Virus record (IMG/VR): IMGVR_UViG_3300037102_000029
Location: 3,855-67,854 of that record
Source: a virus
DNA: 64,000 nucleotides
Direction: 5' to 3' (one strand)
Each line of letters opens with the position of its first letter. Within the stretch, counting starts at the first letter, position 1. The notes below the pieces were generated by a model, which was not told where the DNA came from, searched no databases, and saw nothing but the letters and a program-made list of their open reading frames with translations. Both the position numbers and the translations under genes were made by a program. Below, one piece after another: positions 1 through 64,000 of the stretch.

Positions 1-318
1 AAGTTCCAGATCGGGAATCAATGCACGCTCGTTGACACTGCAGGACGCGAAACCGTCACAGTGCTATCAATCAACGCAAATGCAATCACGGTGGACACGA
101 ACTTAGTCAACAGCTATACCACAGCACGTTCAGCGACATTGTGGCTCGGCGGGGCAGATATCGTCACGCCTGTTGCCGGCGGCGCGGATGTAACCATTGC
201 ATTCGACAACTCAGCGCACACAAGCGACTTCATCGACGACGATGGCTACGTGCAACTTGTGTATAGTAGTGTCACGAGCGTAACGATTGGGCTATTCCAG
301 TTGAAGGCGGCGACTTAA
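1..318 (+). CDS. Virion/tail structural protein, 5'-truncated by the window edge
   Basis: Frame is open from base 1 (KFQIGNQCTLVDTAGRETVTVLSIN...). Beta-rich and sits directly upstream of the tail chaperone and tape measure genes. Confidence 0.6.
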   Translation, partial: KFQIGNQCTLVDTAGRETVTVLSINANAITVDTNLVNSYTTARSATLWLGGADIVTPVAGGADVTIAFDNSAHTSDFIDDDGYVQLVYSSVTSVTIGLFQLKAAT

Positions 319-813
319 ATGGCAGACCCTAAAATGTCATTCAAAGCAGACGAAGAGCTTGTAGAACCAAAACCGGATAAAGAAAAAGTAGAAGGGGGAA
401 TCATGGCGACGCCATCCGTATTGCCCGTAGTAACCTCATTGACGGCGATGGGAATCGCACAAGAGGCGTATGTCACAGGTTCCGGAACGGCAGTAGTGAC
501 CTATACACCTACCGGCACGAACAACTTCATCACGATTAAGAACGCCGGTGCGGATGTTACCGTTAGTGCGGTATGTAAAGTTCCATGCAGTATGCCATTG
601 GCATGTGCCAATGCCGCAGGGGTTGACGACGCAGGGCTGCATAACTTCGTGATGAAAGTTACCAGCGCAGACGCCGAGAAGTCATTCGTTATTCCGTATC
701 TGGATCACTACATTGATTCAGTTGTAGGATCGCCGACGTATGGCATGGTGACACTGAACTGCGACGCCAACATGCAGGACCACGGTTTGTTAGGAATCTT
801 CACGGTTCCATGA
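319..813 (+). CDS. Small tail-associated structural protein
   Basis: 164-aa ORF abutting the previous stop; beta-rich (FITIKNAGADVTVSAVCKVPCS); tail operon position. True start may be the second Met after GAAGGGGG. Confidence 0.5.
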   Translation: MADPKMSFKADEELVEPKPDKEKVEGGIMATPSVLPVVTSLTAMGIAQEAYVTGSGTAVVTYTPTGTNNFITIKNAGADVTVSAVCKVPCSMPLACANAAGVDDAGLHNFVMKVTSADAEKSFVIPYLDHYIDSVVGSPTYGMVTLNCDANMQDHGLLGIFTVP

Positions 814-821
814 GGTAAAGT

Positions 822-1373
822 ATGGTAGAACGAAAGGCAGGAATTGGAAACGATGGGCTTAGAAAGACCAAAGGAGGAGCCGTTAAAGGCGATGAATCCG
901 AGGTTCACGACAAGCCCGTGAAAGGATCGAAAGGAGGACGCAATATGAACGGGGCAGGATCGGATTCGTCGGTCGAAGTAGTCTTTAAAAACGATGACAT
1001 TCGGCGAATCGACTTTGTTATGGGAGCAATAGAAGCAATAGAGAATCACTATCCGGATAAGAATACAGGGAATCCTACGACGCCTATCTCGATGATCCTT
1101 AGATGGCAGAGAGGTGGCTTCGGAATGTCTTGGTCGCAACTCAAGGTATTTCTTTGGGCCGGTCTTCTGTGGGAAGACAGAGAGATCAAGCTTACAGACC
1201 TGGACACTATGATGGACTTAAAGCGTGTCAAGTATTATTCCGAGCAAGTAGATGAAGCCCTGAAACTCGCATTCGGTATTACTGACGAGGACATAGCTGC
1301 AGCTCAAAAGGCTATGGAAGAAGGTAATGCGGAAGCTGCACAAAAAAATGGAATCTCGATTGGGGAGATTTAA
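822..1373 (+). CDS. Tail assembly chaperone (lambda gpG-like)
   Basis: Lies upstream of the tape measure gene, GAGGT SD, helical acidic protein ending at a slippery site (CAA AAA AAT). Confidence 0.8.
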   Translation: MVERKAGIGNDGLRKTKGGAVKGDESEVHDKPVKGSKGGRNMNGAGSDSSVEVVFKNDDIRRIDFVMGAIEAIENHYPDKNTGNPTTPISMILRWQRGGFGMSWSQLKVFLWAGLLWEDREIKLTDLDTMMDLKRVKYYSEQVDEALKLAFGITDEDIAAAQKAMEEGNAEAAQKNGISIGEI

Positions 1374-1789
1374 AGAAAGGCGCTTACGGGTTTCTTAAAT
1401 TACGCCCACGAGAATTTTGGTGGGATTATGTGCTGGCAGAGTTAAACGAGATGTTGGCGGCTTATAGCTTCGCCGAAGAGCACTTTGCCGACGTTATCGC
1501 GTACGGCGTTAACTACGGCATGAGCGGTAAGAAGCCGGGAGTACGTAGGGCGCCTCGCGACAGAGCGTCAGACATCTCACATCTGCGAAAGATGATGCGC
1601 GGCGATGCGCCAGCCGAGCCTGTTCAGCTCACCCCTGAGGTAGTTGACACCGTTTTCGGAAGTGCGGCTAAGAATGCCGTGAGAATAAACGTCGAAGCGC
1701 CCTCCACGCTGCCTGATGAAGATGTAGCAGCCGATATAGCGTATCTACGAAAAGTATCTGACTTAGCGAAGAAAGCTTTGGGTAACTAA
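1343..1789 (+). CDS. Tail assembly chaperone, -1 frameshift extension (gpT-like)
   Basis: The -1 frame is open from the slippery heptamer A AAA AAT (1343-1349): KWNLDWGDLKKGAYGFLKLRPREFWWDYVLAELNEML..., continuous with ORF 1430-1789. LxPxEFW is typical of gpT-like segments. Confidence 0.8.
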   Translation, partial: KKWNLDWGDLKKGAYGFLKLRPREFWWDYVLAELNEMLAAYSFAEEHFADVIAYGVNYGMSGKKPGVRRAPRDRASDISHLRKMMRGDAPAEPVQLTPEVVDTVFGSAAKNAVRINVEAPSTLPDEDVAADIAYLRKVSDLAKKALGN

Positions 1790-1790
1790 A

Positions 1791-4700
1791 ATGGCTGGTG
1801 TAGCGCCGATTGTTGTCCACATTATAGGGGACACTTCTGAGTTATCAGGCTCGCTTGCGAGCGCAGCCGCACAGCTGGGGACATTCGGCTCCGCGATGAC
1901 GGCGATGGGGGCAGGCCTCACCGCACTTGTTACAGTCCCTATCGTTGGTATTGCTGCCGCAGCGCTAGTCAGTGCAAACAACGTCCAGAAAGCATACGCT
2001 ATCATCATTGCCGGAACTGGCGCTACCGGCTCTAAATTGCAGGGTTTAGAGTCTCAGTTCGATAACCTTGCATCGACAGTACCTAACTCTTTTACCGACA
2101 CTGCAACCGTCCTAACGACGGTCAACAACAAACTCTCGCAGGGCGGCTACAATATCACTCAGATTTCTCAGGACATCCTTAATGTTTCGAGAATGACTGG
2201 TGAGAGTGCATCGTCCCTAGCTTCTGATTTTACTGCTTCTATCCAGCAATGGGGCATCAGTGCTTCGGCCACTGAAGGCTTCATGAGTGAAGTCTACAAC
2301 ACGGCCCAAGCTGCTCGCGTGCCGGTTACAAGCATCCTGACTGACCTTAATACTTATGGGCCAGTCATACAAGCATCAGGTCTGAGTTTGCAACAGGTCA
2401 TCCCAATCATAGGTGAGATCGAAAGTAAGGGCGAAGACGTCACCAAAACATTTCAGGGGATCGCATACGGGTGGGCCAACGTTTCAAAGGCAATGGCCAC
2501 CGGCAACGGAGCGGTTTTTGATGATGTAACTGCGTCGGCAAAAGCCGCAGGAATCCAGCTTACGAGCACCGGCTCCGATATGGAAGCGGTATTCTACGGC
2601 ATAAAATCCGGCATGATTAGCGATGGCGATGAGTCATCAATATTTGGAGCGCGGTTTGCCGCTAACATCACTCAAATAATCAAAGAAGGAGGGATGACCG
2701 CTCAGCAATTTATAGATTTATCGCAAGGGTTAGGAATCAACCTTGCACAAACTGGGCAGGCATCAATCACGTTTGCTCAGTCACTCGACATAATGAAGAA
2801 CGCCCTCGAGATCGCGTTGAACCCTCTTGGTGAGCAACTGATCGCGGCGTTCACGCAACTTTTCCCACTAATAAAAACTGGAATTGGACTTATTGGTGAC
2901 ATAACTGGTGCATTTGGTGCCTTACCGATGCCGGTTGCTGACGTTGTATTTGTTATAGCTGCCTTCGCTGCGGCTCTTGGACCGGCCATTATAATTGCAG
3001 GCACGTTTATCAACTCGCTCGAAGGGATCGCTAAGGGGCTTTCTGCAATAGGCAACCTCGCTGCCGGAGGGCTGAACCTCGCCAGTGGAATCCTAAGCAC
3101 TGGCACTGCATCGACTACAGCGGCTTCAGCGGCAGGTGCGGCAGCTGCTTCCGCGGCTGAAACGGGAGCTGATGACGATCTTACAGCTGCAGCTGCGGCA
3201 GCCGCTACCGCCGTTGAAGGCCTTGGTATTGCTAATGCAGAAGCAGCTACCGCAGCTGCCGGTGCAAGTGCAGCTGTAATCGCAGAAGCTTCAGGCATAG
3301 AAGGTTTAACACCCGCAGCGGTCGCTGGCGCTGTAGGCCTTGATGGTCTGACATTAGGAGCCGCGTCTTTTGCAGATACTGCACCTGAAGCAGCTGCGGG
3401 TGCAACACTTTTATCCGCAGGAGAGGACGAGGTAGCTGCCAGCGCTGCTGTTGCAGACGCCGTAGTAAGCGGAGGCTTAATCGCAACACTCCTCAGTTTT
3501 GGGACTACGCTCTTAGCTATCGCGGTCTTAGCGGCCCCTGTAGTTGTGGTTCTCGGTGCTCTCGCTGCAGGATTCGCAATAGCATGGGAAACGTCGGCGA
3601 CACTGCGCGATACTCTTGGTGAGGTTGGAGCGGCCTTCGGAACGTTCGGCAAAGAAATGGAAGACGGCCTAAGCCTTATAATGAGTGGCAACTATAAGGC
3701 CGGCTTTGCAGACTTCCAGCAAGCATTTACAGACTTGTGGAGCCAGCTTGTAACGATCGACTGGACTGATATCGGGACTCAGATTGATACCGAGATTCAA
3801 CAAGGGGTTGCCGACCATAAATCTGACATCCTCAATGCCTTTAGCGGATTTGAAGCTGATGCGATAAAGTTCTTCCAGGGAGTCGATTGGACTAGCGTAG
3901 GAACCGTTGTCGGGCAAGGCATTGGTAGTGCTATCGCTATTGGTCTTACCGGCGCTACTACTGGCCTTTCTGCAGCCCTGAATGCGACAAATCCGACCGA
4001 AGCTGGAAAGTCCACCGCACAGCAGAGCGCGGAAGTGACCGGAACTGGTCCGAATTACGCGCCAGATCAGGAAACCGGCCTTACAAATCTGGAATCCGTT
4101 GGGGAAAAAGCAGCCGACTCGTTCACGACTGGTTTCGAGACTGGTCTGACCACGAGCTTGGGAAAAGTCCCCTGGGGTGACCTCATCTGGGGCGCTATGA
4201 CTACCAACCTCGCTGGAGGTGGTGGAACCGGCAGTCACATGAAGATCGACCTGAATCCTGAAGACTGGTTCACTATCTCGCCGCTCGGTCTGTCTGAAGA
4301 CGACGCCCTTAACAAACTCGGTATGCCGTGGCTCGGAACGACCTATTGGGTGAACTATGATTGGGGCGGTCTCGGAAACGCAATTAAGGTGGGCATCGAG
4401 ACAGCGTTCGGCATAGCGCTAGGCGGCCTAATGCAAACTCTTCAGCCTTACCTATCACCACTCGATGTTATCAAAACAGATATTATGGATATCGTAGATA
4501 TCCCCTCGCACGCTATCAGTCTAGTCCTTGATATCGGAGGGACTGCGTGGGATATCGTCATGGACGTGTGGAATTTCCTACAGTTCGTGATAGCGCATTT
4601 CAGCACTCACGATATCACGCTTAACATAAGTATCCCAGGTTACGCGTTAGCCGAGAAGCTTTTCGGCGATTTGGAATACATCGTCGCTCACTCGAGTATC

Positions 4701-5567
4701 GTAACAACATTAAAAACAGAAGCAGATGACCTCATTAGTGCGTGGGACAAGATCGGCATCCACACCGGAATAGGGCCGTTCGAGATTCCACAGGTCGGCG
4801 TGGACATTCCAAAATGGGACGTGGGTAGCGTCGGTGTTGATATACCAAAATGGGACGTCGGCGCTGTTGGTATAAACGTCCCACAATTCCAAGTGCCGTC
4901 TGTAGGCCTGGCAGTTCCGCAAGAAACAATTCCGGCAATAAATATCACTCTCCCATCAGTGGATATCAATAATCCACTTACAGGTGCGAAATTATACACT
5001 TTGGGCGGCGAGAGCCTTAACGCAGGCCCGTGGACATTCGGAGGCCAATCGTTTAGTGCAGGACCGTGGGGTTTAGGTGGCCAGAACTGGTCAGCTGGAC
5101 CTTGGGGTTTGGGCGGTCAGAGTTGGTCTGCAGGTCCGTGGGACTTAGGCGGTCAGAGTTGGTCTGCAGGTCCGTGGGATATCAAGAGGGTGGGCATTGA
5201 TTGGGATGCTCCACAAATTCCGGAATTAGGAGCCGGCGCTCTTGTATCACCAAAGTCCGGCGGCGTTCCAGTTATTCTAGCTGAGGAGGGCAAGCCGGAA
5301 GTTGTCGTTCCGTGGGACTTGGTAGGAGCTCCGTGGGATTATGTGCTCGAGAATATCCCACGACTAGCCGGAGGCGGTATCGTCGGGCCTACACGCACTA
5401 TGCCTGACTTTTCATCGGCAATCGCTAACAATATTGCGGATGCTCTCAAGAATATGCGAGGGTCGCCGACATACCAGATAAGCATCGTCACGGATTCTGA
5501 AAGCATAAAGCGCGATGTTATGGGCGCAGTTCAACAGCTTGAACAATACCATCACTTAGTAGGATAA
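1791..5567 (+). CDS. Tape measure protein
   Basis: 1258 aa, Ala/Gly-rich helical protein with a TP901-like core (GLTALVTVPIVGIAAA, TGATGSKLQGL), hydrophobic segments and a C-terminal LAxGG/ExGxPEVVVP motif; follows the chaperone pair. Confidence 0.92.
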   Translation: MAGVAPIVVHIIGDTSELSGSLASAAAQLGTFGSAMTAMGAGLTALVTVPIVGIAAAALVSANNVQKAYAIIIAGTGATGSKLQGLESQFDNLASTVPNSFTDTATVLTTVNNKLSQGGYNITQISQDILNVSRMTGESASSLASDFTASIQQWGISASATEGFMSEVYNTAQAARVPVTSILTDLNTYGPVIQASGLSLQQVIPIIGEIESKGEDVTKTFQGIAYGWANVSKAMATGNGAVFDDVTASAKAAGIQLTSTGSDMEAVFYGIKSGMISDGDESSIFGARFAANITQIIKEGGMTAQQFIDLSQGLGINLAQTGQASITFAQSLDIMKNALEIALNPLGEQLIAAFTQLFPLIKTGIGLIGDITGAFGALPMPVADVVFVIAAFAAALGPAIIIAGTFINSLEGIAKGLSAIGNLAAGGLNLASGILSTGTASTTAASAAGAAAASAAETGADDDLTAAAAAAATAVEGLGIANAEAATAAAGASAAVIAEASGIEGLTPAAVAGAVGLDGLTLGAASFADTAPEAAAGATLLSAGEDEVAASAAVADAVVSGGLIATLLSFGTTLLAIAVLAAPVVVVLGALAAGFAIAWETSATLRDTLGEVGAAFGTFGKEMEDGLSLIMSGNYKAGFADFQQAFTDLWSQLVTIDWTDIGTQIDTEIQQGVADHKSDILNAFSGFEADAIKFFQGVDWTSVGTVVGQGIGSAIAIGLTGATTGLSAALNATNPTEAGKSTAQQSAEVTGTGPNYAPDQETGLTNLESVGEKAADSFTTGFETGLTTSLGKVPWGDLIWGAMTTNLAGGGGTGSHMKIDLNPEDWFTISPLGLSEDDALNKLGMPWLGTTYWVNYDWGGLGNAIKVGIETAFGIALGGLMQTLQPYLSPLDVIKTDIMDIVDIPSHAISLVLDIGGTAWDIVMDVWNFLQFVIAHFSTHDITLNISIPGYALAEKLFGDLEYIVAHSSIVTTLKTEADDLISAWDKIGIHTGIGPFEIPQVGVDIPKWDVGSVGVDIPKWDVGAVGINVPQFQVPSVGLAVPQETIPAINITLPSVDINNPLTGAKLYTLGGESLNAGPWTFGGQSFSAGPWGLGGQNWSAGPWGLGGQSWSAGPWDLGGQSWSAGPWDIKRVGIDWDAPQIPELGAGALVSPKSGGVPVILAEEGKPEVVVPWDLVGAPWDYVLENIPRLAGGGIVGPTRTMPDFSSAIANNIADALKNMRGSPTYQISIVTDSESIKRDVMGAVQQLEQYHHLVG
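5112..5179 (+). repeat. 36-nt-period coding tandem repeat (AGPWxLGGQSWS) in the tape measure gene
   Basis: GGCGGTCAGAGTTGGTCTGCAGGTCCGTGGGA occurs at 5112-5143 and 5148-5179; degenerate copies extend back to about 5005. Confidence 0.9.
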
Positions 5568-5571
5568 GAAC

Positions 5572-8500
5572 ATGACCGAAACTTGGATTCTCAAAACGTC
5601 AGATGGCGAGGTTTACAATCTTCAGGTAGCGCCGACCGATGATCCGACGTGTTACGATGGTATCTACAATCTTATGGAAGGCGTTACAGGTCATCACGGC
5701 ATGCCGGTCACGCTTACCTCAGACACCGTTCCGAACATCGCCGGTGCCGAACTGAGACAAGTGCAGTATGGCATCCGGACGGTTTATCTACCGCTCTTTA
5801 TCCGAGGCAACTCAGCGGCAGAGTTTCATCACAACTTTGCAAAACTGCGACAGTCACTTGATCCGAATCAGGACACTCAACTTTGGGTGACGAACGAAGA
5901 AGGCGAGACTCGCGTTCTTTACTGCCGATATAGCAAGGGTTTCGATAATGCAACGGATGACTCCGCCTCGAAAGGATTGAGTTGGACATTTCTGCCGTTA
6001 TATATGGACGCACTTGATCCTTTTTGGTACGATCCTCCTGGCGCTGAGATATCAAACAACTACTCGAGCGACCCGTGGAGCACTGACTTCCTTACATTCA
6101 CCGTTCCGGTCGGCATCGCGGCTGACGGGATGACCGGCGACACGACACTCACACTCGACAGCACCGACAACCTTGTGGCCGGCATGCCTCTTGAACTTCA
6201 CGCGGGGCAGACCATCGTATCCGACACGCCATATATCACGGAGAGTCTGGAAGAGGAAAAAGTAGGCGATAGCATGCAATACGAGTCTTCAGTGTCGGTA
6301 TCCACTGAAACCTCGACTGTGCAGGTCAATCAGGCTTACCACGTATCCGGAACTGTGGTGTCCCAGAATCAAAACCTTTCAAGTTCAGTAGTCACGATCA
6401 CCGAGACAGACCCGAATGGCGTTACGACGACGCATACTGCTGTCACCAACAATTCAGGTAACTATGTTCAAACAATAGTTAGTGATATCAACGGCGTTTA
6501 CACGTATCAGGTCAACTACAACGGCGATGCAACGCATTTGCCTTCGACAGCAGTGACGTCGATTACAGTCGGAACCGTTGTAGCAACCACACTCACACTC
6601 ACATCATCGAATGCTAACCCTGCGCCAGGCGCGTCATTTAATTTAACCGGAACACTGGCCACCACTGGCGGGGGCGTAGCGAGTCAACCGATTAACATTT
6701 ATAAAAAGACCGCGACGGCCAATGTACTCGTAGGAAGCGCTCACACTAATTCGAGTGGTGTGTATTCGTTTCCTCGCAAAGAAACTACATCCGGTTATTG
6801 TCACTACTCAGCAACGTATGCCGGCGATGCAATCTCAACCACATCGGCTAAACAAGACCCGGGCATAATGGGTTGGCTTGAATGGCTATTTGAAAAGATA
6901 TTTGGGCTGCTGGAAGGGCTCTTTAAGGCCGGGCGTTACTCCGCTTCTAATGCATCGCTGGTTCTCAAGATAGGCAGTCCCACTTATTCGATTGAATATC
7001 AGGCCGCGCTACCTCCGAGCATGATAAACGATGGAGAGATTCAGTACTTTGCCGCTCACGGTTTCAATGGCATAATCTGCATTGCAGAGAAGATTGGCGA
7101 TCCGTATTCGATTGAGAAAGGAGTTATAACTGGCCAGGGCTTGTGGGCCGCTATTGATATCTCAGTCGTGACGAACAGCGCCGCAAGCATCCAGACTGGC
7201 GCAATCGCAACGTGGCTCGCATCACTCTATGCTGCAGGATGGCGCACCTTTGCTGGTTTCAATACAACCGGCAGAAGCGGCGATCCGGCATATATCGCTT
7301 CTCTTGGTGCAGGTGCGAGATACATAAACTACAGTTCAACGCCGCGAAAAGGAACTACGACAAACCCTGACATTGACGGGACAGGCGTTTACCAGAACAC
7401 CTTCCAGTTTTGTAACCCGAACGCGATTCCATCTATCGAAGCATGGACACAGGCCGCATTTATCGCGAGCCCTAGCGTCAAGAGCGGTTTAATGGCACAA
7501 GTGCTTCCGAACGATGCAAACGGCATTAACCAGATACTCGCCAATGCAGTAAAGGATGATTGTCCGGATTACACGTGCATCCTCGATTGGAGCGAAGGTA
7601 ATGCTACAGGAATGACGCACTTCTGTATCTGGTTCCAACCAAAATACAACGCGGTTACAGCTCGTGACATAGAGAACGAACAGGTCGTTCTTTACAAGTC
7701 CCTCGGCTTCGAGCAGATCGTTACGGAGATGAAGAAATATTATCCCGCCACCGTCTCTACGTGGTCGCCCCCTACATTGAAGGCCACTGAGTTGACAGTC
7801 ACGCACGTCGATGGGGTGGAACTGGTAACGTTCTCTGGCCAGCTCACGACAATTACCGACGGTGCGGCACTTGTGGGGAAGACGATCACCCTGCAGGAAC
7901 TCCCACAGTCAAGTATATCGGGAGCCACGACCTTCGCAACTGCGTCTACTTCATCAAAGAATATCACCGTAGCGACTGGAACTGGGGCTACATTTGTCTC
8001 CGGACATGCACAGGCGGTTACAATATCTGATGCGAACAATACAGAAACCAACTCAATTACTTCAATCTCAGGCGACGTGATAACGTTAACAAACTACCCC
8101 TCACATACCTACACAAATGGGACTATTACTGCGGTGAGCTACCCATCTGGGCAACCAACGATAGGTGTAACGTGCGCCGCATCATTCGTAGCGGGGGATG
8201 TGGTGACTGTTTCGGATAATACTCCGTATTCTGAGAGTAGGACTGTATCAACGGTTAATTACACGGTTAACACCATCACGTTCACGACTAACTTAACTAA
8301 TACCTACACCATAGCAAAATCGGCTAGTGTATTAGGCACGTGGACTGACCGCGCAGCCACAGCTACGACAGATGCTAATGGAAAGTATTCAATTCCATAC
8401 GATCCCACGCCAGCTGGAAAACACGTATTCCGGCTAAAGTATGCAGGTGACGGCACGCACATGGCAGTTTACGCGCCCACATTAGGGATAACGATCTACG

Positions 8501-9918
8501 CCGATGTGCTGCTTAATGACGAATCGGTCATGCAGCTTACTTCTATTGTCAGCGTTGACAGTCCTACCGTAATAACCATCGCCGATGCACTTACGAATGA
8601 TTACCTTGTTTCAGCCGATGCTTACGCTGTAGAGATAGACCCGAATGACTGCTTCCTGACTAACACAACGAGTCTCGATGAGGCTCTGACTGCTGATGCG
8701 GTTCAGGGGGCATATACTGTAAAGTTAACTGACACTACCGGCTGCATTGCAGGGCATCCCGTGACACTTCTCAACAATCCAGCGTCCCCCCGGCTGCCTG
8801 GCACGACCGTCACTGAAACAAATGTCATAGCTTCAGTTGATAGTCAGACACAACTCACCCTTGTAAATGCATTAGCCAACACCTACGCCGTCACGGATAA
8901 TGCCGAGATAGTAGATACGTTTGCCATCGTGCCACGTGCTCTAAATCCTGACTGCGAACTTGTTATCTTCTGGATGCGAGGTTGCCCACCGTGTTATACA
9001 GCCAAGAAACAACTCTTAGCGATCAAGGCTGCGATGAACCCAACTGACGATCCGACCGGCCTACAGGTCACATTTGTCGAGATTCAGGATCACGTAGGAC
9101 AGGTAGACGAATTGGGCAACCTGAACGTTGGGATGGATCAGGCAGCTATCTTGTACCCTGACGCCTACAACTTCGCAGCAAATTGTGGCCCCCCGCCACC
9201 GGCGTCGTATGGAGTTATCAATAGTGAAAAGGGCATGATGCCGGCAGTTATCTCCGTTTATCGGAGTGGATTATGGATTAAGTCGTGGTGTGGTGTGCAT
9301 ACCACCGGAGTTGACCCCATCGCAAGCGACGTGATCGAGGATACATGCGGTCCCGCAACCGCGTGGCGACTTGGCACGAGCTCAATCGGCTTTCAGGTCG
9401 TTATTCCGAGCGGTGGCGAGGCGATCTCGTATCCAGTCTGGACTATCACAGGGCCAGGACAGACACCTACATTCACAAACGTTACCACGGGAGATGTATT
9501 TCAACTGAATCACGAGCTAGTCGCAGGTGAGACGGTCATTGTAGATGCGACTGAGGAAAGTCATACGGTCGGCAGCACTGCATCAGCGGACTTCGTTGGA
9601 AGTGGCTATATGAAAACAGAAACCTGTCCCACTTGTCACGGTACTGGTGTCGTAGCAGCGTGTGCGACTTGTGGCGGCCAGGAAATTTGCCCTACCTGCC
9701 ACGGCACCGGCATTATCAGCGTATGGGTAGCATCCTCAACGGGTTCAACGAACGATGTCGGCAGCATGTATAACCTCCGTTTCCAGATGGACCCGAATGG
9801 CAATACGTTCTGGGGATTCGCGCCTACGGCTACCGTCATTCAGGTCGAAATGGGACTCGTGCAATACGGAAGTAGCATTATCAATATGCAATTAGTGAAG
9901 CGTTACGCAGGAATTTAA
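5572..9918 (+). CDS. Distal tail (Dit-like) protein with large nested insertions: Ig-like, TIM-barrel-like, thioredoxin-like and DnaJ-type Zn finger
   Basis: Directly after the tape measure gene. N-terminus has Dit-like motifs (RTVYLPLFIRG, ALDPFWY); C-terminus has YPVWTITGPG...NVTTG...LVAGETVIVD. Inserts contain CPPC and CxxCxGxG repeats. Confidence 0.75.
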   Translation: MTETWILKTSDGEVYNLQVAPTDDPTCYDGIYNLMEGVTGHHGMPVTLTSDTVPNIAGAELRQVQYGIRTVYLPLFIRGNSAAEFHHNFAKLRQSLDPNQDTQLWVTNEEGETRVLYCRYSKGFDNATDDSASKGLSWTFLPLYMDALDPFWYDPPGAEISNNYSSDPWSTDFLTFTVPVGIAADGMTGDTTLTLDSTDNLVAGMPLELHAGQTIVSDTPYITESLEEEKVGDSMQYESSVSVSTETSTVQVNQAYHVSGTVVSQNQNLSSSVVTITETDPNGVTTTHTAVTNNSGNYVQTIVSDINGVYTYQVNYNGDATHLPSTAVTSITVGTVVATTLTLTSSNANPAPGASFNLTGTLATTGGGVASQPINIYKKTATANVLVGSAHTNSSGVYSFPRKETTSGYCHYSATYAGDAISTTSAKQDPGIMGWLEWLFEKIFGLLEGLFKAGRYSASNASLVLKIGSPTYSIEYQAALPPSMINDGEIQYFAAHGFNGIICIAEKIGDPYSIEKGVITGQGLWAAIDISVVTNSAASIQTGAIATWLASLYAAGWRTFAGFNTTGRSGDPAYIASLGAGARYINYSSTPRKGTTTNPDIDGTGVYQNTFQFCNPNAIPSIEAWTQAAFIASPSVKSGLMAQVLPNDANGINQILANAVKDDCPDYTCILDWSEGNATGMTHFCIWFQPKYNAVTARDIENEQVVLYKSLGFEQIVTEMKKYYPATVSTWSPPTLKATELTVTHVDGVELVTFSGQLTTITDGAALVGKTITLQELPQSSISGATTFATASTSSKNITVATGTGATFVSGHAQAVTISDANNTETNSITSISGDVITLTNYPSHTYTNGTITAVSYPSGQPTIGVTCAASFVAGDVVTVSDNTPYSESRTVSTVNYTVNTITFTTNLTNTYTIAKSASVLGTWTDRAATATTDANGKYSIPYDPTPAGKHVFRLKYAGDGTHMAVYAPTLGITIYADVLLNDESVMQLTSIVSVDSPTVITIADALTNDYLVSADAYAVEIDPNDCFLTNTTSLDEALTADAVQGAYTVKLTDTTGCIAGHPVTLLNNPASPRLPGTTVTETNVIASVDSQTQLTLVNALANTYAVTDNAEIVDTFAIVPRALNPDCELVIFWMRGCPPCYTAKKQLLAIKAAMNPTDDPTGLQVTFVEIQDHVGQVDELGNLNVGMDQAAILYPDAYNFAANCGPPPPASYGVINSEKGMMPAVISVYRSGLWIKSWCGVHTTGVDPIASDVIEDTCGPATAWRLGTSSIGFQVVIPSGGEAISYPVWTITGPGQTPTFTNVTTGDVFQLNHELVAGETVIVDATEESHTVGSTASADFVGSGYMKTETCPTCHGTGVVAACATCGGQEICPTCHGTGIISVWVASSTGSTNDVGSMYNLRFQMDPNGNTFWGFAPTATVIQVEMGLVQYGSSIINMQLVKRYAGI

Positions 9919-11496
9919 ATGCCAGGAAGCCCATTAATAGAAGCAGAGCACAAGATAATATTGCGCGATGAAACCACGTTTGAGGACATCGGTGAGGTTA
10001 CACGCTTCACGCAATGGCAACATACGCTGAAGCTCAACGATGTTTCGTCGTGGCAGCTCGATATGCGAACGCAGGACTTCAACAGTTATGATATAGATGT
10101 TACTACGGGGATACAACTCTGGCGTGACGACGTGCTGCTTATTGATGGGCCTATATCACCAAAAGGGATCAAGCAAACACTTTCAGCCGGAGTCGAAACC
10201 ACGACGATAATTGGCGGTTGCGATAACCAGTACCTCACGTCGAGAATCTGCTATCCAGTAGTGACCGGGCCGCTATTCGACGTCACGACGCAGAACTGGA
10301 AATTCGGAGTGCTACGTTCGGCAGTCGGGATATCCTGCAATATCACGAAAGGCGACCTTGGCGGTCAAGAATATGACATTCCATTAGTGGTAGATGACTC
10401 TGAGAGCTTTGAGGGTGGCAATACCGTTACGTGGGTGCAGGCAAACGGAACCGCGATCTCTAATTGGAACCAACTCGTAGGAACGACAGGCAACCCTCCG
10501 ATAGCGGCTGCATACGGTTCAGGGCCCATAACAATCTCGGGTGTTGACCTGAGCACGAACACGATTACCTTAGCCGTTCACCAGCAATATCCTGCAGTCC
10601 TATCGCCTGCTATTCCTACAGGTGGCAAGCTCTACCAGACAAGCGGGGGCATAGTCGATGATCCCGCGTATCTTGGTTACGATACACGAACTGGCCCAGG
10701 TGACAATGTAGCAAAAGAGCTTGTCTATTTCAATGCTGGCGTAGGCGCGTGCTCCGATCACTTTGGCACACGAGCAATCCCACACCTAGTAGTTGCCCAT
10801 CCTCTCTCGCAGGGCGCAGTCGTTACATCTAATGCACGTGGCGAAAGCCTTCTCACGCAGGTTCAGAATGTTTGCCTAAGTGGAAACGTTAACTTCAAAA
10901 CTACTCAACAAGGGTATGATCTTGTCTTTGAGACATACGTGGGCAATGACCTCTCACAGGATGGCAACCTGGTATTCAGCCTTGCGAGTGGCAACCTAAG
11001 TGATTATCAATACAATTATGGTAGCCCAACCGCAAACATGGTATGGGGGTGCGGCCCTGAAACTGGCGTTGATAAGCTGATGCTACCGAGCGGCGACATT
11101 CAATCTATCAATGACTACGGACGATGGGAAACGTGGATAAGCTCTGCTACTGCAAAAGCCGGAGATAGCGCTGCTCTGATAGCCGCGAATATGGTTCAAA
11201 CTAATAATGCGGCTTTAGCACAGTCAATCGTAAACACGCAGCTAACATTGACTATTCAGGAGACAGATCAGGTCAGGTATCCTCGAGACTTTGGCCTCGG
11301 CGATAAGGTCTGTGTGATGATCGGCGATCAGCCAGTCTACGAGATCGTGACTGCATTTCAGTATTCAATTCCCACTTCGGCTACGGGGGCCGGAGCTGGA
11401 ACCGCACTCGCGGCGGCGCTCTCTAAACAAGAAACGCAAGCGATGAAGATAGCAAAGAGCCAACAAGCGCAACTCAGAACGATGGATTTCGCGTAG
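9919..11496 (+). CDS. Baseplate hub / minor tail protein (ReqiPepy6 Gp37-like)
   Basis: Follows Dit; motifs NDVSSWQL, ARGESLL, GNDLS..LVFS...GNL, YGRWETW, YPRDFGLGDKV are typical of this family. Confidence 0.8.
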   Translation: MPGSPLIEAEHKIILRDETTFEDIGEVTRFTQWQHTLKLNDVSSWQLDMRTQDFNSYDIDVTTGIQLWRDDVLLIDGPISPKGIKQTLSAGVETTTIIGGCDNQYLTSRICYPVVTGPLFDVTTQNWKFGVLRSAVGISCNITKGDLGGQEYDIPLVVDDSESFEGGNTVTWVQANGTAISNWNQLVGTTGNPPIAAAYGSGPITISGVDLSTNTITLAVHQQYPAVLSPAIPTGGKLYQTSGGIVDDPAYLGYDTRTGPGDNVAKELVYFNAGVGACSDHFGTRAIPHLVVAHPLSQGAVVTSNARGESLLTQVQNVCLSGNVNFKTTQQGYDLVFETYVGNDLSQDGNLVFSLASGNLSDYQYNYGSPTANMVWGCGPETGVDKLMLPSGDIQSINDYGRWETWISSATAKAGDSAALIAANMVQTNNAALAQSIVNTQLTLTIQETDQVRYPRDFGLGDKVCVMIGDQPVYEIVTAFQYSIPTSATGAGAGTALAAALSKQETQAMKIAKSQQAQLRTMDFA

Positions 11497-11503
11497 GAGA
11501 GTT

Positions 11504-11974
11504 ATGTTAAACGCAAGCGATACGGATTATAAAACTGCCGTGGCACAGAACCTAATCGACCACAGTGCAAATCTTAGTGCCATCAATGCCACATTGAATA
11601 ACACGGCAGCGGTGAATGGTTCAAGTGGGGTTCTTGAGACACAAGCCAACCAACAGAACCAGATTGACGCACTGCCGGGAACTTCGCCAGGGGCGTGCGG
11701 CAACGGAACCGGGACTTTTTGGCTTTTTTACACTGGAACGGATAATGTAATACGCATGACAAAGAACGTTAACGGCACAGGATGGACATCAGTAGCAAGC
11801 ATGGGAATAGCCGCATCTAGCGGCCCAACCGTTATCTACGACGCTAATGCATCACCCGACGTCATTCGGATATTTGCGCGAGATATGGACGGAGCAGTAG
11901 GTTGGATGTGGTATCCAGCATCCGGCACCGGCGCGTGGGGAAGGTGGACAGTTATTATCGGTGGGGTACTATAA
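11504..11974 (+). CDS. Minor tail protein (coiled coil plus small beta-propeller-like repeat)
   Basis: N-terminal heptad-like segment followed by LFYTGTDN...W / IFARDMDG...W repeats resembling fucose-lectin blades. Confidence 0.45.
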   Translation: MLNASDTDYKTAVAQNLIDHSANLSAINATLNNTAAVNGSSGVLETQANQQNQIDALPGTSPGACGNGTGTFWLFYTGTDNVIRMTKNVNGTGWTSVASMGIAASSGPTVIYDANASPDVIRIFARDMDGAVGWMWYPASGTGAWGRWTVIIGGVL

Positions 11975-13012
11975 ATGGGAAAACGCTTTTGCGCGCACTT
12001 TGGTTCGTTAGATAACCTCAGTTGGTTGGCATCAGTAGGATTTGCGGAAGCCGGGTTAGTCTGGGACTGGGATGGTAGTACTACGGCTGCTGGTACTGCA
12101 AGTGCCATACACAACGCAGGAATCCCTACAGCCACATTCAATGCGTTCAATGATGGCAGCGCAGCGGTGTGTCAACCAGGCGCTGCCGGTGGTCCGTATG
12201 CAGGATACTTCCAAGCTCTTGCGAGCGCCGGTTGGAACTGTATTGCAGGTGAGGGTTGCGGCGGCTCTGTAGTTTCCACCGTTCAGAACTATTGCACGTA
12301 TGTTAATTACGGCGGCATTGTTGGAGATAGTCAAGGAGATATGTACGCCGACCCGTGGGATCATCCGACAGGTGGCGGAAAAGGCCATTGGGATTACATC
12401 GAATCTTACGACAACAGCGACAATTACGTTGACCCGAGCCAATCAATCGGCTGGTCCAGATCAGCTGGCGCGGGACACCTCGGAATCCTTATCGGTAACT
12501 GGATGCAAGGCGTCGGCGCTCAGACGTATATAAACGTCGTTGATTCGACTGGATGCGACACGATTTGTTTTTGGGGGGGTTATAGTGCTTCATCATCGAG
12601 TATTGTGTCACTAGCGCAACAGTTAATCAGTCATTACGGAGCAACAAAAACAGGGGCAACTGGTGGAACTGCTGGGGCTACAGCAACAGCGGCGGCAACA
12701 ACAGCGGCAACGAAAGCAGTCATTCAGTGTCCCTGCAAGCACATTTCGATTGCATTCGTGGGATCATCAGCTAGTGACGTTTCACAGCACATTGAATTTA
12801 AAGTGCAAATCACTGGTCGCGCCGGATGGGTGGATAATAACGAGAACTGGATACACGGTAAACCATATACAGGCCAGCTTGAAATTTGGACGAGCAATGC
12901 AAAAAAAACGTGGTCGCTTGGAAAGATTTGGCCGGACAAGAACGGTGATTTCGCATTCTCGGTCGGAAGCGACACGGCTGAGAAAAGAAGTTATAGCGTC
13001 TGCTTCGTATGA
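11975..13012 (+). CDS. Putative virion-associated TIM-barrel glycoside-hydrolase-like protein with C-terminal beta domain
   Basis: Shares ASAGWNCIAGEG...YVNY...IESY...GILIGNW motifs with 22406-23521; Ala/Thr linker; tail operon. Confidence 0.45.
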   Translation: MGKRFCAHFGSLDNLSWLASVGFAEAGLVWDWDGSTTAAGTASAIHNAGIPTATFNAFNDGSAAVCQPGAAGGPYAGYFQALASAGWNCIAGEGCGGSVVSTVQNYCTYVNYGGIVGDSQGDMYADPWDHPTGGGKGHWDYIESYDNSDNYVDPSQSIGWSRSAGAGHLGILIGNWMQGVGAQTYINVVDSTGCDTICFWGGYSASSSSIVSLAQQLISHYGATKTGATGGTAGATATAAATTAATKAVIQCPCKHISIAFVGSSASDVSQHIEFKVQITGRAGWVDNNENWIHGKPYTGQLEIWTSNAKKTWSLGKIWPDKNGDFAFSVGSDTAEKRSYSVCFV

Positions 13013-13023
13013 GGTAATTGAAA

Positions 13024-13542
13024 ATGGCACAAGCTTGTACACCTACGATAATAACCTTGTCAGGATGTCCTCATTGCGCGAACTTAGAATCAATGCTCAA
13101 TAACGCCCAAATCAAATACACTGTTGATATGTCCCAGGCCTGCCAGTGCTATCCCTGCGCGGTGCTTTGCGACGGCTCGCACGTCACGAGTTGCGGCGGC
13201 AATGCTGAGAACGATGTCTTCGCAGCGATCCAGAAGTCGATTGCGGCAACGACAACAAAGACGTCAACAACTGCCCCCCTAAGTACTACTACTACAACCC
13301 CCGCCAGCGCCGCCAGCGTCACAACTACTCCGGCTTGGAGGACTACCAAATGGTCTAATGCACTGTCAGTCGATTGGGGTGCAAAGAACCCACTGCCTAC
13401 AATCGCGCAGACTGCAGCAGGGTACGAACCGCCTGACGTCTCGCTCACGCCGGTATTGCCAGTACCCGTTCCGCAAGCAGCAGGACTCACAGTCGCATTA
13501 AGGGATCATAAGAAGATGCCGATAGCCAGAAAAGTTGCGTAA
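13024..13542 (+). CDS. Glutaredoxin-like (CPHC) Cys-rich protein with Thr/Pro-rich tail
   Basis: IITLSGCPHCANLESMLNNAQIKY is a glutaredoxin/NrdH-type N-terminus; YP cis-Pro-like motif in CQCYPC; GAGGT SD. Confidence 0.6.
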   Translation: MAQACTPTIITLSGCPHCANLESMLNNAQIKYTVDMSQACQCYPCAVLCDGSHVTSCGGNAENDVFAAIQKSIAATTTKTSTTAPLSTTTTTPASAASVTTTPAWRTTKWSNALSVDWGAKNPLPTIAQTAAGYEPPDVSLTPVLPVPVPQAAGLTVALRDHKKMPIARKVA

Positions 13543-13557
13543 CAGGAGAAAACACAA

Positions 13558-15126
13558 ATGGTCGAAACTTCGTATCCGTTCAGAAAGCCAGGAGATACTA
13601 ACCCTTTCGGTGCCACATTGACCGAGAACCAATGGGCTCAATTCAGCCGATACTTGATAGGAACCGGCGTTATGTCGGTAAGCTTCAACGATAACCTGGG
13701 GGAGTTGGAAGTAACTGCAGGCACGCTGCCATTGACAGTGGATATCGACACGGGTGCAGCGGCCATCCAGGGGCATTATTATCAAAATAATGCGACGAAC
13801 ACGCTTACGCTTAACGCGAACCTGGCGTCCGGCATTCGCGCTGACCTAATAGCGCTCGAATGCAAGTGGGGATTAAACGCAGGGATCACCGCGATAGTAG
13901 TACAAGGAACTAACGGTCTACAGTATCCATCAACTGACCCGCGATCCGGCAACCCAATGCCGCCGCAACCAGTTCAAACAGAGGGCGTCAGATGGCAACT
14001 CCCCCTCGCTCAGGTCAATATGGTTAACGGACATACGACGATTGTGGACACGGATATCGTTGACCTACGAAACTTCGTCGGCGTACAGGCGACGCAAAGC
14101 AACTCGGTAGTCGTGGCGATGCCTAATGCTCGTTCCACTATGAAGCAAAATGCCGACTTTCAGATTCCCGCATCTGCAGGATTTATAGATGCAGACGAGA
14201 TCATAAACGAAGCCTTTTCAGTACTACCGGCATGTGGTGGAACGGTCATGCTCAGTGAGGGCGACTGCATCATCTCGGACAGTATCAGTCCAGTGATGGG
14301 TGCGAACCTCATCGGCTGCGGATCACAAACCACGATCACCTTGTCGGGCCTCGCTCCAGCAGGAACTCCGATGATAGTAGCTGGTTATGCGGGTGCGACG
14401 ATCCGCGACATGGCACTCTTTGGTGGTGGTAGTACGTCAAGTATCTACACCACAACGCCGGTCACTACCGGACTTGGCAATCAAGGCGTTCTTGTCACGA
14501 CTGGTAGCGTGCAACTCCTCAACTTAACCATCACCGGGGCGCAGGATTACGGCATTGACGTGACAAGTGGCGCAACGAGCAATGTAGTAATCAAGGACTG
14601 CACAATAACCTACGCATACGGCGACGGTATCTATTATCAGGGCGCTCTCGGAATCGTTGCTGACAACAAGATATCATACTGTGGCGACTGCGGGATACAC
14701 CTTGCTGCGACAGCCACAGGTGGTGCTCAAGCCAACAAGTTTTCAGGAAACCTCGTAACGTATTGCGGGTTGCACGGTATAATTGTTGACGGGACTGCAG
14801 CAGGTGCCATTGTAGGATGGTATAACATGATCAGTAACAACGAGATCGGACAATGCGGAATGGCTGCCACTGGTTCTCCGTCGTGTATAAACTTGATAGG
14901 TGCAGGTATCAGATCTACGTCTTTAATTGGAAACTATGGGTGGACTGCTAACGCGCCATACACGAAATATGGAATCGGCATTTCAAGTAACGCAGTGCAA
15001 GACACGCGAGCGGTTGGTAACGATATGTATGACGCATCCGGAGGAACCGGCTCAAAGGACATTATCCTAAACGGGGCCACTCTTAGCGGCCTTTCGCTAA
15101 ACCTTTACAACTCGTATCAAGCGTAA
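13558..15126 (+). CDS. Tail spike/fibre with right-handed beta-helix (pectin lyase-like)
   Basis: N-terminal phage attachment domain (LTVDIDTGAAAIQGHYY, RADLIAL, QLPLAQV, DIVDLR), then GGTVMLSEG and repeated GI...N/D-x-I parallel beta-helix turns. Confidence 0.8.
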   Translation: MVETSYPFRKPGDTNPFGATLTENQWAQFSRYLIGTGVMSVSFNDNLGELEVTAGTLPLTVDIDTGAAAIQGHYYQNNATNTLTLNANLASGIRADLIALECKWGLNAGITAIVVQGTNGLQYPSTDPRSGNPMPPQPVQTEGVRWQLPLAQVNMVNGHTTIVDTDIVDLRNFVGVQATQSNSVVVAMPNARSTMKQNADFQIPASAGFIDADEIINEAFSVLPACGGTVMLSEGDCIISDSISPVMGANLIGCGSQTTITLSGLAPAGTPMIVAGYAGATIRDMALFGGGSTSSIYTTTPVTTGLGNQGVLVTTGSVQLLNLTITGAQDYGIDVTSGATSNVVIKDCTITYAYGDGIYYQGALGIVADNKISYCGDCGIHLAATATGGAQANKFSGNLVTYCGLHGIIVDGTAAGAIVGWYNMISNNEIGQCGMAATGSPSCINLIGAGIRSTSLIGNYGWTANAPYTKYGIGISSNAVQDTRAVGNDMYDASGGTGSKDIILNGATLSGLSLNLYNSYQA

Positions 15127-15437
15127 ACGATGGTTTAGGAGGCGTTATAAAATCCCTCGCGGTGTTTATGTTCATAAAAAGGGTATTCGCCATCCTCACG
15201 CAGGCAGTCACGCAGCTAGACCCGGTGCTCGAGGAGTACGACCGAAGGCGCACCACCCCCATAAAAGTTATGTACATCGCCGTGGATATCATATTAAACG
15301 AATTGCGCCATATAGAACCGGAATTAAGCATAAAGCTTACGTCCACAAGCGCGGATATAAGATCAAAAGGGTCATGCCGTATAGACGCGGATATCACTTA
15401 AAACATAAGAGAATTGGCAGGTAAAGGAGGTGAAAAA

Positions 15438-15677
15438 ATGACCGAAGATAAACTAGAACAGGAACAAGAACACGAAGAAGCTCGAATAAAGGCAGAAGGT
15501 TTGATTGAATCTGCTGCAGCGTCGGCGCGAGACTTAATAGATGATGCAGCTACTCGCGCCATGCTGCTTATTGCGGAAGCAGTCGAGAGAGCGAAAGAGC
15601 TGCTTCATGAGGCGGCCGTAGCTGAAGCTGAACGCTTAAAGCTAGAGAGATCACGAGATGACCCCAACAAAAAGTGA
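15438..15677 (+). CDS. Small coiled-coil protein with 11-aa Ala repeats (DivIVA-like periodicity)
   Basis: AEGLIESAAAS/ARDLIDDAATR/AMLLIAEAVER/AKELLHEAAVA; strong SD AAGGAGGTGA before ATG 15438. Confidence 0.6.
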   Translation: MTEDKLEQEQEHEEARIKAEGLIESAAASARDLIDDAATRAMLLIAEAVERAKELLHEAAVAEAERLKLERSRDDPNKK

Positions 15678-16167
15678 AACGACGGCAGCCGAGGAACTGC
15701 TTGCTGCGGCCAAAGTAGCTAAAGAAGAGATGATTTCAGCTGCCGAGACTGCGCGAGAGAAGGTTAAGAACGCTTGCGATCAAGCGCTATATGACCTCGA
15801 CCGGGCGGGTCCTACTGACCGGCGACAGCTGAACGGCAGTTATCGGTGGGACCGTTCAGAGGGCATTGAAATGCGCACTGGTAAACTGGAAGTTGGCCAA
15901 GCTAAAAGGGGAGAGCAGATCATCGGATTGATCGATGACGTTGCCACTTTAAAAGACGTAATGACTGAGCAGAGCAACCGAATGACAACGCTGCGAGAAC
16001 TCATCCTCGAAGTAAAAGACGCATGCACCGTTCGGATTGACGCACTTAAAGACGATACACGAAAGGACAAGATAAGGAACCAGCAATATGTTATCGGACT
16101 CGTGGTTTCATTCGTTGTCACGGTCGCATTATCTATCCTGTTCGGGTATGCACATTTCGTTAGATAG
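15658..16167 (+). CDS. Coiled-coil protein with C-terminal transmembrane helix (XhlA/holin-like)
   Basis: Coiled coil followed by YVIGLVVSFVVTVALSILFGY; lysis-module position. Confidence 0.55.
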   Translation: MTPTKSETTAAEELLAAAKVAKEEMISAAETAREKVKNACDQALYDLDRAGPTDRRQLNGSYRWDRSEGIEMRTGKLEVGQAKRGEQIIGLIDDVATLKDVMTEQSNRMTTLRELILEVKDACTVRIDALKDDTRKDKIRNQQYVIGLVVSFVVTVALSILFGYAHFVR

Positions 16168-16175
16168 GGGAACCA

Positions 16176-16610
16176 ATGGCACTTTATAAACATAAACTGC
16201 ATCCGCACAAACCCGTTAACTCAAATGACCGTTTCACAAGCGAGCAGATAGGCTTTAACGCGAAATTGGCTGTTTGGCTTACGCAGCACGTAGGTTCTAT
16301 GTGGACGGCCTACCTGTTCACGGTAATTTGTTTTATCGGTTTAGGTGCGATACTTGGATGGCTCCCGAACACGTTGTATTGGATCATAATGTGGCTCACA
16401 TCTTCGTTCCTTTCGCTTACCATCCTGCCGATCATCATGGTCGGTCAAAACATCCTCGGCCGAAAGTCAGAGATGCAGGCAGACGAACAGTTCAAGACCA
16501 CGCAGAAGACCTACCATGACATAGAAGAGACTGGCAAGCACTTGTCCGCGCAGGATGATGAGCTGTTAAAGCAGACGAAACTGTTACTCGAGTTGTGCAA
16601 ACATGACTGA
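16176..16610 (+). CDS. DUF1003-like membrane protein
   Basis: VGSMWTAYLF...FLSLTILPIIMVGQN matches the DUF1003 signature; two TM helices. Confidence 0.7.
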   Translation: MALYKHKLHPHKPVNSNDRFTSEQIGFNAKLAVWLTQHVGSMWTAYLFTVICFIGLGAILGWLPNTLYWIIMWLTSSFLSLTILPIIMVGQNILGRKSEMQADEQFKTTQKTYHDIEETGKHLSAQDDELLKQTKLLLELCKHD

Positions 16611-17100
16611 CACTCGCTATTTAGGCGCGATGACGATGGGTGTTAATGACTCCCTCGTTGAGGTTACTGCAGCGATAGCAGGCTTAACTATTGCCCTGCA
16701 AAACGCTAGACTTGTAGCCTTAGCAGCACTCATTACAGGCCTAGCTGGATCGTTGAGCATGGCGGCAAGCGAATACCTCGAAAAAGAGACTGAAGAAGTC
16801 TTCGATAAAAACGTTAAAAGTCCTGCAGGCGCATCCATACGAACCGGCCTCCTGTATTTCGGGATCGCGATGGCCCTTATTATTCCCTTTTTATTGCTGC
16901 AGAGCTACGTAGCGGCACTCACCTGCACACTAGCTATTGCGTTTACCATCGTCGTCGGATTCACAATATATATCACGAAGCCTGAAGATAGGTATTTTTG
17001 GAAAGAGTTTCCGAAGCGAATCACATTATCATTTGGGATTGCCGCAATAGCATTTTTGCTTGCATACGGACTGCGGCTAGTCTTAGGAGTTTCAATGTGA
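16603..17100 (+). CDS. VIT1/CCC1-family metal (Fe/Mn) transporter
   Basis: GVNDSLVE...AG...GLAGSLSMAASEYL signature; about five TM helices. Confidence 0.85.
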   Translation: MTDTRYLGAMTMGVNDSLVEVTAAIAGLTIALQNARLVALAALITGLAGSLSMAASEYLEKETEEVFDKNVKSPAGASIRTGLLYFGIAMALIIPFLLLQSYVAALTCTLAIAFTIVVGFTIYITKPEDRYFWKEFPKRITLSFGIAAIAFLLAYGLRLVLGVSM

Positions 17101-17101
17101 G

Positions 17102-17121
17102 ATTTAAATGGAGGTGATAAA
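17102..17121 (+). promoter_or_regulatory. 20-bp translation-initiation cassette, copy 1 (SD GGAGGTGAT)
   Basis: ATTTAAATGGAGGTGATAAA is identical at 17102-17121 and 17334-17353, each 1 nt before an ATG. Confidence 0.8.
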
Positions 17122-17122
17122 G

Positions 17123-17311
17123 ATGGTTAGTGAAGAAGCCTTTCGCGTAGCCTGCAAGACCGCTGGCGCGACACAAGTCTCGGAAGCAGCTGCTAAAGCT
17201 GCGATCGAGGTGTTAATCAACAAGCAGGTTGCACTCGCCCAGGCTGCAGTTGCAGCAATGCAAGCCGCAGGACGCACGCGGGTAGAACCTGAAGATGTAC
17301 CTACAGCTTAG
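17123..17311 (+). CDS. Archaeal-type histone-fold protein 1 (62 aa, truncated alpha3)
   Basis: KTAGATQVSEAA...AAGRTRVEPEDV aligns with HMf-type KDAGAERVSDDA...HAGRKTIKAEDI; perfect SD. Confidence 0.8.
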   Translation: MVSEEAFRVACKTAGATQVSEAAAKAAIEVLINKQVALAQAAVAAMQAAGRTRVEPEDVPTA

Positions 17312-17333
17312 AGGGGTAACGCCCTTCTTTTTT
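17312..17333 (+). terminator. Short hairpin plus T-tract after histone 1
   Basis: AGGG-GTAACG-CCCT followed by TCTTTTTT. Confidence 0.45.
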
Positions 17334-17354
17334 ATTTAAATGGAGGTGATAAAA

Positions 17355-17573
17355 ATGGCAACCAAGACACAGATCGTATTTGATCCAGCTACAGGAATGG
17401 GCTGGCTTCCAGCGATAGTCGTAGTTCTGACATTCTTAGTGTTTACAGTCAATTCAGTAGGTCAATATTTCGTCTTAACAACGGTGCAAGCTGCGTTCGT
17501 TGGCTTTATAGCAACAGTATTGGCAGGACTCGTAACGCTCTTCACGACGATGGAAGTGCCAGTAGTAGACTAA
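17355..17573 (+). CDS. Two-TM small membrane protein (holin candidate)
   Basis: Two hydrophobic helices; last clear gene of the late operon; SD cassette copy 2 upstream; A/T tracts at 17574-17600 resemble a terminator. Confidence 0.55.
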   Translation: MATKTQIVFDPATGMGWLPAIVVVLTFLVFTVNSVGQYFVLTTVQAAFVGFIATVLAGLVTLFTTMEVPVVD

Positions 17574-17601
17574 AAAATAGTCTACTTTTTTATTTTTTTA
17601 G

Positions 17602-17991
17602 GTGACAAAACTAAACAGACCGATGGCTTACAAACCCTGCAAACCCGTCTCGTCTTGCCCTATAGAAGCAATCAAGTGCTTCAGGATCAATATCAAACTG
17701 GCAAGAATCAAGCAAGCGATGGTCGGCCACGAACTAGCTAAGAAAGTCCAGGAGTGCAGCGAAACCAAGTTCACGTCAGAATACGAGCATCTTCTTTATC
17801 ATCCTTATAAAGACCATAATCATCAGTTGGTTATTACAATCGTGGACGATCTCGCTGAGATCAGTCCAAGAATAGACGACGTGTATCACGCTCGCCCGCG
17901 CAACTGCCTACGCAGGCGTTATCAGAGCATCAAGGATGTTCTCTGTGAAGATTGGCGAGCGCAGTCTTATTATGCTAAAGTGAAACGTTAA
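17602..17991 (+). CDS. Hypothetical protein
   Basis: 129-aa ORF filling the gap to the convergent minus-strand block; start uncertain, no recognisable motif. Confidence 0.35.
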   Translation: MTKLNRPMAYKPCKPVSSCPIEAIKCFRINIKLARIKQAMVGHELAKKVQECSETKFTSEYEHLLYHPYKDHNHQLVITIVDDLAEISPRIDDVYHARPRNCLRRRYQSIKDVLCEDWRAQSYYAKVKR

Positions 17992-18013
17992 CGCAGTGCA
18001 ACAGAGACAGCAG

Positions 18014-18400
18014 TCATCGAGGAGGACACGGTTTCCATTTTGGGTTTAACAAATCCCACCACGGAAACGCCTTGTCTTCTTCACTCTCTTTTCTGAAATG
18101 CTTACCGCATGCTTCTCCGTTATTACCGTAAGGTTTCCAGAGGGCGCACCCTTCAGGCTTAACAGCGTGTATTCCGCATCTTCCTTGAGTCCAAAACCTG
18201 CAAGGTTTTCCTTGTTTGAAGGTCCACGGCTTCGCTTCAGACATCTCAACATTCACAACATAAAGTTCCTTGAAGACATCCAGGGGAATCTCTAGGTATT
18301 CTGCGATCCGTGCTACCTCATCGGTTCCTAACGCGCAGGGCGTTGAGAAACCGGCACAACAGACACCGAAGCAATTTTCACAAGCGGAGTATTCTACCAT
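18014..18400 (-). CDS. YkgJ/CxxCxxCC-family Zn/Fe-chelating protein
   Basis: CENCFGVCC...PCRFW...CGIHAVKPEGCALWKP signature. Confidence 0.85.
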   Translation of the reverse strand: MVEYSACENCFGVCCAGFSTPCALGTDEVARIAEYLEIPLDVFKELYVVNVEMSEAKPWTFKQGKPCRFWTQGRCGIHAVKPEGCALWKPYGNNGEACGKHFRKESEEDKAFPWWDLLNPKWKPCPPR

Positions 18401-18452
18401 AATAAAAAGAAAGGGAACGCAAACGGGCTCCCGACCGCTCGCGCCTTTTAAA

Positions 18453-19595
18453 CTACTTGGTTATTTCACTGCATACGCAGATCGGTAACGCTGAACTAAC
18501 TGATGCCGCGTAACTAGCATTGCCTGCAAACGAAGCATAGTAGGTGCGAATCCCTGGCGACGTGAAGGACGTTTGGTACGTCAGCGTTGAATACGCTGCT
18601 TTGTCCTGATACGTTGCACCTCCAAGAGTGTGGTAAATCTTTATAGGCTCCGCAATAGGCGCAGCAGTCCCACTTTTTAATGTGGCAATAAACGTCGCCG
18701 GTTTATTGACCCCGTAACACGACTTGTCAGCGGTTATGGTAATCTGGGTCGCTTTCTTAGTCGGTGTAGGTGGTGTGGGGGTGGGTGTCGGCCCAAGCTG
18801 ACTCTCCATCGCGATAGTCCAACTGTCGCTCGCGTATTGCCGGATGTACGGTCGCGGGATCAAACCGAAGCCGCCACTGAATTTGGCGTATCCTTTGCCC
18901 CATCCTGTCCCCCAAGAGTTGAGGGTGATGTAGTAGTCGGCGTCAGTAAAGCCAGTTACGCCAAACAACGCATTGCAGTGACCGCCGATTGATGCGCCGC
19001 TTGGCATATCAATGATCCCATCGCTGCCGACGTCTTCGTATTGCTGGTAGACTGGCATCCCGTAAACCACTGGAAGCTTCGTCACGCAGAGGCAGTTGTC
19101 TATGTTCGCAATCATCTGAGTTGTTGAGGTGCCGTCAAGCAAGTAGTAGCTCGTAGACTCGGCTTTCACTGCGTCGCTGACTGCTTTCGCTGGCGGTGCG
19201 GTATCGAACTGGCTTATATCATAAGCCCAATCAGTTTCAGGTGCTACGCCATCCTGAACAGTTGCGTGAATACCATCTCTGATATTACAGCCATTATCTC
19301 CAGGATAATCGCCGCCAATAATCCTCGCATCGCGATAGACCAGTAGCCTGCAGCCTAGAACTGCCTCGATTCCTGCCTTAATCTGACACGCCTCAAAGGC
19401 TGACGTGGTTCCGTGTGCTACGCACGCGCCTAGTTGTCCTTGATTCTTGACTGTGCTGACTAAATTGGTTATGTCCGTTGGCACCAACGTTTCAGGTGCC
19501 ATCAACTTCACGCGATCTTCGTATCTGTAATCTAAATGTGACGGCATCTGAGGTTTCCACCCCAGGCCGTGACCTTTCTTAGTAACGGTTATCAT
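18453..19595 (-). CDS. Papain-like (C1A) cysteine peptidase with PT linker and C-terminal Ig-like domain
   Basis: VKNQGQLGAC (oxyanion Gln, catalytic Cys), GGHC (His), NSWGTGWG (Asn). Confidence 0.92.
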   Translation of the reverse strand: MITVTKKGHGLGWKPQMPSHLDYRYEDRVKLMAPETLVPTDITNLVSTVKNQGQLGACVAHGTTSAFEACQIKAGIEAVLGCRLLVYRDARIIGGDYPGDNGCNIRDGIHATVQDGVAPETDWAYDISQFDTAPPAKAVSDAVKAESTSYYLLDGTSTTQMIANIDNCLCVTKLPVVYGMPVYQQYEDVGSDGIIDMPSGASIGGHCNALFGVTGFTDADYYITLNSWGTGWGKGYAKFSGGFGLIPRPYIRQYASDSWTIAMESQLGPTPTPTPPTPTKKATQITITADKSCYGVNKPATFIATLKSGTAAPIAEPIKIYHTLGGATYQDKAAYSTLTYQTSFTSPGIRTYYASFAGNASYAASVSSALPICVCSEITK

Positions 19596-19611
19596 CTATC
19601 TATCATCCTCC

Positions 19612-19917
19612 TTACCAGAATCGATAAACAAACTGCTTTGAAAAATCGACTTGGGCCTCCCCGTGAAATGGCCCGTGGAACACACTGCTAAATGTTGATA
19701 TCTTTGGTTCCGGTGCGGGTGCGGCGCCCTCTGCGTCTTTCACCATCCGGTCAACGCGCTCTCTTTGCAGATGTAGTTCAGCGCAGACGATTTTTAACCG
19801 TATGCGTGTGCGCGTCGGATCAATCCCATTATGCAAATCCACCAGGACTGATTCAAGTTCATCCGCTAGTTTTTCAAATGCGAAACATTCTGTATTCAAT
19901 TCATCCTTGAGACTCAT
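19612..19917 (-). CDS. Hypothetical protein
   Basis: 101-aa ORF with AGGAGG SD, in the co-oriented block. Confidence 0.55.
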   Translation of the reverse strand: MSLKDELNTECFAFEKLADELESVLVDLHNGIDPTRTRIRLKIVCAELHLQRERVDRMVKDAEGAAPAPEPKISTFSSVFHGPFHGEAQVDFSKQFVYRFW

Positions 19918-20107
19918 TTCTTTGTGGTTCCTCCTTTCTTTTTGGACATTCCTTTCTCCTTAACACCAGCCGCCTCGAGCGCCTTCATCGCTGCACAAAT
20001 CGGCTGATGTTCACAATCGCTCGGAGAGGCACAATCGCACGCCAACATCTCATCTATTAAGTGTCCTTGCACACAACAGGTTGCTTTCATTTCTTCTTTT
20101 TACCCCT

Positions 20108-20305
20108 TCATCCCACTAAATGCCACGCAACGACGGCCATCACTACGATTATCAGGCCGACAAGTGTGCGTATCCAACGTTCGCCATCGAATACGACATT
20201 ATGATACTGGCCGCCCTGGATCAACACACTTCCAATGCCATCAGCGATCACGTAGACGCCGCAAAGGCCGAGCACTAATAGTACCACATCAATCTGTGTC
20301 ATCAT
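20108..20305 (-). CDS. Small two-TM membrane protein
   Basis: Two hydrophobic segments; overlaps the upstream stop (ATGA coupling). Confidence 0.55.
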   Translation of the reverse strand: MMTQIDVVLLVLGLCGVYVIADGIGSVLIQGGQYHNVVFDGERWIRTLVGLIIVVMAVVAWHLVG

Positions 20306-20796
20306 AAGACTTCATTCCAATTTTGTAATCCGTCCCCATTCTCAACCAGCTCACGTGCGCCAACCTCATCCTTATTCACTGGTCTGGGCAGCTCCGATGG
20401 ATCGAACATTCTAAACGAGGGCTGTCCGCGAGCATAAAGTTCATCCAGATCATGCCACTTTATTACATAGACCTTATTTTTAGGCCGCTTGTGGACTTGG
20501 ATTGCCAAAAAACCACGTCGTCCGGAGAGCTGTAGATACTCATTAATACGCTCGAACTGATTATGTGGAAACATCTTCGCGAAGTTGTATCGTTTCGCAG
20601 GCACCCGACTCTTACACTCTATCGCTATATGCCAACTTGGATACGGTGAGTCAACGGTGATATCACAGCCGATAAAATTGGGGATGTTCTGATACTCGCG
20701 TCGCACGTACGCGGGAATACGATATTCCACACAGTAGTCAATCAGCGATGTGCGGATAAAACTTTCAAAAGATGATCCTTTCCTTGCCACGCGCAC
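20302..20796 (-). CDS. hjc: Holliday junction resolvase, Hjc-like PD-(D/E)xK nuclease
   Basis: RKGSSFE...CDITV...AIECKS...QFERI...GFLAI matches the Hjc/RecU-type motif order. Confidence 0.75.
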   Translation of the reverse strand: MRVARKGSSFESFIRTSLIDYCVEYRIPAYVRREYQNIPNFIGCDITVDSPYPSWHIAIECKSRVPAKRYNFAKMFPHNQFERINEYLQLSGRRGFLAIQVHKRPKNKVYVIKWHDLDELYARGQPSFRMFDPSELPRPVNKDEVGARELVENGDGLQNWNEVL

Positions 20797-21023
20797 CCCA
20801 TTGCATTATCGTTCGGCATTCGACTTCCGTAGAAGTAATAAACGTACCGCACGTTCGTCACTTCATCAAAACGATACATGCGGCTAACTTCGTGCCGTCG
20901 CCAGAGGGTATTGACGTTGCGTAGGACTGTCGTTTTTGCGAGTCCCGTCATTCGCGCCAACTCTTCGAGCGACATTCCCCTGCCAGTCTCTTTCAGCACG
21001 TTCCGAACATCTTCCTGTCCCAT
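20742..21023 (-). CDS. Winged-helix DNA-binding protein
   Basis: GMSLEELARMTGLAKTTVLRNVNTL HTH (IclR/ArsR-like). Confidence 0.8.
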   Translation of the reverse strand: MGQEDVRNVLKETGRGMSLEELARMTGLAKTTVLRNVNTLWRRHEVSRMYRFDEVTNVRYVYYFYGSRMPNDNAMGCAWQGKDHLLKVLSAHR

Positions 21024-21223
21024 TTTGTTTTTCTTGTTTTACACCCTGCACGCCGCACAACCGAGCCATAACGGGGCTGAAGCCATAATCGCTAGAATAG
21101 CGACCGTGGCGCTGCAGTAAATTCCCGTGAAGGCGTGGTCAAGCCGTGTTGCTTTGAAATTTTGCCACGGATGGCGCCATTCCAATTTGCGGGGTGGTAT
21201 CCACGAAAGCCTTGTAACACCTC

Positions 21224-21535
21224 CTATTTTTTTGATAACTTTAAAATACCTTTGCCGTTGTCTTCAACCTTAATTTTCTTAGCCTTGCGGTCCGCCTCTT
21301 CTTTTGCATCAACGATACGCACAAGTGGCGGCTCGCATCCCTCGCGTCTGCCAATCTCCTCCGCTGCATCGAGCTGCTCTTGTAGCTCTTCATCAACAAG
21401 GGTGAGTGTGTGACACGCTTCGCACCGCACAAGCTTCTTGCCGAAAAACTCTTCCCTAATCTCCTCGTCAGGTTCCTGTTCAGTAATTATAACTATTGGC
21501 GCTTCAGCACCACATATACAAATTACGTTAGTCAT
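21224..21535 (-). CDS. Zn-ribbon protein
   Basis: CICG...CEACH Cys pairs; coupled to neighbours. Confidence 0.55.
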   Translation of the reverse strand: MTNVICICGAEAPIVIITEQEPDEEIREEFFGKKLVRCEACHTLTLVDEELQEQLDAAEEIGRREGCEPPLVRIVDAKEEADRKAKKIKVEDNGKGILKLSKK

Positions 21536-21744
21536 TTTTGACCTCTGACGTCCTTGATAGTCGCCACAAGTTTAAGGTCGTTAATCCATTCGTTCATGTG
21601 GATAAAGAACGCATTATGAAAGGCTTGATCGACTTGAACTTGTGCAACACCCTCCCCCTGATATACGATTACGAGGTAATCGTTCAGATGTTCCTTCACC
21701 CACGCTTCCGCCTCAACTTTTACAGCCGGTATTTCGATTTCCAT
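21532..21744 (-). CDS. Hypothetical protein
   Basis: 70-aa ORF with GGAGG SD and ATGA overlap. Confidence 0.55.
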   Translation of the reverse strand: MEIEIPAVKVEAEAWVKEHLNDYLVIVYQGEGVAQVQVDQAFHNAFFIHMNEWINDLKLVATIKDVRGQK

Positions 21745-21759
21745 TTCCTGCCTCCGTCA

Positions 21760-22038
21760 TTAATTTTGACCTAGAACTGCATCCTTGTTCTGTGCCGCTG
21801 CGTCCGCATCGACCATCCTAATCTTCGTCTGCGGCGGCACTTGAGCAAGTTCCATTATTGGTAGCTTATCTACAAGTTTCTTTTCCCAACGCCAGCGCCT
21901 CATAAACTCCCCGAGATTAATCTGATATATTACCATCGCAAGCGCTTTGAACTGCTGCTCGTTTTGCGGCTGAGGGAGGTTGAGCGTTATTGGTTTATAT
22001 ACTGCGGGAATCTCGTCATTATGCTTTTTTGACGCCAT
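21760..22038 (-). CDS. Hypothetical protein
   Basis: 92-aa ORF with GAGGAG SD. Confidence 0.55.
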   Translation of the reverse strand: MASKKHNDEIPAVYKPITLNLPQPQNEQQFKALAMVIYQINLGEFMRRWRWEKKLVDKLPIMELAQVPPQTKIRMVDADAAAQNKDAVLGQN

Positions 22039-22222
22039 CGTGACACTCCTCTCCTATCCGGTCAGGATCGTTGATTAATCCTAAATGGTTCACGTATTTT
22101 TCAAGCGATGTGAGCGCACCCTTCAGTTCTCGGACTTCACCTTCAACCTCTCTCAAACGCTTATTCACTAACTCTTCAAGCGTGGGTGCTTTCTTTCTCT
22201 GATACGAATCTTCTTCTCGCGT

Positions 22223-22393
22223 TTAATCTCCCCCTAGGTTCCATACACCTAACAGCGGATTTGTTTGCTTATGTATTATGTCTTGCTTTGTAATACAAAA
22301 AGTACAGAGGAGACTTGGGTTGTCTCCTCCGAGCGAACTATGCACTAGAAGCATTGGCCGTCCACAGTTCCGACACGGTATCGGAGTGGTCAC
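22223..22393 (-). CDS. Small Zn-ribbon protein (56 aa, below the ORF-track cutoff)
   Basis: GTG start: MTTPIPCRNCGRPMLLVHSSLGGDNPSLLCTFCITK... with two CxxC pairs. Confidence 0.55.
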   Translation of the reverse strand: MTTPIPCRNCGRPMLLVHSSLGGDNPSLLCTFCITKQDIIHKQTNPLLGVWNLGGD

Positions 22394-22405
22394 GACTAGA
22401 GAACC

Positions 22406-23521
22406 CTACTGAATCTCCGAACAAACGCAGATCGGCAATACCGCACTTGTCGATCCCAGATAGTTCTCATCACCGGCAAACGAGGCATAGTAGTAGCGAA
22501 TCCCGGGAGACGTGAACGACACTGGCACCGTCAGCGTCGAGAATGCAGTCTTATCGTTGTACCGAACGCCGTTCAGTGTGTGGTAGAATGTCACTTCTCT
22601 CGGGATTGGCGTGTTGCCGTCCTTCAATGTTACGGTGAATGTGACGGGCTTGTTAACACCTACACATCTTTTGTCTGAAGTGACACCTATCGTCGTTGGT
22701 TTCTTTGTTACCGGGGATGGTGGTGCTGGTCCAATGCCGTTAGGGGGGTGGTTCTTCTGCAAGTTAGCGACGATTGAATCGAAGCCACAGGCCTGATTCT
22801 GCGCTCTGCTTGACGCTGTTCCACCCCAAACGTCGAACCGCGTTACTGAGCATCCCAATGCTACCAATGAGTCAATGATCGACTCGTAGCTAGGCTGCGC
22901 TCCGTTGATGCTGTTCTGAAGGATGTCGTTGTCGCCCTTGAACTTCTTGTTCGGCGCATTTGCGTAATTCGGCGCGTCTTTCGAGTAGTAGCATTTTGAA
23001 TGTTCCGCTGCATCGCGCCAAGCACCGGCTAAAACGCCGTTCGCTTTGCCTTTAGTCGCGCTGGCCCCATCGGTGATGTATCCAACCTCGGAAGGATAGT
23101 AACACTCCCAGAGATTCATCACGGTTCCAACATCGGAATAGATGTTCTGCCATAAGCCACACTGGTCGCAGTTGTAGTTGATGTAGCCGAGTCCTAGCCC
23201 CTTAATGAAGCTCGGATCACCGGCTCTGCCACCTTCTGAGCTGAGTGTCGGCCAGCCGGCCGCCTTGCAGGATTGCAGGAAGCTCGTAAAGTTGCCAATA
23301 GGCGATTGAATCTGACCGCCTGCCCAGATATCCATCTCGATATCGAGCACCGGCTTGACTCCAAGACCCTTGAGATACGCGAGCTGACTCGCGTAATTGT
23401 TACCTGCACCGCCGGTTGAAACCAACTCGACGGTATTTATGTGCCAGTCGCGTATATAGGCCGGGACTTCCCCGATGCTTCCTGCCGTTACTGAGACACT
23501 ATAGTCTAAACTGACTCCCAT
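22406..23521 (-). CDS. Putative TIM-barrel glycoside-hydrolase-like protein with C-terminal Ig-like domain (endolysin candidate)
   Basis: Alternating beta/alpha pattern with SSEGG and LWECY acidic motifs; C-terminal domain closely resembles that of the C1A peptidase. Confidence 0.5.
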   Translation of the reverse strand: MGVSLDYSVSVTAGSIGEVPAYIRDWHINTVELVSTGGAGNNYASQLAYLKGLGVKPVLDIEMDIWAGGQIQSPIGNFTSFLQSCKAAGWPTLSSEGGRAGDPSFIKGLGLGYINYNCDQCGLWQNIYSDVGTVMNLWECYYPSEVGYITDGASATKGKANGVLAGAWRDAAEHSKCYYSKDAPNYANAPNKKFKGDNDILQNSINGAQPSYESIIDSLVALGCSVTRFDVWGGTASSRAQNQACGFDSIVANLQKNHPPNGIGPAPPSPVTKKPTTIGVTSDKRCVGVNKPVTFTVTLKDGNTPIPREVTFYHTLNGVRYNDKTAFSTLTVPVSFTSPGIRYYYASFAGDENYLGSTSAVLPICVCSEIQ

Positions 23522-23525
23522 TGGA

Positions 23526-23711
23526 TCACTCTCCTATGTCGTCTGCTAGAACTGTTACTCGCCTTCCAGCGGTCATTCTGGCGACGGCTTTCGTTGCTTC
23601 GTCGTTCATTAGCGTTAGCATCCACGCCTGAAATTTCGTGAGGGCTGCTTTGCTAACCTTGTGTGCGCCTGCGTCTTTTAGCGCACTTCTAAACATAGCT
23701 TCCGATATCAT
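23526..23711 (-). CDS. Archaeal-type histone-fold protein 2 (61 aa, truncated alpha3)
   Basis: KDAGAHKVSKAA...AGRRVTVLADDI matches HMf-type KDAGAERVS...RKTIKAEDI; SD AAGGAGGTGA. Confidence 0.88.
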   Translation of the reverse strand: MISEAMFRSALKDAGAHKVSKAALTKFQAWMLTLMNDEATKAVARMTAGRRVTVLADDIGE

Positions 23712-23922
23712 CTTTGATCTCACCTCCTTTATTTGCTAATTCAATACCATAAGACATTCCTTTTCTCGACAGAGCACGACAAGAATCGCAAAGTGTTCTA
23801 GGGCGCCCTCGGTGATTGTTCCGGTACGCCCCGGCCCCATGCGTCCAGTTTGTGCGAACAAACATTTGCCCACACGGACACCGAACCAGTTCCGTCTCTT
23901 GCGGATGTGTGCGTCCCGTCAT
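23689..23922 (-). CDS. Zn-finger protein
   Basis: CPCGQMF...GRPRTLCDSC pattern. Confidence 0.55.
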   Translation of the reverse strand: MTGRTHPQETELVRCPCGQMFVRTNWTHGAGAYRNNHRGRPRTLCDSCRALSRKGMSYGIELANKGGEIKDDIGSYV

Positions 23923-23924
23923 AC

Positions 23925-24164
23925 CTACTCCGTATGCACCCTGTATTCCTGGCCGTCAAGGAAGAAGCTTAGTTCAATCCTCCCGACGCTCGCGTTGATG
24001 TCCACTGCTTTTTCTTTGAACTCCATTACGAGCCCCTCCGCGAGCATCCGCATAAGCGCCGGTGTGCGTTCCTTTTCTGGCAGTTCCCTTGCGAAATGAA
24101 AGACGCCTTTGTCGTCAGCCACTACGGCGTTGTCTAAGGGTGAGTTATAAATGGAATACATCAC
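23925..24164 (-). CDS. Hypothetical protein
   Basis: 79-aa ORF coupled to the upstream gene. Confidence 0.5.
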   Translation of the reverse strand: MMYSIYNSPLDNAVVADDKGVFHFARELPEKERTPALMRMLAEGLVMEFKEKAVDINASVGRIELSFFLDGQEYRVHTE

Positions 24165-24814
24165 TTACCTGCCGGTTCAAACTGTCGCGAGCTACGCAAC
24201 CAGTCTTTGACTGTTGGATATTCATTTCCAGTAGTAGCACTGACTTTGTTCTTGACAACGATCTGCAGGTGCCTCCCAACTAAATCATCACTTTCGATGT
24301 CCAGTGGAGGGTTCGCACCAAAGATCGCCGACAGTAATGCCGTCAACTGGCTCTTCTTATGGCGGCTCATTGAAGTCCTGCCTTCAAGAGCTGCGCCGCC
24401 TTCAGTGACATAGAGAACGTGCATGAAGCACGCTTGCATCGGCTCGCCAGTTGCAGGGTCCGAATGGAAGTTGTCAGGTTCTATAGCCTGCCACGCCCTG
24501 TCGATCTTCACCTCATACATACCCTCTTCCCAGAACGACTTGCGAGGTACTGGCTTTAGGCTGAATGTCTGATGCTCAGGAAAACCCTCTTCGTCAGCCT
24601 CCATTCGCTGCGCGGGTGTTGCCTGCGCCGGCTGCGATCGTACAACCGTTTCGTTGCGGTAAGGTTTCTGGACTGGCGCTTCTGCGCGAATCTCTTCGGG
24701 CTTTATCACGCGCTTGTCTGGCTGTGGCTTGCCGTGAGATATTTTGAAGCCGTTCGTTGTTGCTTCGCGTTCTTCGTCTTCAGATGGAACAAACTCTTCG
24801 TTTACTTTTGCCAT
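24161..24814 (-). CDS. Putative OB-fold ssDNA-binding protein (DUF669-like)
   Basis: EEGMYEVKI...KSQLTALLSAIFG...DLVGRHLQIVV...YPTVKD resembles phage SSB-like families; acidic N-terminal extension. Confidence 0.55.
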   Translation of the reverse strand: MAKVNEEFVPSEDEEREATTNGFKISHGKPQPDKRVIKPEEIRAEAPVQKPYRNETVVRSQPAQATPAQRMEADEEGFPEHQTFSLKPVPRKSFWEEGMYEVKIDRAWQAIEPDNFHSDPATGEPMQACFMHVLYVTEGGAALEGRTSMSRHKKSQLTALLSAIFGANPPLDIESDDLVGRHLQIVVKNKVSATTGNEYPTVKDWLRSSRQFEPAGK

Positions 24815-24948
24815 TTTCTTCTATTCCTTCATTTTGTTTCCCGTAGGAAATAGCAGAGTGAAAGGTTATGGCGACGGCCTCGAACCTTTGGAGATGATTC
24901 GTGAGGTAAGTTACCTGCTAGGGAATAACTAACCGTCGTTTCCATCCC

Positions 24949-25437
24949 TCACTCTACCAACGAGTGCTTCCAAGTGCGTTCTCTTACTATTAAAGAAATC
25001 GTAGAGATTGACACTTCGTATTCTTCCGCTATTTCTGTTTGAGTTGCGCCCATATCATAGAAGAACCGGATGTGGTTCACTTCTCTTTGGGTTAGCTTTG
25101 CGGTTCCGCTTTGTTCGGCGGTCGGGCCTTTGGCATTGAAGCGGCCCTTCTTGATGCAATCCTGCATGTTATCTTTTTGTGTTCCCACAAATAGATGATC
25201 CGGATTCACGCAAGCCGGCGTATCGCAGCGATGCAAAACAAACAAGCCGTTCGGAATCTCACCGTTAACTAGCTTATACATAATTCGATGCACCCGTTCC
25301 TCGTGGCCATTCCGGCTCATTTTTCCGTAGCCATGGTCATCCTTAACGCCGTTCCAAAGCCAGCAAGACCCCCTATGGCCGCTTACTTCGATCTGTGAGA
25401 AAAGTCTTGGCTCTAATGGTTGGATCGCTCCCATCAT
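24949..25437 (-). CDS. HNH (His-Me finger) homing endonuclease with C-terminal HTH
   Basis: CWLWNG...GYG...HRIMY...VLHRCDTPACVNPDHLFVGTQKDNMQD, then AKLT...QTEIAEEYEVS. Confidence 0.93.
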   Translation of the reverse strand: MMGAIQPLEPRLFSQIEVSGHRGSCWLWNGVKDDHGYGKMSRNGHEERVHRIMYKLVNGEIPNGLFVLHRCDTPACVNPDHLFVGTQKDNMQDCIKKGRFNAKGPTAEQSGTAKLTQREVNHIRFFYDMGATQTEIAEEYEVSISTISLIVRERTWKHSLVE

Positions 25438-25855
25438 GAATCACCGCCGTCAACGCTTCAAACTTCTTTTGTTCCTGTAGATATACCCTTCTAACAGCGG
25501 GCTTACCCTTCACCCGAACGGTGTAGATATGGCCCATTGCTTCCAGTGAGTTGATCCGATACCGTATGAACTGTTCATTACAGACTATGCCAAGCACATT
25601 TCCCTCTGCTTCAAGATTAACACAGCGGTAGACATCCATCATTGACAGCCCTTCGCTCTGTTTGACACATCGGAGTATCCACTTATCAACAGCATCAAGC
25701 TTGCGCCGGAGACCTTTAAGCACCTGGCCATTAACTATCAGACTGATTGTCTTCTGGGAAACGCCATACTCGCGTCCAAGCGCCGGCTGATTCTTTTCAT
25801 GCTCTCGATACTTCCGCTGTATCTCTTCTCTTTGGAACTTTGTAAGCTTGGCCAT
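25373..25855 (-). CDS. HTH plus winged-helix DNA-binding protein
   Basis: AKLT...NQPALGREYGVSQKTISLIVNG resembles the HTH of the adjacent HNH protein; a second wHTH follows. Confidence 0.65.
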   Translation of the reverse strand: MAKLTKFQREEIQRKYREHEKNQPALGREYGVSQKTISLIVNGQVLKGLRRKLDAVDKWILRCVKQSEGLSMMDVYRCVNLEAEGNVLGIVCNEQFIRYRINSLEAMGHIYTVRVKGKPAVRRVYLQEQKKFEALTAVIHDGSDPTIRAKTFLTDRSKRP

Positions 25856-25882
25856 AGTTGGGTCTATACTTCCTCTGTTACT

Positions 25883-26164
25883 TTACTCCATCGGCAACCG
25901 GATCAGGACTTCCGGGGCTGCATAGTGCGCGTATATCGCGTAGACTATCGGGATTAACCAACTGATCCCCAACGTGAAGACTGTCAGGATTGCAGCTAGG
26001 ACTATCGACACGATAATACCTGCCCCTGATCCCCACGACTTTTTCTTCAGCAACGCTGACCGCTCTCCCGATTCCTTGACCGTGTAGCCCTGAGTCATAA
26101 AGTCGTCGATAACACGGGCCATTTCCTTCTCATCTGCTACTTCTCTTATGCGTGGACTTACCAT
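25883..26164 (-). CDS. Small membrane protein
   Basis: Perfect SD AGGAGGTGA; soluble N-terminus plus hydrophobic hairpin (LTVFTLGISWL). Confidence 0.65.
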   Translation of the reverse strand: MVSPRIREVADEKEMARVIDDFMTQGYTVKESGERSALLKKKSWGSGAGIIVSIVLAAILTVFTLGISWLIPIVYAIYAHYAAPEVLIRLPME

Positions 26165-26457
26165 TCAATTCACCTCCTAACACGTGCATTCGCTTTGTTT
26201 TATCTCTCACCGCTTTTGGCGAAACTCTCCCGAGGAAGAGAAACACCGCTGCTGCAGTGAGGATAACCAGCACAACTACATTCGTCACATATCGCTTCAC
26301 TTTCATTCTTCGCTTCATCTTCATGAGCTCACTCCTATCAATTCCTTCTTTGCTTCAATGGCCTGGATACAACCTTCGACCTCGCAGATCGCACAGTCGC
26401 GACGGGTGTATTTAACGTCTAAGATTAGACAGTTGTCTGTGTCCAGAATCTCTTCGT

Positions 26458-27042
26458 TCATACACGGCGGCCTCCAAGTTTCAAAGTAAACTCTTCATCG
26501 GTTAAATTGCCTTTAGCCAAGTTGCACTTGGAACAAGCTAAAGCGATGTTTTCTATGTCGCTACTACCGCCTTTGGAGACGGGGATTTTGTGCTCTACGT
26601 GAAACTCTGAGTCAAAGCTTTGGTACAACAGCTCGCCACAATATGCACAGAATCCTTCTTGCTGAGCGAATAAGTCATTCAATTCGCGGATGGTGAATGA
26701 ACCGCCGTTTGCTCGTTTACGAGCTCGACGAATCTGCTCATATAAGGCTCGTTTCTGATGGTTTTCTTTGGCCCATCGCCGCACTGCTTCATGCGCTTTT
26801 TCTGGATGTTCCGTACGGTAGTGTCTTGACTTTTCCTGCAACGCCCCTTGGTGAGCCAGATAGTATTTTTGGGCTATCTGTAAAAAAAGTTCGCGATTTT
26901 CCTGATAGCGGCGCCGAGCATATTCACGCCTTTCTTGTCGATGTTCCTGATTATATTGTCGATAGTATGCCAACAAATGCTCTTGGTTTCTCAGACGCCA
27001 CTCTCGCGTATATTCATAAGCCTCTTCGCGCGTCTGGCTCAT
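26458..27042 (-). CDS. HNH endonuclease with helical basic repeats
   Basis: CAYCG...HVEHKIPVSKGGSSDIENIALACSKCNLAKG. Confidence 0.92.
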   Translation of the reverse strand: MSQTREEAYEYTREWRLRNQEHLLAYYRQYNQEHRQERREYARRRYQENRELFLQIAQKYYLAHQGALQEKSRHYRTEHPEKAHEAVRRWAKENHQKRALYEQIRRARKRANGGSFTIRELNDLFAQQEGFCAYCGELLYQSFDSEFHVEHKIPVSKGGSSDIENIALACSKCNLAKGNLTDEEFTLKLGGRRV

Positions 27043-27497
27043 ACATCACCGAAGGCATTAATGACGGCACTGTTAGGTGATGCAGTCATAGCAGCAACTA
27101 TCATATCTACTTCGGCGAGTAGAATCCGCCACTCGCCAGCATTAAACTCGAGCATTCGCTTATTCGTTTGTAGGTCATCGTCAAGCTTTTCAGCCAGCTT
27201 TCGCGCTTCTTGGTAATACGGGTCCTTAGTCACGATCACGCTAACAGCTGCGTCTCGGAGCGTATCATTGGTATTGATCCGCTTCCCACCCTCACCTACT
27301 TCGTTTTTCGCCTGAGTCATTGCTTGCGCTTCGATCCCTGCTATCGTGCCGACTACTATTTCTCGAGCCAGCCGGTCATCCTGGATAGTCTTGCGAATCT
27401 TGTCGTTTGCTTCGTTAAGTTTTCGCAGCTCCTTCAGCACTTCATCACTTCGATTCATAAAATCAACCACACCCCTACCAACAACGTAGCGAGCCAC
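27039..27497 (-). CDS. Coiled-coil hypothetical protein
   Basis: Long helical ORF in operon; start may be the internal Met (MNRSDE). Confidence 0.55.
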   Translation of the reverse strand: MARYVVGRGVVDFMNRSDEVLKELRKLNEANDKIRKTIQDDRLAREIVVGTIAGIEAQAMTQAKNEVGEGGKRINTNDTLRDAAVSVIVTKDPYYQEARKLAEKLDDDLQTNKRMLEFNAGEWRILLAEVDMIVAAMTASPNSAVINAFGDV

Positions 27498-27640
27498 GCG
27501 ATACTCACGCAGACCACCGCGAATTTCATATCCTTTATGTCAGTTATGTAGCCATCCTTGTCTACGCTAGTGAACATGCCGATCCACGACGTCACGGCTG
27601 CAAGTCCAGCTAGCACAGCTACCAATTCCACACCATCCAT
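27455..27640 (-). CDS. Small two-TM membrane protein
   Basis: SD GGAGGTGA; TATA-like TTTATA about 45 nt upstream. Confidence 0.6.
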   Translation of the reverse strand: MDGVELVAVLAGLAAVTSWIGMFTSVDKDGYITDIKDMKFAVVCVSIAWLATLLVGVWLIL

Positions 27641-27699
27641 ATTTCACCTCCATTGTTCGTTACTTATCCTTCCTTTTAATACTATAAAGCATTGGTCAT

Positions 27700-27990
27700 T
27701 TACGTGAGCGGTCTGATCGTTACCTCAACGTGCCGTTTGCCTCTTGTATTGCGGCCTCGGATCAAGGTTATGCCCAGGTCTAGCTCAATAGCCCGAAGCG
27801 CCCTGCTGAAATCACGGATTGTTACACCGTCAATCAGCGCCCAAGCAGCGTCGTATCGCTTCACCCATCCTCTATAAGAACTAAAGACTGCCTGCATCGT
27901 AGACGGCGTTTCATTAGTGGGTATTATCGCGCACTGATACCTGATGTAATAAGCAAGGGAGTTGACCAACTGTTCACCCGTCGCTATCAT
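27700..27990 (-). CDS. Hypothetical protein (primase C-terminal wHTH-like)
   Basis: VFSSYRGW...FSRAL resembles D5/P4 C-terminal winged helix; GGTGA SD. Confidence 0.4.
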   Translation of the reverse strand: MIATGEQLVNSLAYYIRYQCAIIPTNETPSTMQAVFSSYRGWVKRYDAAWALIDGVTIRDFSRALRAIELDLGITLIRGRNTRGKRHVEVTIRPLT

Positions 27991-28199
27991 TTTTCACCTA
28001 ACAACGCTTCTCGCAATACTACCTCAACTGCAGTCGAGAACGGCAACATTTTGTCGGTAGCGATCTTTCTAATCGGCTCACTCAGCTCCGGTTCAAGCCA
28101 CATATTTACGTTAATGCAACCCGCATCGCGCTTGCTTTGTTTCCACTGGCGTCTTGCCTTGGTATTCGATACATTGCTATACTTATTCGTGGCTTGCAT
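27987..28199 (-). CDS. Ribbon-helix-helix DNA-binding protein
   Basis: INVNMWLEPELSEPIRKIA...FSTAVEVVLREAL beta-alpha-alpha pattern. Confidence 0.65.
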   Translation of the reverse strand: MQATNKYSNVSNTKARRQWKQSKRDAGCINVNMWLEPELSEPIRKIATDKMLPFSTAVEVVLREALLGEK

Positions 28200-29106
28200 T
28201 CTTTTCTTCCTCGTCTTCTAGTTCCGCTGCGGCAAGCAGTTCCGCGTCGTGCTGCTTATAACCATACATGATATAGCGGTCGGTCTTTGCCGCTAAGTCC
28301 CTAGCTCTGAGTCGATCAACCTTTTTTTCTGTAGACATGATCCCCCAACCAATCAACGATATCGGCTATCAAAAACAAGTAGACAAAGACCGGCGTTAGC
28401 AGGATCGCACATACAAACTGGCAGCCGCATTGGAACCTCGTCTCGCCTCTTGGTGCTGCCGGCATGCAATGTTCACATTCGGCACTCCCTCGCATGCTGC
28501 AGCCCTGGCACGCTCTAACCATTTCAGTTTCAATCATTAGATCACCTTTACCTCCATCAGACAAAAGAAAACAATTAGCAGCACCAGCGCCGCGATCGCA
28601 AGCCATCCTACCCACACCGGCGTAGGATGTTCTATTCGCTCCTCGGGAACGCCGGTCCCGATCCGATCCACAATCCAATCGTAGTCTTTGTCAGTCATTC
28701 GTCACCCCCTACGAACTCAGCTAGACACTCTGGATGCACCTCATACTCTTTGCCATCAAGAATCCCACAGTAGTATGGTTCGCGCATTTTTATCTTCTTG
28801 CCGCATTGACTACAGATCATTTCTTTTTCCCGAGAAACAGCCAATCCGCAAGGAGTTTCATCTGTTTTCGTTCTTCGTCTGTGATGTTCGCGAAGTTAAC
28901 GATGTATGTCGTTACCTCGCCGTCAGGGGACGTATCCTCTTTCATACTGATTATCATTTAGTCCTCGGGCCAGCCGTGTTTGTCGTAGTATTGTATCAGA
29001 TACGCCCCGGATTTAATGACGGCTGCTGCTTTTTCTTGCGTGTCCTGATCGCCGTTCTCGCCCACGTGTTTTACATCTTCCAGAAAATCCACAAGCTCCA
29101 TTCTGT

Positions 29107-29775
29107 TCATTCAAGTATCACGCTCACTAACTGGCTTAACAATTCAGGCTGCGCTTCTTTAGTGGTCCCCATAAAGTTGACCTTGCCGCCTGGATATTTC
29201 TCTCTCTGCGCTGGATCGTCTGCTATACAGAAAAGGCGCTTGAGATATTCCGCGTTGAACTTCATCGGCGTTCCGGAGCTTTCATAGTCATTTTTTTCTC
29301 CGGCAAAAACATTTTTGAACTTGCGAATGTTCCGCTTAAACTCTGGCGTCTTCTTTATCATAAAGAAATGGATCACTCGTTGTTCGCCGTTCGTGAGCCC
29401 TACAAATATCTTGAAGGCTGCCATTTGCTTATACAGCGCACGACCTAACAACCCTCGCCACATAGGAGCATCATCAATCGGCGCCATTAGTAGTACCCAT
29501 CCCTCCTTATGCAACTCCATCACGCGATCTTTAAGCATCTGTTCTCCAAGTTCTTTTTGATACGGTTCCATCGCCATTATCGCTTCAAAATCCTTTTGCG
29601 TGGCATCGTCTATGACTACTACGCGACCGCCAAACTGCTTATTCAGATACTCAACGTCCTCGGGGAAATAATTCTGTTCGTGAAATATCCCCGCTTCCAT
29701 TTCAGTTTCAGTTTCACTCATTCTTCCACCTCCAACACGATAATTACACCATTCGCCTTGCGTTGAACCTGCCAA
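29107..29775 (-). CDS. Hypothetical protein
   Basis: Globular-looking ORF; probable start at MSETETE after GGAGGTG. Confidence 0.6.
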   Translation of the reverse strand: MAGSTQGEWCNYRVGGGRMSETETEMEAGIFHEQNYFPEDVEYLNKQFGGRVVVIDDATQKDFEAIMAMEPYQKELGEQMLKDRVMELHKEGWVLLMAPIDDAPMWRGLLGRALYKQMAAFKIFVGLTNGEQRVIHFFMIKKTPEFKRNIRKFKNVFAGEKNDYESSGTPMKFNAEYLKRLFCIADDPAQREKYPGGKVNFMGTTKEAQPELLSQLVSVILE

Positions 29776-30103
29776 TCAATCCTAAGTTCAGGATCATACG
29801 CAAGTGACTCAGCATCGCCCGCTTGCATTGCGAGGATTCTGCAGATTTGCTCGGAGCTTAGCTTTAAAGCGTAAGACTTCTGCATTAGATCACCAAGAAA
29901 ACCCATATCAGCCACGCCCAACCCTGGCCGAGCAACCAGCCAACTAAAGGCCATGGAACCAACTGAGGATAAACCATGTCAATACCGCCCTTTCATTGCT
30001 TCGATTATCTCGTCAAACGCATCCCAATCAGCGACAGTCACGGTGATCGTTGGCATTTCCTACATACATATTGAACGATCTGACGGTCCCGATAATCTTC
30101 CCG

Positions 30104-30517
30104 TTACGTTCGACAGTTACACCCGCCGGAACATCCATCTCCATCTTTGGCCTCCTTGATATCAAACGTAGTTATTACATACAGTAGTTTATCGTCACGG
30201 TCGCGCACCTCGAGCTGAACATCGTTTTCCAGAAGCTCAAGTTTCATCTGATCTGGCACGCTCAGCTCGAAGATCAGCTTTGCTACCTTTGAGGTGATCT
30301 GAGCAGTATGCAACTCATCGCGCACAATCTCTCGGATCACCTTTTCCGCATCCCACGCGCGCTGTGCCAGCTCGCGCTTCATCGACCGCGCCGGCCCGCT
30401 ATGCTCACTGATGTACGCTATGATCTCCGCGAGTGGTCGCGTAAAAACTGGCTCACTCCTCGCTGCCAGATTAAGAATCATCTCTCTGACCTGTTCCAAA
30501 ATCTCCGTATCGTTCAT
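30104..30517 (-). CDS. Hypothetical protein
   Basis: 137-aa ORF, GGGAGG SD, coupled to the upstream wHTH gene. Confidence 0.55.
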   Translation of the reverse strand: MNDTEILEQVREMILNLAARSEPVFTRPLAEIIAYISEHSGPARSMKRELAQRAWDAEKVIREIVRDELHTAQITSKVAKLIFELSVPDQMKLELLENDVQLEVRDRDDKLLYVITTFDIKEAKDGDGCSGGCNCRT

Positions 30518-30714
30518 AAACTCCTCCCTCGTTCGTTTAAACTAAACCGATGGCCCTTGCCGTATTTCGTCGTGATAATAACACCCCGCATCTTGAGACC
30601 ATGCATAAACTTGTAGATTGAGCTTGTGTTGTAGCCTAACTCCGTCGCGATCTCAGGAACCGTCACAGGTTCCGTCTTTGTCCGCAGCAAATCCCACACC
30701 TCGACCTGGCTCAT
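30514..30714 (-). CDS. Winged-helix DNA-binding protein
   Basis: VTVPEIATELGYNTSSIYKFMHGLKMRGVI; similar N-terminus (MxQxxV) to 20742-21023. Confidence 0.8.
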   Translation of the reverse strand: MSQVEVWDLLRTKTEPVTVPEIATELGYNTSSIYKFMHGLKMRGVIITTKYGKGHRFSLNERGRSL

Positions 30715-31508
30715 TCTTCTAGCCCCAACTCTTTAGCCATTAGCCCGAGCATCAGTCGCGCCATCCTCCACGAGGCTGCGTCCTTGATCTTGAAGGGAGA
30801 TTTACAATACTTGGGGAACAGCACGCAGCCAACAGTATGCGCGTCTGGAAAGGGCATATACTCCCGCCTTCGTTCTGCGACGCTCTCGGTTATGCTGAAA
30901 TCAGGCGCCACTGGAATGAACTGGCTTGGCCCCTCCTTCGCCTGCACTTCAATCGTCGGCACTTCGTCCGGATAACTTGGGGGACTGTTCTTCTTTGCCT
31001 TATAATGTCGCTGCCTCAGATCCGGATACTTTCGGATCACAGCCGAGTTTATCTGTGCCGGAAAAAGCTTGCCCTCGAATTTGATATTAACTAGCTCGGC
31101 CACTTCCTGCCATTGCTTGCCTTGACGTCGTAGGTCAGCCGAAAAATCAAGTATCTCGTCACTAATCACCCATTTATCTTTCTTAACTCCTGCCATATTC
31201 TTCACCTCCTTACTAATCGTCACTTTCACATGATCGCCTGGTTCACAATCATCTTCTATTTCAATTTCAATCATCGGATCGTATGTTTTAGAAACCCAAA
31301 ATTGACAATACTTAATCTTCTTTTCTATAGATGCAGTGATGTGCTTATGGGCACATTCGCTCGGATCGTTCAGGCAGCTTTCACACGTTGGGGCTGCGGT
31401 TGCTTCCCAAACTCGTTCGGTGCTGATGTTGCAGAATGAATGGAATCTCTTCAGCATGAACTGTGAACAACTAGGACATTGGTATATCTTGCTCAAAATC
31501 GCCTCCAT
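30711..31508 (-). CDS. Hypothetical protein; Cys-rich N-terminus with strong internal start at 31196
   Basis: CPSC/CESC motifs; in-frame internal SD AAGGAGGTGA plus ATG (MAGVKKDKW). Confidence 0.5.
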   Translation of the reverse strand: MEAILSKIYQCPSCSQFMLKRFHSFCNISTERVWEATAAPTCESCLNDPSECAHKHITASIEKKIKYCQFWVSKTYDPMIEIEIEDDCEPGDHVKVTISKEVKNMAGVKKDKWVISDEILDFSADLRRQGKQWQEVAELVNIKFEGKLFPAQINSAVIRKYPDLRQRHYKAKKNSPPSYPDEVPTIEVQAKEGPSQFIPVAPDFSITESVAERRREYMPFPDAHTVGCVLFPKYCKSPFKIKDAASWRMARLMLGLMAKELGLEE

Positions 31509-31822
31509 ATTGGACGATTTTTTATTTTCTCACGCCAGACTTTCGCGTCTTCAACTACGTCTGGATTCCAGCTTTTAAAGTCCATTAAATGCCCAAGGAA
31601 CAAATGGTGATTCGCCGGCTTCGTGCAGAGCGTAATTAGATTGCTCGGATCAAGTGTCAGCTCCTTATACCATTGCGTTGGTCGGATGTGATGGGCCTCG
31701 AGGTTCCTTCGTGTATCGCACGCAGCACATCGGTTATGTTCTTTCAGGTGTTTGCGCCTCAGCTTCTCCCACTTCGGATTCGGAACGGCTATTGACGCAA
31801 GGAGAAGCTCATCCGCTTTCAC
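31493..31822 (-). CDS. Small HNH endonuclease
   Basis: WEKLRRKHL...CAAC...LEAHHIRP...LDPSNLITLC...HH. Confidence 0.88.
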   Translation of the reverse strand: MKADELLLASIAVPNPKWEKLRRKHLKEHNRCAACDTRRNLEAHHIRPTQWYKELTLDPSNLITLCTKPANHHLFLGHLMDFKSWNPDVVEDAKVWREKIKNRPIWRRF

Positions 31823-32084
31823 TCGTCATCTCCTTCCTCCCACGGCCTCGCTTTGCCATCGTGAATTGCTTCCATAATGTTGACAGGATAACAACAGCGG
31901 CTCAAAATATCAGTGTAGTCGCAATCGAAGCACCCCTCTACGACCTCACGATTCAACGGACACCGAACCTCGTCAGCGAAGTGGTGCGAAATCCCTATCT
32001 TGCTATCGTGAATCTCATGCACTCGTCGCGAGACGTAGCACTCTTTTTGACATTCGATTATCTCTTGGCTATCTCTAAACTCGC

Positions 32085-32486
32085 TCATGGTTTCCACCCA
32101 TACCAATTCTCTGCCTCTTCCTGATACAAAATCCCTCTTTTAATCTGTCCGGCAATCTCTCGGTAAGCTTCGGCTTCCCATCCGCGCACTCGCATATGTG
32201 CGGGATTGACACAGTTCGGCTTTCCGCAGATCATTCTAATTTGTTTTGACGGTAAGAACTCATACTCCATGAGATAAAGCAACCGCTTAACCAAAACTAG
32301 ACGCGGTTTCCCGTCTTCCGTTTCTCCTGGGGCAAGTCGAATGAACCTGTTGGTGTTAATCGGTTCCCGCAGCATCCAGTCATTCGGTGTGTAGCATCCG
32401 ACGGTTCTACTTTTCACTTTGCGAAGAATCCCTTTCCGATGCTCAGGTGATAATGCTGTCTCGGATAGCTCAAATAGCTTAGTCAT
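32085..32486 (-). CDS. Degenerate His-Me-finger (HNH-like) protein
   Basis: ICGKPNCVNPAHM echoes HRCDTPACVNPDHL but the catalytic His is missing (RMICG). Confidence 0.5.
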   Translation of the reverse strand: MTKLFELSETALSPEHRKGILRKVKSRTVGCYTPNDWMLREPINTNRFIRLAPGETEDGKPRLVLVKRLLYLMEYEFLPSKQIRMICGKPNCVNPAHMRVRGWEAEAYREIAGQIKRGILYQEEAENWYGWKP

Positions 32487-32504
32487 CAAAGGATAGAAGG
32501 CGCG

Positions 32505-32525
32505 AGAATATTTAAAAGTATCGAA
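32505..32525 (-). promoter_or_regulatory. Archaeal TATA box for a leaderless transcript
   Basis: Minus-strand TTTAAATA at 32516-32509, 23-30 nt upstream of ATG 32486, in an AT-rich 350-bp gap; no SD. Confidence 0.6.
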
Positions 32526-32843
32526 ATTATTGCTAATATATAATCCAGTCTAGATGAAGTGCCGAGGTAGGAGGAAGCATACTTCCGTCGATACCTTTAC
32601 GTTAATGAGAGACAATGTAGGCAGGAGAACTATTTTTTAAAATTAAGTTATAATATCATCCTAGCCGAGCATCCGCACAAATGCACCAAATATATTAGCG
32701 AAACTTCTAACACTTTTAAAACTTTTACAAGTTGAACCTTACACTCACAAAGAAGAACTGCCAAAGATCAAGAACTTAAAGAGTTGCGTTCAATGCTCGA
32801 GGAGCTCATGCTACCTTTTCCTGCTTCGTTCGCATAGAGACGC

Positions 32844-33527
32844 CTACGTTGACCCTACGAGATGTCTAAGTTCTGTGAAGGAGCGCAAGAGCCGGTCTAT
32901 GATTTCGTCTTGTTTTGCCGAGAAGGCGGTAACTATTTCGGGGATTTTCAGCGAAAACGAGAGATAGTTATTCCGCGTAGCAGCCACGCCTTGCTCTCCA
33001 AGTTGACCATGCCAGAAGAAACGATCCCCCGGCATCACATCGAACCCGAAAGCCGCACCTTTGAATCGGTGATCTGTCGGTTCCAGGTCCGGATCATCCT
33101 TCGGATCGCCATACACAAGGACCTTACGAGTCTCGATGTAGCTCGTCCACTCTTCAACTTTTAGAACACCAACGCCTTTGACCTTTACACTCATCCCTGC
33201 GTCTGCATCCTTCGCAATCATGTTGGCAATATCATTTACCAGCCAGACAAGGTGACGATCAAGGCGCACCCTTTCGTTGACCTTGCGATCATAGAACGCC
33301 ATCTTTTCTGCATCCATCACGCCAGTTGTCTCAAGAATAGCCTGCACTTCTTTAAGGTTGCCCGCTTTGCAGGCCGCCGCTAAAGCAAAGCAGTCATTCT
33401 CACACAGCGTAACGTTTCCTTCCCGCCTCTGGCGCCTGTAGATACTTAGGTAAGCATTGAGGTGCTTCTTATTCCGGCGCTGCCATCTCTTGAGGACTTC
33501 CGGATTCTTTGACGGCATGTATTCCAC
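32844..33527 (-). CDS. Hypothetical protein
   Basis: 227-aa ORF, basic N-terminus. Confidence 0.6.
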   Translation of the reverse strand: MEYMPSKNPEVLKRWQRRNKKHLNAYLSIYRRQRREGNVTLCENDCFALAAACKAGNLKEVQAILETTGVMDAEKMAFYDRKVNERVRLDRHLVWLVNDIANMIAKDADAGMSVKVKGVGVLKVEEWTSYIETRKVLVYGDPKDDPDLEPTDHRFKGAAFGFDVMPGDRFFWHGQLGEQGVAATRNNYLSFSLKIPEIVTAFSAKQDEIIDRLLRSFTELRHLVGST

Positions 33528-33954
33528 GCTCCTCGTCGGTCTTTAGGATTTTCCATAAAGCCTCATCGTTTTTGCACTTAGGGCATCTTAGATAAGCCCA
33601 CTGGCGATATTTAAAACCATCCAACACGTAGCCAGCCTTTGAATCACCGTAGTCGTAGGTTTCAAGGTCGCACCCTTCGTACAGCATCCCACAGAAACAA
33701 CGATCCCGCTTGAGATGCAACATCACATACTCCCGCAGCTCAAGCAAAGCCACGGCAGCTTTCTTCGGATCGACGATCGTTCGCGGTAAGGATTCTTGCC
33801 GTTCCTGTTCTTGATCTGCCTGAATCTTAGCCCAACAGATAGGGCCAAAACCTCGGATCACACTCTCTGGAACCTTCAGCGCTCGGTGACAACGGCCACA
33901 AATCCCCTGCATCATCGGCTGTCCATCGAGTGCAACTTGTCTAATCGGTATCAT
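33469..33954 (-). CDS. DUF6011-like Zn-finger protein
   Basis: CGRCHRALKVPESVIRGFGPICW signature; second Cys cluster CFCG...CPKC. Confidence 0.8.
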   Translation of the reverse strand: MIPIRQVALDGQPMMQGICGRCHRALKVPESVIRGFGPICWAKIQADQEQERQESLPRTIVDPKKAAVALLELREYVMLHLKRDRCFCGMLYEGCDLETYDYGDSKAGYVLDGFKYRQWAYLRCPKCKNDEALWKILKTDEERGIHAVKESGSPQEMAAPE

Positions 33955-34187
33955 TCATTCGCTCCCGCAACGTCTTCATTTTTCGACCTCCGTTTCATTT
34001 CGGCGGCTTCCCACGTTTGCATCGCCAGCACCTCAGCAAAGTCATACGCTTCAGGTGTAAAATGATCTGGCCACCCCAAGATATGGAACAATGTGCGCCA
34101 CGCATCGGCAGGTGCGCCTATGTATTCATAGTCGCGTTCAAGTCGAGCCAGTTGGCCCAATGTAAAGCCTTTCATTTTTCCTCCCAT
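33951..34187 (-). CDS. Hypothetical protein
   Basis: 78-aa ORF coupled by ATGA overlap. Confidence 0.45.
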   Translation of the reverse strand: MGGKMKGFTLGQLARLERDYEYIGAPADAWRTLFHILGWPDHFTPEAYDFAEVLAMQTWEAAEMKRRSKNEDVAGANE

Positions 34188-34581
34188 TCATCGCGCCGTT
34201 CTTTAAGCCGTTCTTGTATGTCTATCCGTCCGTTTTTCACCGGAGGCTTCAGAGCATTCAACAGCTCAGACAGTTTAGGAAACATAATCATGATCCCCTC
34301 TTGTGTTTCTCATACCAACCGTCACCATAAGCGCCGTCATAAATCTCCTTTGGACTCTTTGCTTCGCAGCGATGGTTGCACGTTCCGTCGCAGCACTCGC
34401 TATAGAAAACCCAATGATGCAGTTTAGTACACCACGTATCGCCGTCCGGAGCGGGAAGACTGTTCATCGTCGCCTCCTTGCCATTCGCTCAGCTAGAATC
34501 AAACTCCATCTCGCCTTACGATTAGGAACGGCGCGGTATCTAGCTACCGATTTCGCCGCTCTTTTTAGAAAACTCATACGT

Positions 34582-35157
34582 TCACCCCGTTACTGTGTGC
34601 GTAACCTTGTGGCTGACTGTTCCTTTTGCGGTCGTCGTGTCAGTTGTCGTTGTCTTCGTCGTCACGCCGCCAGACTTCACGCTATCAGTGTGCGTTTGCG
34701 TAACGGTGCCTTTGGCGGTCACGCTTGTTCGATCTGAACTCGTTGTTGTAGTCTTGCTCGCCGCTGGCGTAGAAGTTGAAGTTGAAGTTGAAGTTGAAGA
34801 CGCAGCCGGAGTCGTCGTTGTTGCTGCGGCCGTTGCTGGCGTTGTAGTCGTATCTGACTGGTTTCCTTGTGGCCCATAAATAGGTGCGCTAGCCTCAAAT
34901 GCGGCAGCACTATCAGGTGCTACCGTCGCGTTCGTCACATTCTTTATGTTCGGTGTGTTTAGGTTCGGCGGCACGACAGAAGCAGGCGCAGCACCGGCAA
35001 CATACACCATCGTAGTCGCAGGCGTTCCGTCAGGAATCTGAGCTTGTGAACTCGCAATCAAATTGCCTAGGATCACAGCGCACGCAAGCAAAGAAAGAAG
35101 CGCAAGCAGCGTGAGCTTGCGCCTATCTCGCGGAGTAAGTTCTATCTGAACTTTCAT
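34582..35157 (-). CDS. Membrane-anchored/secreted Thr-rich protein
   Basis: RRKLTLLALLSLLACAVILG signal/TM segment; Thr/Ala/Ser low-complexity stalk; GAAGTT microsatellite at about 34772-34799; GAGGTG SD. Confidence 0.7.
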   Translation of the reverse strand: MKVQIELTPRDRRKLTLLALLSLLACAVILGNLIASSQAQIPDGTPATTMVYVAGAAPASVVPPNLNTPNIKNVTNATVAPDSAAAFEASAPIYGPQGNQSDTTTTPATAAATTTTPAASSTSTSTSTSTPAASKTTTTSSDRTSVTAKGTVTQTHTDSVKSGGVTTKTTTTDTTTAKGTVSHKVTHTVTG

Positions 35158-35306
35158 TATCGAAGCACCTCGCGGAACTCACCAATACAAACAAGCAGCT
35201 CTTTGCCGCCCTCAGTCTCTTTAACCTTAGCCATATCGCAGCTTTCGCACAAGTCTTCAAGCTCGTAGAACTCAATATTGTCTCGCTTACAAAGATATGT
35301 TGTCAT

Positions 35307-36551
35307 TTAACATCCTCCATCCATCGGGTCTAGCGGCTCGATCCATTGGCCGCCGAGACAAAGTTGTTCGCACTCGAAGCCACTCAAATACCAGCCTTCG
35401 AGAACATCCTGCATTTCAATCCGGCAATATCCTCTCTGGAATTGCCGAAGCGCAGCGCCGCACTCTATCAACGCATATAACTGTTTGAACTGGCTTGGGG
35501 AATACCCTTTGCGATCTAACAGCACATTCATATCTGAGATCACAGCGGTTACGTCAGTCTTTGGTGCTTCAAACCGAGGCTCGGCAGAAAACAGAAGATC
35601 AAAACCGGCCCGGCATATCAGCTTACGCGGATCATCACCGAGAGATGTTTGAGACGTCAATGTGTCAGTTATGATCCTCACCCTCGCCTCGCGCCTCTCG
35701 CGATTATCTTCATCAATCGTCGAGTGGATAAACCGCCTGTTTGCTTGGTCGTCTTTGATCCCCAACACGCTCGAAACCCAAACGGCTCTCGGCCCTTTGA
35801 CGGTCAGGTTCATAGACTTCTGGCCGCTTGTAGCCTTATGCGTGTAAGAGCTAAACTCATTCAGTTCAGCAAACGCTTTCAGCGCCGTGAAGGCTTTTGA
35901 ATCGGCGATCTCAGTGATACAAATTATGCAGTTCTTGAAGTGGTCAGGGTTCATAGTCCAGCCGTTCTTAACTCCCGGCACCGGAACGCGCATCTCATAA
36001 TACAAAACCTGCGGCGTGACGGACGAATAAAGAACCACGTTCTTAACTGGCAAAATCTTAGCTACGTTCTCAATGAGATCATTCTTGCCGCTGCCTGTCT
36101 TGCCGGTCATCGCGAAGTGCAAGAGCGCTGACTTAGAACTGAAGCTCGCTCGCAATGCTCCGCGAAGCAAAAGTTGTCGCAAGTTACAATCTCCGGCGTG
36201 ATATTCACCGATGATCTTTGAACAATACTGATGGAATGAACCATTCATCAGCATACGGTAAGCCTCGGCATAGATGATCGTTCTATTTCGATCAAGTGAT
36301 GTGCCGACTAACCGTTCAACTTCGCGGATCGCATACTGTTTGCGCTGGTCAACGGTTCGCTTTTGCAGCTGCACTTTCTTGAACGGCTCAAAAGCAGCAA
36401 TCTCGCGGATCAAAGGGTCGGACATCGGTTTCATTGGTTTCGCAACCGGCTCAACTATTGGCTTAATTGGTTCGGGCTCAGGCTCATACGGCCCAAAGAC
36501 TAGCTCTTCCCAAATCTCGCCGTTAATTACTTTCTGTATCGTTTCCAACAT
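35307..36551 (-). CDS. P-loop NTPase, putative replicative helicase (MCM/primase-helicase-like AAA+)
   Basis: Walker A GKTGSGKN, Walker B-like IICITE, SVTPQVLYY, arginine-finger-like DQANRRF; SD AAGGTGA before ATG 36551. Confidence 0.7.
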   Translation of the reverse strand: MLETIQKVINGEIWEELVFGPYEPEPEPIKPIVEPVAKPMKPMSDPLIREIAAFEPFKKVQLQKRTVDQRKQYAIREVERLVGTSLDRNRTIIYAEAYRMLMNGSFHQYCSKIIGEYHAGDCNLRQLLLRGALRASFSSKSALLHFAMTGKTGSGKNDLIENVAKILPVKNVVLYSSVTPQVLYYEMRVPVPGVKNGWTMNPDHFKNCIICITEIADSKAFTALKAFAELNEFSSYTHKATSGQKSMNLTVKGPRAVWVSSVLGIKDDQANRRFIHSTIDEDNRERREARVRIITDTLTSQTSLGDDPRKLICRAGFDLLFSAEPRFEAPKTDVTAVISDMNVLLDRKGYSPSQFKQLYALIECGAALRQFQRGYCRIEMQDVLEGWYLSGFECEQLCLGGQWIEPLDPMDGGC

Positions 36552-36774
36552 TGACCTCACCTTTCATTTTCTCTTTCGCCTGATTCGTTTTGGTAGCTAT
36601 CGACGCTTGGTATTCAGCGTTTAATTCAGGGTGAACTGGGAGTCCCGGATTGTTCGCAACCACGCACCGCTCGCAATGCTTTGTGCAAAGGCAGTAATGT
36701 TCTCTGTCCTTCCAGTATCCAAGCTTGCAGTTCTTAACTTGTTCTTGGCTATACAAACTATTGCACTTTTTCAT
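36523..36774 (-). CDS. Cys-rich small protein
   Basis: CKLG...HYCLCTKHCERC; GGAGGT SD. Confidence 0.5.
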   Translation of the reverse strand: MKKCNSLYSQEQVKNCKLGYWKDREHYCLCTKHCERCVVANNPGLPVHPELNAEYQASIATKTNQAKEKMKGEVNVGNDTESN

Positions 36775-37406
36775 ACAGCAAAACCTCCATTTTAGAATTT
36801 CAAACCCGCCAGTGCTTCCAATGCCGAACCGCTGCTAATCATGTCAGAGTTACGGTCATCTTTTACCCTCGTCGCTGTCAAGTCAGCAGTCCAACCTATA
36901 TTTTCGACCGAGCCGAGTAGAATCTTCACCAGTTTTCGTCTCTCTTTGAATTGATAGAGACAAATTCCTGACAAAAGTTCTTCATTGCCTACCTCGCAAG
37001 CCGAGACGAAACAAAAATAATGCTTCAGGTCTTTACTCGGCTTACCTTTCGGTGCTTTGTAATATGTCATGCTTTGCTTCCAGATTCACAAGTCCTTCCA
37101 CCAACTTACTCAGTGACGAAGCCGAACCATATTTTCTCTGAATGTGAGTTACAAAATTCTCGGATTCGCTTTTTTGTGAAAAATTTTCCATAGGATTTTC
37201 CTCACTTTCTGGCCCATCGCATGATTATTTTTTGAATCCTGATTATTTCTCTGAGCGTTTTGTTTTCATTGTATTGTTCTTTATACGCATTTGAGAACAG
37301 TTCAGCTCTTCCGTATTCTCGCCAATATGACTCTTCTGAAACTTTCATTTTAACCTCCCTTTGGCCGCTTCGCCCTATCGGAGCCGACATACAAAGAAAG
37401 TGAGGC

Positions 37407-37709
37407 TTACGCCTCTAAACTTCCATCTTGAAATTTGAACAAAACGCCTTTTAGGAATTTTGCATCGTTCTCTATTGCCTTTACCAGTCTAGCACATTCC
37501 ACAGCGGCTTCTTCAACACCCAACCAATAATCATCAACATTCGGATCGGGGTACTGTTCATAAAGCAAATTTATATCGTAGACCGTTTGCTGTAACGAAT
37601 CGCGGGATTCGCGTAGTTTCGCACCAAAAGACTGCCACATTTTCAAGCCTCCGATTTTGCTTCGCCGCACACTTCCAATGCTCTCGCTTCGCCGTAACTG
37701 AATACCCAA
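37407..37709 (-). CDS. Hypothetical protein
   Basis: Likely start MWQSF after GGAGG; helical. Confidence 0.5.
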   Translation of the reverse strand: MGIQLRRSESIGSVRRSKIGGLKMWQSFGAKLRESRDSLQQTVYDINLLYEQYPDPNVDDYWLGVEEAAVECARLVKAIENDAKFLKGVLFKFQDGSLEA

Positions 37710-37939
37710 AACTCACGGCAACGCGGACAGCATTCCGGCTGTTCTAGCATAGCATCGCACTCGCCAGCATTGCACATCGAATCGCAATCGGTTATAATTC
37801 CGTGCTGGTCAACTATCGAGCATTCTTGCGCTTTAAACAACGCTTCATCGTCGGATACACAATACTTGACAAAGACCGAGCGGCCAGTGGCGGCTCGGAT
37901 TCGCCCTTGTAAAACTTCAATCTCAGTTTTTATCTTCAT
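37643..37939 (-). CDS. Cys-rich hypothetical protein
   Basis: CDSMC...CCPRC; GAGGTGA upstream. Confidence 0.5.
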   Translation of the reverse strand: MKIKTEIEVLQGRIRAATGRSVFVKYCVSDDEALFKAQECSIVDQHGIITDCDSMCNAGECDAMLEQPECCPRCREFWVFSYGEARALEVCGEAKSEA

Positions 37940-38109
37940 CTTCCTTTGTCACCTCGTATTTTAGAAGCGGATCGCCTGTCGGCCTATCTTCCGGTTCAAC
38001 TTCAAGTTCTAAACTTGCTTGCTTCGTCGTATCTAAGACTGGCGCAACCCAATCTCTCTCGCTTTTCCGGCTCTTCAAGTGATAACCGCCTTGATAAGCC
38101 GACCGTTTC

Positions 38110-38322
38110 TTACGCAGTTCTAATGCCATCTTCAATTATCCCCCATTTGTCGGAGCCCTCTATTTGATATTCAGGGCATCGAATCTCGCCATCATAAACA
38201 GCGGCTTCACAGCGATTCGCGCACAGGTCGCACTCATCGGATTCGCAATTCTGGCATTTACAACAGCGATCAAGCAGCTCATTCCAGAACTTACAATTTC
38301 TCAAGCATTTAGGCATACTCAT
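38110..38322 (-). CDS. Cys-rich small protein
   Basis: Many Cys in 70 aa (CLRNC, CCKCQNC, CDLCANRC); AAGGAG SD. Confidence 0.5.
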   Translation of the reverse strand: MSMPKCLRNCKFWNELLDRCCKCQNCESDECDLCANRCEAAVYDGEIRCPEYQIEGSDKWGIIEDGIRTA

Positions 38323-39158
38323 AATGAATCGACTCCTTAGCGGCTCGGATTCGCTCTTTTAGCTCTTCTGAATCCGGTTCAAGTGTAGTCCAGCTATCTT
38401 CATTTGAGTGATAGCATACTATCTCGTTTTGTATTTCAAGCATTTTCAAAACCTCTTTTGGCCTCACGCTCCACTAAGGAAGCGGTCATCGTTTACGAAA
38501 AAAGGAAGGATTGAACCTTCTATTTCTCTTGTGATCTTGCTATTATCTATAGCAAGAAACATAGCGCCGAAAACGGCCAGCCAATAATCGGGATGCAGAA
38601 AAAGAAAATGGCCATAATTAAAACGACCGTTGACTTCCGCATCATATTACCGGCAAAGATTGTATAGTCGCCATCGTCTTTCATTTTGACCTCCTTAAGG
38701 GTCGCGCGTGACGTGAACTATCTTGTCTGTTTTCGCGTCAATGTAGAATTTTTGATACTTAATCTTGCCGAGTGCAAGCCAGTAAGCTTCATATTTCACG
38801 CACCCGTCTAGTTCACAGTCCGTGTATTCTCGGATCGAAAGATACGCCACTACCGCAGGCCGCGTATCATGGTTCGTCGTGCCGTCCCTCACCCATTTCG
38901 CAATCGCGGCAATATGCTTCGCGTTCGTTGCCTTTAACATTTCAGCTCCTCCACTACATACTTGACTTCTAATTTTAGAAGTCCCTTTGCTTCGGCTTTC
39001 TCTCGGTAAATCTCGTTTATCATAATTGCGTCCCAAATCTTGTTTGACAAACGGCCTCCATTGATAGAACCGATTGTCAGCGACGCGGCTAGATCATCAA
39101 GCCCCTGTAAAGTGGCTTTGATTTCTTTGAATATCTCTTCGTTTGTTTTCATTTCGGA

Positions 39159-39428
39159 TCACCACGGAGTAGGACGGTCAAGTTGCTCACGTTCCAGCTC
39201 GTTTCGAGCCTCTTCAAGTGCAAGCTCAAGTCTCTCGCACCGTTTAAACAGATCAAGATTCTCACCGGATAGACGGCTTACTTCTTTTGACAAAGCAAGC
39301 CTCACGGTAGCGTTCTCAAGTTCTAAGTCTTCAACTTGACCTGATAGTTCATCAACTGTGCTGCAATCATCGGCGCAGCTTCCGCCGCAATTAATTTCTT
39401 GATATTTTAACATCACATCTTCATTCAT
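39159..39428 (-). CDS. Coiled-coil protein
   Basis: Leu heptads after a short Cys motif; directly downstream of Ku. Confidence 0.55.
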   Translation of the reverse strand: MNEDVMLKYQEINCGGSCADDCSTVDELSGQVEDLELENATVRLALSKEVSRLSGENLDLFKRCERLELALEEARNELEREQLDRPTPW

Positions 39429-39431
39429 AAT

Positions 39432-40223
39432 TTAGGCCTCCGATTTCTCAGCTTGCCAGTTTATAGTAGTCAGGCTCGCCTCAAGTGCTTCTTTGAGTGT
39501 AGACTTAGGAGCTTCTAAATGCTCGGATTCAACGCTGAAAGTCTCGCCAGCAGCTTTAGTTGCGATTAATGCTTCCATATCAGCTTTGAACGTGTCAGTG
39601 AACTTCGACATATCAAGTTCATCGACCGAACCCTGATCTATAATCATCCTTGCGAGCTTCAGTTCATCCTCGGATACTTCCGGCTCAGTCACGGCTAGCT
39701 CTTCAATATCTCTAAGTTCATCGAGATAATTCAAAGAAGTTAGCAATAGGCCTGACTTGTAAGCCTCAATCGCGCACGTATATTCTTTTTCGCGCATCGT
39801 GAACGTTCCAATAGCGATTTTACCACATTCGCGCAGCGCATTTCTCAATAGGAAAAACGCTTTGTTATCTTGCTTTTTGTCGACCCCCAAGAAATAATGC
39901 GAACCAAAATACAACGAGTCTATTTCAAACCTCGGAACAAACTCCTTAATCTTGATTGCGCTCGACTTTTCCGGTCGGATCATCTTAATCTCGTCAGGCG
40001 TAACGGTCACGATCTGACCGCCTTGCGTGACGCCTTTAACAATATCCTCTTTTGCTACTTCCTGATCGCAAACCTCGCACCATTTCTTTTGACGGATTCG
40101 ACCGCCATCGGCTGAATGATGCATGTGCATTTCAAACTTCTTTGCTTCAGTGGCTGCATACAATTTAACCGGCACACTCACCAAACCGAAGCTTATCGTA
40201 GCACTTTTTATAGCTCTCGGCAT
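39432..40223 (-). CDS. ku: Ku DNA end-binding protein (prokaryotic NHEJ Ku core)
   Basis: MPRAIKSATISFGLVSVPVKLYAAT...DGGRIRQKKWC...DIVKG...YFL...LRNAL...LKEALEASL matches prokaryotic Ku; no long basic C-terminal tail. Confidence 0.95.
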   Translation of the reverse strand: MPRAIKSATISFGLVSVPVKLYAATEAKKFEMHMHHSADGGRIRQKKWCEVCDQEVAKEDIVKGVTQGGQIVTVTPDEIKMIRPEKSSAIKIKEFVPRFEIDSLYFGSHYFLGVDKKQDNKAFFLLRNALRECGKIAIGTFTMREKEYTCAIEAYKSGLLLTSLNYLDELRDIEELAVTEPEVSEDELKLARMIIDQGSVDELDMSKFTDTFKADMEALIATKAAGETFSVESEHLEAPKSTLKEALEASLTTINWQAEKSEA

Positions 40224-41274
40224 TTTGAATCATCTCCTTTTATTCAAGCCAGCTCAAGTTTTGAACCTTGTTAAGCCGACATAAAAAAAGAGAGGATTTT
40301 TGTCCTCAATTAACCCATCAGTACATATCAATCGCCGATAATTGTTCAGCGACCGAAGTTTTCTCAGCCTCATTTTGTAAGCCTCCGGCATTTTCAGCGT
40401 CGGGGCTCGCAGCTCTTTAGCTTTCTCACATAGTATAGCTGTATCGTTCATTGTCATTTTTCAAGACTCCCAAAAGTTTACTCATCTCCATAAGTCCCAA
40501 AATAGGCCTCATACTCATCTTTTTCGTCTTCGGCGAGTCGTGCGTTGTTCGTTTCAATCTGTGCGCATAACTCCGTGTTTTCGAGGACTAAAACGTCCCT
40601 CCAAGTAGGATTTTTAAAACATTCTGAGTAACAACTCATAGTTTCTCTCCAAAAGTTCAACGTCTCCCAAGTTTTGAAACTTGAAACGGTCAAAAGACCG
40701 CATAAGAGACGATTAAAAAAGAGAGAAAAAGCCCCAGAAATGCCAATAAATGAGACTTTTTACTTTCGAGCACTGCAAGGTTCACGACGTCGGTTATTCA
40801 CTCTCATACTTGGCGACACCGACTTAAAGCCACTCTTCTTAATGCCGGTCAACTTCCTACTTGAAAGACCGCACTTTCCAAGACTTGAAAGCCGCATAAT
40901 CTATTCCTCCAAAAAGTCACAATCAATAAAATCGTTTTTCTCATACTCTTCGTACTCTTCAATTAAGCGCACAATTTCCTGTTTGTAGCTCATATTACGC
41001 ACCTACGATCAAACTTAGAATATTAACCGCGCCTTGTGGCGTAAGTCCGCTAATGCCGATATTGTGCAGCAGTGCGTAGTTAATCACATACAACAATACA
41101 ACATTCAAAAGACCACTAAACATAGTTCCATTATACATATTGATTCAACTCCGAGCCTTAAAGCATTTGAAGCTTTCAAAGGCCCATAAAAAAGTAGGGA
41201 TATACTAAAGTCAGATCATCCCAAAGATCGTATATGAACTTCCTCGATACTTGATAAGGTCGTTTCCCATATCT

Positions 41275-41575
41275 GCTAACAGTTATCGCTTATCGTGTTA
41301 GCACATCAAGCAAGTCTATTTCCTACGTGCTCTCTAGCAGCCATTGCCCCATTGCTCCCCTCGCGCGCCTTAATTAAGGTTATCGCGCTACCCTACTCAC
41401 ATACTGATTCAATACGACTCAATGCCGCGTTTACTGGTGAGCGTTTCCGCTTTGGTTCTATTCAATGGCCCCTAAACTTCAGAGTCGAGCTTTCAACTCG
41501 CACCCATAGATTCGACCAGATCAGATTCGCTTCTGGTATTGGTATCGTCCGAGTGTTTGACTCTTGCATTAACAT
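41275..41575 (-). ncRNA. Candidate structured leader/ncRNA A
   Basis: Follows minus-strand TATA TTTATATA at about 41603-41596. Stems: AGCG-GAAA-CGCT, CGAGT-TGAAA-GCTCG, ACCAGA/TCTGGT, GCGCG..CCTT-AATT-AAGG-CGCGC, TGCTAACA/TGTTAGCA. Confidence 0.45.
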
Positions 41576-41589
41576 ACCATACTATGATT

Positions 41590-41610
41590 TGATACTATAT
41601 AAAGCTAGTA
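41590..41610 (-). promoter_or_regulatory. TATA box heading the minus-strand early region
   Basis: GCTTTATATAGTAT on the minus strand; similar GCTTTATAGTAT at about 27690-27679. Confidence 0.55.
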
Positions 41611-41919
41611 TATATGACGTGATTGATAGATCGATCAGAGCAAGCAACGAGCATTGAATGATGATAACTGATATAATCCTAAGTTGTAGATAGAAGCCAT
41701 ATTTACCCTTTTTGGCAAATCAAAACGTCAACTCCCCGTACGATTTCTATTTCGGCATTTAAAGACCGTCCTGCCAATCTCTCATATCGTGACTCTTATC
41801 ATCTTAGAGTTATATCGTAAATTGTGTCGTATTGTAGAATCAAATCTAAACTTACGAGTGATGAACTTGCATTGATTAGCACAAAAAGGTTAATATGAAG
41901 CAAGCCTATATAAAGAACA

Positions 41920-42291
41920 ATGACTAAGCGCGAGCCTTTCGATCTTCAACGAGTGAATCTATGTAAGAACTGCGGCATCAACGAAAGAGAAGAACCTTAT
42001 GGTTGGTGTTCTTCTTGTTTAGACCAACCAAGAAAACCATTTGACAACGAGCAACCAAAGCGCAAGATAAAGAGTGATAGGGCCAAATCTCGACAAGTGT
42101 GGAGAATTGCCAACAACAAAACAATCCCTAAAGGTTGGCATATTCACCATATAGATGGCAATGCAATGAATAACGAACCATCTAATCTAGTATGCATCAC
42201 TCTAGAGAACCACATCAAGATACATCAAGATAAAGGAGATACTGCCGCAGTCATCCTATTAAAGAAGAATAACACAACCCGACTAGACTAA
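41920..42291 (+). CDS. HNH endonuclease (HNH_3-like) with N-terminal Zn finger
   Basis: CKNC...CSSC, then IPKGWHIHHIDGNAMNNEPSNLVCITLENHIKIH; BRE/TATA AAAAAGGTTAATAT about 25-35 nt upstream. Confidence 0.88.
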   Translation: MTKREPFDLQRVNLCKNCGINEREEPYGWCSSCLDQPRKPFDNEQPKRKIKSDRAKSRQVWRIANNKTIPKGWHIHHIDGNAMNNEPSNLVCITLENHIKIHQDKGDTAAVILLKKNNTTRLD

Positions 42292-42341
42292 TGGTGTTCT
42301 TGCCTACTTGTACAATACATTAACACAAGCCGACTAGACTA
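42270..42341. repeat. 21-bp direct repeat pair with 30-nt spacer
   Basis: TAACACAACCCGACTAGACTA (42270-42290) and TAACACAAGCCGACTAGACTA (42321-42341). Confidence 0.85.
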
Positions 42342-42344
42342 TAT

Positions 42345-42590
42345 AAATAGATATGAACTGATTCACTATTTGCGAAGCAGTTAATCCAATGAGAATAGAT
42401 CGAGCCTTCACGATGGCTCACTAGCTACTGGTCGCTAGGTAGTCATTTTTACTGAACCTACCTAGACTTTGCGAAGCAGTCAAAGGTGAGCCTTCGCAAA
42501 ATGCCGCCAGCCATTCCGAGAATCAACAAAAGTCTGGAATTATGGGCAACTCGAAAATTTCTATAGGAGTGGGAATAGATGTGCTCCAAT
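42345..42590 (-). ncRNA. Candidate structured ncRNA B
   Basis: Minus-strand TATA TTTATATA at about 42621-42614. Stems: TTTGCGAAG/CTTCGCAAA, CTAGGTAG/CTACCTAG. Duplicated TTTGCGAAGCAGT...GAGCCTTC motif. No ORF in the track. Confidence 0.5.
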
Positions 42591-42804
42591 CTCTTTTTCC
42601 ACCAATCTCCTAATATATAAAGATACCTACGGCTAAAGCTATTTTTGAACCTTAATTACCAAAAGAGGGCCGTCAGTTAGATAGTCCAGATTTTTTTCGA
42701 GGCTTTTTTCCCCGATTCTGGTTCCAATCATTCATCAAAGACGTCTGGATTAATCTAGCCCTGTTGATCTTTTTTGAAAATGAAACTGAAAACATAACCA
42801 TCAG

Positions 42805-42940
42805 AAGGAAGGAAGAGCCGAACACAAGAAAAGGTGAGGCCAGCGTGTTCGGCTCTCTTAGGATTGCCCTCCTCAACAAAGCGCAATCCTTAGGTGTGGT
42901 CTTCCGCTAGTTGCGAGTGCTGCTGAAGCACGTAACGCAT
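42805..42940 (-). ncRNA. Candidate small RNA C with three tandem hairpins
   Basis: Minus-strand BRE/TATA AAAAAGTATTAAATA at 42966-42952; 12-bp perfect stem AGAGCCGAACAC/GTGTTCGGCTCT and 8-bp stem AGGATTGC/GCAATCCT; ends in a pyrimidine tract. Confidence 0.55.
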
Positions 42941-43097
42941 TCTTGTCTAGGTATTTAATACTTTTTAAAATTAGTGCCACACCGTTCATCTACGAGCCTC
43001 AAGGAACGCATCACGGTTGGTTGCGACGAAAACATTTGCCACCATGGGACTTCTAATGCCCTCGTCGCTGATAGTAAATCAACGCTCAGATTCTTAT

Positions 43098-43112
43098 AGG
43101 TTTTTATACAAC
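43098..43112 (+). promoter_or_regulatory. TATA box of the late (packaging/head) operon
   Basis: TTTTTATA at 43101-43108, about 28-35 nt upstream of SD-less ATG 43136. Confidence 0.55.
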
Positions 43113-43135
43113 TCCGGTGCCTACGTCAAGTGTAG

Positions 43136-43630
43136 ATGACAGAAGAGTCTAAAGAGCTTAATGATCCTTGGGATCGTCGAGATGACGAACCTACGAAGGC
43201 GTATGAATTATTTTGTTTTTTCCGTGATTATGGCCCCACAAGGACCTATACGGCTGTCCAGAAGAAATACTCAGGAGTCGAGTTTGACCTTCAACCCTCC
43301 ACATTAAGATCATACGGCAAGAAACACGATTGGATTCGCCGGGCGGAAGCGTATGACGATCATATAATGAAGATGGAGCAGGTCCAAAACGAGAAACTAA
43401 TCAAGAAATACAAGGCGAAGGCAATCAAGCGAGCTCAGAAACAGTTGGATAAATATTCGGATATGATGGATAATGAAGATGAACTGAATCTAAGCGCTCG
43501 AGAGAAGCGTGAGAGATACAAGATGGCGCAGGATACGTTTAATGATATCTTCCAACTCAAGAAGGAGAACAAAACCGAAGTCACTGGAAGCGTGACGATT
43601 GTGTTCGGGGATGAGGTTAAGGATGTTTAA
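43136..43630 (+). CDS. Terminase small subunit (putative)
   Basis: PWDRRDDEPTKAYELF..FRDYGPTRT...W..RAEAYD motif and C-terminal KTEVTGSVTIVF strand; first late gene. Confidence 0.7.
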   Translation: MTEESKELNDPWDRRDDEPTKAYELFCFFRDYGPTRTYTAVQKKYSGVEFDLQPSTLRSYGKKHDWIRRAEAYDDHIMKMEQVQNEKLIKKYKAKAIKRAQKQLDKYSDMMDNEDELNLSAREKRERYKMAQDTFNDIFQLKKENKTEVTGSVTIVFGDEVKDV

Positions 43631-43859
43631 AAAGATCGAGGTAAAGGGAAACGTCATTGATTATGTTCAGGAAGGAAATCGATGGGTCCAGCATTGGCCT
43701 GCGAACCGCCTTGACGAGATCACTTTAAGTTATGATATGGTTCTCGATCATGTCTGAAACCGATGTAGATCACGGTGATCCACCAACGGACGACGATGAC
43801 CGGTGGGCAACGATATTCCGGTATTGGATGCACCACACGGAAGAAGAGGTTAAGGACGT

Positions 43860-44066
43860 ATGAGCCCTCCGAAAGGCGAGACTCCGGCGTCAACGTATTA
43901 CAAGAAATGGGTTGCAGATAGAAAGAAGATTTTCGTTTCAAGTGAAGATCACAATTGGATGATGAAACGGGCTGGAATGTTGCAGGCCGTGGATGGTAAA
44001 AGTAAGTCTATGGAAGACGTTGTAGCGTGGATGGTGCAATACATTCAGAGGCGTGAAGATGTTTGA
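43860..44066 (+). CDS. Ribbon-helix-helix-like protein
   Basis: RKKIFVSSEDHNWM...KSMEDVVAWMV pattern. Confidence 0.5.
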   Translation: MSPPKGETPASTYYKKWVADRKKIFVSSEDHNWMMKRAGMLQAVDGKSKSMEDVVAWMVQYIQRREDV

Positions 44067-44246
44067 ATCTGACTTGGAAGCACTTAGAGACGATTTGGTG
44101 GAAGCATTAGACCCGTTATTTCGCTCGATAGAAGTTGTAGAAAGAGCAATAGGTGAACTAAAATGGAAGTATCGTATCTTAATGTAGTGGTGACAATCAT
44201 TTTGATTGTTGAGATATTGATCTGGTTAGGGATCAGGTGAAAACAA

Positions 44247-44357
44247 ATGGCAAAGAAAGCAGCTAAGGTTCCGGCGAAGCCTGCAAAGGCAAATAGCAAA
44301 GCAAACTTCGGTGCGCGGATGGCCGCAGCGCGAGCGGCTAAGAAAAAGGGGAAGTGA
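44247..44357 (+). CDS. 36-aa Lys/Ala-rich basic peptide (histone H1-like composition)
   Basis: MAKKAAKVPAKPAKANSKANFGARMAAARAAKKKGK; 12 K/R, no D/E; SD AGGTGA. Confidence 0.7.
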   Translation: MAKKAAKVPAKPAKANSKANFGARMAAARAAKKKGK

Positions 44358-44364
44358 ATTAACG

Positions 44365-44823
44365 ATGGCACGTGGAAAAGTAACGGTTGGAAAGAAGCAG
44401 ACTGTTAGACAAGGCAATGCAGCGGTTCCTGGTTATTCAGCAGCAGTCGCATCGGGATCAGCTGCGTCGGACGCCGGTTTCCAGAAACCCGTTAGCGCCA
44501 GTCCGGCAGCGGTCGCAACGGGTGCGAATGTAAGCAGCGCACCAATCGTCGGAGCTGCAGGCGCAGGAACGCCGTCAATGAAAACCGGCACGCGCACAAA
44601 GCCAGTGCAAGGACCTGTGCCAAACATCGGCGCGAGGACTAAGGTCAAAGGCGGTAAGGTTCCGAACACCGGAAGCATCAATCGTCCGAAACAAGGCCCA
44701 GGGCCAAACGTAGGAACTCGAAACCCCGCGAGAGCCGTTGGGACGCCGCCAAACGTAGGAACGCGCACAAAGCCAGTAACGAAGACTCAGCCGAATGTAG
44801 GAACGCGGACCAGACCTAAGTAA
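44365..44823 (+). CDS. Highly basic disordered protein with PN(V/I/T)G(T/A/S)R-type repeats
   Basis: Starts MARGKVTVGKKQTVRQG; one acidic residue in 152 aa; five PNxGxx repeats. Confidence 0.75.
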   Translation: MARGKVTVGKKQTVRQGNAAVPGYSAAVASGSAASDAGFQKPVSASPAAVATGANVSSAPIVGAAGAGTPSMKTGTRTKPVQGPVPNIGARTKVKGGKVPNTGSINRPKQGPGPNVGTRNPARAVGTPPNVGTRTKPVTKTQPNVGTRTRPK

Positions 44824-45239
44824 TGTCATTCAAACATTCGATGGGACGCAACAACAAGGCGCGATGCAAGGACGGCAGTCACTTGGAGTATGAAATCATC
44901 AATGTAGACAAAGGCAGTAAAGACTCATATATGGCGTCCAACGAGTCGTACCACGGTGGATCAAATGATTCAGACTCCGGAACGGCTCACGTATTCTTTC
45001 GATTATCGTAAGGAACGAACCGAACCCGAACTGAAAGATGAATCTGTTCCGTTGAAACCCGTAAGTCAACCGTGGATGTAAATGTTTGAACACGAAGGCG
45101 AAGGTTGTGACCTGCGATGCCACCAAACGGCAGAACAGATTGCTCGTCGCTATATGGATAACTTACAGAATCTAATGCGTAATGCGGAAGGGATCACGTT
45201 GAAAGTCTATTACGAGGCTGCGTTCGCGCAGGAGGACAG

Positions 45240-45410
45240 ATGACTGCAGACAAAGACGACCTCGAGAACGAAGACCGGCATATCCTGACGCTTGAAAACG
45301 AACTCGAAGCAACCGATGGCGGTCAGGACGAAGACGAGACCAACGAAGACGAGCCTCGAGACGAGGAAGCCTCAGAACAAGAGGATCAAAACGACGAAGG
45401 GGAGGGTTGA
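45240..45410 (+). CDS. 56-aa very acidic peptide
   Basis: MTADKDDLENEDRHILTLENELEATDGGQDEDETNEDEPRDEEASEQEDQNDEGEG; 26 D/E; SD AGGAGG. Confidence 0.7.
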   Translation: MTADKDDLENEDRHILTLENELEATDGGQDEDETNEDEPRDEEASEQEDQNDEGEG

Positions 45411-45412
45411 TA

Positions 45413-45574
45413 ATGCCAATTCAAAAGAAAGGTAAAGGTAAAGGACTGAAGAAGAAAGGCGCGAAGGGTGGTTACACTCTTACGAGTCCTAAGACTGGCA
45501 AGGTTCTTGCACAAGGATCGAAGGCAGCCGTTACCAAGAGAGCAAAACAGATCGCATTCTTTAGAAAGCAATAA
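45413..45574 (+). CDS. 53-aa basic peptide
   Basis: MPIQKKGKGKGLKKKGAKGGYTLTSPKTGKVLAQGSKAAVTKRAKQIAFFRKQ; no D/E; SD GGAGG. Confidence 0.7.
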   Translation: MPIQKKGKGKGLKKKGAKGGYTLTSPKTGKVLAQGSKAAVTKRAKQIAFFRKQ

Positions 45575-45588
45575 CGAGGTGAGCTTCT

Positions 45589-45822
45589 TTGGACAACTCT
45601 TCCGGATGTTCTTTCTCCGTTGACGAAAATAAGCTCGTATTAAGGGTTTCCAGAAGCGATTTTGGAATAATTAAGCAACATTTAGCGGATAATCAAGCGC
45701 GAGGCAAGAGATTAACGATAATTCGCATCGAAATCACACCGGAAAACGTCAAATTAAAGACCGTCCAGAAGGCCGTTGAACAACTTACTGGCAGTGTATT
45801 GCTCCGATTGGAATCTGATTAA
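45589..45822 (+). CDS. Hypothetical protein
   Basis: TTG start after GAGGTGA SD. Confidence 0.55.
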   Translation: MDNSSGCSFSVDENKLVLRVSRSDFGIIKQHLADNQARGKRLTIIRIEITPENVKLKTVQKAVEQLTGSVLLRLESD

Positions 45823-45845
45823 TCGTTTCCCGTAGGAAACACGTA

Positions 45846-47324
45846 ATGGCAACAGCGAAAGGTCGGCGAATTAAATCGCCGTGGAAGAGAGATGAACGTG
45901 TAGATGGCGATATCGACCACATCGACCTTGACCTTGGCGATGACGACATTCCCTTTCAACCCGAATCACACGATATCGAGGCTCTGAAGTTAGGCGCAGA
46001 ACCTCCTGAATACGGCCCCGAGATCATTGGCCGTGAAGTAAGGCCTCGTGCTTTTCCCCAAAAGAGTTTTCTTCCATTTTTCTTAGAGAAGCGACGCTAT
46101 CTAGTGGCCGAAGGCGGTGCAGGTGCTGGCAAGTCAGTCGCCGCGGCGCAGAAAGTCATAATGAAGTCGCTCAAGTATCCTAATTCAATGACGATCGTAA
46201 TGCGAGCGTGGTCGCCACGGTTGCGCGTTACGGCTTACCGAATGCTCATTCAGATTTTGAATGAGAATCTGATCCCGTATCATCCCAACAACACCACTAT
46301 GAAGATCACGTTCGAGAACGGATCAGTCATACAAGGAATGGCGATCGTGGATTCTCAAGGCGGTGAGGTTGCAGCCTCAATCAAGTCCCTTACCGATATC
46401 TCAGGGATGTGGATTGAGGAGCCGACAGAGCTTTCACTTGAAGAATTTGAGATGATCCGGATGCGCCTTCGTGGCCGTGAACTTCCCGAAGGACAATCCC
46501 GACAACTTATCTTAACATTCAATCCTATCGACCGGAACCATTGGTTGCACGAACTGTTCTTTGACGCACAGGATCAACCATTGGAAGATGAAGACACAAG
46601 CGTTCGCCACTACACCTATAAAGACAACGAGTTTATTGATGAGGCTTACAAGAAATCCCTTGAGAATATCAAGGACAAGAACCGATTCAAGGTGTACACG
46701 CTCGGACTCTGGGGTGAACTCGGAGCGATGGTCTATGAGAACTGGGAGCCGTGGGGCTTCGAGCCGAGAGAGACGAAGTTCGATACGATCATCGGAGGTG
46801 CTGACTTCGGTTACTCGCACCCTTCAGCCTTCTGCGTGATGGGCATTGACGATGAGAACCACGACCTCTACGTCATTGACGAGGTGTATCAGCGCGAGGA
46901 GCTTAACCGAGACTTCATTGATTCAATCAAGTCCAAATTGAACGCGAATGGCATAGCCGAAAACATCCCTATTTATTGTGACTCGGCGAATCCTGCGAGC
47001 ATCAAAGAGATGCAGATTGGCGGATTAAACGCGCAGCCAGCGCAGAAGAATGTCCTCGACGGCATTGGCGCCGTTAGGCAATATAGTATCAAGATTCATA
47101 CTCAATGCGACCACTTCCTTTCTGAAATCGGCGGCTACCAACGAGCGAAGGATCAGGCGGGTAGAGTTATGGAACTGCCGAACAAGAAAGCAGGCTTCGA
47201 TGATCTTATGGACGCTATGAGATACGGCGTCTACACTTTTTCCCTGACACGCCGGCTTTACAAAAGCATTATGCCAGGAGTCAGCTACGGGCGCGGACCC
47301 TACGAATACATTGACCAGTTGTGA
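45846..47324 (+). CDS. terL: Terminase large subunit (PBSX/SPP1-like)
   Basis: Walker A GGAGAGKS, Walker B WIEE, LTFNP coupling motif, nuclease motifs GADFGYSHP, YCDSA, DDLMDAMRY. Confidence 0.96.
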   Translation: MATAKGRRIKSPWKRDERVDGDIDHIDLDLGDDDIPFQPESHDIEALKLGAEPPEYGPEIIGREVRPRAFPQKSFLPFFLEKRRYLVAEGGAGAGKSVAAAQKVIMKSLKYPNSMTIVMRAWSPRLRVTAYRMLIQILNENLIPYHPNNTTMKITFENGSVIQGMAIVDSQGGEVAASIKSLTDISGMWIEEPTELSLEEFEMIRMRLRGRELPEGQSRQLILTFNPIDRNHWLHELFFDAQDQPLEDEDTSVRHYTYKDNEFIDEAYKKSLENIKDKNRFKVYTLGLWGELGAMVYENWEPWGFEPRETKFDTIIGGADFGYSHPSAFCVMGIDDENHDLYVIDEVYQREELNRDFIDSIKSKLNANGIAENIPIYCDSANPASIKEMQIGGLNAQPAQKNVLDGIGAVRQYSIKIHTQCDHFLSEIGGYQRAKDQAGRVMELPNKKAGFDDLMDAMRYGVYTFSLTRRLYKSIMPGVSYGRGPYEYIDQL

Positions 47325-47330
47325 TTAACA

Positions 47331-48899
47331 ATGGCACCTACTAAAAAAGCTACAGGCAAGAAGACTCCGGCGAAACGCCGAGCGCCAGGAGCCGGACGGC
47401 CTGCCGGTTCAATGGCTGAGATCGGTAAGCCAGGACTGCGAGAAGCTTATGGGTTCATCTTAGAAGAGTGGCTTCCTAAGTTACAGAACCGCAAGCAACG
47501 GCTTCGCACCTATAAGACTATGATGGGGACCGACGCCACGGTTGCGGCTGTCGGCAACGCTACGAAGATGGCTATCCATCAGGTCGAGTTTTTCATACAA
47601 CCTGCCGGAACGCTTAGCGGCGACAAGGCCTTCGCAGACTTTGCTACTGATTGTATTTTCAATTCACTCGATATGTCGTGGCAGGAGAAGTTGAATGAGA
47701 TCCTAACCTATCCTGATATGGGCTTCGGTTTGTTTGAGATGGTTTGGATGCGCCGCCCTGACGGCCACATAGGCTGGAAGAAGTGGGGATTCAGGCCACA
47801 AGAAACCGTTTACCAGTGGACATTCGACCCGACGACGCAGGAGCTCACAGGCTTCAAACAGCAAGTGCTTATTCCTGCATCAGAATTTATCGCTATCCCG
47901 ATAGAGAAGTGCATTCACTTCCGCCACAACAGCACCAAGAACAACCCTGAAGGTGAAAGTTGGTGGCGCGGTGTCTATATGGCTTGGTACGCGAAACACA
48001 AACTCGAGCTTATCGAGCTTATCGGCATTGAGCGAAACGTAGCGGGACTGCCAGAAGTGCGAATCCCGTCCGAGAACTGGCTTTCTAAGAACAGAAAAGT
48101 GCTCAAGAAGTATCAGGACATTGCCGATAACGTTCGCAGAAATGAAGACGCTAACTTTGTTATCCCTTCAGATGTGTGGCCAGCAACCAGCGTCCCGATG
48201 TATGCGATAGGTCTTACCGGCGGCCAGCAACTTACCACACGTCAAACAGGACTTCCTACAATCCAGCCTATCCAAAGATACCAGGCAGAGATCGCTCGAG
48301 GACTGCAGGCTGACTTTATGCTGCTTCCAACAGGCGGTCCAGGTTCCTACGCACTCTCGAGCAATAAATCGAGTTTCTTTGTTATGTTTATCGAATCAAT
48401 CTGCGATGCTATCTGCGAAACAATAAACAAGCAGGCGATGACGCAGTTGGCCGAATACAACGACTTCGGCGCAGTTTCAGGCATTCCGAAACTGGTTCAC
48501 GGCAACGTCGCTAAGACTGAGGTTGATGACCTCGGCAAGTTGATGGCGAACCTCGTCAAGGCGAGCGCAGCGATTTTCCCCAACGACGACCTCTTGAATG
48601 CAATACTCGACGAGGCGGGACTGCCACACGTGGACACAACTGCGAACAACGAGATTGCCAACCACATTAAAGAAGCGATGGCAGCAGCAGCAGCAGCCAC
48701 ACCACAGCAGGCAGCGTGGGTAGAAGGGCCGACAACTAACGAGACGTCAGCGGACCTCGCAGGCACAACAGTCACAGCGGCAGAACCACAGGCACGCGCC
48801 GCTGCAGCGCCTCCGCCGTTGGCCAAGCCGACGCAGGCGCCTACTAAACCTAAACCCAAAAAGAAGGTAACAGCACGAACTAAGACGAGGAGGGCATAA
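47331..48899 (+). CDS. Portal protein (DUF935/Mu gp29-like)
   Basis: Follows TerL; YKTM..DATV, GFGLFEMVW, RPQETV, NNPEGES, GIERNVAGLP, GSYALS motifs. Confidence 0.9.
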   Translation: MAPTKKATGKKTPAKRRAPGAGRPAGSMAEIGKPGLREAYGFILEEWLPKLQNRKQRLRTYKTMMGTDATVAAVGNATKMAIHQVEFFIQPAGTLSGDKAFADFATDCIFNSLDMSWQEKLNEILTYPDMGFGLFEMVWMRRPDGHIGWKKWGFRPQETVYQWTFDPTTQELTGFKQQVLIPASEFIAIPIEKCIHFRHNSTKNNPEGESWWRGVYMAWYAKHKLELIELIGIERNVAGLPEVRIPSENWLSKNRKVLKKYQDIADNVRRNEDANFVIPSDVWPATSVPMYAIGLTGGQQLTTRQTGLPTIQPIQRYQAEIARGLQADFMLLPTGGPGSYALSSNKSSFFVMFIESICDAICETINKQAMTQLAEYNDFGAVSGIPKLVHGNVAKTEVDDLGKLMANLVKASAAIFPNDDLLNAILDEAGLPHVDTTANNEIANHIKEAMAAAAAATPQQAAWVEGPTTNETSADLAGTTVTAAEPQARAAAAPPPLAKPTQAPTKPKPKKKVTARTKTRRA

Positions 48900-48902
48900 G
48901 AT

Positions 48903-50954
48903 ATGTCGATTTCAGAACAAGAATTAGAGAAGGGCGCCCTGGATCAATCGCTCATTGCTTCAGTGAGCGTCACACCAGCCGTCCTCGGTAAGTTTTCGGA
49001 CGCACAACTCGCTAAGGCGTGGGGAGCCTATAACGAATGGTTCGGCGACGCAATCCGAATGGATCAGCCAGCGCACGCATTCGTCACGCCAGGCGAGAAC
49101 ATTTACAACGAAATGAAAAAGCGTGGCTTGCGGATCAGCAACCGTATGCCGCTTTCTCCAATGTTCACCAATCCAAAAGAGGTGAATCTGCCGTTAGCCA
49201 AAGCAGGTATGCCAATGGCCTCGGCAGGAACTACGTGGGATGAGGGTGCCGCAAGAGCCGCACTTCGGAAATGGGCTACAAAACCAGATGGAACAGTTGA
49301 TACGGCCAAGTACGGACAGGGCTTCTTGTTTCACGGCACCCCGTCAACTTTACTGACGTCATACAAATTCCCCATAGCGACAGTTATAAACGGGACACTT
49401 ACTGCGGTGCCGAATGCGATTCGAGCGGCAAAAGGGCGCTTGCTTGGAAGCAGTATTCCTGCCGCTGCTAAAGCTCGAATCGCCTCAGTCCTGGCAGGTT
49501 ATTCAAAGCGGCTCGGCTGGAACGATATGCACAAGAGCGCCGTGGAACCGCAAATACCAGTCCTAAAAGAAGGACAGCCACTCATAGCATTCGTTGAAGG
49601 TTCGCCGGATGAGACTGAGCTAAAACGCGGCAAACCAATGGTAGGCGTCGCGGGAGCGATGTTCGATACGAATTACCTCGCGCCGCTAGGATTGAAGCGG
49701 TCTGACGTAGCAATCCTGCATCAGGTTCCGGATATGCTGAGGGGCAAAGACGGCCACGCTCGCGGACCTAAACCTAATGAAGTCCTTGAATGGCAAGACA
49801 ACCTCGCACAAGAACTTGACAACCTTGATCCGGACCTCACGATAGCGCTCGGCCAGGGCGTAGGCGACACTATCATGGCAGACTTTGTGCTGCCACATCC
49901 GAAAGTCCTCACGAAGATGGCTAAGTCTGGCTCTGTAAACCTCGCCGCTTCGGAGCTCGTTCGTAAGATTAAGGTAATAAAAGGAGTTTTAGCTGGTGGG
50001 ATCGAGCCTCAGTTCGTGGCAATCGACATGGCGAAAGCCGCAGCGTTACCACTAGCGCACGAAGATATTGGCTGGAACGAAGGACAGGCACGCAAAACAC
50101 TCAAAGCGTGGGCTAAGAAGCCTGACGGAACGATTGACACGGGCAAATATGGGCGAGCCTTCCTATATGATCCAGGGACCGGAAAAACAAGCGACATGAA
50201 ATTCCCGATCGCTACGGTCATTGATGGTGTATTATTTGCTATTCCTGACGCCATTCGCGCAGCGAAAGAAAGGTTTGATCAGGCGCAGGGAATACCGGCT
50301 GCAGACAAAGCAAAGATAGCCGGACAATTAGCTGCTTACTCGAAGAAATTGGGCTGGCCGACCGGAACATCCGGTGATACAAATAGCACAAGTTCAAATA
50401 TGAGTAAGTCCGCTACGTTATCTGATAACGAGCATCAATTCGGGCTGTTTATGGCCGATGCCCCTGACAAAAGGAACGTGGTGCAAGGGGTTGTTTATGC
50501 GCCGAACCAGCTGGATGACCAAAACCATTGGGCGCCCCCGGAAGTTTTGACAGACGCGGCACATTGGTATATGGAGCATTCGCAGCTGGCGGATACCGAG
50601 CACCAGAAACTGGCCGACGCACGAGTTGTTGAGAGTTACATCACGAGCCAACCTGAAAAGCTTGGAGATCGTGACATACCTGTTGGCAGTTGGCGTGTAG
50701 CACACAGCGTTTCAGACGACCTGAAAAAGGAAATCGACGCTGGAACCTACAAGGGTCAGAGCATGTTCGGGAGATTAGAAGGCCTCTACGGCGAAGCTCC
50801 GCCTGGATATATGGCGAAGAACACCGGAGATGTCGATACGATCCTGAAACTGACAAAGATACGACCGGCAACGGTCGGGTTCGTTGCACAAGCAGCGAAC
50901 AAAATGCACACGATAGTAGCGACCTGTGAAGGCGCAGACTGCCCATTGAATTAA
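48903..50954 (+). CDS. Multidomain prohead protease: duplicated helical domain flanking a UDG-like domain, C-terminal XkdF-like protease
   Basis: C-terminal VQGVVYAPN..D...AAHWY...EH...VVESY...PVGSW...G.YKGQSMFG is the XkdF pattern; central GKPMVGVAG...PDLTIALG...PHP resembles family-4 UDG. Confidence 0.8.
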   Translation: MSISEQELEKGALDQSLIASVSVTPAVLGKFSDAQLAKAWGAYNEWFGDAIRMDQPAHAFVTPGENIYNEMKKRGLRISNRMPLSPMFTNPKEVNLPLAKAGMPMASAGTTWDEGAARAALRKWATKPDGTVDTAKYGQGFLFHGTPSTLLTSYKFPIATVINGTLTAVPNAIRAAKGRLLGSSIPAAAKARIASVLAGYSKRLGWNDMHKSAVEPQIPVLKEGQPLIAFVEGSPDETELKRGKPMVGVAGAMFDTNYLAPLGLKRSDVAILHQVPDMLRGKDGHARGPKPNEVLEWQDNLAQELDNLDPDLTIALGQGVGDTIMADFVLPHPKVLTKMAKSGSVNLAASELVRKIKVIKGVLAGGIEPQFVAIDMAKAAALPLAHEDIGWNEGQARKTLKAWAKKPDGTIDTGKYGRAFLYDPGTGKTSDMKFPIATVIDGVLFAIPDAIRAAKERFDQAQGIPAADKAKIAGQLAAYSKKLGWPTGTSGDTNSTSSNMSKSATLSDNEHQFGLFMADAPDKRNVVQGVVYAPNQLDDQNHWAPPEVLTDAAHWYMEHSQLADTEHQKLADARVVESYITSQPEKLGDRDIPVGSWRVAHSVSDDLKKEIDAGTYKGQSMFGRLEGLYGEAPPGYMAKNTGDVDTILKLTKIRPATVGFVAQAANKMHTIVATCEGADCPLN

Positions 50955-50970
50955 AAAATAGGAGAACATC

Positions 50971-51702
50971 ATGGAAGACAATTTCATGGAGACTCTTCCA
51001 GAGTTGGACGCAACAGTTGACGCAAAGCTTACTGAACTCTTTGAAAAAGAAGGGACGAGTGAGCAGGTCCAGGAATATACACGCCTCGGCGTGCGTTCAC
51101 TGGCACTTGGCGCTGACGAATTAAAGGGCGTCGTAGGCTCGCTGCCTCAACTACTTGGCGGCGAAAAACCTGCAGAGACTCCGGAAGTAAAGACAGGGAT
51201 GGCAAAGAGCGGAAGCGAACTGCCTGATCTGGCAAACGTCCCGAAGGAAGCGAAGCCTTACGTCGAAATGCTTCTCAAAAAGAGCGCAGAGAATGAGAAG
51301 ATCGCTAAAGAGGCGATGGCGAAGGCCGCTAAATACGAAGAAGAAAGACAAGTCGAAGTCTTCGGAAACAAGGCGAAGGATTTTGAGAACCTTGCGATTC
51401 CGGACCTCGCCAACATCCTGCGCGAAGTCGCGACCAAAGCGCCAGACGTCTACAAAGGTCTGGAAGACGGTCTTACCGGCACAAGCAAGCTGATGGCGAA
51501 GAGCATGACAGCAAGCAAGTCTTTCGAGGAACTTGGCAAAGGCTACACTCCTGACTCGCCGCAAGGCAAAGTTGATGCTATCGTAAAGCAAGCAATGGAG
51601 AAAGCCGGCGGCAAGGTCAAGAAAACAGCTCTGCTTCGTGAAGCCTACAATACTTCAGGCGCTTACGAAGACGAGATTGAGACGCGAAGGGGTCGAGCGT
51701 AA
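50971..51702 (+). CDS. Capsid scaffolding protein
   Basis: Charged helical protein between protease and capsid genes; FEELGKG motif near the C-terminus. Confidence 0.7.
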   Translation: MEDNFMETLPELDATVDAKLTELFEKEGTSEQVQEYTRLGVRSLALGADELKGVVGSLPQLLGGEKPAETPEVKTGMAKSGSELPDLANVPKEAKPYVEMLLKKSAENEKIAKEAMAKAAKYEEERQVEVFGNKAKDFENLAIPDLANILREVATKAPDVYKGLEDGLTGTSKLMAKSMTASKSFEELGKGYTPDSPQGKVDAIVKQAMEKAGGKVKKTALLREAYNTSGAYEDEIETRRGRA

Positions 51703-52496
51703 TGGCAACTGAACAAATGGGCAATGTATATTCGATGCATGCAGATACGAGCATCTGCACTGCCGACATTACGAACCCAACAGGCCTCATTTACTCAGTC
51801 GTTCAGATCGACAGCAACGGACGAGCCGCTATCGGAGCTACAGCCGCGCCTTCAATGGGCATACTTCAAACCAACCCGCGAAACTTGGATGACATTTGCA
51901 TGGTTATGACAACCGGCAAATCGTTCTACCTTGTGGGAGTTGGCGGAGCAATCCCAGGGTGGGCTATGGAAGCCTCGAACGATGGATCAGGAACCCTCAT
52001 TCACGCAACTGGATCAAACCCAATCGTCGGTGTAGCGATGACTCAGCAAGCCGCTGGCGACATAGGCGAAGTTCTACTCGACAACAAGGGTCCAAGCCTC
52101 GGCGTATCCGCAGGCGCACCAGTGATTCAACCAGTGAGAATACCACTCGCTACACTTCTGAGTGACGGGAATATCGTCACAGGCATTCCGGTTCCTGCAA
52201 CGGGGACTATCAAGTCAATGTATGCGGTGATTGATACACCTTGCAGTGTAGCAGGCAAGAGCGGTTCGCTAACGTTGACCTCGACTGCAGGCGTAGTAAC
52301 CGGCGGTGTGCTATCGCTCACGTCGGCGAATTGTGGTCAGGCAGGTGCAACAGCGGCTATCCAAGCTTCCGCAATCGGCGGCGCAGGTGCATCAGTAACA
52401 GCAGCAACGACACTCGGTTTAGCCTACGCGCACAGCACGACCTTTACGAATGCGGACACCGGAGCAATTTGGGTGTTCTTTGTGACTTCGACATAA
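51702..52496 (+). CDS. Capsid cement/decoration protein with C-terminal beta extension
   Basis: GILQTNP...G...IVGVAMT...AGDIGEVLL resembles DUF2190-type cement; precedes the major capsid gene. Confidence 0.7.
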   Translation: MATEQMGNVYSMHADTSICTADITNPTGLIYSVVQIDSNGRAAIGATAAPSMGILQTNPRNLDDICMVMTTGKSFYLVGVGGAIPGWAMEASNDGSGTLIHATGSNPIVGVAMTQQAAGDIGEVLLDNKGPSLGVSAGAPVIQPVRIPLATLLSDGNIVTGIPVPATGTIKSMYAVIDTPCSVAGKSGSLTLTSTAGVVTGGVLSLTSANCGQAGATAAIQASAIGGAGASVTAATTLGLAYAHSTTFTNADTGAIWVFFVTST

Positions 52497-52510
52497 GGAG
52501 GTGAAGAAAA

Positions 52511-53509
52511 ATGGAACCAACCTATGACATGATGCACATCAGCAGGGCGCTCACTAATTACAGTGAGGAATACACCCAAGCCGATGATGCGTTCGTAGCA
52601 AGTTTAGTGTGTCCCAACCTCCCCGTCGAGGACAAAGCAGGTCAGTATTGGAAGTACAACCAAGAAGACTTCATGAGGGATGAGGTTCAGGAACGCGCTG
52701 CAGGGACTCCATCGGTCGCGACAGAATACGGCCTAACCAAAGGCACGTATGCAGTCAAGCGATGGGCCTTGAAGAAAATCCTCACAGACGAGGACTTTAA
52801 GATCGCGGACTCAATCTTCGATCTACACGCCGACGCGACGGAACTGTTGACCGACAAGATGCTTCTCAAAAGAGAAAGTGACCTTATCGCAACCGCGATG
52901 ACCGCAAACTCTTGGGATTCTGGCAACCAGTTTACCGGAGAAGCGCAGACGGCAAACCCGACCGGGGTATCCGGAGGTTCAACGTTCTGCTACTGGTCTG
53001 ACCGGACCAACAGCTCCCCTGTTGACGACATTCTGAACGCAGCGACGGACCAGCAAGAACTTACCGGCAAGTATCCGAACACACTGATTATTGGGCCTCG
53101 GGTTTTCTTAGCATTAAAGATGCACCCCGATATTAAAGACCAATACCAGTATGTCAGTGCCGACTCGATCACGGTCGAGATGCTCGCACGTGTTCTCGAA
53201 ATCGACAACATCTACGTACCGAAGGTAGTCACCAACACCGCAAAGCGTGGACAGACCCCCGTATTCAAGTTTAGTTACGGGAAAGACGCGCTTCTGTGCT
53301 ACACAGCACCCAACATTGGGCCTAAGACAGCGACCTCAATGGTCACGCTGACTTGGAGCAATGCGCCGGGGGCTGCGGCTGGCGGTCAGGCTATCTCGGA
53401 ATGGGTCGACCCCGAGACGAAGACAAACAAACTAGAGATCGAAGCTTTCTGGGCCTCAAAGGTAGTCGCTACTCGCATGGGCAGCTACTTCACCGGCGCA
53501 GTGGCTTAA
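52511..53509 (+). CDS. Major capsid protein (HK97 fold, gpE-like)
   Basis: LTNYSEEY...FVASLVCP.LPV...W.D..NSSPVDDI...PNTLIIG..VF.ALK.HP; strongest SD (AAGGAGGTGA). Confidence 0.92.
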   Translation: MEPTYDMMHISRALTNYSEEYTQADDAFVASLVCPNLPVEDKAGQYWKYNQEDFMRDEVQERAAGTPSVATEYGLTKGTYAVKRWALKKILTDEDFKIADSIFDLHADATELLTDKMLLKRESDLIATAMTANSWDSGNQFTGEAQTANPTGVSGGSTFCYWSDRTNSSPVDDILNAATDQQELTGKYPNTLIIGPRVFLALKMHPDIKDQYQYVSADSITVEMLARVLEIDNIYVPKVVTNTAKRGQTPVFKFSYGKDALLCYTAPNIGPKTATSMVTLTWSNAPGAAAGGQAISEWVDPETKTNKLEIEAFWASKVVATRMGSYFTGAVA

Positions 53510-53535
53510 ACGAACGACGTATCAAAGGTGAGAAA

Positions 53536-53949
53536 ATGCACTTCACGTACGGAGCTGTTCTTACAGACGTAGCAAACGTGGCAGATTGCCCTCTTGATTG
53601 GGTGCGTTTTCTCATCGGAGATACCGACGTTGATGATCCACAGAACCAGTTACTCGCCGACGAAGAAGTTCTAGCGCTTATTGGACTCATAGTTGACAAG
53701 GATGACCTTCACGCGCCGGCTGCGGATTGCGCGGAAGCCGTCGCAACCAAATATAGGAAGTATCCGCCTGAACGCACCGGCGCTTTATCGAACTCTGATC
53801 CGCGCTACATCGTTCAGCAATACGAAGAGCTGTCTGAGATTCTTAGAAGTCACGTATCCGGTGAGCCAATGGTCTATGCTGGCGGCCTTAATAGACAAAA
53901 GTATCCGCGAGCATTCGTTCAGGATATATGGGAGGATACGAGATATTGA
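53536..53949 (+). CDS. Head-tail adaptor
   Basis: DWVRFLIGDTD...LLADEEV motif; after the capsid gene; SD AGGTGA. Confidence 0.8.
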   Translation: MHFTYGAVLTDVANVADCPLDWVRFLIGDTDVDDPQNQLLADEEVLALIGLIVDKDDLHAPAADCAEAVATKYRKYPPERTGALSNSDPRYIVQQYEELSEILRSHVSGEPMVYAGGLNRQKYPRAFVQDIWEDTRY

Positions 53950-54290
53950 GACTCCCGCGTTTCATTTATTTTGGTGATACGATCGACATAGAAAGCAAGC
54001 CAGACGAACAAACTGCAGGCTCCGGCTGGCTCGACGAGTGGCCTACGTTCTTATCGAATGTTCCAGCAAAGGTAATCCCGACAAATGCAGAAGAGATTAT
54101 CGTTGGTGACAGACCTCAAGCTGAAATCGTTTATTCTATTATTTTAAAGTCAGATGTAAGGGGACTTGAATCTTCAATGCGTGTGATCTGGAAAAACCGA
54201 GAGTTATATATCACGGCAATCATGCCAGAAGTAGATAACAACGGCCTTCAGATTATAACGGCGCGAGAGCGCCAATATGACCTTACATAG
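53928..54290 (+). CDS. Head closure (head-tail joining) protein
   Basis: MRVIWKNRELYITAI beta pattern typical of SPP1 gp16-like proteins. Confidence 0.75.
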   Translation: MGGYEILRLPRFIYFGDTIDIESKPDEQTAGSGWLDEWPTFLSNVPAKVIPTNAEEIIVGDRPQAEIVYSIILKSDVRGLESSMRVIWKNRELYITAIMPEVDNNGLQIITARERQYDLT

Positions 54291-54302
54291 GAGGTGATAA
54301 CG

Positions 54303-54521
54303 GTGACGAAAAAGAAAGCAACGGAAAATGATAAAGTTCTGCGATCCGCAAACACAGCGACAGACCTTGCAGCGGCCGCAGTTGCGGTTCAACTCGTAGG
54401 AACCGATATTGGAAGTCCTAACGCTACCGGCAAAGCATATAAAAGCCTGCGTGCGACTCGTATGGAGCGCGATATGGTTAAGAAACTGAATCGTGCGGCA
54501 GGACGGTTGCACAGGTTATAA
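54303..54521 (+). CDS. Small basic hypothetical protein
   Basis: GTG start after SD AGGAGGTGAT. Confidence 0.55.
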   Translation: MTKKKATENDKVLRSANTATDLAAAAVAVQLVGTDIGSPNATGKAYKSLRATRMERDMVKKLNRAAGRLHRL

Positions 54522-54562
54522 TTGAAAAATATCATTAGAATGGCGGTAGGTGGAAAAAACTA

Positions 54563-55270
54563 ATGACAACCAAAACAGTTTATGTTTTAGATCGACGTCG
54601 CAACCTTATCGAATGCGACATGATCGTTTATGAGTCCGATACGGGGGTATTCACTCTCGCGGACGGCACCGTTGTCGCTGCGGAAGTAGCAGCTAATTCG
54701 ATAACGGAAGCTCAGATCGCGCTAGGAGCGCTTACAACTGCTTCTTTGAACCCTGCGGCAGGCATAACTTCAGGGCAACTTGCGGGAAGTATAGCGCAGT
54801 CGAAACTTGCAGGTGGCATTTTATCAACGCAACTAGCCGCAGGCGTGGCTAAGGTTCTTTCTGGAACCGTCACGTATAACGACGGCAAGAGTGCAAACCC
54901 AATTATCACAATACCTGCGAATGCACTTGTAACCGACGTGATCGCTGTTTGCACAACCGCATTTAACGGAACCGCAGTCACGATTGACCTCGGCGATGAC
55001 AGCAATGCCAGTAACTTCATAGGCAATGCAAACGTGGGGCTCACGCTTAACGCGGTTTCGGGTCAGAAATGCTCCGATAGAGGATCAAACCTTTGGCTTA
55101 CCGGCACACAAAGCGCCACGACCCCATTTGGCGTATCGGTATGGCCTACGCCGTTGCGAAAGTTTTACGCAGCTACGAACCACTTGAACTCGACACTCGG
55201 TTACACGGGGACGTCTAAAGGAACCGCCGGCGCGATGACCGTGTATCTCGCGTATATAGCTCTCGCGTGA
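54563..55270 (+). CDS. Capsid fibre/spike-like virion protein
   Basis: ANSITEAQIA-type 10-aa repeats, then IPANALVTDV...TAFNG...IDLG jelly-roll-like domain. Confidence 0.6.
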   Translation: MTTKTVYVLDRRRNLIECDMIVYESDTGVFTLADGTVVAAEVAANSITEAQIALGALTTASLNPAAGITSGQLAGSIAQSKLAGGILSTQLAAGVAKVLSGTVTYNDGKSANPIITIPANALVTDVIAVCTTAFNGTAVTIDLGDDSNASNFIGNANVGLTLNAVSGQKCSDRGSNLWLTGTQSATTPFGVSVWPTPLRKFYAATNHLNSTLGYTGTSKGTAGAMTVYLAYIALA

Positions 55271-55279
55271 GGTGAAAAG

Positions 55280-55933
55280 ATGCAACCAGTAAGGATTTTC
55301 ATTGGGGTCGACAACGATACGGGTACTTTTATTCCTCTAAATGTTGATGCAAACGGAAACATGGGCGTCAACATGGAAGGCGAACTGGCAGTTGGTGAAC
55401 TCCAACTCGCGGCAACCGATCCGGGACTACTTGCACTCGCCACGGCACTCGCGGGCGTTTCGCCTAAGACACTCGCGGACATCTACACGCTTGCTTCATC
55501 CGGCGCAGGTCTGAAAGTGACCGGAGCTGTAACCACGTCGGGAACCGCAACAGTTAGTGGAACTGTCGCCGTTTCAACTCTGCCTGATGCAGCGAACGCG
55601 GTGCTTACGGCGGTTAAAGACCAGCTCACCGATTACCTCGCAACGCGAGAAGCACCATCAACATCAATCGTCAGCGGTCAAAACGCTTCAATACCGGCGA
55701 ACGCATCGACGGCAGTCGTGCTCACAACAAGTCAGGCGTGCGCAGAAGTGACTATCCAAGCACCGGCGGCAAATAACGTATCAATCCTGTTCGGCTCAGG
55801 AACCGGAACGTGCTATATGGAACTTGCACCCGGAAGAGACTTCACACTTCCCGTGTCGAATGTCAATCTGATTTATGTAAAGAGCTCAACATCAGACACA
55901 TCTCCTAAAGTGAATTGGATTGCGAGGGCGTAA
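55280..55933 (+). CDS. Virion accessory protein
   Basis: ATVSGTVAVS repeat and C-terminal VTIQA...N...ELAPG....LPVSNVNLIYV domain. Confidence 0.55.
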   Translation: MQPVRIFIGVDNDTGTFIPLNVDANGNMGVNMEGELAVGELQLAATDPGLLALATALAGVSPKTLADIYTLASSGAGLKVTGAVTTSGTATVSGTVAVSTLPDAANAVLTAVKDQLTDYLATREAPSTSIVSGQNASIPANASTAVVLTTSQACAEVTIQAPAANNVSILFGSGTGTCYMELAPGRDFTLPVSNVNLIYVKSSTSDTSPKVNWIARA

Positions 55934-55935
55934 TT

Positions 55936-56700
55936 ATGCGGCGGCACGGCTTTGGGGATACCGGCACCCCAATACGAGCTAATCTACCGTATGAGGCAAA
56001 CTGCGTTATTAAGTATGCCGATTGGCCCGTCAGCGGAACAACCATCGTTAATGAAGGTACAGGCGGTGCGACTTACAACGCAACCGCCGTGCAGAACGAT
56101 ATAGTCACACTTCCTAGTAAAGCGACCGCGTGGCAGTTCAGCACAACCGCATTAACCGATGTTCTCTCATTATCTACCGCGCCTGTGACTGATAACGTCG
56201 GCGCTCATACGATGGAGTTTCTTTACAAGTATGGAGGGGCTGCCAATAGCGAACTGTTCTATAAAGGAAAAGGTGACTGGACGCCTTCATACACGATAGG
56301 AGTTACTAATTGGTCTGGTTATAATTTTGTACATATTGCTAGGGATGATACAACCGCATCGTGGGGTGCCCCGTATCTCCACTGGATTGCAACAAGTACT
56401 CCGTTACTATCAGGGAATTGGTATGATATTCAAATCACTGCGGATTGGAGTAACCTCACAAATACCCCTACAATAACCATAAACGGAGTAGTGGAAGCGA
56501 TTTATTCTGAATCAATAGGGGTAGTCACTGCATACATGAATGATGCCGGTGGCCCTATGTGGTTGGGGAATTATGTCAATCAGTACAACAATTTTGGAAC
56601 TCTCGCTCAGTATCGGTTTCATACGGGCATACTCACCCCCGCACGGCTTCAACAGAACCTCCTTGCGGATATGTGGAGAGTAGGAGCGTTAGGACCGTGA
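55936..56700 (+). CDS. LamG/concanavalin-A-like lectin virion protein
   Basis: TMEFLYK...GNWYDIQIT...ITINGV...MWLGN...GTLAQYRFHTGILTPARL pattern. Confidence 0.7.
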   Translation: MRRHGFGDTGTPIRANLPYEANCVIKYADWPVSGTTIVNEGTGGATYNATAVQNDIVTLPSKATAWQFSTTALTDVLSLSTAPVTDNVGAHTMEFLYKYGGAANSELFYKGKGDWTPSYTIGVTNWSGYNFVHIARDDTTASWGAPYLHWIATSTPLLSGNWYDIQITADWSNLTNTPTITINGVVEAIYSESIGVVTAYMNDAGGPMWLGNYVNQYNNFGTLAQYRFHTGILTPARLQQNLLADMWRVGALGP

Positions 56701-57998
56701 GTGATACAATCGGTTTAGCATGGCAGCGTCGCGCCGATGCTTATGCACGCCTTGAGAACTTAGATGGGCTCTCTAATCCAGAAGTGATAGCGCACTGCAA
56801 CAATATTGCACCCTATAAAGGGATGGGTCGTGTGAACATGACCGACAACGGTGCGATTGGCCCCGTTCAGAACGCAAACGGAACCGGCTGCGGTTATGAT
56901 GACTCGATAGACGGTGTAGCCGCGAACGGTCAGGCAATGTGGATATTTCCCCCTTATTACTACTGGACGCTACACACGCCCTCTATAGATGACACTTACC
57001 GCTGGTTCATCTCGCCAACAGGCTCACCCTCCGACACAGTAAGTAGCTCAAGTTATGCAGGTTTACCAGATTACACGCCACCTGACCCGATACCGTGGAA
57101 GTTGAACCCCACATTCATACGAGGTGGCATAAAGGTTCCGTGGATCGCACTTGGGGCGTTTGAAGGCTTTGTCAATGGTCCATTGTTAGAATCCAAAGTT
57201 GGCGTCATTCCGACAACGGGACTCACTGTTGACCAGTTCCGCACGGCAGCGCAGAACCGAGGTGCAGGGTGGGGAATGCAGGATTTCTACACCACAAACG
57301 CAATGCAACTTGCGTTCCTCATCTGGAACGGCGGCTTTAATTCGTGGGGGTGGCAGCCGCAGGGTACTGAAATCTCCCTAGGACCCGGCGTCACGACTAT
57401 TCAGAATGAACCTAATCGAGTTAGCGGCGTTCGTACCGGCTGGACCTCACAACTAGCAGCCGACAACGGTGGTGTAAACTTAGGCAACACAACCGGGCAG
57501 GGAGTTCCGTTCACGACAAGCGCGGCAGACGGCCTCGTTTCGCCAGATACTCCAACAATTGGAGTGCAGCAAATATCATGGTACGGTCTGGAAGGACCAT
57601 ACGGCAACATTCAAAAGTTTATAGACGGGATTAATATAGCCCCATCAGGCGAGGTATGGGTTGCCAAGCGCGGATTCGCCGAAGATACATTCGTAGCGCC
57701 GTATGTTGATACGTCATTGGCAGTTCCAGAAGGTGGTGGTGCTGTTTGGTCTGCGGATATTGTGCAAAACACAATGTATGATTGGAGCTTGTTACCGGCG
57801 GATACATCAGGGGGTGCACCGGAAAAATACCTGTGTGGGATGACTAATAGAGGGGATGGTATGATGAACATCCCTTTATTGGGTGGTTCATGGGACTCGT
57901 ATTGGGTTTCATCACTGTTCACATGGTACTTACCGTTTCATTCGGTGGGCACATGGGACAATATTGGGGCGCGGTTAATGTATATCCCCCAGGGGTAA
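56697..57998 (+). CDS. Mtd-like C-type-lectin-fold tail fibre/receptor-binding protein
   Basis: MWIFPPYYY, LNPTFI, LGAFEG, YGLEGPYGNIQKFIDG, C-terminal GGSW...IGARL; GTG start overlapping the previous stop. Confidence 0.75.
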   Translation: MSDTIGLAWQRRADAYARLENLDGLSNPEVIAHCNNIAPYKGMGRVNMTDNGAIGPVQNANGTGCGYDDSIDGVAANGQAMWIFPPYYYWTLHTPSIDDTYRWFISPTGSPSDTVSSSSYAGLPDYTPPDPIPWKLNPTFIRGGIKVPWIALGAFEGFVNGPLLESKVGVIPTTGLTVDQFRTAAQNRGAGWGMQDFYTTNAMQLAFLIWNGGFNSWGWQPQGTEISLGPGVTTIQNEPNRVSGVRTGWTSQLAADNGGVNLGNTTGQGVPFTTSAADGLVSPDTPTIGVQQISWYGLEGPYGNIQKFIDGINIAPSGEVWVAKRGFAEDTFVAPYVDTSLAVPEGGGAVWSADIVQNTMYDWSLLPADTSGGAPEKYLCGMTNRGDGMMNIPLLGGSWDSYWVSSLFTWYLPFHSVGTWDNIGARLMYIPQG

Positions 57999-58003
57999 CA
58001 ACG

Positions 58004-59137
58004 ATGACAACAACGAGCCGACTTCAGATGCTTGGAAACTATAATTGTTACAGTGGGTATTACCCGATTGCGCCGTGGATAAACCCCCTTATGGTCGAGG
58101 CGCTACAAGAGAATAACTACGATGCGGTTATCTCTCCTAATGCATGGGAACTAATCGGTAGGAACCCTACCACTCACGCTATTGATGAAGATTTTATCGC
58201 CGCGTCACACAGGGCAACAGAAGTACTCATTGATGCGGGAATAAACGTGTGGATGGACTTAACGACGATTCCGTATTCCAGCACTGATTTCTATAATCCA
58301 CCAATCGGCAATCTGCCGACACAGTATCAGGCACACGTTGCGGATGGAGAAGATAAGTACGAGTCCCTTTACGGTGACCAGCTTGATTGGTGGCAGTCAC
58401 TTCCACAGTTTAAGGGCTACGGATACGAGTGTATGGAAGATAACGGTGCCGCGTGGCTCAGGGAACGAACATCATTAGAAATTATGATACATATCTTTGG
58501 CTCAGACCCGCGATGGGATTGGATTGTCGGCTCATGGATACCGAACGGCAACCCTGCGGCATATACGCGGAACGTGGACGGCTCAGAAACCCTAAAGTGG
58601 TCCGCCGTTGACACGCGAATGTCGCAGGTGGATGCGGTATCCTTCCAATTCTTTGATGCATACCAGCTCTACAGACCAACAATCACCAGCGTTATGAATT
58701 ATATATTTGAGAATTACCCTTCGAAGTCGTTTGGCTGTATGATGGGCTACCAACCAAGCCCCAATCAGGTTATATGGTGCAATAATATGTGGTGGAGCGA
58801 TCTTTGTTGGGGTGACGGAAACCCCCCGAACTATGCTCCTGCGCCTGAATTTTGGAACATCAGCGAGCAGAAGCGTAGGTGTTCGATAATCTGTAATATG
58901 TATAAGGCACGATTATCCAAGAAAGCGTGCGATTGGATTGCACCGTATATTGACCCTTTGTATGAGTTGCCCGGTTCAGGGTATGATTATGTTGGGGAAT
59001 ACATGGCTTTCTTCAGCTCACTCCAGCTCACTACTCCGTTTGGTGGCGCACAAAAGAACACCACCGCAACAGCACAGAACATGAATCTTGAGGCAACAGT
59101 TCCTATGAGATGGGATTTAAGGGCGGATTTAACATGA
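58004..59137 (+). CDS. Putative TIM-barrel-like virion protein
   Basis: Alpha/beta alternation (YDAVI, AGINVWMDL, FKGYGYE, VSFQFF, FGCMMG); Trp/Tyr rich. Confidence 0.45.
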   Translation: MTTTSRLQMLGNYNCYSGYYPIAPWINPLMVEALQENNYDAVISPNAWELIGRNPTTHAIDEDFIAASHRATEVLIDAGINVWMDLTTIPYSSTDFYNPPIGNLPTQYQAHVADGEDKYESLYGDQLDWWQSLPQFKGYGYECMEDNGAAWLRERTSLEIMIHIFGSDPRWDWIVGSWIPNGNPAAYTRNVDGSETLKWSAVDTRMSQVDAVSFQFFDAYQLYRPTITSVMNYIFENYPSKSFGCMMGYQPSPNQVIWCNNMWWSDLCWGDGNPPNYAPAPEFWNISEQKRRCSIICNMYKARLSKKACDWIAPYIDPLYELPGSGYDYVGEYMAFFSSLQLTTPFGGAQKNTTATAQNMNLEATVPMRWDLRADLT

Positions 59138-59949
59138 CTAATCTACAAGCACATATGTACCCTTACGGTGCGTCGCTGCTGTGGGGCGCAACGGCGAACG
59201 ATGATGCACTTGACATCACGAATGATCCGATCTACGTGCTCCTTGTCGGCGTGCATAGCAACGTGCCGTTCTCGCAGAATATAGCACACCACTACGTCCA
59301 TGATATAATCTCGTATGAAATATCGAATCAAAGCGGCTACGGCGCTCTTGCAGGCTACACCGATGGCGTTGGGGTCCCGCTGACCACGATTGCCCCCATC
59401 GTAGACACGTCAGCCGACCCGTTAATATATTCAGAGTTCTTTGCGAGCAGTGATACAGAAGGCAACAATGCTGTGCCGAATCCTACGACAGGAATAAACG
59501 GATTCTTATGCACCGGCATGTCGTTTATTGGGATGCAAGGCTGGGTGATGTACCGCAAGACCGCCGGCACGACAAACACTGGCTGGCCGCTACTTGGATA
59601 TGGTGATTTATGTGGGGGCTCAGTTCAGCAAGCACTCATAGGGGGTTCGCCGTTCAACACATCAGGACAAAACACGATAGGCGTCGATGACGCGGACGGG
59701 TTCGTTACCTACACTTTAGGCGTTCCCGGCGGTCAGGTGTATATTGGAGACACGGCAGGTCACATGGAAGCCAATACGATCGCATCAATTAGCGGAACGG
59801 CAAGTCCGTTTACGCTGACAATGACGAATCCGCTGGCGCACACGTATGGGGCCGGCGCTATCGTGCTCCACGCTAATAATGCAGCAGATGACAAGTGTGA
59901 GATAGCACTTGGCGGCGCGACGGGCGTATTCAAACTGCAAGTACCGTGA
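59134..59949 (+). CDS. Virion/tail structural protein
   Basis: DITNDPIYVLLV...DII..EIS..SGY..G motif; distant paralog of 61699-62178, with a beta-domain insert. Confidence 0.55.
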   Translation: MTNLQAHMYPYGASLLWGATANDDALDITNDPIYVLLVGVHSNVPFSQNIAHHYVHDIISYEISNQSGYGALAGYTDGVGVPLTTIAPIVDTSADPLIYSEFFASSDTEGNNAVPNPTTGINGFLCTGMSFIGMQGWVMYRKTAGTTNTGWPLLGYGDLCGGSVQQALIGGSPFNTSGQNTIGVDDADGFVTYTLGVPGGQVYIGDTAGHMEANTIASISGTASPFTLTMTNPLAHTYGAGAIVLHANNAADDKCEIALGGATGVFKLQVP

Positions 59950-59955
59950 GAGAGA

Positions 59956-60405
59956 ATGACAACATGGACATACACCGCGACAGTAGGGCAGATTGTAGGC
60001 GCCGGTTCGTGCTCATATCAGCTAAGCGGACTTTTTACGTACCAAGCGAGCGGCGGTTCCATCGTGGCTGCCGGAGGGTGCTCACGTTTGCCCAGCAGCG
60101 TAAGAGTATTCTACGCCGCTCCCGGCTACACAGTCACACAGGGGTCATGCTCGCCGAGGATGGGCTGGCTGCTTTTATGGAAGCAGTGGTTACAACCGAA
60201 CACGGCGGTCGAACTGCTTACCGATGCGACGACCGGGGTGCCACTCACAGAATCACAGACGGAGGCGACTATGGAAAATGCTGAAATAGATAGCACAACA
60301 GCAGCCCACAAGTCAGCGGCAGCGACAACAGCCGTCTTAGCACAAACGGGATCATCACAATGCGCTGTTGAAGAAACAGGCTCAACTACAGGAACGAAAG
60401 ATTAG
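59956..60405 (+). CDS. Hypothetical virion protein
   Basis: Thr/Gly-rich ORF in operon. Confidence 0.45.
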   Translation: MTTWTYTATVGQIVGAGSCSYQLSGLFTYQASGGSIVAAGGCSRLPSSVRVFYAAPGYTVTQGSCSPRMGWLLLWKQWLQPNTAVELLTDATTGVPLTESQTEATMENAEIDSTTAAHKSAAATTAVLAQTGSSQCAVEETGSTTGTKD

Positions 60406-60415
60406 GAGACTCAAA

Positions 60416-60862
60416 ATGGCTGACGATATAGTCCTCGATGCTGGCGACACGCGATACGAATCAATAACAGTCACGGACGGCGCAACGCCACCGAATCCGA
60501 TAGATTTTACAGACGCCACAAATGTTGTGTGGACTGCAACGTTAAACGGTAATGTGGTACTGCGGAAGCACACCGCTGATAATGGGATTCAAATAGTTGA
60601 TCTCACCGGCGGAACCGCTCAAAACTTAGTCCCCCAACTATTGCTCACGCTCAATCCCGATGACACATCGCCTGCTTTTGGCATTGGTTCAACAACAACG
60701 GTGAACACGTATCCATACGAGCTTCGCATCTACTTCACCGAAGGCGGTGTCAAATCGCAGAGTCTCGTCATTAAAGGCGTATCACTCATTGTTAATCCGA
60801 GCACATCATGCGGGACTGAAGCGACCATTCATTTTGACTCAATCGTGCAGGGGGTCTTTTAA
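60416..60862 (+). CDS. BppU N-terminal-like baseplate/fibre adaptor
   Basis: GDT...ITVTD...PIDFTDA...LNPDDT...YPYELRI; SD AGGAG. Confidence 0.55.
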   Translation: MADDIVLDAGDTRYESITVTDGATPPNPIDFTDATNVVWTATLNGNVVLRKHTADNGIQIVDLTGGTAQNLVPQLLLTLNPDDTSPAFGIGSTTTVNTYPYELRIYFTEGGVKSQSLVIKGVSLIVNPSTSCGTEATIHFDSIVQGVF

Positions 60863-61434
60863 TGGCAAACGATTTCAGCTTCCGGCAGGGGGAAAACTAT
60901 ACGCATTGCGTCGCGATCACTGACCGGCGTGTTGGCACCCCCGTTGATCTCACCAATGGAATGTCAGCACCATATACACTCACGGGGCTCAGTAATACAT
61001 CCGCAAGAATAATCTTATCTATCTTCTCCGGTTCGACGCCGGTGCTCACTAAGGACACCGGCACAGGCACGTCAACGCCCACCGTTATATTCGCATCGCC
61101 TGACCTGACTATCTCGGTGAATCCACTGGCGACCATTTCAACAACGGTATGCACTATAATGCTCGCGTTCACGCAAACTGACGCAGCTATCCTTATCCCT
61201 GGGTCGTATAATTACGAGGTTCGGACGATCCTCAACGGCGTGCAAAAAGTATCGTACCCGCTCCTCAACAATAGCGCGTCGTTCACTGTTAGTTCATCGG
61301 AGACGTGGAATACTATTTCTGGCCTTCCAAGAGTTGAACCGCCAGTGTCGGCGCCGAAAGAAGAGATTTCAAAGCCACCGGCGAAAGCTACTAAGTTTGA
61401 CAGAGAGAAATGGCGAAAGGACCACGGGCATTAG
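60862..61434 (+). CDS. BppU N-terminal-like protein, paralog of the previous gene
   Basis: RQGE...ITD...PVDLT...TQTD...PGSYNYEVR. Confidence 0.55.
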   Translation: MANDFSFRQGENYTHCVAITDRRVGTPVDLTNGMSAPYTLTGLSNTSARIILSIFSGSTPVLTKDTGTGTSTPTVIFASPDLTISVNPLATISTTVCTIMLAFTQTDAAILIPGSYNYEVRTILNGVQKVSYPLLNNSASFTVSSSETWNTISGLPRVEPPVSAPKEEISKPPAKATKFDREKWRKDHGH

Positions 61435-61438
61435 AAAA

Positions 61439-61702
61439 ATGGTAGATGTAGAACAAATCGAGTTTGGGGCGTTTAAAGTCTATGACCCTAAAGTAACCGT
61501 CCGAAACAATATTCTTCCGCCACTTGTGGAACTTCAAAACTGCACTACCTGCCACAGAGGGAGGCGACTTCCAGCGGACGCTATGAGCGACGACGATTAT
61601 CATTACCGTTGTACTTGGGACAGCCGAACGCACATCGGACTCAAGCACTACGATAATGATTGTGGAAATTATGTTAGAAAAAAAGAGGGGATTAATAAAT
61701 GA
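61439..61702 (+). CDS. Small Cys-containing protein
   Basis: NCTTC...C...DCGNY; start at MVDVEQ. Confidence 0.45.
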   Translation: MVDVEQIEFGAFKVYDPKVTVRNNILPPLVELQNCTTCHRGRRLPADAMSDDDYHYRCTWDSRTHIGLKHYDNDCGNYVRKKEGINK

Positions 61703-62178
61703 CAAGTGCCGTATTTGATAACGCGCCGATCAAATTAATGACCGGCTTAGTGAATATACAAGCGAACAGCACGACAACGTTTTGCGTGCTTGGCCCTACG
61801 GCAGATGCGCCTGTAAAGGCAACATGGGCGACCTACAACGACATAAAATGGGCGGCATCAAGTCCGTTTGAAATAGCAGCCGTCAATGGTTACGCACTCG
61901 GCGGCTCAGGAGTCGCGACGGTTGTTCCTACAGTTACTTCAGCAGTAGTTGGACTTAAAACAAGTGCGCCTCTCGTATTCACAACGAACGCAACGATAAC
62001 CGCGCAGTATGCAATTATCCAGAGCCTTATCAACTCAGGTTCGCCGACGAGTACAACTACGACGAACCCGCTGCATTGCTACCTCGACTTAGGGGCGCAG
62101 CAAGTAACCAACGGAACGCTTACATTAACGTGGGCGGCAGCGGGGATATACACGATGACAGTAGCAGCGGCTTCTTAG
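61699..62178 (+). CDS. Virion/tail structural protein
   Basis: EIAAVNGYALGG...ITAQYAII...PLHCYLDLG...NGTLTLTW.AAGI pattern common in phage minor structural proteins. Confidence 0.6.
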   Translation: MTSAVFDNAPIKLMTGLVNIQANSTTTFCVLGPTADAPVKATWATYNDIKWAASSPFEIAAVNGYALGGSGVATVVPTVTSAVVGLKTSAPLVFTTNATITAQYAIIQSLINSGSPTSTTTTNPLHCYLDLGAQQVTNGTLTLTWAAAGIYTMTVAAAS

Positions 62179-62186
62179 GTGATTGA

Positions 62187-62492
62187 ATGACAGTAGTAGG
62201 CGACAAATTCGTCCTTGAAGCACACTCACTCGCCAACAATGGAACCTTAGCTGTGCAACCGGCTAGTGGATACGAGGCGACGATTCACAACATAATGTAT
62301 AATCAGGCCGTTCAGTTCTTCGCAAACTCCCCAACAACGACGAGTTTTATGTATGACAGTGACGGGACGGCAGGAGCAAGACTTGGCTTAGTGCAAGACG
62401 TGAACAATACCTATTACATCACGGTCAAGAACGTCAGCGGCAGCGCGGCAGCGGAGATAGTAGTTACGGGAGTTTATACAAAGACGCCATGA
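62187..62492 (+). CDS. Small beta-sandwich virion protein
   Basis: QPASGYEATIHNI...NNTYYITVKN; AGGTGA SD. Confidence 0.5.
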   Translation: MTVVGDKFVLEAHSLANNGTLAVQPASGYEATIHNIMYNQAVQFFANSPTTTSFMYDSDGTAGARLGLVQDVNNTYYITVKNVSGSAAAEIVVTGVYTKTP

Positions 62493-63313
62493 CGACAGTT
62501 TTTGGGGATACATCGAGAGGGGTCGCCGGAACGCTTCATAGCTTCCCGTCTCTCTTTACTCCGTCAACTCCTGTCGAAACATATTTAGGACAAGGGAGCG
62601 CCGTCGTGCTTCCGAATGCTAATCCGGGCGCAGGTGGAGCGCAAGTATCCTACACTTGTCAAGCCGCAGACTGCCCGGTTTATGCAACAGGGGTTAGCGG
62701 CAGATATCAACCGTCTTTTTATGCGGCGGGCAAGAACACATCAGCCTCAGCGGTCACGATTAGCATACAATTATACAAAGGCGCATCGGCGTGGGGGGTG
62801 GGACAAAGCGGTTCATGTCCGGCGGGTTATTATTGGACACTTCAGACATGGAACACAACGCTAAGCACAAATCCAACGGGGGATGTTTACAATTTAGCGA
62901 TGTGGGCTAGTGCATCGAGCGCCGCCAATTATGATTATTATGCCTTTAACGTAATGCCGGTGATGTATGCCGAAACCCGTTTGCTCAATAAAAACATGGC
63001 GCTGTACAATTTTACTTTTACGACAAACACGACTTATCCGACGCTTTCATTAGGTGTTCCGAGCAGAGGTGGTTCAAGACTTGGTAACTGCATCTACGTG
63101 GCCTCGTCAACCCATTCACAGACGTATTGTTTACCCGGCACTACAAAGATGTGGTATTCCGCTGCAACGTATGGCTACCAATACCAAGATGCGGCCGTGA
63201 CGGCATCAAATTCATACGTTATCCAAACGTCGAGCGGAACCACGCACCCGCTGTATTATTCGATGATCCTGATAAACTCAGCAAGTTACATCCCTATCGA
63301 GGTGGTGATGTAA
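62489..63313 (+). CDS. Beta-rich virion accessory protein
   Basis: Ser/Thr/Tyr-rich; paralog of the following gene. Confidence 0.55.
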   Translation: MTTVFGDTSRGVAGTLHSFPSLFTPSTPVETYLGQGSAVVLPNANPGAGGAQVSYTCQAADCPVYATGVSGRYQPSFYAAGKNTSASAVTISIQLYKGASAWGVGQSGSCPAGYYWTLQTWNTTLSTNPTGDVYNLAMWASASSAANYDYYAFNVMPVMYAETRLLNKNMALYNFTFTTNTTYPTLSLGVPSRGGSRLGNCIYVASSTHSQTYCLPGTTKMWYSAATYGYQYQDAAVTASNSYVIQTSSGTTHPLYYSMILINSASYIPIEVVM

Positions 63314-64000
63314 TGTCGGTAATTCAATCGAGAAGGATTGACTGGGGAACCCGCCGCGTGAATTTTCCGACTGTTTATGCGACGAATCCAACGCCGACCG
63401 AGACGTTACTTACGGGCGGCAATATCCTAACGCTTCCTACGTCAAAACCTGCGTCGCCTCAGTTCTCTTATACCATCGCTTCGGGAGTTATGCCGGTCTT
63501 TAATTACGGCCTCAATTATGGTAGTTTTTATCCTTATCTCTGCTTTTCAGGAAAAAACAACGATGCGTCGGCGCGAGCCGTGACTATAGGCATCTATCGC
63601 AACGGCAGTTTAGTACAAACCGCCTCAAATTCAGCTACCGCATCGGGTCAATATTGGACTATCACGTATGTAAATTACGGGACACCGGCATGGGCAGTCG
63701 GTGACGTAATAACGGTCTTTTTATGGAGTGCAAGTTCGACGAGCGTCACGTATGATTATAATGCCTACGTCTTACGCGCTCTTTCTATTAGACACCCGAT
63801 GCATGATAATTGGATGCTTAGAAAACTGACATACACATTGACAGTAAGTCCTGTACTTACGTTAGGGACTCCGGGACTTTCAGTCAGTTATTACTATTAT
63901 TTAAGTATAGGATCTGCGTGGGGTGGTTTCTATTCAACCTCAGTGGCTGCAGATTTAGCATATCAGACCGCCACGAACGGCCTTTGGGGGCCGGGACTCG
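63313..64000 (+). CDS. Beta-rich virion accessory protein, 3'-truncated; paralog of 62489-63313
   Basis: MSVIQSRRIDWGTRRVNFPTVYATNPTPTETLL...QFSYT...GKNNDASARAVTI...GQYWT aligns with FPSLFTPSTPVETYL...QVSYT...GKNTSASAVTI...GYYWT. Confidence 0.65.
   Translation, partial: MSVIQSRRIDWGTRRVNFPTVYATNPTPTETLLTGGNILTLPTSKPASPQFSYTIASGVMPVFNYGLNYGSFYPYLCFSGKNNDASARAVTIGIYRNGSLVQTASNSATASGQYWTITYVNYGTPAWAVGDVITVFLWSASSTSVTYDYNAYVLRALSIRHPMHDNWMLRKLTYTLTVSPVLTLGTPGLSVSYYYYLSIGSAWGGFYSTSVAADLAYQTATNGLWGPGL

What the first reader, a model, noticed from the sequence alone, without database searches (positions are those of the whole stretch)
17123..23711. Virus encodes two paralogous, alpha3-truncated histones in different transcription units
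Seen: 17123-17311 (+, late operon) and 23526-23711 (-, early block) share M(V/I)SExxFRxAxKxAGAxxVSxAA and end 2-3 residues after the R-x6-D motif, so helix 3 is nearly absent; both lack the His used in HMf tetramers. Histone 2 is basic (9 K/R vs 7 D/E; keeps HKVS and RxT). Histone 1 is near neutral (6 vs 7; QVS, RTR), so DNA-contact residues are altered. Established: alpha3-truncated prokaryotic histones (face-to-face types, Bd0055) assemble differently from hypernucleosomal HMf. Inference: an early DNA-wrapping histone plus a late, DNA-binding-weak partner that heterodimerises to cap or strip chromatin before packaging, i.e. a viral chromatin switch.
Basis: partly seen in the sequence, partly recalled or inferred. 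Interest (0 to 1): 0.88.

Follow-up and report, generated by a model that had tools for sequence, protein, structure and literature searches.

The report
Two mini-histones in a tailed virus
An uncultured 68-kb head-tailed virus from peat carries two real genes for 61-62-residue histone-fold proteins descended from archaeal histones but lacking the third helix; only one of them is shared with related viruses, so the proposed two-histone "chromatin switch" is not supported.

Summary
Observation confirmed. Both ORFs exist at the stated coordinates and have strong ribosome-binding sites. They are 38-42% identical and their relatives are under purifying selection. Both fold with high confidence (pLDDT about 94) into a histone fold with a full-length helix 2 and a 3-residue helix-3 stub.

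A profile of the family matches archaeal nucleosomal histones (HPhA, HMfA/B) at E about 2e-9. It matches Bd0055/HBb and the face-to-face histone HTkC far worse (E 0.09 and 0.26). So these are HMf-type histones that lost helix 3, not members of the described alpha3 superfamily.

The family is small: 24 clusters at 90% identity, all 53-65 residues, all metagenomic. Every context I could inspect is a tailed virus.

The switch idea fares badly. All 15 other records carry a single copy. The 99%-complete sister genome keeps histone 2 but lacks histone 1, which sits in a 3-gene accessory cassette. Histone 1 branches with a different viral lineage. Its "altered" DNA-contact residues are common in single-copy members. 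The "early" label for histone 2 is unsupported. A heterodimer model got only weak support.

New detail: the histone gene is usually next to a papain-like peptidase or related enzyme gene. The host is unresolved. Tailed-virus histone-fold proteins were catalogued in 2024-2025. This scan had already noted histone 2's relative on other DNA (e1-6184264).

The parts
17123..17311 (+). Histone 1 (H1), 62 aa, net charge -1, divergent accessory copy
   Evidence: Translation. AF2 pLDDT 94.2. Best structural match is HPhA, Z 8.1, rmsd 1.6, 62 aligned. phmmer to HPhA E 8.8e-4. NCBIfam archaea_histone E 2.4e-5, 24.6 bits, below the 50-bit cut-off.
17103..17121 (+). Translation-initiation region of H1 with SD GGAGGTGAT (17110-17118). 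It is one copy of an exact 19-nt repeat.
   Evidence: Sequence. The repeat occurs at 17103-17121 and 17335-17353, 2 matches vs 0.01 expected.
17310..17338 (+). Hairpin plus T-run, terminator-like, overlapping the H1 stop codon (17309-17311)
   Evidence: Scan. Sequence.
16176..17311 (+). Accessory cassette: DUF1003 membrane protein (16176-16610), VIT1-like membrane protein (16603-17100), H1
   Evidence: Pfam. The cassette is absent from the 99%-complete sister genome G005 by DNA search and ORF order.
17355..17573 (+). 72-aa small hydrophobic protein that follows H1. Its homologue follows the single histone in L025.
   Evidence: ORF. tblastn 48% identity at L025 3657-3824, 143 nt after the histone. 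The membrane nature is read from the sequence only.
23526..23711 (-). Histone 2 (H2), 61 aa, net charge +2, the copy shared with related viruses
   Evidence: Translation. AF2 pLDDT 93.8. HPhA Z 7.5, rmsd 1.6, 61 aligned. 97% identical copy in G005. NCBIfam archaea_histone E 2.2e-5, 24.8 bits.
23720..23730 (-). SD AAAGGAGGTGA of H2, tied for the longest anti-SD match among 70 scored starts
   Evidence: Sequence. SD survey.
22406..23521 (-). 371-aa enzyme-like protein with a C-terminal Ig-like domain, starting 4 nt after the H2 stop
   Evidence: Pfam Big_3_5 E 3.3e-7, 31.2 bits, below the 35.5-bit cut-off. Terminator-like site at 22331-22305.
18453..19595 (-). 380-aa papain-family peptidase with the same C-terminal Ig-like domain. 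Its homologues lie just downstream of the histone gene in related viruses.
   Evidence: Pfam Peptidase_C1 E 1.6e-10. Synteny in 9 of 14 loci.

Best explanation
Both genes encode small histone-fold proteins that descend from archaeal nucleosomal (HMf/HPhA-type) histones. They kept alpha1, L1, a full-length alpha2, L2 and the Arg-Asp loop clamp. They lost nearly all of alpha3 and the residues HMf uses to join dimers.

Inferred, not shown: each forms the obligate histone-fold dimer and binds DNA through its L1/L2 loops as a small architectural protein. Neither can grow into an HMf-style hypernucleosome.

H2 is the ancestral, conserved copy of a small family confined to tailed viruses. It is normally single-copy and usually sits beside a papain-like peptidase or a related enzyme gene. 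H1 is a fast-evolving second copy from another branch of the same viral family. It rides in a 3-gene accessory cassette that the sister genome lacks. The two therefore most likely act independently, not as an obligate pair. The strong ribosome-binding sites suggest high expression.
For: Fold: AF2 pLDDT is 93.8 and 94.2, with alpha2 at 21-48 and the alpha3 stub at 56-58. All 50 rows listed in each VIA search are histone-fold entries by their titles (my reading), best HPhA at Z 7.5 and 8.1. The Foldseek rows shown (ranks 1-50, with gaps) are H4 chains or H4-containing entries by their titles (my reading), TM about 0.8, but E only 0.02-0.08.

Ancestry: the 11-sequence profile matches HPhA at 2.2e-9, HMfA at 3e-9 and HMfB at 2e-8, ungapped over residues 10-60. 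It matches Bd0055/HBb at 0.09 and HTkC at 0.26. NCBIfam archaea_histone is the best family for 6 of 6 members tested.

Conservation: R51 and D58 are invariant. dN/dS is 0.12-0.30.

Family size and context: 13 representatives among 1.84 billion and 24 clusters at 90% identity. Terminase, MuF, portal and capsid genes lie on the contigs.

Copy number: 15 of 15 other records have one copy. G005 lacks H1 and the cassette.

Tree: H1 groups with P0007, P0012, P0013 and P0014 (support 93/95). H2 groups with the G005 copy (100/99).

Synteny.

SD strength: H2 11 nt, capsid gene 10 nt, H1 9 nt, of 70 starts scored.

Presence in RNA libraries: contigs from peat RNA libraries cover H1 in 3 of 4 runs laid and the bin holding H2 in 4 of 4. 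Contigs only, and DNA carry-over is possible.
Against: No DNA binding, dimerisation or expression timing was measured.

The family lacks the Lys that follows the clamp Arg in HMf (mostly Val here). It mostly has Glu where HMf has a later loop Lys. Several members are neutral or acidic, range -4 to +6. DNA binding could therefore be weak or absent in some members.

Pfam PF00808 fails on both proteins. NCBIfam scores (18-28 bits) are under the 50-bit cut-off. Foldseek E-values and VIA Z of 7-8 are in a range the tools call common for small helical models.

Only one other record is near complete, so 'single copy' is firm for one genome only.

The H1 clade rests on 61 columns and long branches, and the tool warns of long-branch attraction.

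A heterodimer was weakly favoured by modelling, so independence is not proven.
Confidence: 0.6

Rival explanations
1. Host-chromatin interference. The host is a histone-bearing archaeon. The viral helix-3-less histones bind next to host histone dimers or heterodimerise with host monomers. They then act as capstones that stop or dismantle hypernucleosomes on host or viral DNA, for example to free viral DNA for packaging.
For: The proteins keep the HMf-type dimer core and full alpha2, aligning ungapped to HMfA/B and HPhA. They lack alpha3 and the His of the dimer-dimer interface. Erkelens et al. 2023 (PMC10151503, passages read) propose that variants lacking dimer-dimer or stacking contacts act as roadblocks or capstones. 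In relatives the gene sits among packaging and late-looking genes. Four perfect TTTATATA boxes cluster at 41596-42621, and the window holds 6 vs 1.42 expected. This is compatible with archaeal promoters.
Against: The host is unknown. TerL, capsid and portal match bacteriophages best, at 28-36% identity. Only 3 of 401 genomes of the one archaeal phylum I could sample have a capsid homologue, at 24-28%. No provirus or host link was found. No interaction with any host histone was modelled or measured.
Confidence: 0.15
2. First reader's switch. H2 wraps viral DNA early. H1, made late, heterodimerises with H2 to cap or strip that chromatin before packaging.
For: The two copies lie on opposite strands in different units. 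H1 is less basic, -1 vs +2. The H1 clade as a whole lacks the Arg45, Trp30 and C-terminal Gly-Glu that are invariant in H2-like members. The heterodimer model got weak support: score 0.48, best of 3 controls 0.00. That mark was reached by 58 of 80 solved complexes and 2 of 110 mismatched pairs. At 0.60 or under it was reached by only 7 of those 80 and by both mismatches that passed. The runs agree in at least 96% of contacts and the partner's pLDDT is at least 79. My own alignments were used, so the counts hold only roughly. Histone heterodimers are solved, so the pass may be from memory.
Against: H1 and its cassette are missing from the 99%-complete sister genome, which keeps H2. All 15 other records have one copy. 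An H1-like protein (P0007) is the only copy on a 51.6-kb contig. H1 is not sister to H2 in the tree. H2 lacks the tetramer His and alpha3, so wrapping is doubtful. The residues called 'altered' in H1 are common in the family. No timing data exist. The RNA-library data are contigs only.
Confidence: 0.07
3. Not a DNA-binding protein at all. It is a histone-fold protein-protein module (as in TAFs, NF-Y, CENP-S/X) that partners or regulates neighbouring virus proteins such as the adjacent peptidase or enzyme.
For: Net charge is 0 or negative in 7 of 18 distinct family sequences. The family lacks the HMf loop Lys residues. The gene is adjacent to a papain-like peptidase gene in 9 of 14 loci, which is 5 of 8 distinct histone sequences. 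TAF entries score as well as histones in the structure searches, e.g. 1h3o_D at Z 7.5 and 7.9.
Against: Sequence similarity is specifically to DNA-binding archaeal histones, including the L1 'AGAxxVS' loop and the L2 Arg-x-Thr/Arg...Asp loop that contact DNA in HMf. Most H2-like members are basic, up to +6. Adjacency may only reflect module order.
Confidence: 0.12
4. H2-like members form a closed face-to-face-like tetramer despite their HMf ancestry, and wrap about 50-60 bp as proposed for FtF histones.
For: In all six H2-like sequences aligned in A5, Arg45 lies 6 residues before the clamp Arg51. That is the spacing between R48 and R54 of the FtF profile in Schwab et al. 2024 (section 7 read; alignment). 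The invariant C-terminal Gly-Glu could supply the carboxylate that the FtF Arg contacts. This is my inference.
Against: The FtF Asn (profile N52) is not conserved here. Alpha2 is 4-5 residues longer than in HTkC, with 56 vs 61 aligned. Sequence similarity to HTkC is E 0.26.
Confidence: 0.08

Closest known systems
Archaeal nucleosomal histones HPhA, HMfA, HMfB (PDB 1ku5, 1b67, 1a7w)
   Same: Closest by sequence (family profile E 2e-9 to 2e-8, ungapped over residues 10-60) and by structure (Z 7.5 and 8.1, rmsd 1.6, 61-62 aligned). Same alpha1-L1-alpha2-L2 lengths, the AGAxxVS L1 loop and the Arg...Asp clamp.
   Different: Alpha3 is reduced to about 3 residues. Ala replaces the interface His. The loop Lys after the clamp Arg is mostly Val. 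The proteins are encoded by tailed viruses. Scores are below the curated Pfam and NCBIfam cut-offs.
Alpha3-truncated histones of Schwab et al. 2024 (PMC11390915): face-to-face HTkC (9f2c), bacterial dimers Bd0055/HBb (8cmp), and their 'phage histones'
   Same: A 3-4-residue alpha3, small size and no tails. Per that paper, these assemble differently from hypernucleosomes (passages and section 7 read).
   Different: Alpha2 is not shortened. Sequence similarity is weak (E 0.09 and 0.26). There is no C-terminal tetramerisation helix, and the R...D motif is present, unlike their phage histones.
Viral histone-fold proteins of Caudoviricetes catalogued by Liu et al. [quoted passage not shown]
   Same: Histone-fold proteins mined from IMG/VR tailed-virus genomes, some HMf-like (sections 7 and 9 and passages read).
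   Different: The paper's text gives no description of an HMf-like form without alpha3, of two copies in one genome, or of linkage to a peptidase gene. Its lists are in supplements I could not open, so I cannot say whether these proteins are in its set.
'Capstone' archaeal histone variants (Erkelens et al. 2023, PMC10151503)
   Same: Variants lacking dimer-dimer or stacking residues, proposed to bind as dimers or to halt hypernucleosome growth (passages read).
   Different: Those are cellular paralogues with an intact alpha3. Here the helix is deleted and the gene is viral.

Membership tests
Histone fold (helix-loop-helix-loop-helix) | alpha1-L1-long alpha2-L2-alpha3 architecture | tested here: met
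   AF2 gives H4-13, H21-48 and a stub at 56-58, with pLDDT 93.8 and 94.2. All 50 listed rows in each VIA search are histone-fold entries by their titles, my reading.
Archaeal nucleosomal (HMf-type) histones | Significant sequence similarity to HMfA/B/HPhA | tested here: met
   Family profile E 2.2e-9 to 2e-8. Single sequences are weaker: H1 8.8e-4, H2 0.49.
Archaeal nucleosomal (HMf-type) histones | Reaches the curated family cut-offs (Pfam PF00808, NCBIfam NF043032) | tested here: not met
   PF00808 gives no hit for H1 or H2. It hits 4 of 11 members, best E 0.0088. NF043032 scores 18-28 bits against a 50-bit cut-off, 6 of 6 members below it.
Archaeal nucleosomal (HMf-type) histones | Full alpha3 (about 10 residues) and dimer-dimer interface residues that allow tetramers and hypernucleosomes | tested here: not met
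   The proteins end 3-4 residues after the clamp Asp. Ala sits at the His position.
Archaeal nucleosomal (HMf-type) histones | RxTxxxxD loop motif | tested here: met
   R51 and D58 are invariant in 11 of 11. Position 53 is Thr in H2 and Arg in H1. Across the family it is T (4), R (5), K (1), V (1).
Alpha3 histone superfamily (Schwab 2024) | Alpha3 of only 3-4 residues | tested here: met
   DSSP gives a helix at 56-58.
Alpha3 histone superfamily (Schwab 2024) | Alpha2 is 4-5 residues shorter than in nucleosomal histones | tested here: not met
   The alignment to HPhA/HMfA across alpha2 is ungapped. 61-62 residues align to HPhA but only 56-57 to HTkC/HBb.
Face-to-face histones | Predicted or solved torus tetramer; conserved Arg and Asn at the dimer-dimer interface | not tested
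   No tetramer was modelled. An Arg with the same spacing is present in H2-like members. The Asn is absent.
'Phage histones' of Schwab 2024 | C-terminal helical tetramerisation domain; no RxTxxxD | tested here: not met
   The proteins are 61-62 aa with nothing after the fold, and R...D is present.
Bacterial dimer histones (Bd0055/HBb) | Sequence and structure kinship with HBb | tested here: inconclusive
   Profile E 0.09. Z 6.4 with 57 aligned.
Hmf-like viral histone-fold proteins (Liu 2025) | Listed in that survey's clusters | not testable with these tools
The main text names the cluster only.

The most novel reading that the evidence does not exclude
These helix-3-less, HMf-derived viral histones are anti-chromatin weapons. 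They co-assemble with the host archaeon's histones and cap or break up hypernucleosomes, freeing viral DNA for replication and packaging or de-repressing host DNA. The virus in this window has added a second, more acidic variant with a different interface, which widens or times that activity.
Probability: 0.12. Interest if true: 0.8.

Novelty: new variant of a known kind. Interest (0 to 1): 0.45.

Why it matters
Histones in tailed viruses of prokaryotes have been listed from metagenomes, but in the papers I read none was tested at the bench. This family is a clean natural experiment. It is an HMf-type histone that kept the whole dimer core and lost only the helix that joins dimers. That makes the question 'what does an archaeal histone do when it cannot polymerise?' directly testable with two 61-residue proteins. 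If the host is a histone-bearing archaeon, it would be a first candidate for a virus that manipulates archaeal chromatin with a histone mimic. The fixed position next to a papain-like peptidase gene is an unexplained regularity worth following.

Tried and rejected
Single sequences gave no hit and the six-frame search of the genome gave none at E<=10. The profile-against-PDB route replaced it.

Word-index homologue searches with single proteins found only near-identical sequences. So did single-protein scans of IMG/VR.

INPHARED tblastn with H2 gave no match at E<=1.

Host inference did not succeed.
- The GTDB scan with H2 found nothing.
- The scan with Ku found one 32%-identical Ku in a Methanosarcinales MAG. 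That genome has no capsid homologue.
- The capsid protein was found in 3 of 401 genomes of that phylum, at 24-28% identity.
- A tRNA-Ala on the related locus L011 matches 25 of 401 of those genomes, but only over bases 26-73 at 81-85%. Without a bacterial comparison this says nothing.
- ESM-Atlas neighbours of the peptidase are labelled Viruses/Bacteria.
- Sigma-70-like sites are not enriched (10 vs 11.1). Hairpin/T-run sites are enriched, 20 vs 10.7 with sd 3.5.
- No Rfam family and no tRNA were found in the window.
- SD usage does not separate archaea from Firmicutes.

Record G416 carries H1 but no H2. It equals the window only over 7509-20104 and then diverges at a repeated Ig-domain sequence, so it says nothing about H2.

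RNA-library contigs cannot give strand, level or timing, and uncovered parts mean nothing.

I considered a homotetramer job for H2 and a job against a stand-in host histone. The single complex job went to the H1-H2 pair.

I rejected 'recent tandem-type duplication' for H1 because of the tree and the cassette.

Full report
WHAT IS THERE. The window is bases 3855-67854 of a 67,854-bp IMG/VR virus record that CheckV rates as 100% complete. PHROG profiles identify the large terminase (45846-47324), portal (47331-48899), a head-maturation protease domain, the major head protein (52511-53509), the tape measure (1791-5567) and a minor tail protein. It is therefore a head-tailed virus. Genes run rightward at 1-17.6 kb and 42-64 kb, and leftward at 18-41 kb.

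Each ATG follows a long Shine-Dalgarno match: GGAGGTGAT for H1 and AAAGGAGGTGA for H2. In a survey of 70 starts, H2's match (11 nt) ties for the longest. The capsid gene has 10 nt and H1 has 9. H1 is followed by a hairpin and T-run. H2's stop codon lies 4 nt before the start of a 371-aa gene.

ARE THEY HISTONES? Single-sequence tests are weak.
- Pfam gives nothing for H2 and only TAF at E 0.07 for H1.
- PF00808 finds nothing in the six-frame genome.
- phmmer against PDB sequences gives HPhA at 8.8e-4 for H1 and HMfB at 0.49 for H2.

The family-level tests are clear.
- A full HMMER pass over 1.84 billion representatives with a two-sequence profile found 13 proteins. All but one are 53-64 aa. 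The exception is a 206-aa double histone at 2e-4.
- Eleven of these align without internal gaps. That profile hits HPhA (2.2e-9), 'Archaeal histone A' (2.7e-9), HMfA (3e-9) and HMfB (2e-8) over residues 10-60 without gaps.
- The NCBIfam model 'archaea_histone' is the top family for 6 of 6 members tested. Scores are 18-28 bits, below its 50-bit cut-off.
- PF00808 reaches E<=1 in 4 of 11 members.
- AlphaFold2 with the family alignment gives pLDDT 93.8 (H2) and 94.2 (H1), with identical elements: alpha1 4-13, alpha2 21-48 and a 3-residue helix at 56-58.
- The Foldseek rows shown (ranks 1-50, with gaps) are H4 chains or H4-containing entries by their titles, my reading. TM is about 0.8, but E is only 0.02-0.08.
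- In the Foldseek-independent search, all 50 listed rows for each model are histone-fold entries by their titles, my reading. The best is HPhA, at Z 7.5 and 8.1, rmsd 1.6, 61 and 62 residues aligned.
- dN/dS between relatives is 0.12-0.30.

I take the histone fold and protein-coding status as settled.

WHICH KIND OF HISTONE? Schwab et al. 2024 define the alpha3 superfamily by two features: a 3-4-residue alpha3, and an alpha2 that is 4-5 residues shorter than in nucleosomal histones. Their 'phage histones' also carry a C-terminal tetramerisation helix and lack RxTxxxD (PMC11390915, passages and section 7 read).

Here alpha3 is indeed a stub, but alpha2 is full length. The alignment to HPhA/HMfA is ungapped. 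The models align over 61-62 residues with HPhA but only 56-57 with HBb and HTkC. Sequence similarity to HBb (E 0.09) and HTkC (0.26) is marginal. R51 and D58, the loop clamp, are invariant.

So this is an HMf-type histone that lost alpha3 on its own. It is analogous to the alpha3 class, not a member of it. The His of the HMf dimer-dimer interface is Ala in both proteins.

THE FAMILY AND ITS CONTEXT. A profile search of the 5.8-billion-cluster collection gives 24 clusters. Twenty-three are 53-65 aa. The 24th is a canonical 70-aa PF00808 histone at E 5.6e-5. JGI had named seven of them 'histone H3/H4'.

Scans of IMG/VR brought 14 further loci. Where I looked, they carry terminase, Mu-F-like and portal genes.

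tblastn of the window's proteins against these 14 loci shows a regularity.
- A homologue of the papain-family peptidase (window 18453-19595; Peptidase_C1, E 1.6e-10) begins 4-733 nt downstream of the histone gene on the same strand in 9 of 14 loci. That is 5 of the 8 distinct histone sequences.
- In the window and its two closest relatives, the gene directly downstream is instead the 371-aa enzyme, which shares the peptidase's C-terminal Ig-like domain.
- In L025 the next gene is a homologue of the small hydrophobic protein that follows H1 in the window.
- In L011/L012 neither was found within the locus.
- In L010 the histone lies between a split terminase/MuF and the portal, all on one strand.

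H2's position, 17 kb from the head of the leftward block and fused to an enzyme gene, gives no ground for calling it early.

TWO COPIES: A PAIR OR AN ACCIDENT? The family profile finds two copies only in this genome. It finds exactly one in each of 15 other records (5 of 5, 9 of 9, 1 of 1). Fourteen of these are fragments, 14-72% complete.

The informative one is G005. It is 66.9 kb, 99% complete, and its capsid protein is 92% identical. It has H2 at 97% identity but no match to window 16176-17530. Its gene order runs straight from the homologue of 15658-16167 to the small membrane protein. So H1 sits in a three-gene cassette with a DUF1003 and a VIT1-like membrane protein. The cassette ends at an exact 19-nt repeat of the translation-initiation region.

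In a maximum-likelihood tree, H2 pairs with the G005 copy (100/99). H1 sits on a long branch with P0007, P0012, P0013 and P0014 (93/95). The tool warns about long-branch attraction and only 61 columns were available. P0007 is the only copy on a 51.6-kb contig. H1 is thus better read as a transferred or anciently diverged copy than as H2's designed partner.

The H1-bearing genotype is nevertheless common. Exact H1 was seen on 33 contigs and exact H2 on 30.

ARE H1'S DNA CONTACTS SPECIALLY ALTERED? Position n in the family corresponds to n+1 in HMfA/B.
- Position 18 (the L1 Arg in HMf) is Gln in 6 of 11 members, including H2-like ones.
- Position 52 (Lys in HMf) is Val, Thr or Ile in all 11.
- Position 53 is Thr in 4, Arg in 5, Lys in 1 and Val in 1.
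- Position 55 is Glu in 9 of 11.
- Net charge across 18 distinct sequences runs from -4 to +6, and 7 are zero or negative.

H1's features are therefore family traits, not a mark of a disarmed partner.

What does set the H1 clade apart is the loss of Trp30, Arg45 and the C-terminal Gly-Glu, all invariant in H2-like members. H1 alone has Ala at the otherwise near-invariant Phe27. Arg45 lies six residues before the clamp Arg, as does the interface Arg of face-to-face histones. This is my inference and I did not test it.

HETERODIMER MODEL. One job (H2 + H1, each with the family alignment) returned 'weak support'. The score was 0.48 and the best of 3 controls was 0.00. That mark was reached by 58 of 80 solved complexes and 2 of 110 mismatched pairs. 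At 0.60 or under it was reached by only 7 of those 80 and by both mismatches that passed. The runs agree in at least 96% of contacts and the partner's pLDDT is at least 79. My own alignments were used, so the counts hold only roughly. Histone heterodimers are well represented among solved structures, so this shows likeness, not binding.

EXPRESSION AND HABITAT. Fourteen RNA-library runs labelled peat metagenome hold part of 16000-25000, and 4 of them hold 24-56% of the sampled words. When these four were laid, contigs identical to the window cover H1 in X2 (17038-17641) and X3 (17042-17304), and its 3' part in X1. The bin holding H2 has depth in 4 of 4 runs. These are contigs. They show presence in RNA libraries, where DNA carry-over is possible. 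They show no strand, level or timing.

HOST. Unresolved.
- For an archaeon: the histone's ancestry (nucleosomal histones are said to be exclusive to archaea). Four perfect TTTATATA boxes at 41596-42621, with 6 in the window against 1.42 expected and 1 of 100 shuffles reaching 6. Of the 36 leftward-block (17990-41300) products scanned against Pfam and, for 13 of them, PHROGs, 24 matched no family.
- For a bacterium: the best INPHARED matches of terminase, capsid and portal are bacteriophages at 28-36%. Hairpin/T-run terminators are enriched. Ku, DUF6011 and papain-type peptidases have phage or bacterial neighbours.
- I could sample only one archaeal phylum, where 3 of 401 genomes have a capsid homologue at 24-28% identity.

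MECHANISM. Shown: the fold, the ancestry, the loss of alpha3 and the interface His, the conservation, the copy-number pattern and the synteny. Inferred: dimer formation, DNA binding through L1/L2, inability to polymerise, high expression, and independent action of H1 and H2. The capstone idea for variants without dimer-dimer contacts (PMC10151503, passages read) offers the most interesting extension, but it needs a histone-bearing host.

PRIOR KNOWLEDGE. Schwab et al. 2024 and Liu et al. 2025 (PMC13681535; sections 7 and 9 and passages read) already report histone-fold proteins in Caudoviricetes, including an 'Hmf-like' cluster. The viral-histone review PMC9145170 has no occurrence of 'phage', 'bacteriophage', 'Caudovir' or 'archaeal virus'. 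My searches found no paper describing an HMf-type viral histone without alpha3, two copies in one tailed virus, or the peptidase linkage. This scan had already noted the H2 relative in another genome (e1-6184264) and other phage mini-histones (e1-5894955, e1-5327869).

VERDICT. The histone identity is right. The alpha3-class kinship and the chromatin-switch mechanism are not supported. This is a new variant of a known kind, of moderate interest.

Noticed in passing
window 18453-19595 and 22406-23521; loci L009, L010, L023, L024, L026-L030: The histone gene is followed within 4-733 nt by a papain-family peptidase homologue in 9 of 14 related loci. In the window and its closest relatives it is followed instead by a 371-aa enzyme that shares the peptidase's C-terminal Ig-like domain. 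The reason for this linkage is unknown.
   Followed up: partly
window 15101-15424 (+): A 107-codon open frame encodes an extremely basic Lys/Arg/His/Tyr-rich repeat protein. It has no ATG/GTG/TTG start in the window. It is conserved as a 90-aa GTG-started ORF in the sister genome (L020 2186-2458, minus strand). It could be a DNA-condensing protein or a non-canonical start.
   Followed up: partly
window 16176-17353: A DUF1003 + VIT1-like + H1 cassette is present here and absent from the 99%-complete sister genome. It ends at an exact 19-nt repeat of a translation-initiation region (17103-17121 and 17335-17353), a possible recombination joint.
   Followed up: partly
window 41596-42621 (-): Four perfect TTTATATA boxes lie in a 1-kb non-coding, AT-rich stretch between the leftward and rightward blocks. 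Two are followed about 21-24 nt later by GTTAATG. They look like repeated archaeal-type promoters, but this was not shown.
   Followed up: partly
window 39432-40223 (-): A virus-encoded Ku (Pfam Ku E 2e-43) sits near the head of the leftward block. The only GTDB hit by the pattern scan was a 32%-identical Ku in a Methanosarcinales MAG.
   Followed up: partly
L010 4207-5811: In the related virus G001 the large terminase is split into two adjacent ORFs, an ATPase part and a nuclease part. This could be a frameshift, an intein or intron remnant, or a true split.
   Followed up: no
L035 (record G416) beyond locus position 12586: A 20.7-kb record is 99.5% identical to window 7509-20104. It then diverges and later holds an inverted copy of window 22305-22714 (the Ig-domain end of the 371-aa gene). 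This is either a rearranged genotype or a misassembly at the repeated Ig-domain sequence.
   Followed up: partly
ESM Atlas neighbours of H2: A 1,050-member cluster of 66-aa Uroviricota proteins without Pfam families scores 0.90 to H2 by language-model features. It may be another, much larger phage mini-histone family. HMMER did not link it to this one.
   Followed up: no
L011 14436-14508: A related histone-bearing virus carries a tRNA-Ala(TGC) between its portal gene and the next gene.
   Followed up: partly

Follow-up and report, generated by a model that had tools for sequence, protein, structure and literature searches.

A conserved hairpin upstream of the terS gene of an uncultured peat virus and a candidate minus-strand RNA with Shine-Dalgarno complementarity

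Introduction

In the genome of an uncultured tailed virus from peat, a non-coding gap of 844 nt separates an HNH homing-endonuclease gene on the left from a small terminase subunit gene (terS) without a Shine-Dalgarno sequence (SD) on the right. Two hairpins in this gap expose the same 9-mer in their loops, which raises the question of what the gap encodes and whether its hairpins belong to an RNA that pairs with SDs. We addressed this question in a 64,000-nt stretch of IMG/VR record IMGVR_UViG_3300037102_000029 (hereafter, the window). The lineage to which this virus belongs is abundant and uncultured in peat and permafrost. The comparison covers four lineages, two of them close: the window, G001, L005, and L007.

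Results

The gap and its flanking genes

The best explanation for the gap is that it is a control region between a leftward (early/replication) block and a rightward packaging/structural block. The gene on its left (41920–42291, plus strand) encodes a homing-type endonuclease (Pfam HNH_3, 5.4e-10; PHROG HNH endonuclease families). It is missing at the corresponding place in the close relative G001 and is located downstream of terS in L005, and window positions 41765–42590 have no collinear counterpart in L002. The terS gene on the right (43136–43630, plus strand; phrog_6299, 1.2e-17) starts with an ATG at 43136 that lacks an SD and looks leaderless. Most other viral genes are preceded by GGAGGTGA-type SDs 3 to 8 nt before the start codon, with the exception of two long open reading frames (ORFs) in which the SD-start distance is 9 and 10 nt, and SD-like words are enriched genome-wide. 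Between close relatives, the sequence around the gap is a mosaic with many indels. The two virus records, both "linear" assemblies, are unbroken in the gap.

The virus probably has an archaeal host. Histone-fold matches were weak (E values of 8.8e-4 and 0.49), and Pfam gave no match above threshold for the histone-fold ORFs (TAF, E value of 0.07). Against an archaeal host, the nearest cultured relatives of the capsid and portal proteins are bacteriophages (~30% identity). Scanning 48 distinct ORFs against Pfam and PHROG (58 protein scans) revealed neither a peptidoglycan hydrolase nor a domain-specific replication protein, a blastn search of 42000–45000 against cultured phages returned no match, and a tRNA scan found none. 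Scans of genome contigs gave 0 relatives, and no provirus or host was found.

Two hairpins share a loop 9-mer

Hairpin 1 (H1; 42468–42500, listed on the minus strand) has a 9-bp stem made of 100% complementary arms TTTGCGAAG (42468–42476) and CTTCGCAAA (42492–42500). Its 15-nt loop reads CAGTCAAAGGTGAGC on the plus strand and GCUCACCUUUGACUG on the minus strand, where the stem comprises 11 pairs when one U-G is counted. Hairpin 2 (H2; 42814–42856, likewise on the minus strand) has a perfect 12-bp stem, with 100% complementary arms AGAGCCGAACAC (42814–42825) and GTGTTCGGCTCT (42845–42856), and a 19-nt loop reading AAGAAAAGGTGAGGCCAGC on the plus strand and GCUGGCCUCACCUUUUCUU on the minus strand. 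An initial annotation of this DNA had described both stems, which we confirmed by direct reading and by a repeat search, and had placed the same 9-mer in both loops; AAAGGTGAG is indeed present at 42482–42490 and 42830–42838 on the plus strand. By our own arithmetic, the chance that a 15- and a 19-nt loop have a 9-mer in common is ~77/4^9 = 3e-4. The window contains four copies of AAAGGTGAG compared to 0.49 expected, a number reached in 0 of 100 shuffles, and the remaining two serve real genes as sense-strand SDs, at 36556 (minus strand) and 53524 (plus strand).

Each hairpin has a companion on the minus strand. The one beside H1 (42435–42465; 8-bp stem CTAGGTAG/CTACCTAG, 15-nt loop) recurs in folds, and the other, I3 (42857–42893), has an 8-bp core (42860–67/42883–90) and a minus-strand loop GCUUUGUUGAGGAGG. 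Four hairpins with stems of at least 8 bp are therefore present in the gap (42435–65, 42468–500, 42814–56, and 42860–90). None of 500 shuffled gaps reached this number: 370 gave 0, 112 gave 1, 15 gave 2, and 3 gave 3. The arms of the four inverted repeats are all different. The excess is local, since perfect hairpins of at least 9 bp show no surplus over the whole window (4 observed versus a mean of 3.87 in 30 shuffles). Rfam returned 0 matches at the gathering threshold for the whole window; among subthreshold matches in 41100–43200, the best E value was 0.19, with nothing significant at E ≤ 5.

H2 is maintained with different stems

The search for relatives in IMG/VR yielded 1 locus in a TerS scan and 7 loci in a TerL scan. 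A TerS-profile scan of metagenome contigs returned 3 loci; the one close relative among them, L010, represents the same strain as the window (99.2%, with 1-nt indels as the only differences). A 17-mer scan recovered 37 stretches, 1 of them related (G001), a 20-mer scan recovered 1 (G001), and a two-block pattern scan gave two matches, G001 and L005.

H2 is a conserved structure whose stems differ among all four lineages. In L005, positions 1689–1857 are homologous to window positions 42764–42930 (blastn; 64% identity, E value of 6e-6), and the H2 stem there is a 10-bp Watson-Crick helix, AGGACAGGAA/TTCCTGTCCT, reached by 1 of 2000 shuffles. When the stems of the window and L005 were anchored on the conserved CCTTCC tail, 5 of the 10 pairs were identical, 5 were changed on both sides, and 0 were changed on one side. 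The L007 homologue has an 11-pair stem. In G001, the single internal stem substitution creates a U-G pair on the minus strand and a C-A mismatch on the plus strand; the minus-strand hairpin has 12 pairs, with a longest Watson-Crick run of 6 that was reached by 200 of 2000 shuffles. For these comparisons, sequences were folded one at a time, and pairs were matched by a script that used the conserved tail as its anchor; MAFFT combined with RNAalifold over the H2 region misaligned nonhomologous stems and gave a meaningless consensus.

Conserved secondary structure with compensatory changes was thus found for H2 and not for H1. The latter has no convincing homologue and is not conserved in G001; at its position, G001 and L005 have only weak hairpins with unrelated loops (fold z-scores in G001 of −0.70 on the minus strand and −1.33 on the plus strand; in L005, the plus strand is favored). 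I3 is present only in the window lineage, G001 having lost it via a 34-nt deletion between CTTAGG repeats.

The counterpart of the H2 loop 9-mer is AAAGATTGTGAGGCC in G001, which has a 2-nt insertion, and GTGTTGAGGCC in L005 (GTTGAGG). The exact 9-mer is not conserved, and the lineages have in common only TGAGG, or CCUCA on the minus strand. The candidate seed CUCACCUUU is restricted to the window lineage, the L007 loop has AUCACCUC, and G001 and L005 keep CCUCA(C/A) only; a strong anti-SD loop is found in two of the four lineages (the window and L007). On the 3′ side of H2, a CU-rich single-stranded tail (42800–42813, minus strand; UCCUUCCUUCUGAU) corresponds to the plus-strand purine block GAAGGAAGG, in which GA(A/G)GGAAGG varies little or not at all among the window, G001, and L005. 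The CCUCA loop core and the CU-rich tail are both complementary to SD cores. Of the loop conservation with stem covariation that the initial annotation had named as a check, the H2 stem therefore bore out the second part (double changes at 5 of 10 pairs in L005), and the loop 9-mer and H1 did not hold up.

These data bear on whether the element does anything at all. The 9-mer and hairpins might be what is left of gene starts that have decayed and of past recombination in intergenic DNA that changes fast, which would fit the mosaic, indel-rich sequence, the genome-wide enrichment in SD-like words, and the lineage specificity of H1. We consider this highly improbable, given a hairpin density that 0 of 500 shuffles matched and the maintenance of H2 with altered stems in relatives with about 60% TerS identity.

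Strand preference and candidate transcription signals

Fold z-scores of H2 favor the minus strand in four of the four lineages: −5.14, −3.25, −3.39, and −3.69 on the minus strand compared to −4.07, −0.48, −2.19, and −2.31 on the plus strand. Together with the G-U pattern of H2 and the boxes located upstream of H1 and H2, this makes the minus-strand reading put forward in the initial annotation plausible.

Upstream of H1, a perfect TTTATATA runs from 42621 to 42614 on the minus strand (42614–42621) in a block that is 100% conserved in G001. A leftward start from this box is predicted near 42591, about 90 nt upstream of H1. The box belongs to a set of four leftward TTTATATA boxes (plus-strand coordinates 41596, 41907, 42340, and 42614), and four of the six TATATAAA/TTTATATA sites in the window are located within 41596–42621 in a single orientation. 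No U-tract of at least 5 follows H1, which therefore resembles a segment of a long leftward leader more than a discrete small RNA (sRNA).

Upstream of H2, two TATA-like minus-strand boxes (42952–42969; ATTAAATA at 42959→42952 and TTTAAAAA at 42969→42962) constitute a candidate promoter. The surrounding block, 42913–42973, is 100% identical to G001. A conserved 16-mer, GAGTGCTGCTGAAGCA (42915–42930, minus strand), sits 22 nt downstream of ATTAAATA at the predicted RNA 5′ end and is identical in the window, G001, and L005. The candidate terminator (42776–42793, minus strand; GUUUUCAGUUUCAUUUUC) contains two U4 tracts and adjoins a plus-strand T6 run (42770–42775). Its sequence includes ACTGAAAAC in the window and L005 and ACAGAAAAC in G001, with GAAAAC alone common to the three lineages. 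Such tracts are weak terminators, and their role as an RNA end is a prediction. Together, the TATA-like boxes and these tracts enclose 42777–42930.

In the opposite direction, a TATA-like TTTTTATACA (43101–43110, plus strand) is located 25 to 27 nt before the terS ATG at 43136, which has no SD, and is likely the late promoter of a leaderless terS message. G001 and L005 both retain the block CTTATAGGTTTTTA, and L007 has a related one. Boxes in like orientation are found 22 to 27 nt upstream of two SD-less ATGs, at 32486 (minus strand) and at the terS start (plus strand). Since terS has its own box so close to its start, the gap is not the terS leader. Also, all T-runs of at least 5 in the gap are on the plus strand, so that rightward transcription would stop there and leftward transcription would not. 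Scans of 41100–43300 for sigma-70 promoters (6 sites versus 4.7 expected) and for intrinsic terminators (2 versus 1.6 expected) gave results at chance, and composition skews across the gap were near zero and indicated no strand.

The virus is present in peat metatranscriptomes (runs X15–X20). RNA-library evidence consists of contigs from four of six RNA runs and carries no strand information. In these four runs, no window-strain contig covers 42592–43143. In X17 and X18, the HNH ORF is uncovered and 42291–42567 is covered; contig gaps prove nothing in either case. The two contigs that stop at 42567 both come from one study.

On the plus strand, the loop motifs would be sense SDs serving tiny ORFs or acting as ribosome standby or decoy sites. 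Each motif is followed by an ORF of 21 codons (ATG, 42501–42566; GTG, 42845–42910; plus strand), the start codon lying 11 nt (H1) or 7 nt (H2) after GGTGA, and, by eye, a start codon is found a few nucleotides past GAGG in all four lineages. The motifs are also on the same strand as the HNH and terS genes, and two of the four AAAGGTGAG copies in the window are genuine sense SDs. The ORFs themselves are not maintained, however: the second is 21 codons long in the window but 4 in G001 and 44 in L005, its frame and stop differing among them, and the window has an in-frame stop where L005 continues. Indels in G001 break these ORFs as well as a 68-codon minus-strand ORF in the gap. The 11-nt spacing exceeds the 3 to 8 nt of clear long genes, the plus strand carries many T5–T8 runs, and the plus-strand stem of G001, with its C-A mismatch and z-score of −0.48, was equaled by 53 of 200 shuffles. 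We therefore regard the plus-strand reading as quite unlikely. A leader peptide or upstream ORF was rejected, as no conserved ORF with an SD and start was found.

Hairpins in RNA or in DNA

The gap could also work at the DNA level, as a pac or cos site next to terS, part of a replication origin, or a set of operators, with the hairpins being inverted repeats or forming in single-stranded minus-strand DNA. In favor of this possibility, terS follows immediately and an HNH gene borders the gap on its other side, sequence blocks are conserved across lineages, and the gap of relatives contains tandem arrays of 10- to 11-nt units (CTATCATCAT ×6.8 in L005 and ATCATCTAATC ×6.8 in L007). The G-U asymmetry is also compatible with it, G-T being the least harmful mismatch in DNA hairpins. 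What makes a DNA element unlikely is that the four inverted repeats have different arms and are therefore not sites of one protein, and that the stems change yet pairing is kept, in G001 on one strand only. Further, no genome end could be placed in the gap, both "linear" records being unbroken there, and the HNH gene is of the homing type and absent here from G001, so that it is not a fixed packaging partner. An HNH-dependent cos site was rejected on the basis of this absence and of the location of the gene downstream of terS in L005.

Complementarity to Shine-Dalgarno sequences

The proposed target of the H2 loop is a helicase-like gene, whose SD (GAAAGGTGAGGTC) and ATG occupy 36549–36565 on the minus strand and whose product resembles MTBMA_p00010 P-loop proteins. 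The 13-pair match reported in the initial annotation is real: GAAAGGTGAGGTC (36553–36565, minus strand) pairs with GGCCUCACCUUUU at 13 positions, 2 of them G-U, and the predicted energy of the duplex between the H2 loop and the helicase SD is −23.1 kcal/mol (duplexfold). This match is no better than chance: 21 of 200 shuffled H2 loops formed an equal duplex with one of 80 crude translation-initiation regions (TIRs). The best duplex of the H1 loop among the 80 crude TIRs was equaled by 38 of 200 shuffled loops, and the median TIR affinity of the H2 loop is ordinary (118 of 200 shuffles were as good). For the H1 loop, the median duplex energy over the 80 TIRs was −10.15 versus −10.1 for an oligo resembling the 16S tail, a value that 8 of 200 shuffles reached. 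By eye, UCACCUUU and GGAGGUGA form 6 Watson-Crick pairs and 2 G-U pairs. In G001, the helicase SD is still AAAGGTGAGGC and the loop is altered, which shortens the pairing from 13 to 8 bp with no compensation. Overall, we did not find target complementarity that is both better than chance and co-varying with the target.

A structured minus-strand RNA or leader element might instead have a function other than SD pairing (for example, stability or processing, protein binding, or antisense to rightward read-through), in which case the loops would resemble SDs only as a by-product of a conserved motif rich in purines/pyrimidines. Evidence from structure and strand for such an element is identical to that for an SD-pairing RNA, its conserved parts are CCUCA and the CU tail rather than a full anti-SD, and target statistics are at chance. 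In addition, the end or junction of one RNA-library contig falls precisely at 42435, where the hairpin pair has its foot, a hint of processing. The joint runs backward (42435|36756) and may stem from a tandem duplication or circle, or from RNA ligation. Against this reading stand the 9-mer, which occupies two loops with unrelated stems and is also the SD of two real genes, and the L007 loop, which independently holds AUCACCUC. On balance, we find an RNA with another function unlikely.

Discussion

We observed a local excess of hairpins in the gap, conservation of H2 with changed stems, and an asymmetry between strands. An SD-pairing sRNA encoded on the minus strand is the best reading of these features, one that we hold tentatively and at rather less than an even chance. 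The initial interpretation of the locus is thus partly supported.

H2 is the conserved core of this candidate sRNA, which we call RNA C, a putative structured non-coding RNA encoded on the minus strand of the gap. Its predicted start is near 42928, 22 to 27 nt downstream of a minus-strand TATA-like box. From there, it would run through I3 (in the window lineage only), H2, and the CU-rich tail to the two U4 tracts near 42790–42777, giving a length of ~150 nt in the window and ~110 nt in G001 (overall range, about 110 to 160 nt). The H2 loop (GGCCUCACCUUUU; CCUCA in all lineages) and the tail (CUUCCUUCC) are complementary to the purine-rich SDs (GGAGGUGA) found ahead of most viral genes. Since loop and tail match viral SDs, base pairing with TIRs and occlusion of the SD would be the most likely mechanism. 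The helicase-like gene would be the best single candidate target, and terS, SD-less and apparently leaderless, would escape RNA C. H1, with CUCACCUUU, may belong to the 5′ leader of a long transcript that would start at the TTTATATA box at 42621 and run leftward; it is a lineage-specific second copy of the motif. The promoters, RNA ends, and transcription proposed here are predictions of this model, and so are trans pairing and an influence on translation or its timing; an early-to-late switch is speculation.

A broader version of the model is that a family of tailed archaeal viruses encodes an sRNA that mimics the 3′ tail of 16S rRNA through its loop (CUCACCUUU, or AUCACCUC in L007) and CU-rich tail. 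Such an RNA would compete for SDs genome-wide and damp SD-led translation of early viral and host messages, from which leaderless messages such as terS would escape. We think this unlikely; if true, 16S-tail mimicry would be a virus-encoded global reprogramming of the translation-initiation mode. RNAs that mask ribosome-binding sites (RBSs) are already known from bacteria and one methanogen, and the literature searches brought up no example from an archaeal virus. Should the minus-strand RNA exist and pair with SDs, it would provide a simple viral means of discriminating SD-led from leaderless mRNAs. Even with no SD function, a conserved structured non-coding element is defined, and a predicted promoter map is gained, with four TTTATATA boxes pointing leftward and one late promoter of the leaderless type.

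Among bacterial systems, Staphylococcus aureus RsaA-type C-rich sRNAs and AbcR1, which has two modules, pair with SDs (PMC3961350, PMC4152367). They resemble RNA C in using pyrimidine-rich loops or single-stranded modules, sometimes two per RNA, against the SDs of several mRNAs, and differ from it in being bacterial, chromosomal, and often chaperone-dependent. The viral element, in contrast, is found in a virus with a probably archaeal host, and conservation of its loop is limited to a core of 5 nt. Phage-encoded sRNAs act on gene expression during infection (bioRxiv 10.1101/2024.10.31.621285, PMC13502914); unlike candidate RNA C, the known examples belong to bacteriophages or prophages and have specific host-gene targets. 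A general anti-SD RNA of an archaeal virus was not found among the top literature matches, which does not prove its absence.

The gap resembles the HNH-associated cos/pac region of tailed phages in its order of HNH gene, long non-coding stretch, and terS/terL. It differs in that the viral HNH is of the HNH_3 homing type and is missing here in G001. Stem covariation and G-U asymmetry also point to a single-stranded nucleic acid rather than to duplex sites.

The anti-RBS motif of Methanosarcina mazei sRNA41 is present in two stem-loops. Neither sRNA41 nor sRNA154 of this archaeon has a sequence or Rfam relationship to the viral element, and both are cellular and experimentally shown, whereas RNA C is a viral candidate whose expression, strand, and targets are predictions. 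The likeness is one of design: according to a review, sRNA41 masks ribosome-binding sites, as does loop 2 of sRNA154, and both RNAs are archaeal intergenic sRNAs whose RBS-complementary loops repress translation initiation (PMC5867862), as the H2 loop of RNA C may do.

Hairpins in a non-coding control region

The window comprises bases 3855–67854 of a 67,854-bp IMG/VR virus record (completeness 100%, CheckV), and near-identical DNA occurs in 14 metagenome runs from peat or permafrost. Hairpin 1 (H1, 42468–42500) and hairpin 2 (H2, 42814–42856) lie in an 844-nt gap (42292–43135) without a long ORF. The gap is flanked on the left by an HNH_3 endonuclease gene (41920–42291, plus strand; Pfam, 5.4e-10) and on the right by the small terminase gene terS (43136–43630, plus strand; phrog_6299, 1.2e-17), with the large terminase, portal, and major capsid genes further downstream and a Ku gene (39432–40223, minus strand) upstream. 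Genes occupy the minus strand from ~18000 to 41140 and the plus strand at 1–17600 and from 43136 on; the gap therefore belongs to a control region of ~2 kb that separates a leftward block from the rightward packaging/structural genes. The plus-strand ORFs that follow the motifs, 21 codons each, are broken or altered in relatives, as are minus-strand ORFs, and the region is non-coding. Where the plus and minus gene blocks converge, an AT-rich 9-bp hairpin precedes T6 and overlapping A/T palindromes (17564–17601), an arrangement resembling a bidirectional terminator.

The two stems and their loops, the two loop copies of AAAGGTGAG, and a 13-pair duplex with the Shine-Dalgarno (SD) sequence of the helicase-like gene (36553–36565, minus strand) were found exactly as described in the initial annotation. 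AAAGGTGAG occurs four times in the window (0.49 expected); the remaining two copies serve as sense SDs for the helicase-like gene and for a 137-codon late gene, with 4 to 5 nt between GGTGA and ATG. The usual SD of the virus is GGAGGTGA, located 3 to 8 nt from the start codon. Perfect hairpins of at least 9 bp are not in excess in the whole window (4 versus a shuffle mean of 3.87). The gap contains four hairpins of at least 8 bp with loops of 15 to 19 nt, arranged as two adjacent pairs, a number reached in 0 of 500 shuffles. The H1 and H2 stems are unrelated, so recent duplication of an entire hairpin does not account for the common loop 9-mer.

Related lineages and their rearrangements

Only four lineages came to light: the window strain (to which L010 belongs), G001 (loci L002, L003, and L027; TerS 98% identical), L005 (TerS 60% identical), and L007/L006 (TerS 69% identical). 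G001 is a mosaic, collinear with the window from 42590 rightwards (87% identity over 42590–42856; 100% over 42913–42971 and 43021–43140), and has shorter, patchily similar sequence in place of window 41765–42590, which holds the HNH gene and H1. L005 is collinear with the window over 42519–42622 and 42764–42930 (63 to 64% identity; E values of 4e-5 and 6e-6); common blocks are ACTGAAAAC, GA(A/G)GGAAGG, TGAGGCC, GGTCTTC, the 16-mer GAGTGCTGCTGAAGCA, and CTTATAGGTTTTTA.

The HNH_3 gene is absent at the same place in G001 (L002, 2900–3470), a presence/absence polymorphism that is typical of a homing endonuclease. An HNH-cos reading fails because the gene is homing-type and missing there. Its 3′ end overlaps a 2.1-copy ACATCAAGAT repeat, and further HNH genes are located on the minus strand at 24949–25437 and 26458–27042. 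CTAG-rich repeats and tandem arrays of 10- to 11-nt units (L005, 1189–1254, CTATCATCAT ×6.8; L007, 584–709, ATCATCTAATC ×6.8) occupy the same intergenic region in relatives, with only remnants in the window; the arrays are iteron-like and may mark a replication origin.

Hairpin 2 is a conserved structure, probably of the minus strand

A stable hairpin is present at the H2-homologous place in each of the four lineages. On the minus strand, its stem has 14 pairs, including 2 terminal G-U, in the window; 12, including 1 internal U-G, in G001; 10 Watson-Crick pairs in L005 (1 of 2000 shuffles reached 10); and 11 pairs enclosing a large structured loop in L007. When the 3′ arms are anchored at the conserved CCTTCC tail, 5 pairs are identical between the window and L005, 5 are changed on both sides, and 0 on one side; this count is register-dependent, and two-sided changes predominate in other registers as well. 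The longest Watson-Crick run in G001 is 6, a length reached by 200 of 2000 shuffles. H2 is a real, conserved RNA structure, probably of the minus strand.

The earlier choice of the minus strand gains modest support, resting on four lineages and one diagnostic substitution. Its main new support comes from fold z-scores of the H2 segment, which favor minus over plus in the window (−5.14 versus −4.07), G001 (−3.25 versus −0.48), L005 (−3.39 versus −2.19), and L007 (−3.69 versus −2.31), and from the sole internal stem substitution in G001, which leaves a U-G pair if read on the minus strand but a C-A mismatch if read on the plus strand.

The exact loop 9-mer is not conserved among the lineages. 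On the plus strand, the loop reads AAGAAAAGGTGAGGCCAGC in the window and includes AAAAGATTGTGAGGCCAAG in G001, AAGAGTGTTGAGGCCGAG in L005, and GGCCAATGAGGTGATGC in L007, the common core being TGAGG (CCUCA on the minus strand). Strong anti-SD sequences are found in the window loop (UCACCUUU, able to pair with GGAGGUGA, two of the pairs being G-U) and in the L007 loop (AUCACCUC); the anti-SD is weak in G001 and L005. Directly 3′ of H2 on the minus strand, all lineages carry a CU-rich stretch (CUUCCUUCC, CCUUCCCUC, or CUUCCUUUC) that is also complementary to GGAGG-type cores when G-U is permitted; in L007, this stretch belongs to the stem 3′ arm and is not a free tail.

The companion hairpin I3 (42857–42893), whose minus-strand loop has the SD-like word GAGGAGG beside the anti-SD-like H2 loop, is removed in G001 (L002, ~3735) by the deletion of 34 nt between a pair of CTTAGG repeats. 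This loss coincides with the break of the H2 loop motif in that lineage.

Putative leftward transcription signals and hairpin 1

Upstream of the conserved 16-mer, minus-strand ATTAAATA (42959→42952) is placed at 22 nt and, in L005, TATAAGTA at 25 nt from the 16-mer copy (distances by eye). Downstream of H2 is GUUUUCAGUUUCAUUUUC, with GUUUUC common to the window, G001, and L005. Four of the six TTTATATA/TATATAAA sites of the window fall within 41596–42621 (~1 kb) in one orientation, as identical TATATAAA (plus)/TTTATATA (minus) boxes at 41596–41603, 41907–41914, 42340–42347, and 42614–42621; we infer that they act as tandem leftward (early) promoters. The plus strand of the gap has T5–T8 runs at 42446, 42594, 42640, 42692, 42705, 42770, 42963, and 43111 and no A5 runs, so rightward transcription would be repeatedly stopped and leftward transcription would not.

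The gap is unlikely to be the terS leader since terS has its own TTTTTATACA box 25 to 27 nt upstream of its SD-less ATG. TATA-like boxes 22 to 27 nt upstream of SD-less ATGs are seen at 43101–43136 (for terS) and, on the minus strand, at 32486–32516 (for a 133-aa ORF). The sequence suggests that leaderless mRNAs coexist with many GGAGGTGA-led genes.

Comparative data do not support H1. There is no convincing homologue, and G001 and L005 have only weak hairpins with unrelated loops ~36 to 40 nt from the conserved GAATTA block (z-scores, minus and plus: −0.70 and −1.33 in G001; −2.23 and −2.68 in L005). H1 lies ~90 nt downstream of a minus-strand start predicted from the perfect TTTATATA box 42621→42614. 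Because the first U-run of at least 5 on the minus strand beyond H1 is at ~41888, H1 seems to belong to a long leftward leader, which would also be antisense to HNH.

Targets and RNA libraries

Duplexes were computed against 80 crude translation-initiation regions (TIRs) and compared with 200 shuffled loops. The best H2-loop duplex, at −23.1 kcal/mol, is with the helicase-like TIR, a value that 21 of 200 shuffled loops equal. The helicase SD in G001 is still AAAGGTGAGGC, within an overlapping upstream ORF, and the altered loop forms 8 pairs, without compensation. The helicase-like gene as a specific target is therefore unsupported. The best H1-loop duplex, with the gene at 53536 (−17.8), is matched by 38 of 200 shuffled loops. 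The H1 loop has a median affinity of −10.15 (reached by 8 of 200 shuffles), equal to the −10.1 of a 16S-tail-like oligo, and the H2 loop an ordinary one (118 of 200 shuffles equally good). A general SD affinity is plausible, if weakly tested. Of the features of the ribosome-binding-site-masking sRNA class, of which the RNA is a candidate member, conserved structure was found for H2 and target specificity was not.

Four of six RNA runs were analyzed, all as strandless assembled contigs. Such contigs span 42291–42567, including H1, in three of the four runs (two studies) and the HNH gene in two of four. A 621-nt contig of a relative matches 42686–42708 and 42911–42930, with 181 other letters replacing the 202 nt that hold H2; here too, the flanks are conserved and the middle is variable.

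Two 89-nt RNA-library contigs have backward joints on one strand: 42406–42435 joined to 36756–36813 (run X17, record 14) and 41967–41996 joined to 41714–41772 (run X15, record 1). At the 42435|36756 joint, the k-mer depth of 7.9 is close to the 6.6 of the straight path. Segment 36756–36813 covers the SD and initial codons of a small, Cys-rich ORF that lies on the minus strand immediately upstream of the helicase-like gene. A 5.7-kb tandem duplication or circle, an RNA ligation/circularization product, and template switching are all possible origins.

Host domain

The host is probably archaeal. Two 61- to 62-aa ORFs with strong SDs (17123–17311, plus; 23526–23711, minus) resemble archaeal histones (PDB matches: HPhA, E = 8.8e-4; HMfA, 0.087; HMfB, 0.49; in Pfam, TAF alone, E = 0.07). 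The helicase-like protein is similar to P-loop proteins of the MTBMA_p00010 type, and its neighbors are a mix of archaeal and bacterial ones. TATA-type boxes and the absence of a peptidoglycan hydrolase among 48 distinct ORFs scanned point the same way. Against an archaeal host, the closest cultured capsid and portal relatives are bacteriophages (~30% identity). The minus strand (18453–19595 and 22406–23521) also encodes a papain-like (Peptidase_C1) protein whose C terminus carries a Big_3_5 domain, along with another protein that has this Ig-like domain. As no peptidoglycan hydrolase was found, they may act in lysis or as a host-surface enzyme for a virus infecting a murein-free host.

Comparison with known systems

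The early-to-late translational switch initially proposed finds no support in the comparative data. An anti-SD mechanism is the best available reading of the H2 RNA (RNA C, a candidate minus-strand RNA running from ~42930 to ~42777), a tentative one that we regard as possible rather than probable. The nearest functional analogues of the candidate viral RNA are sRNA41 and sRNA154 of Methanosarcina mazei, both of which mask ribosome-binding sites (PMC5867862). Bacterial sRNAs whose loops are C/U-rich likewise come close to it.
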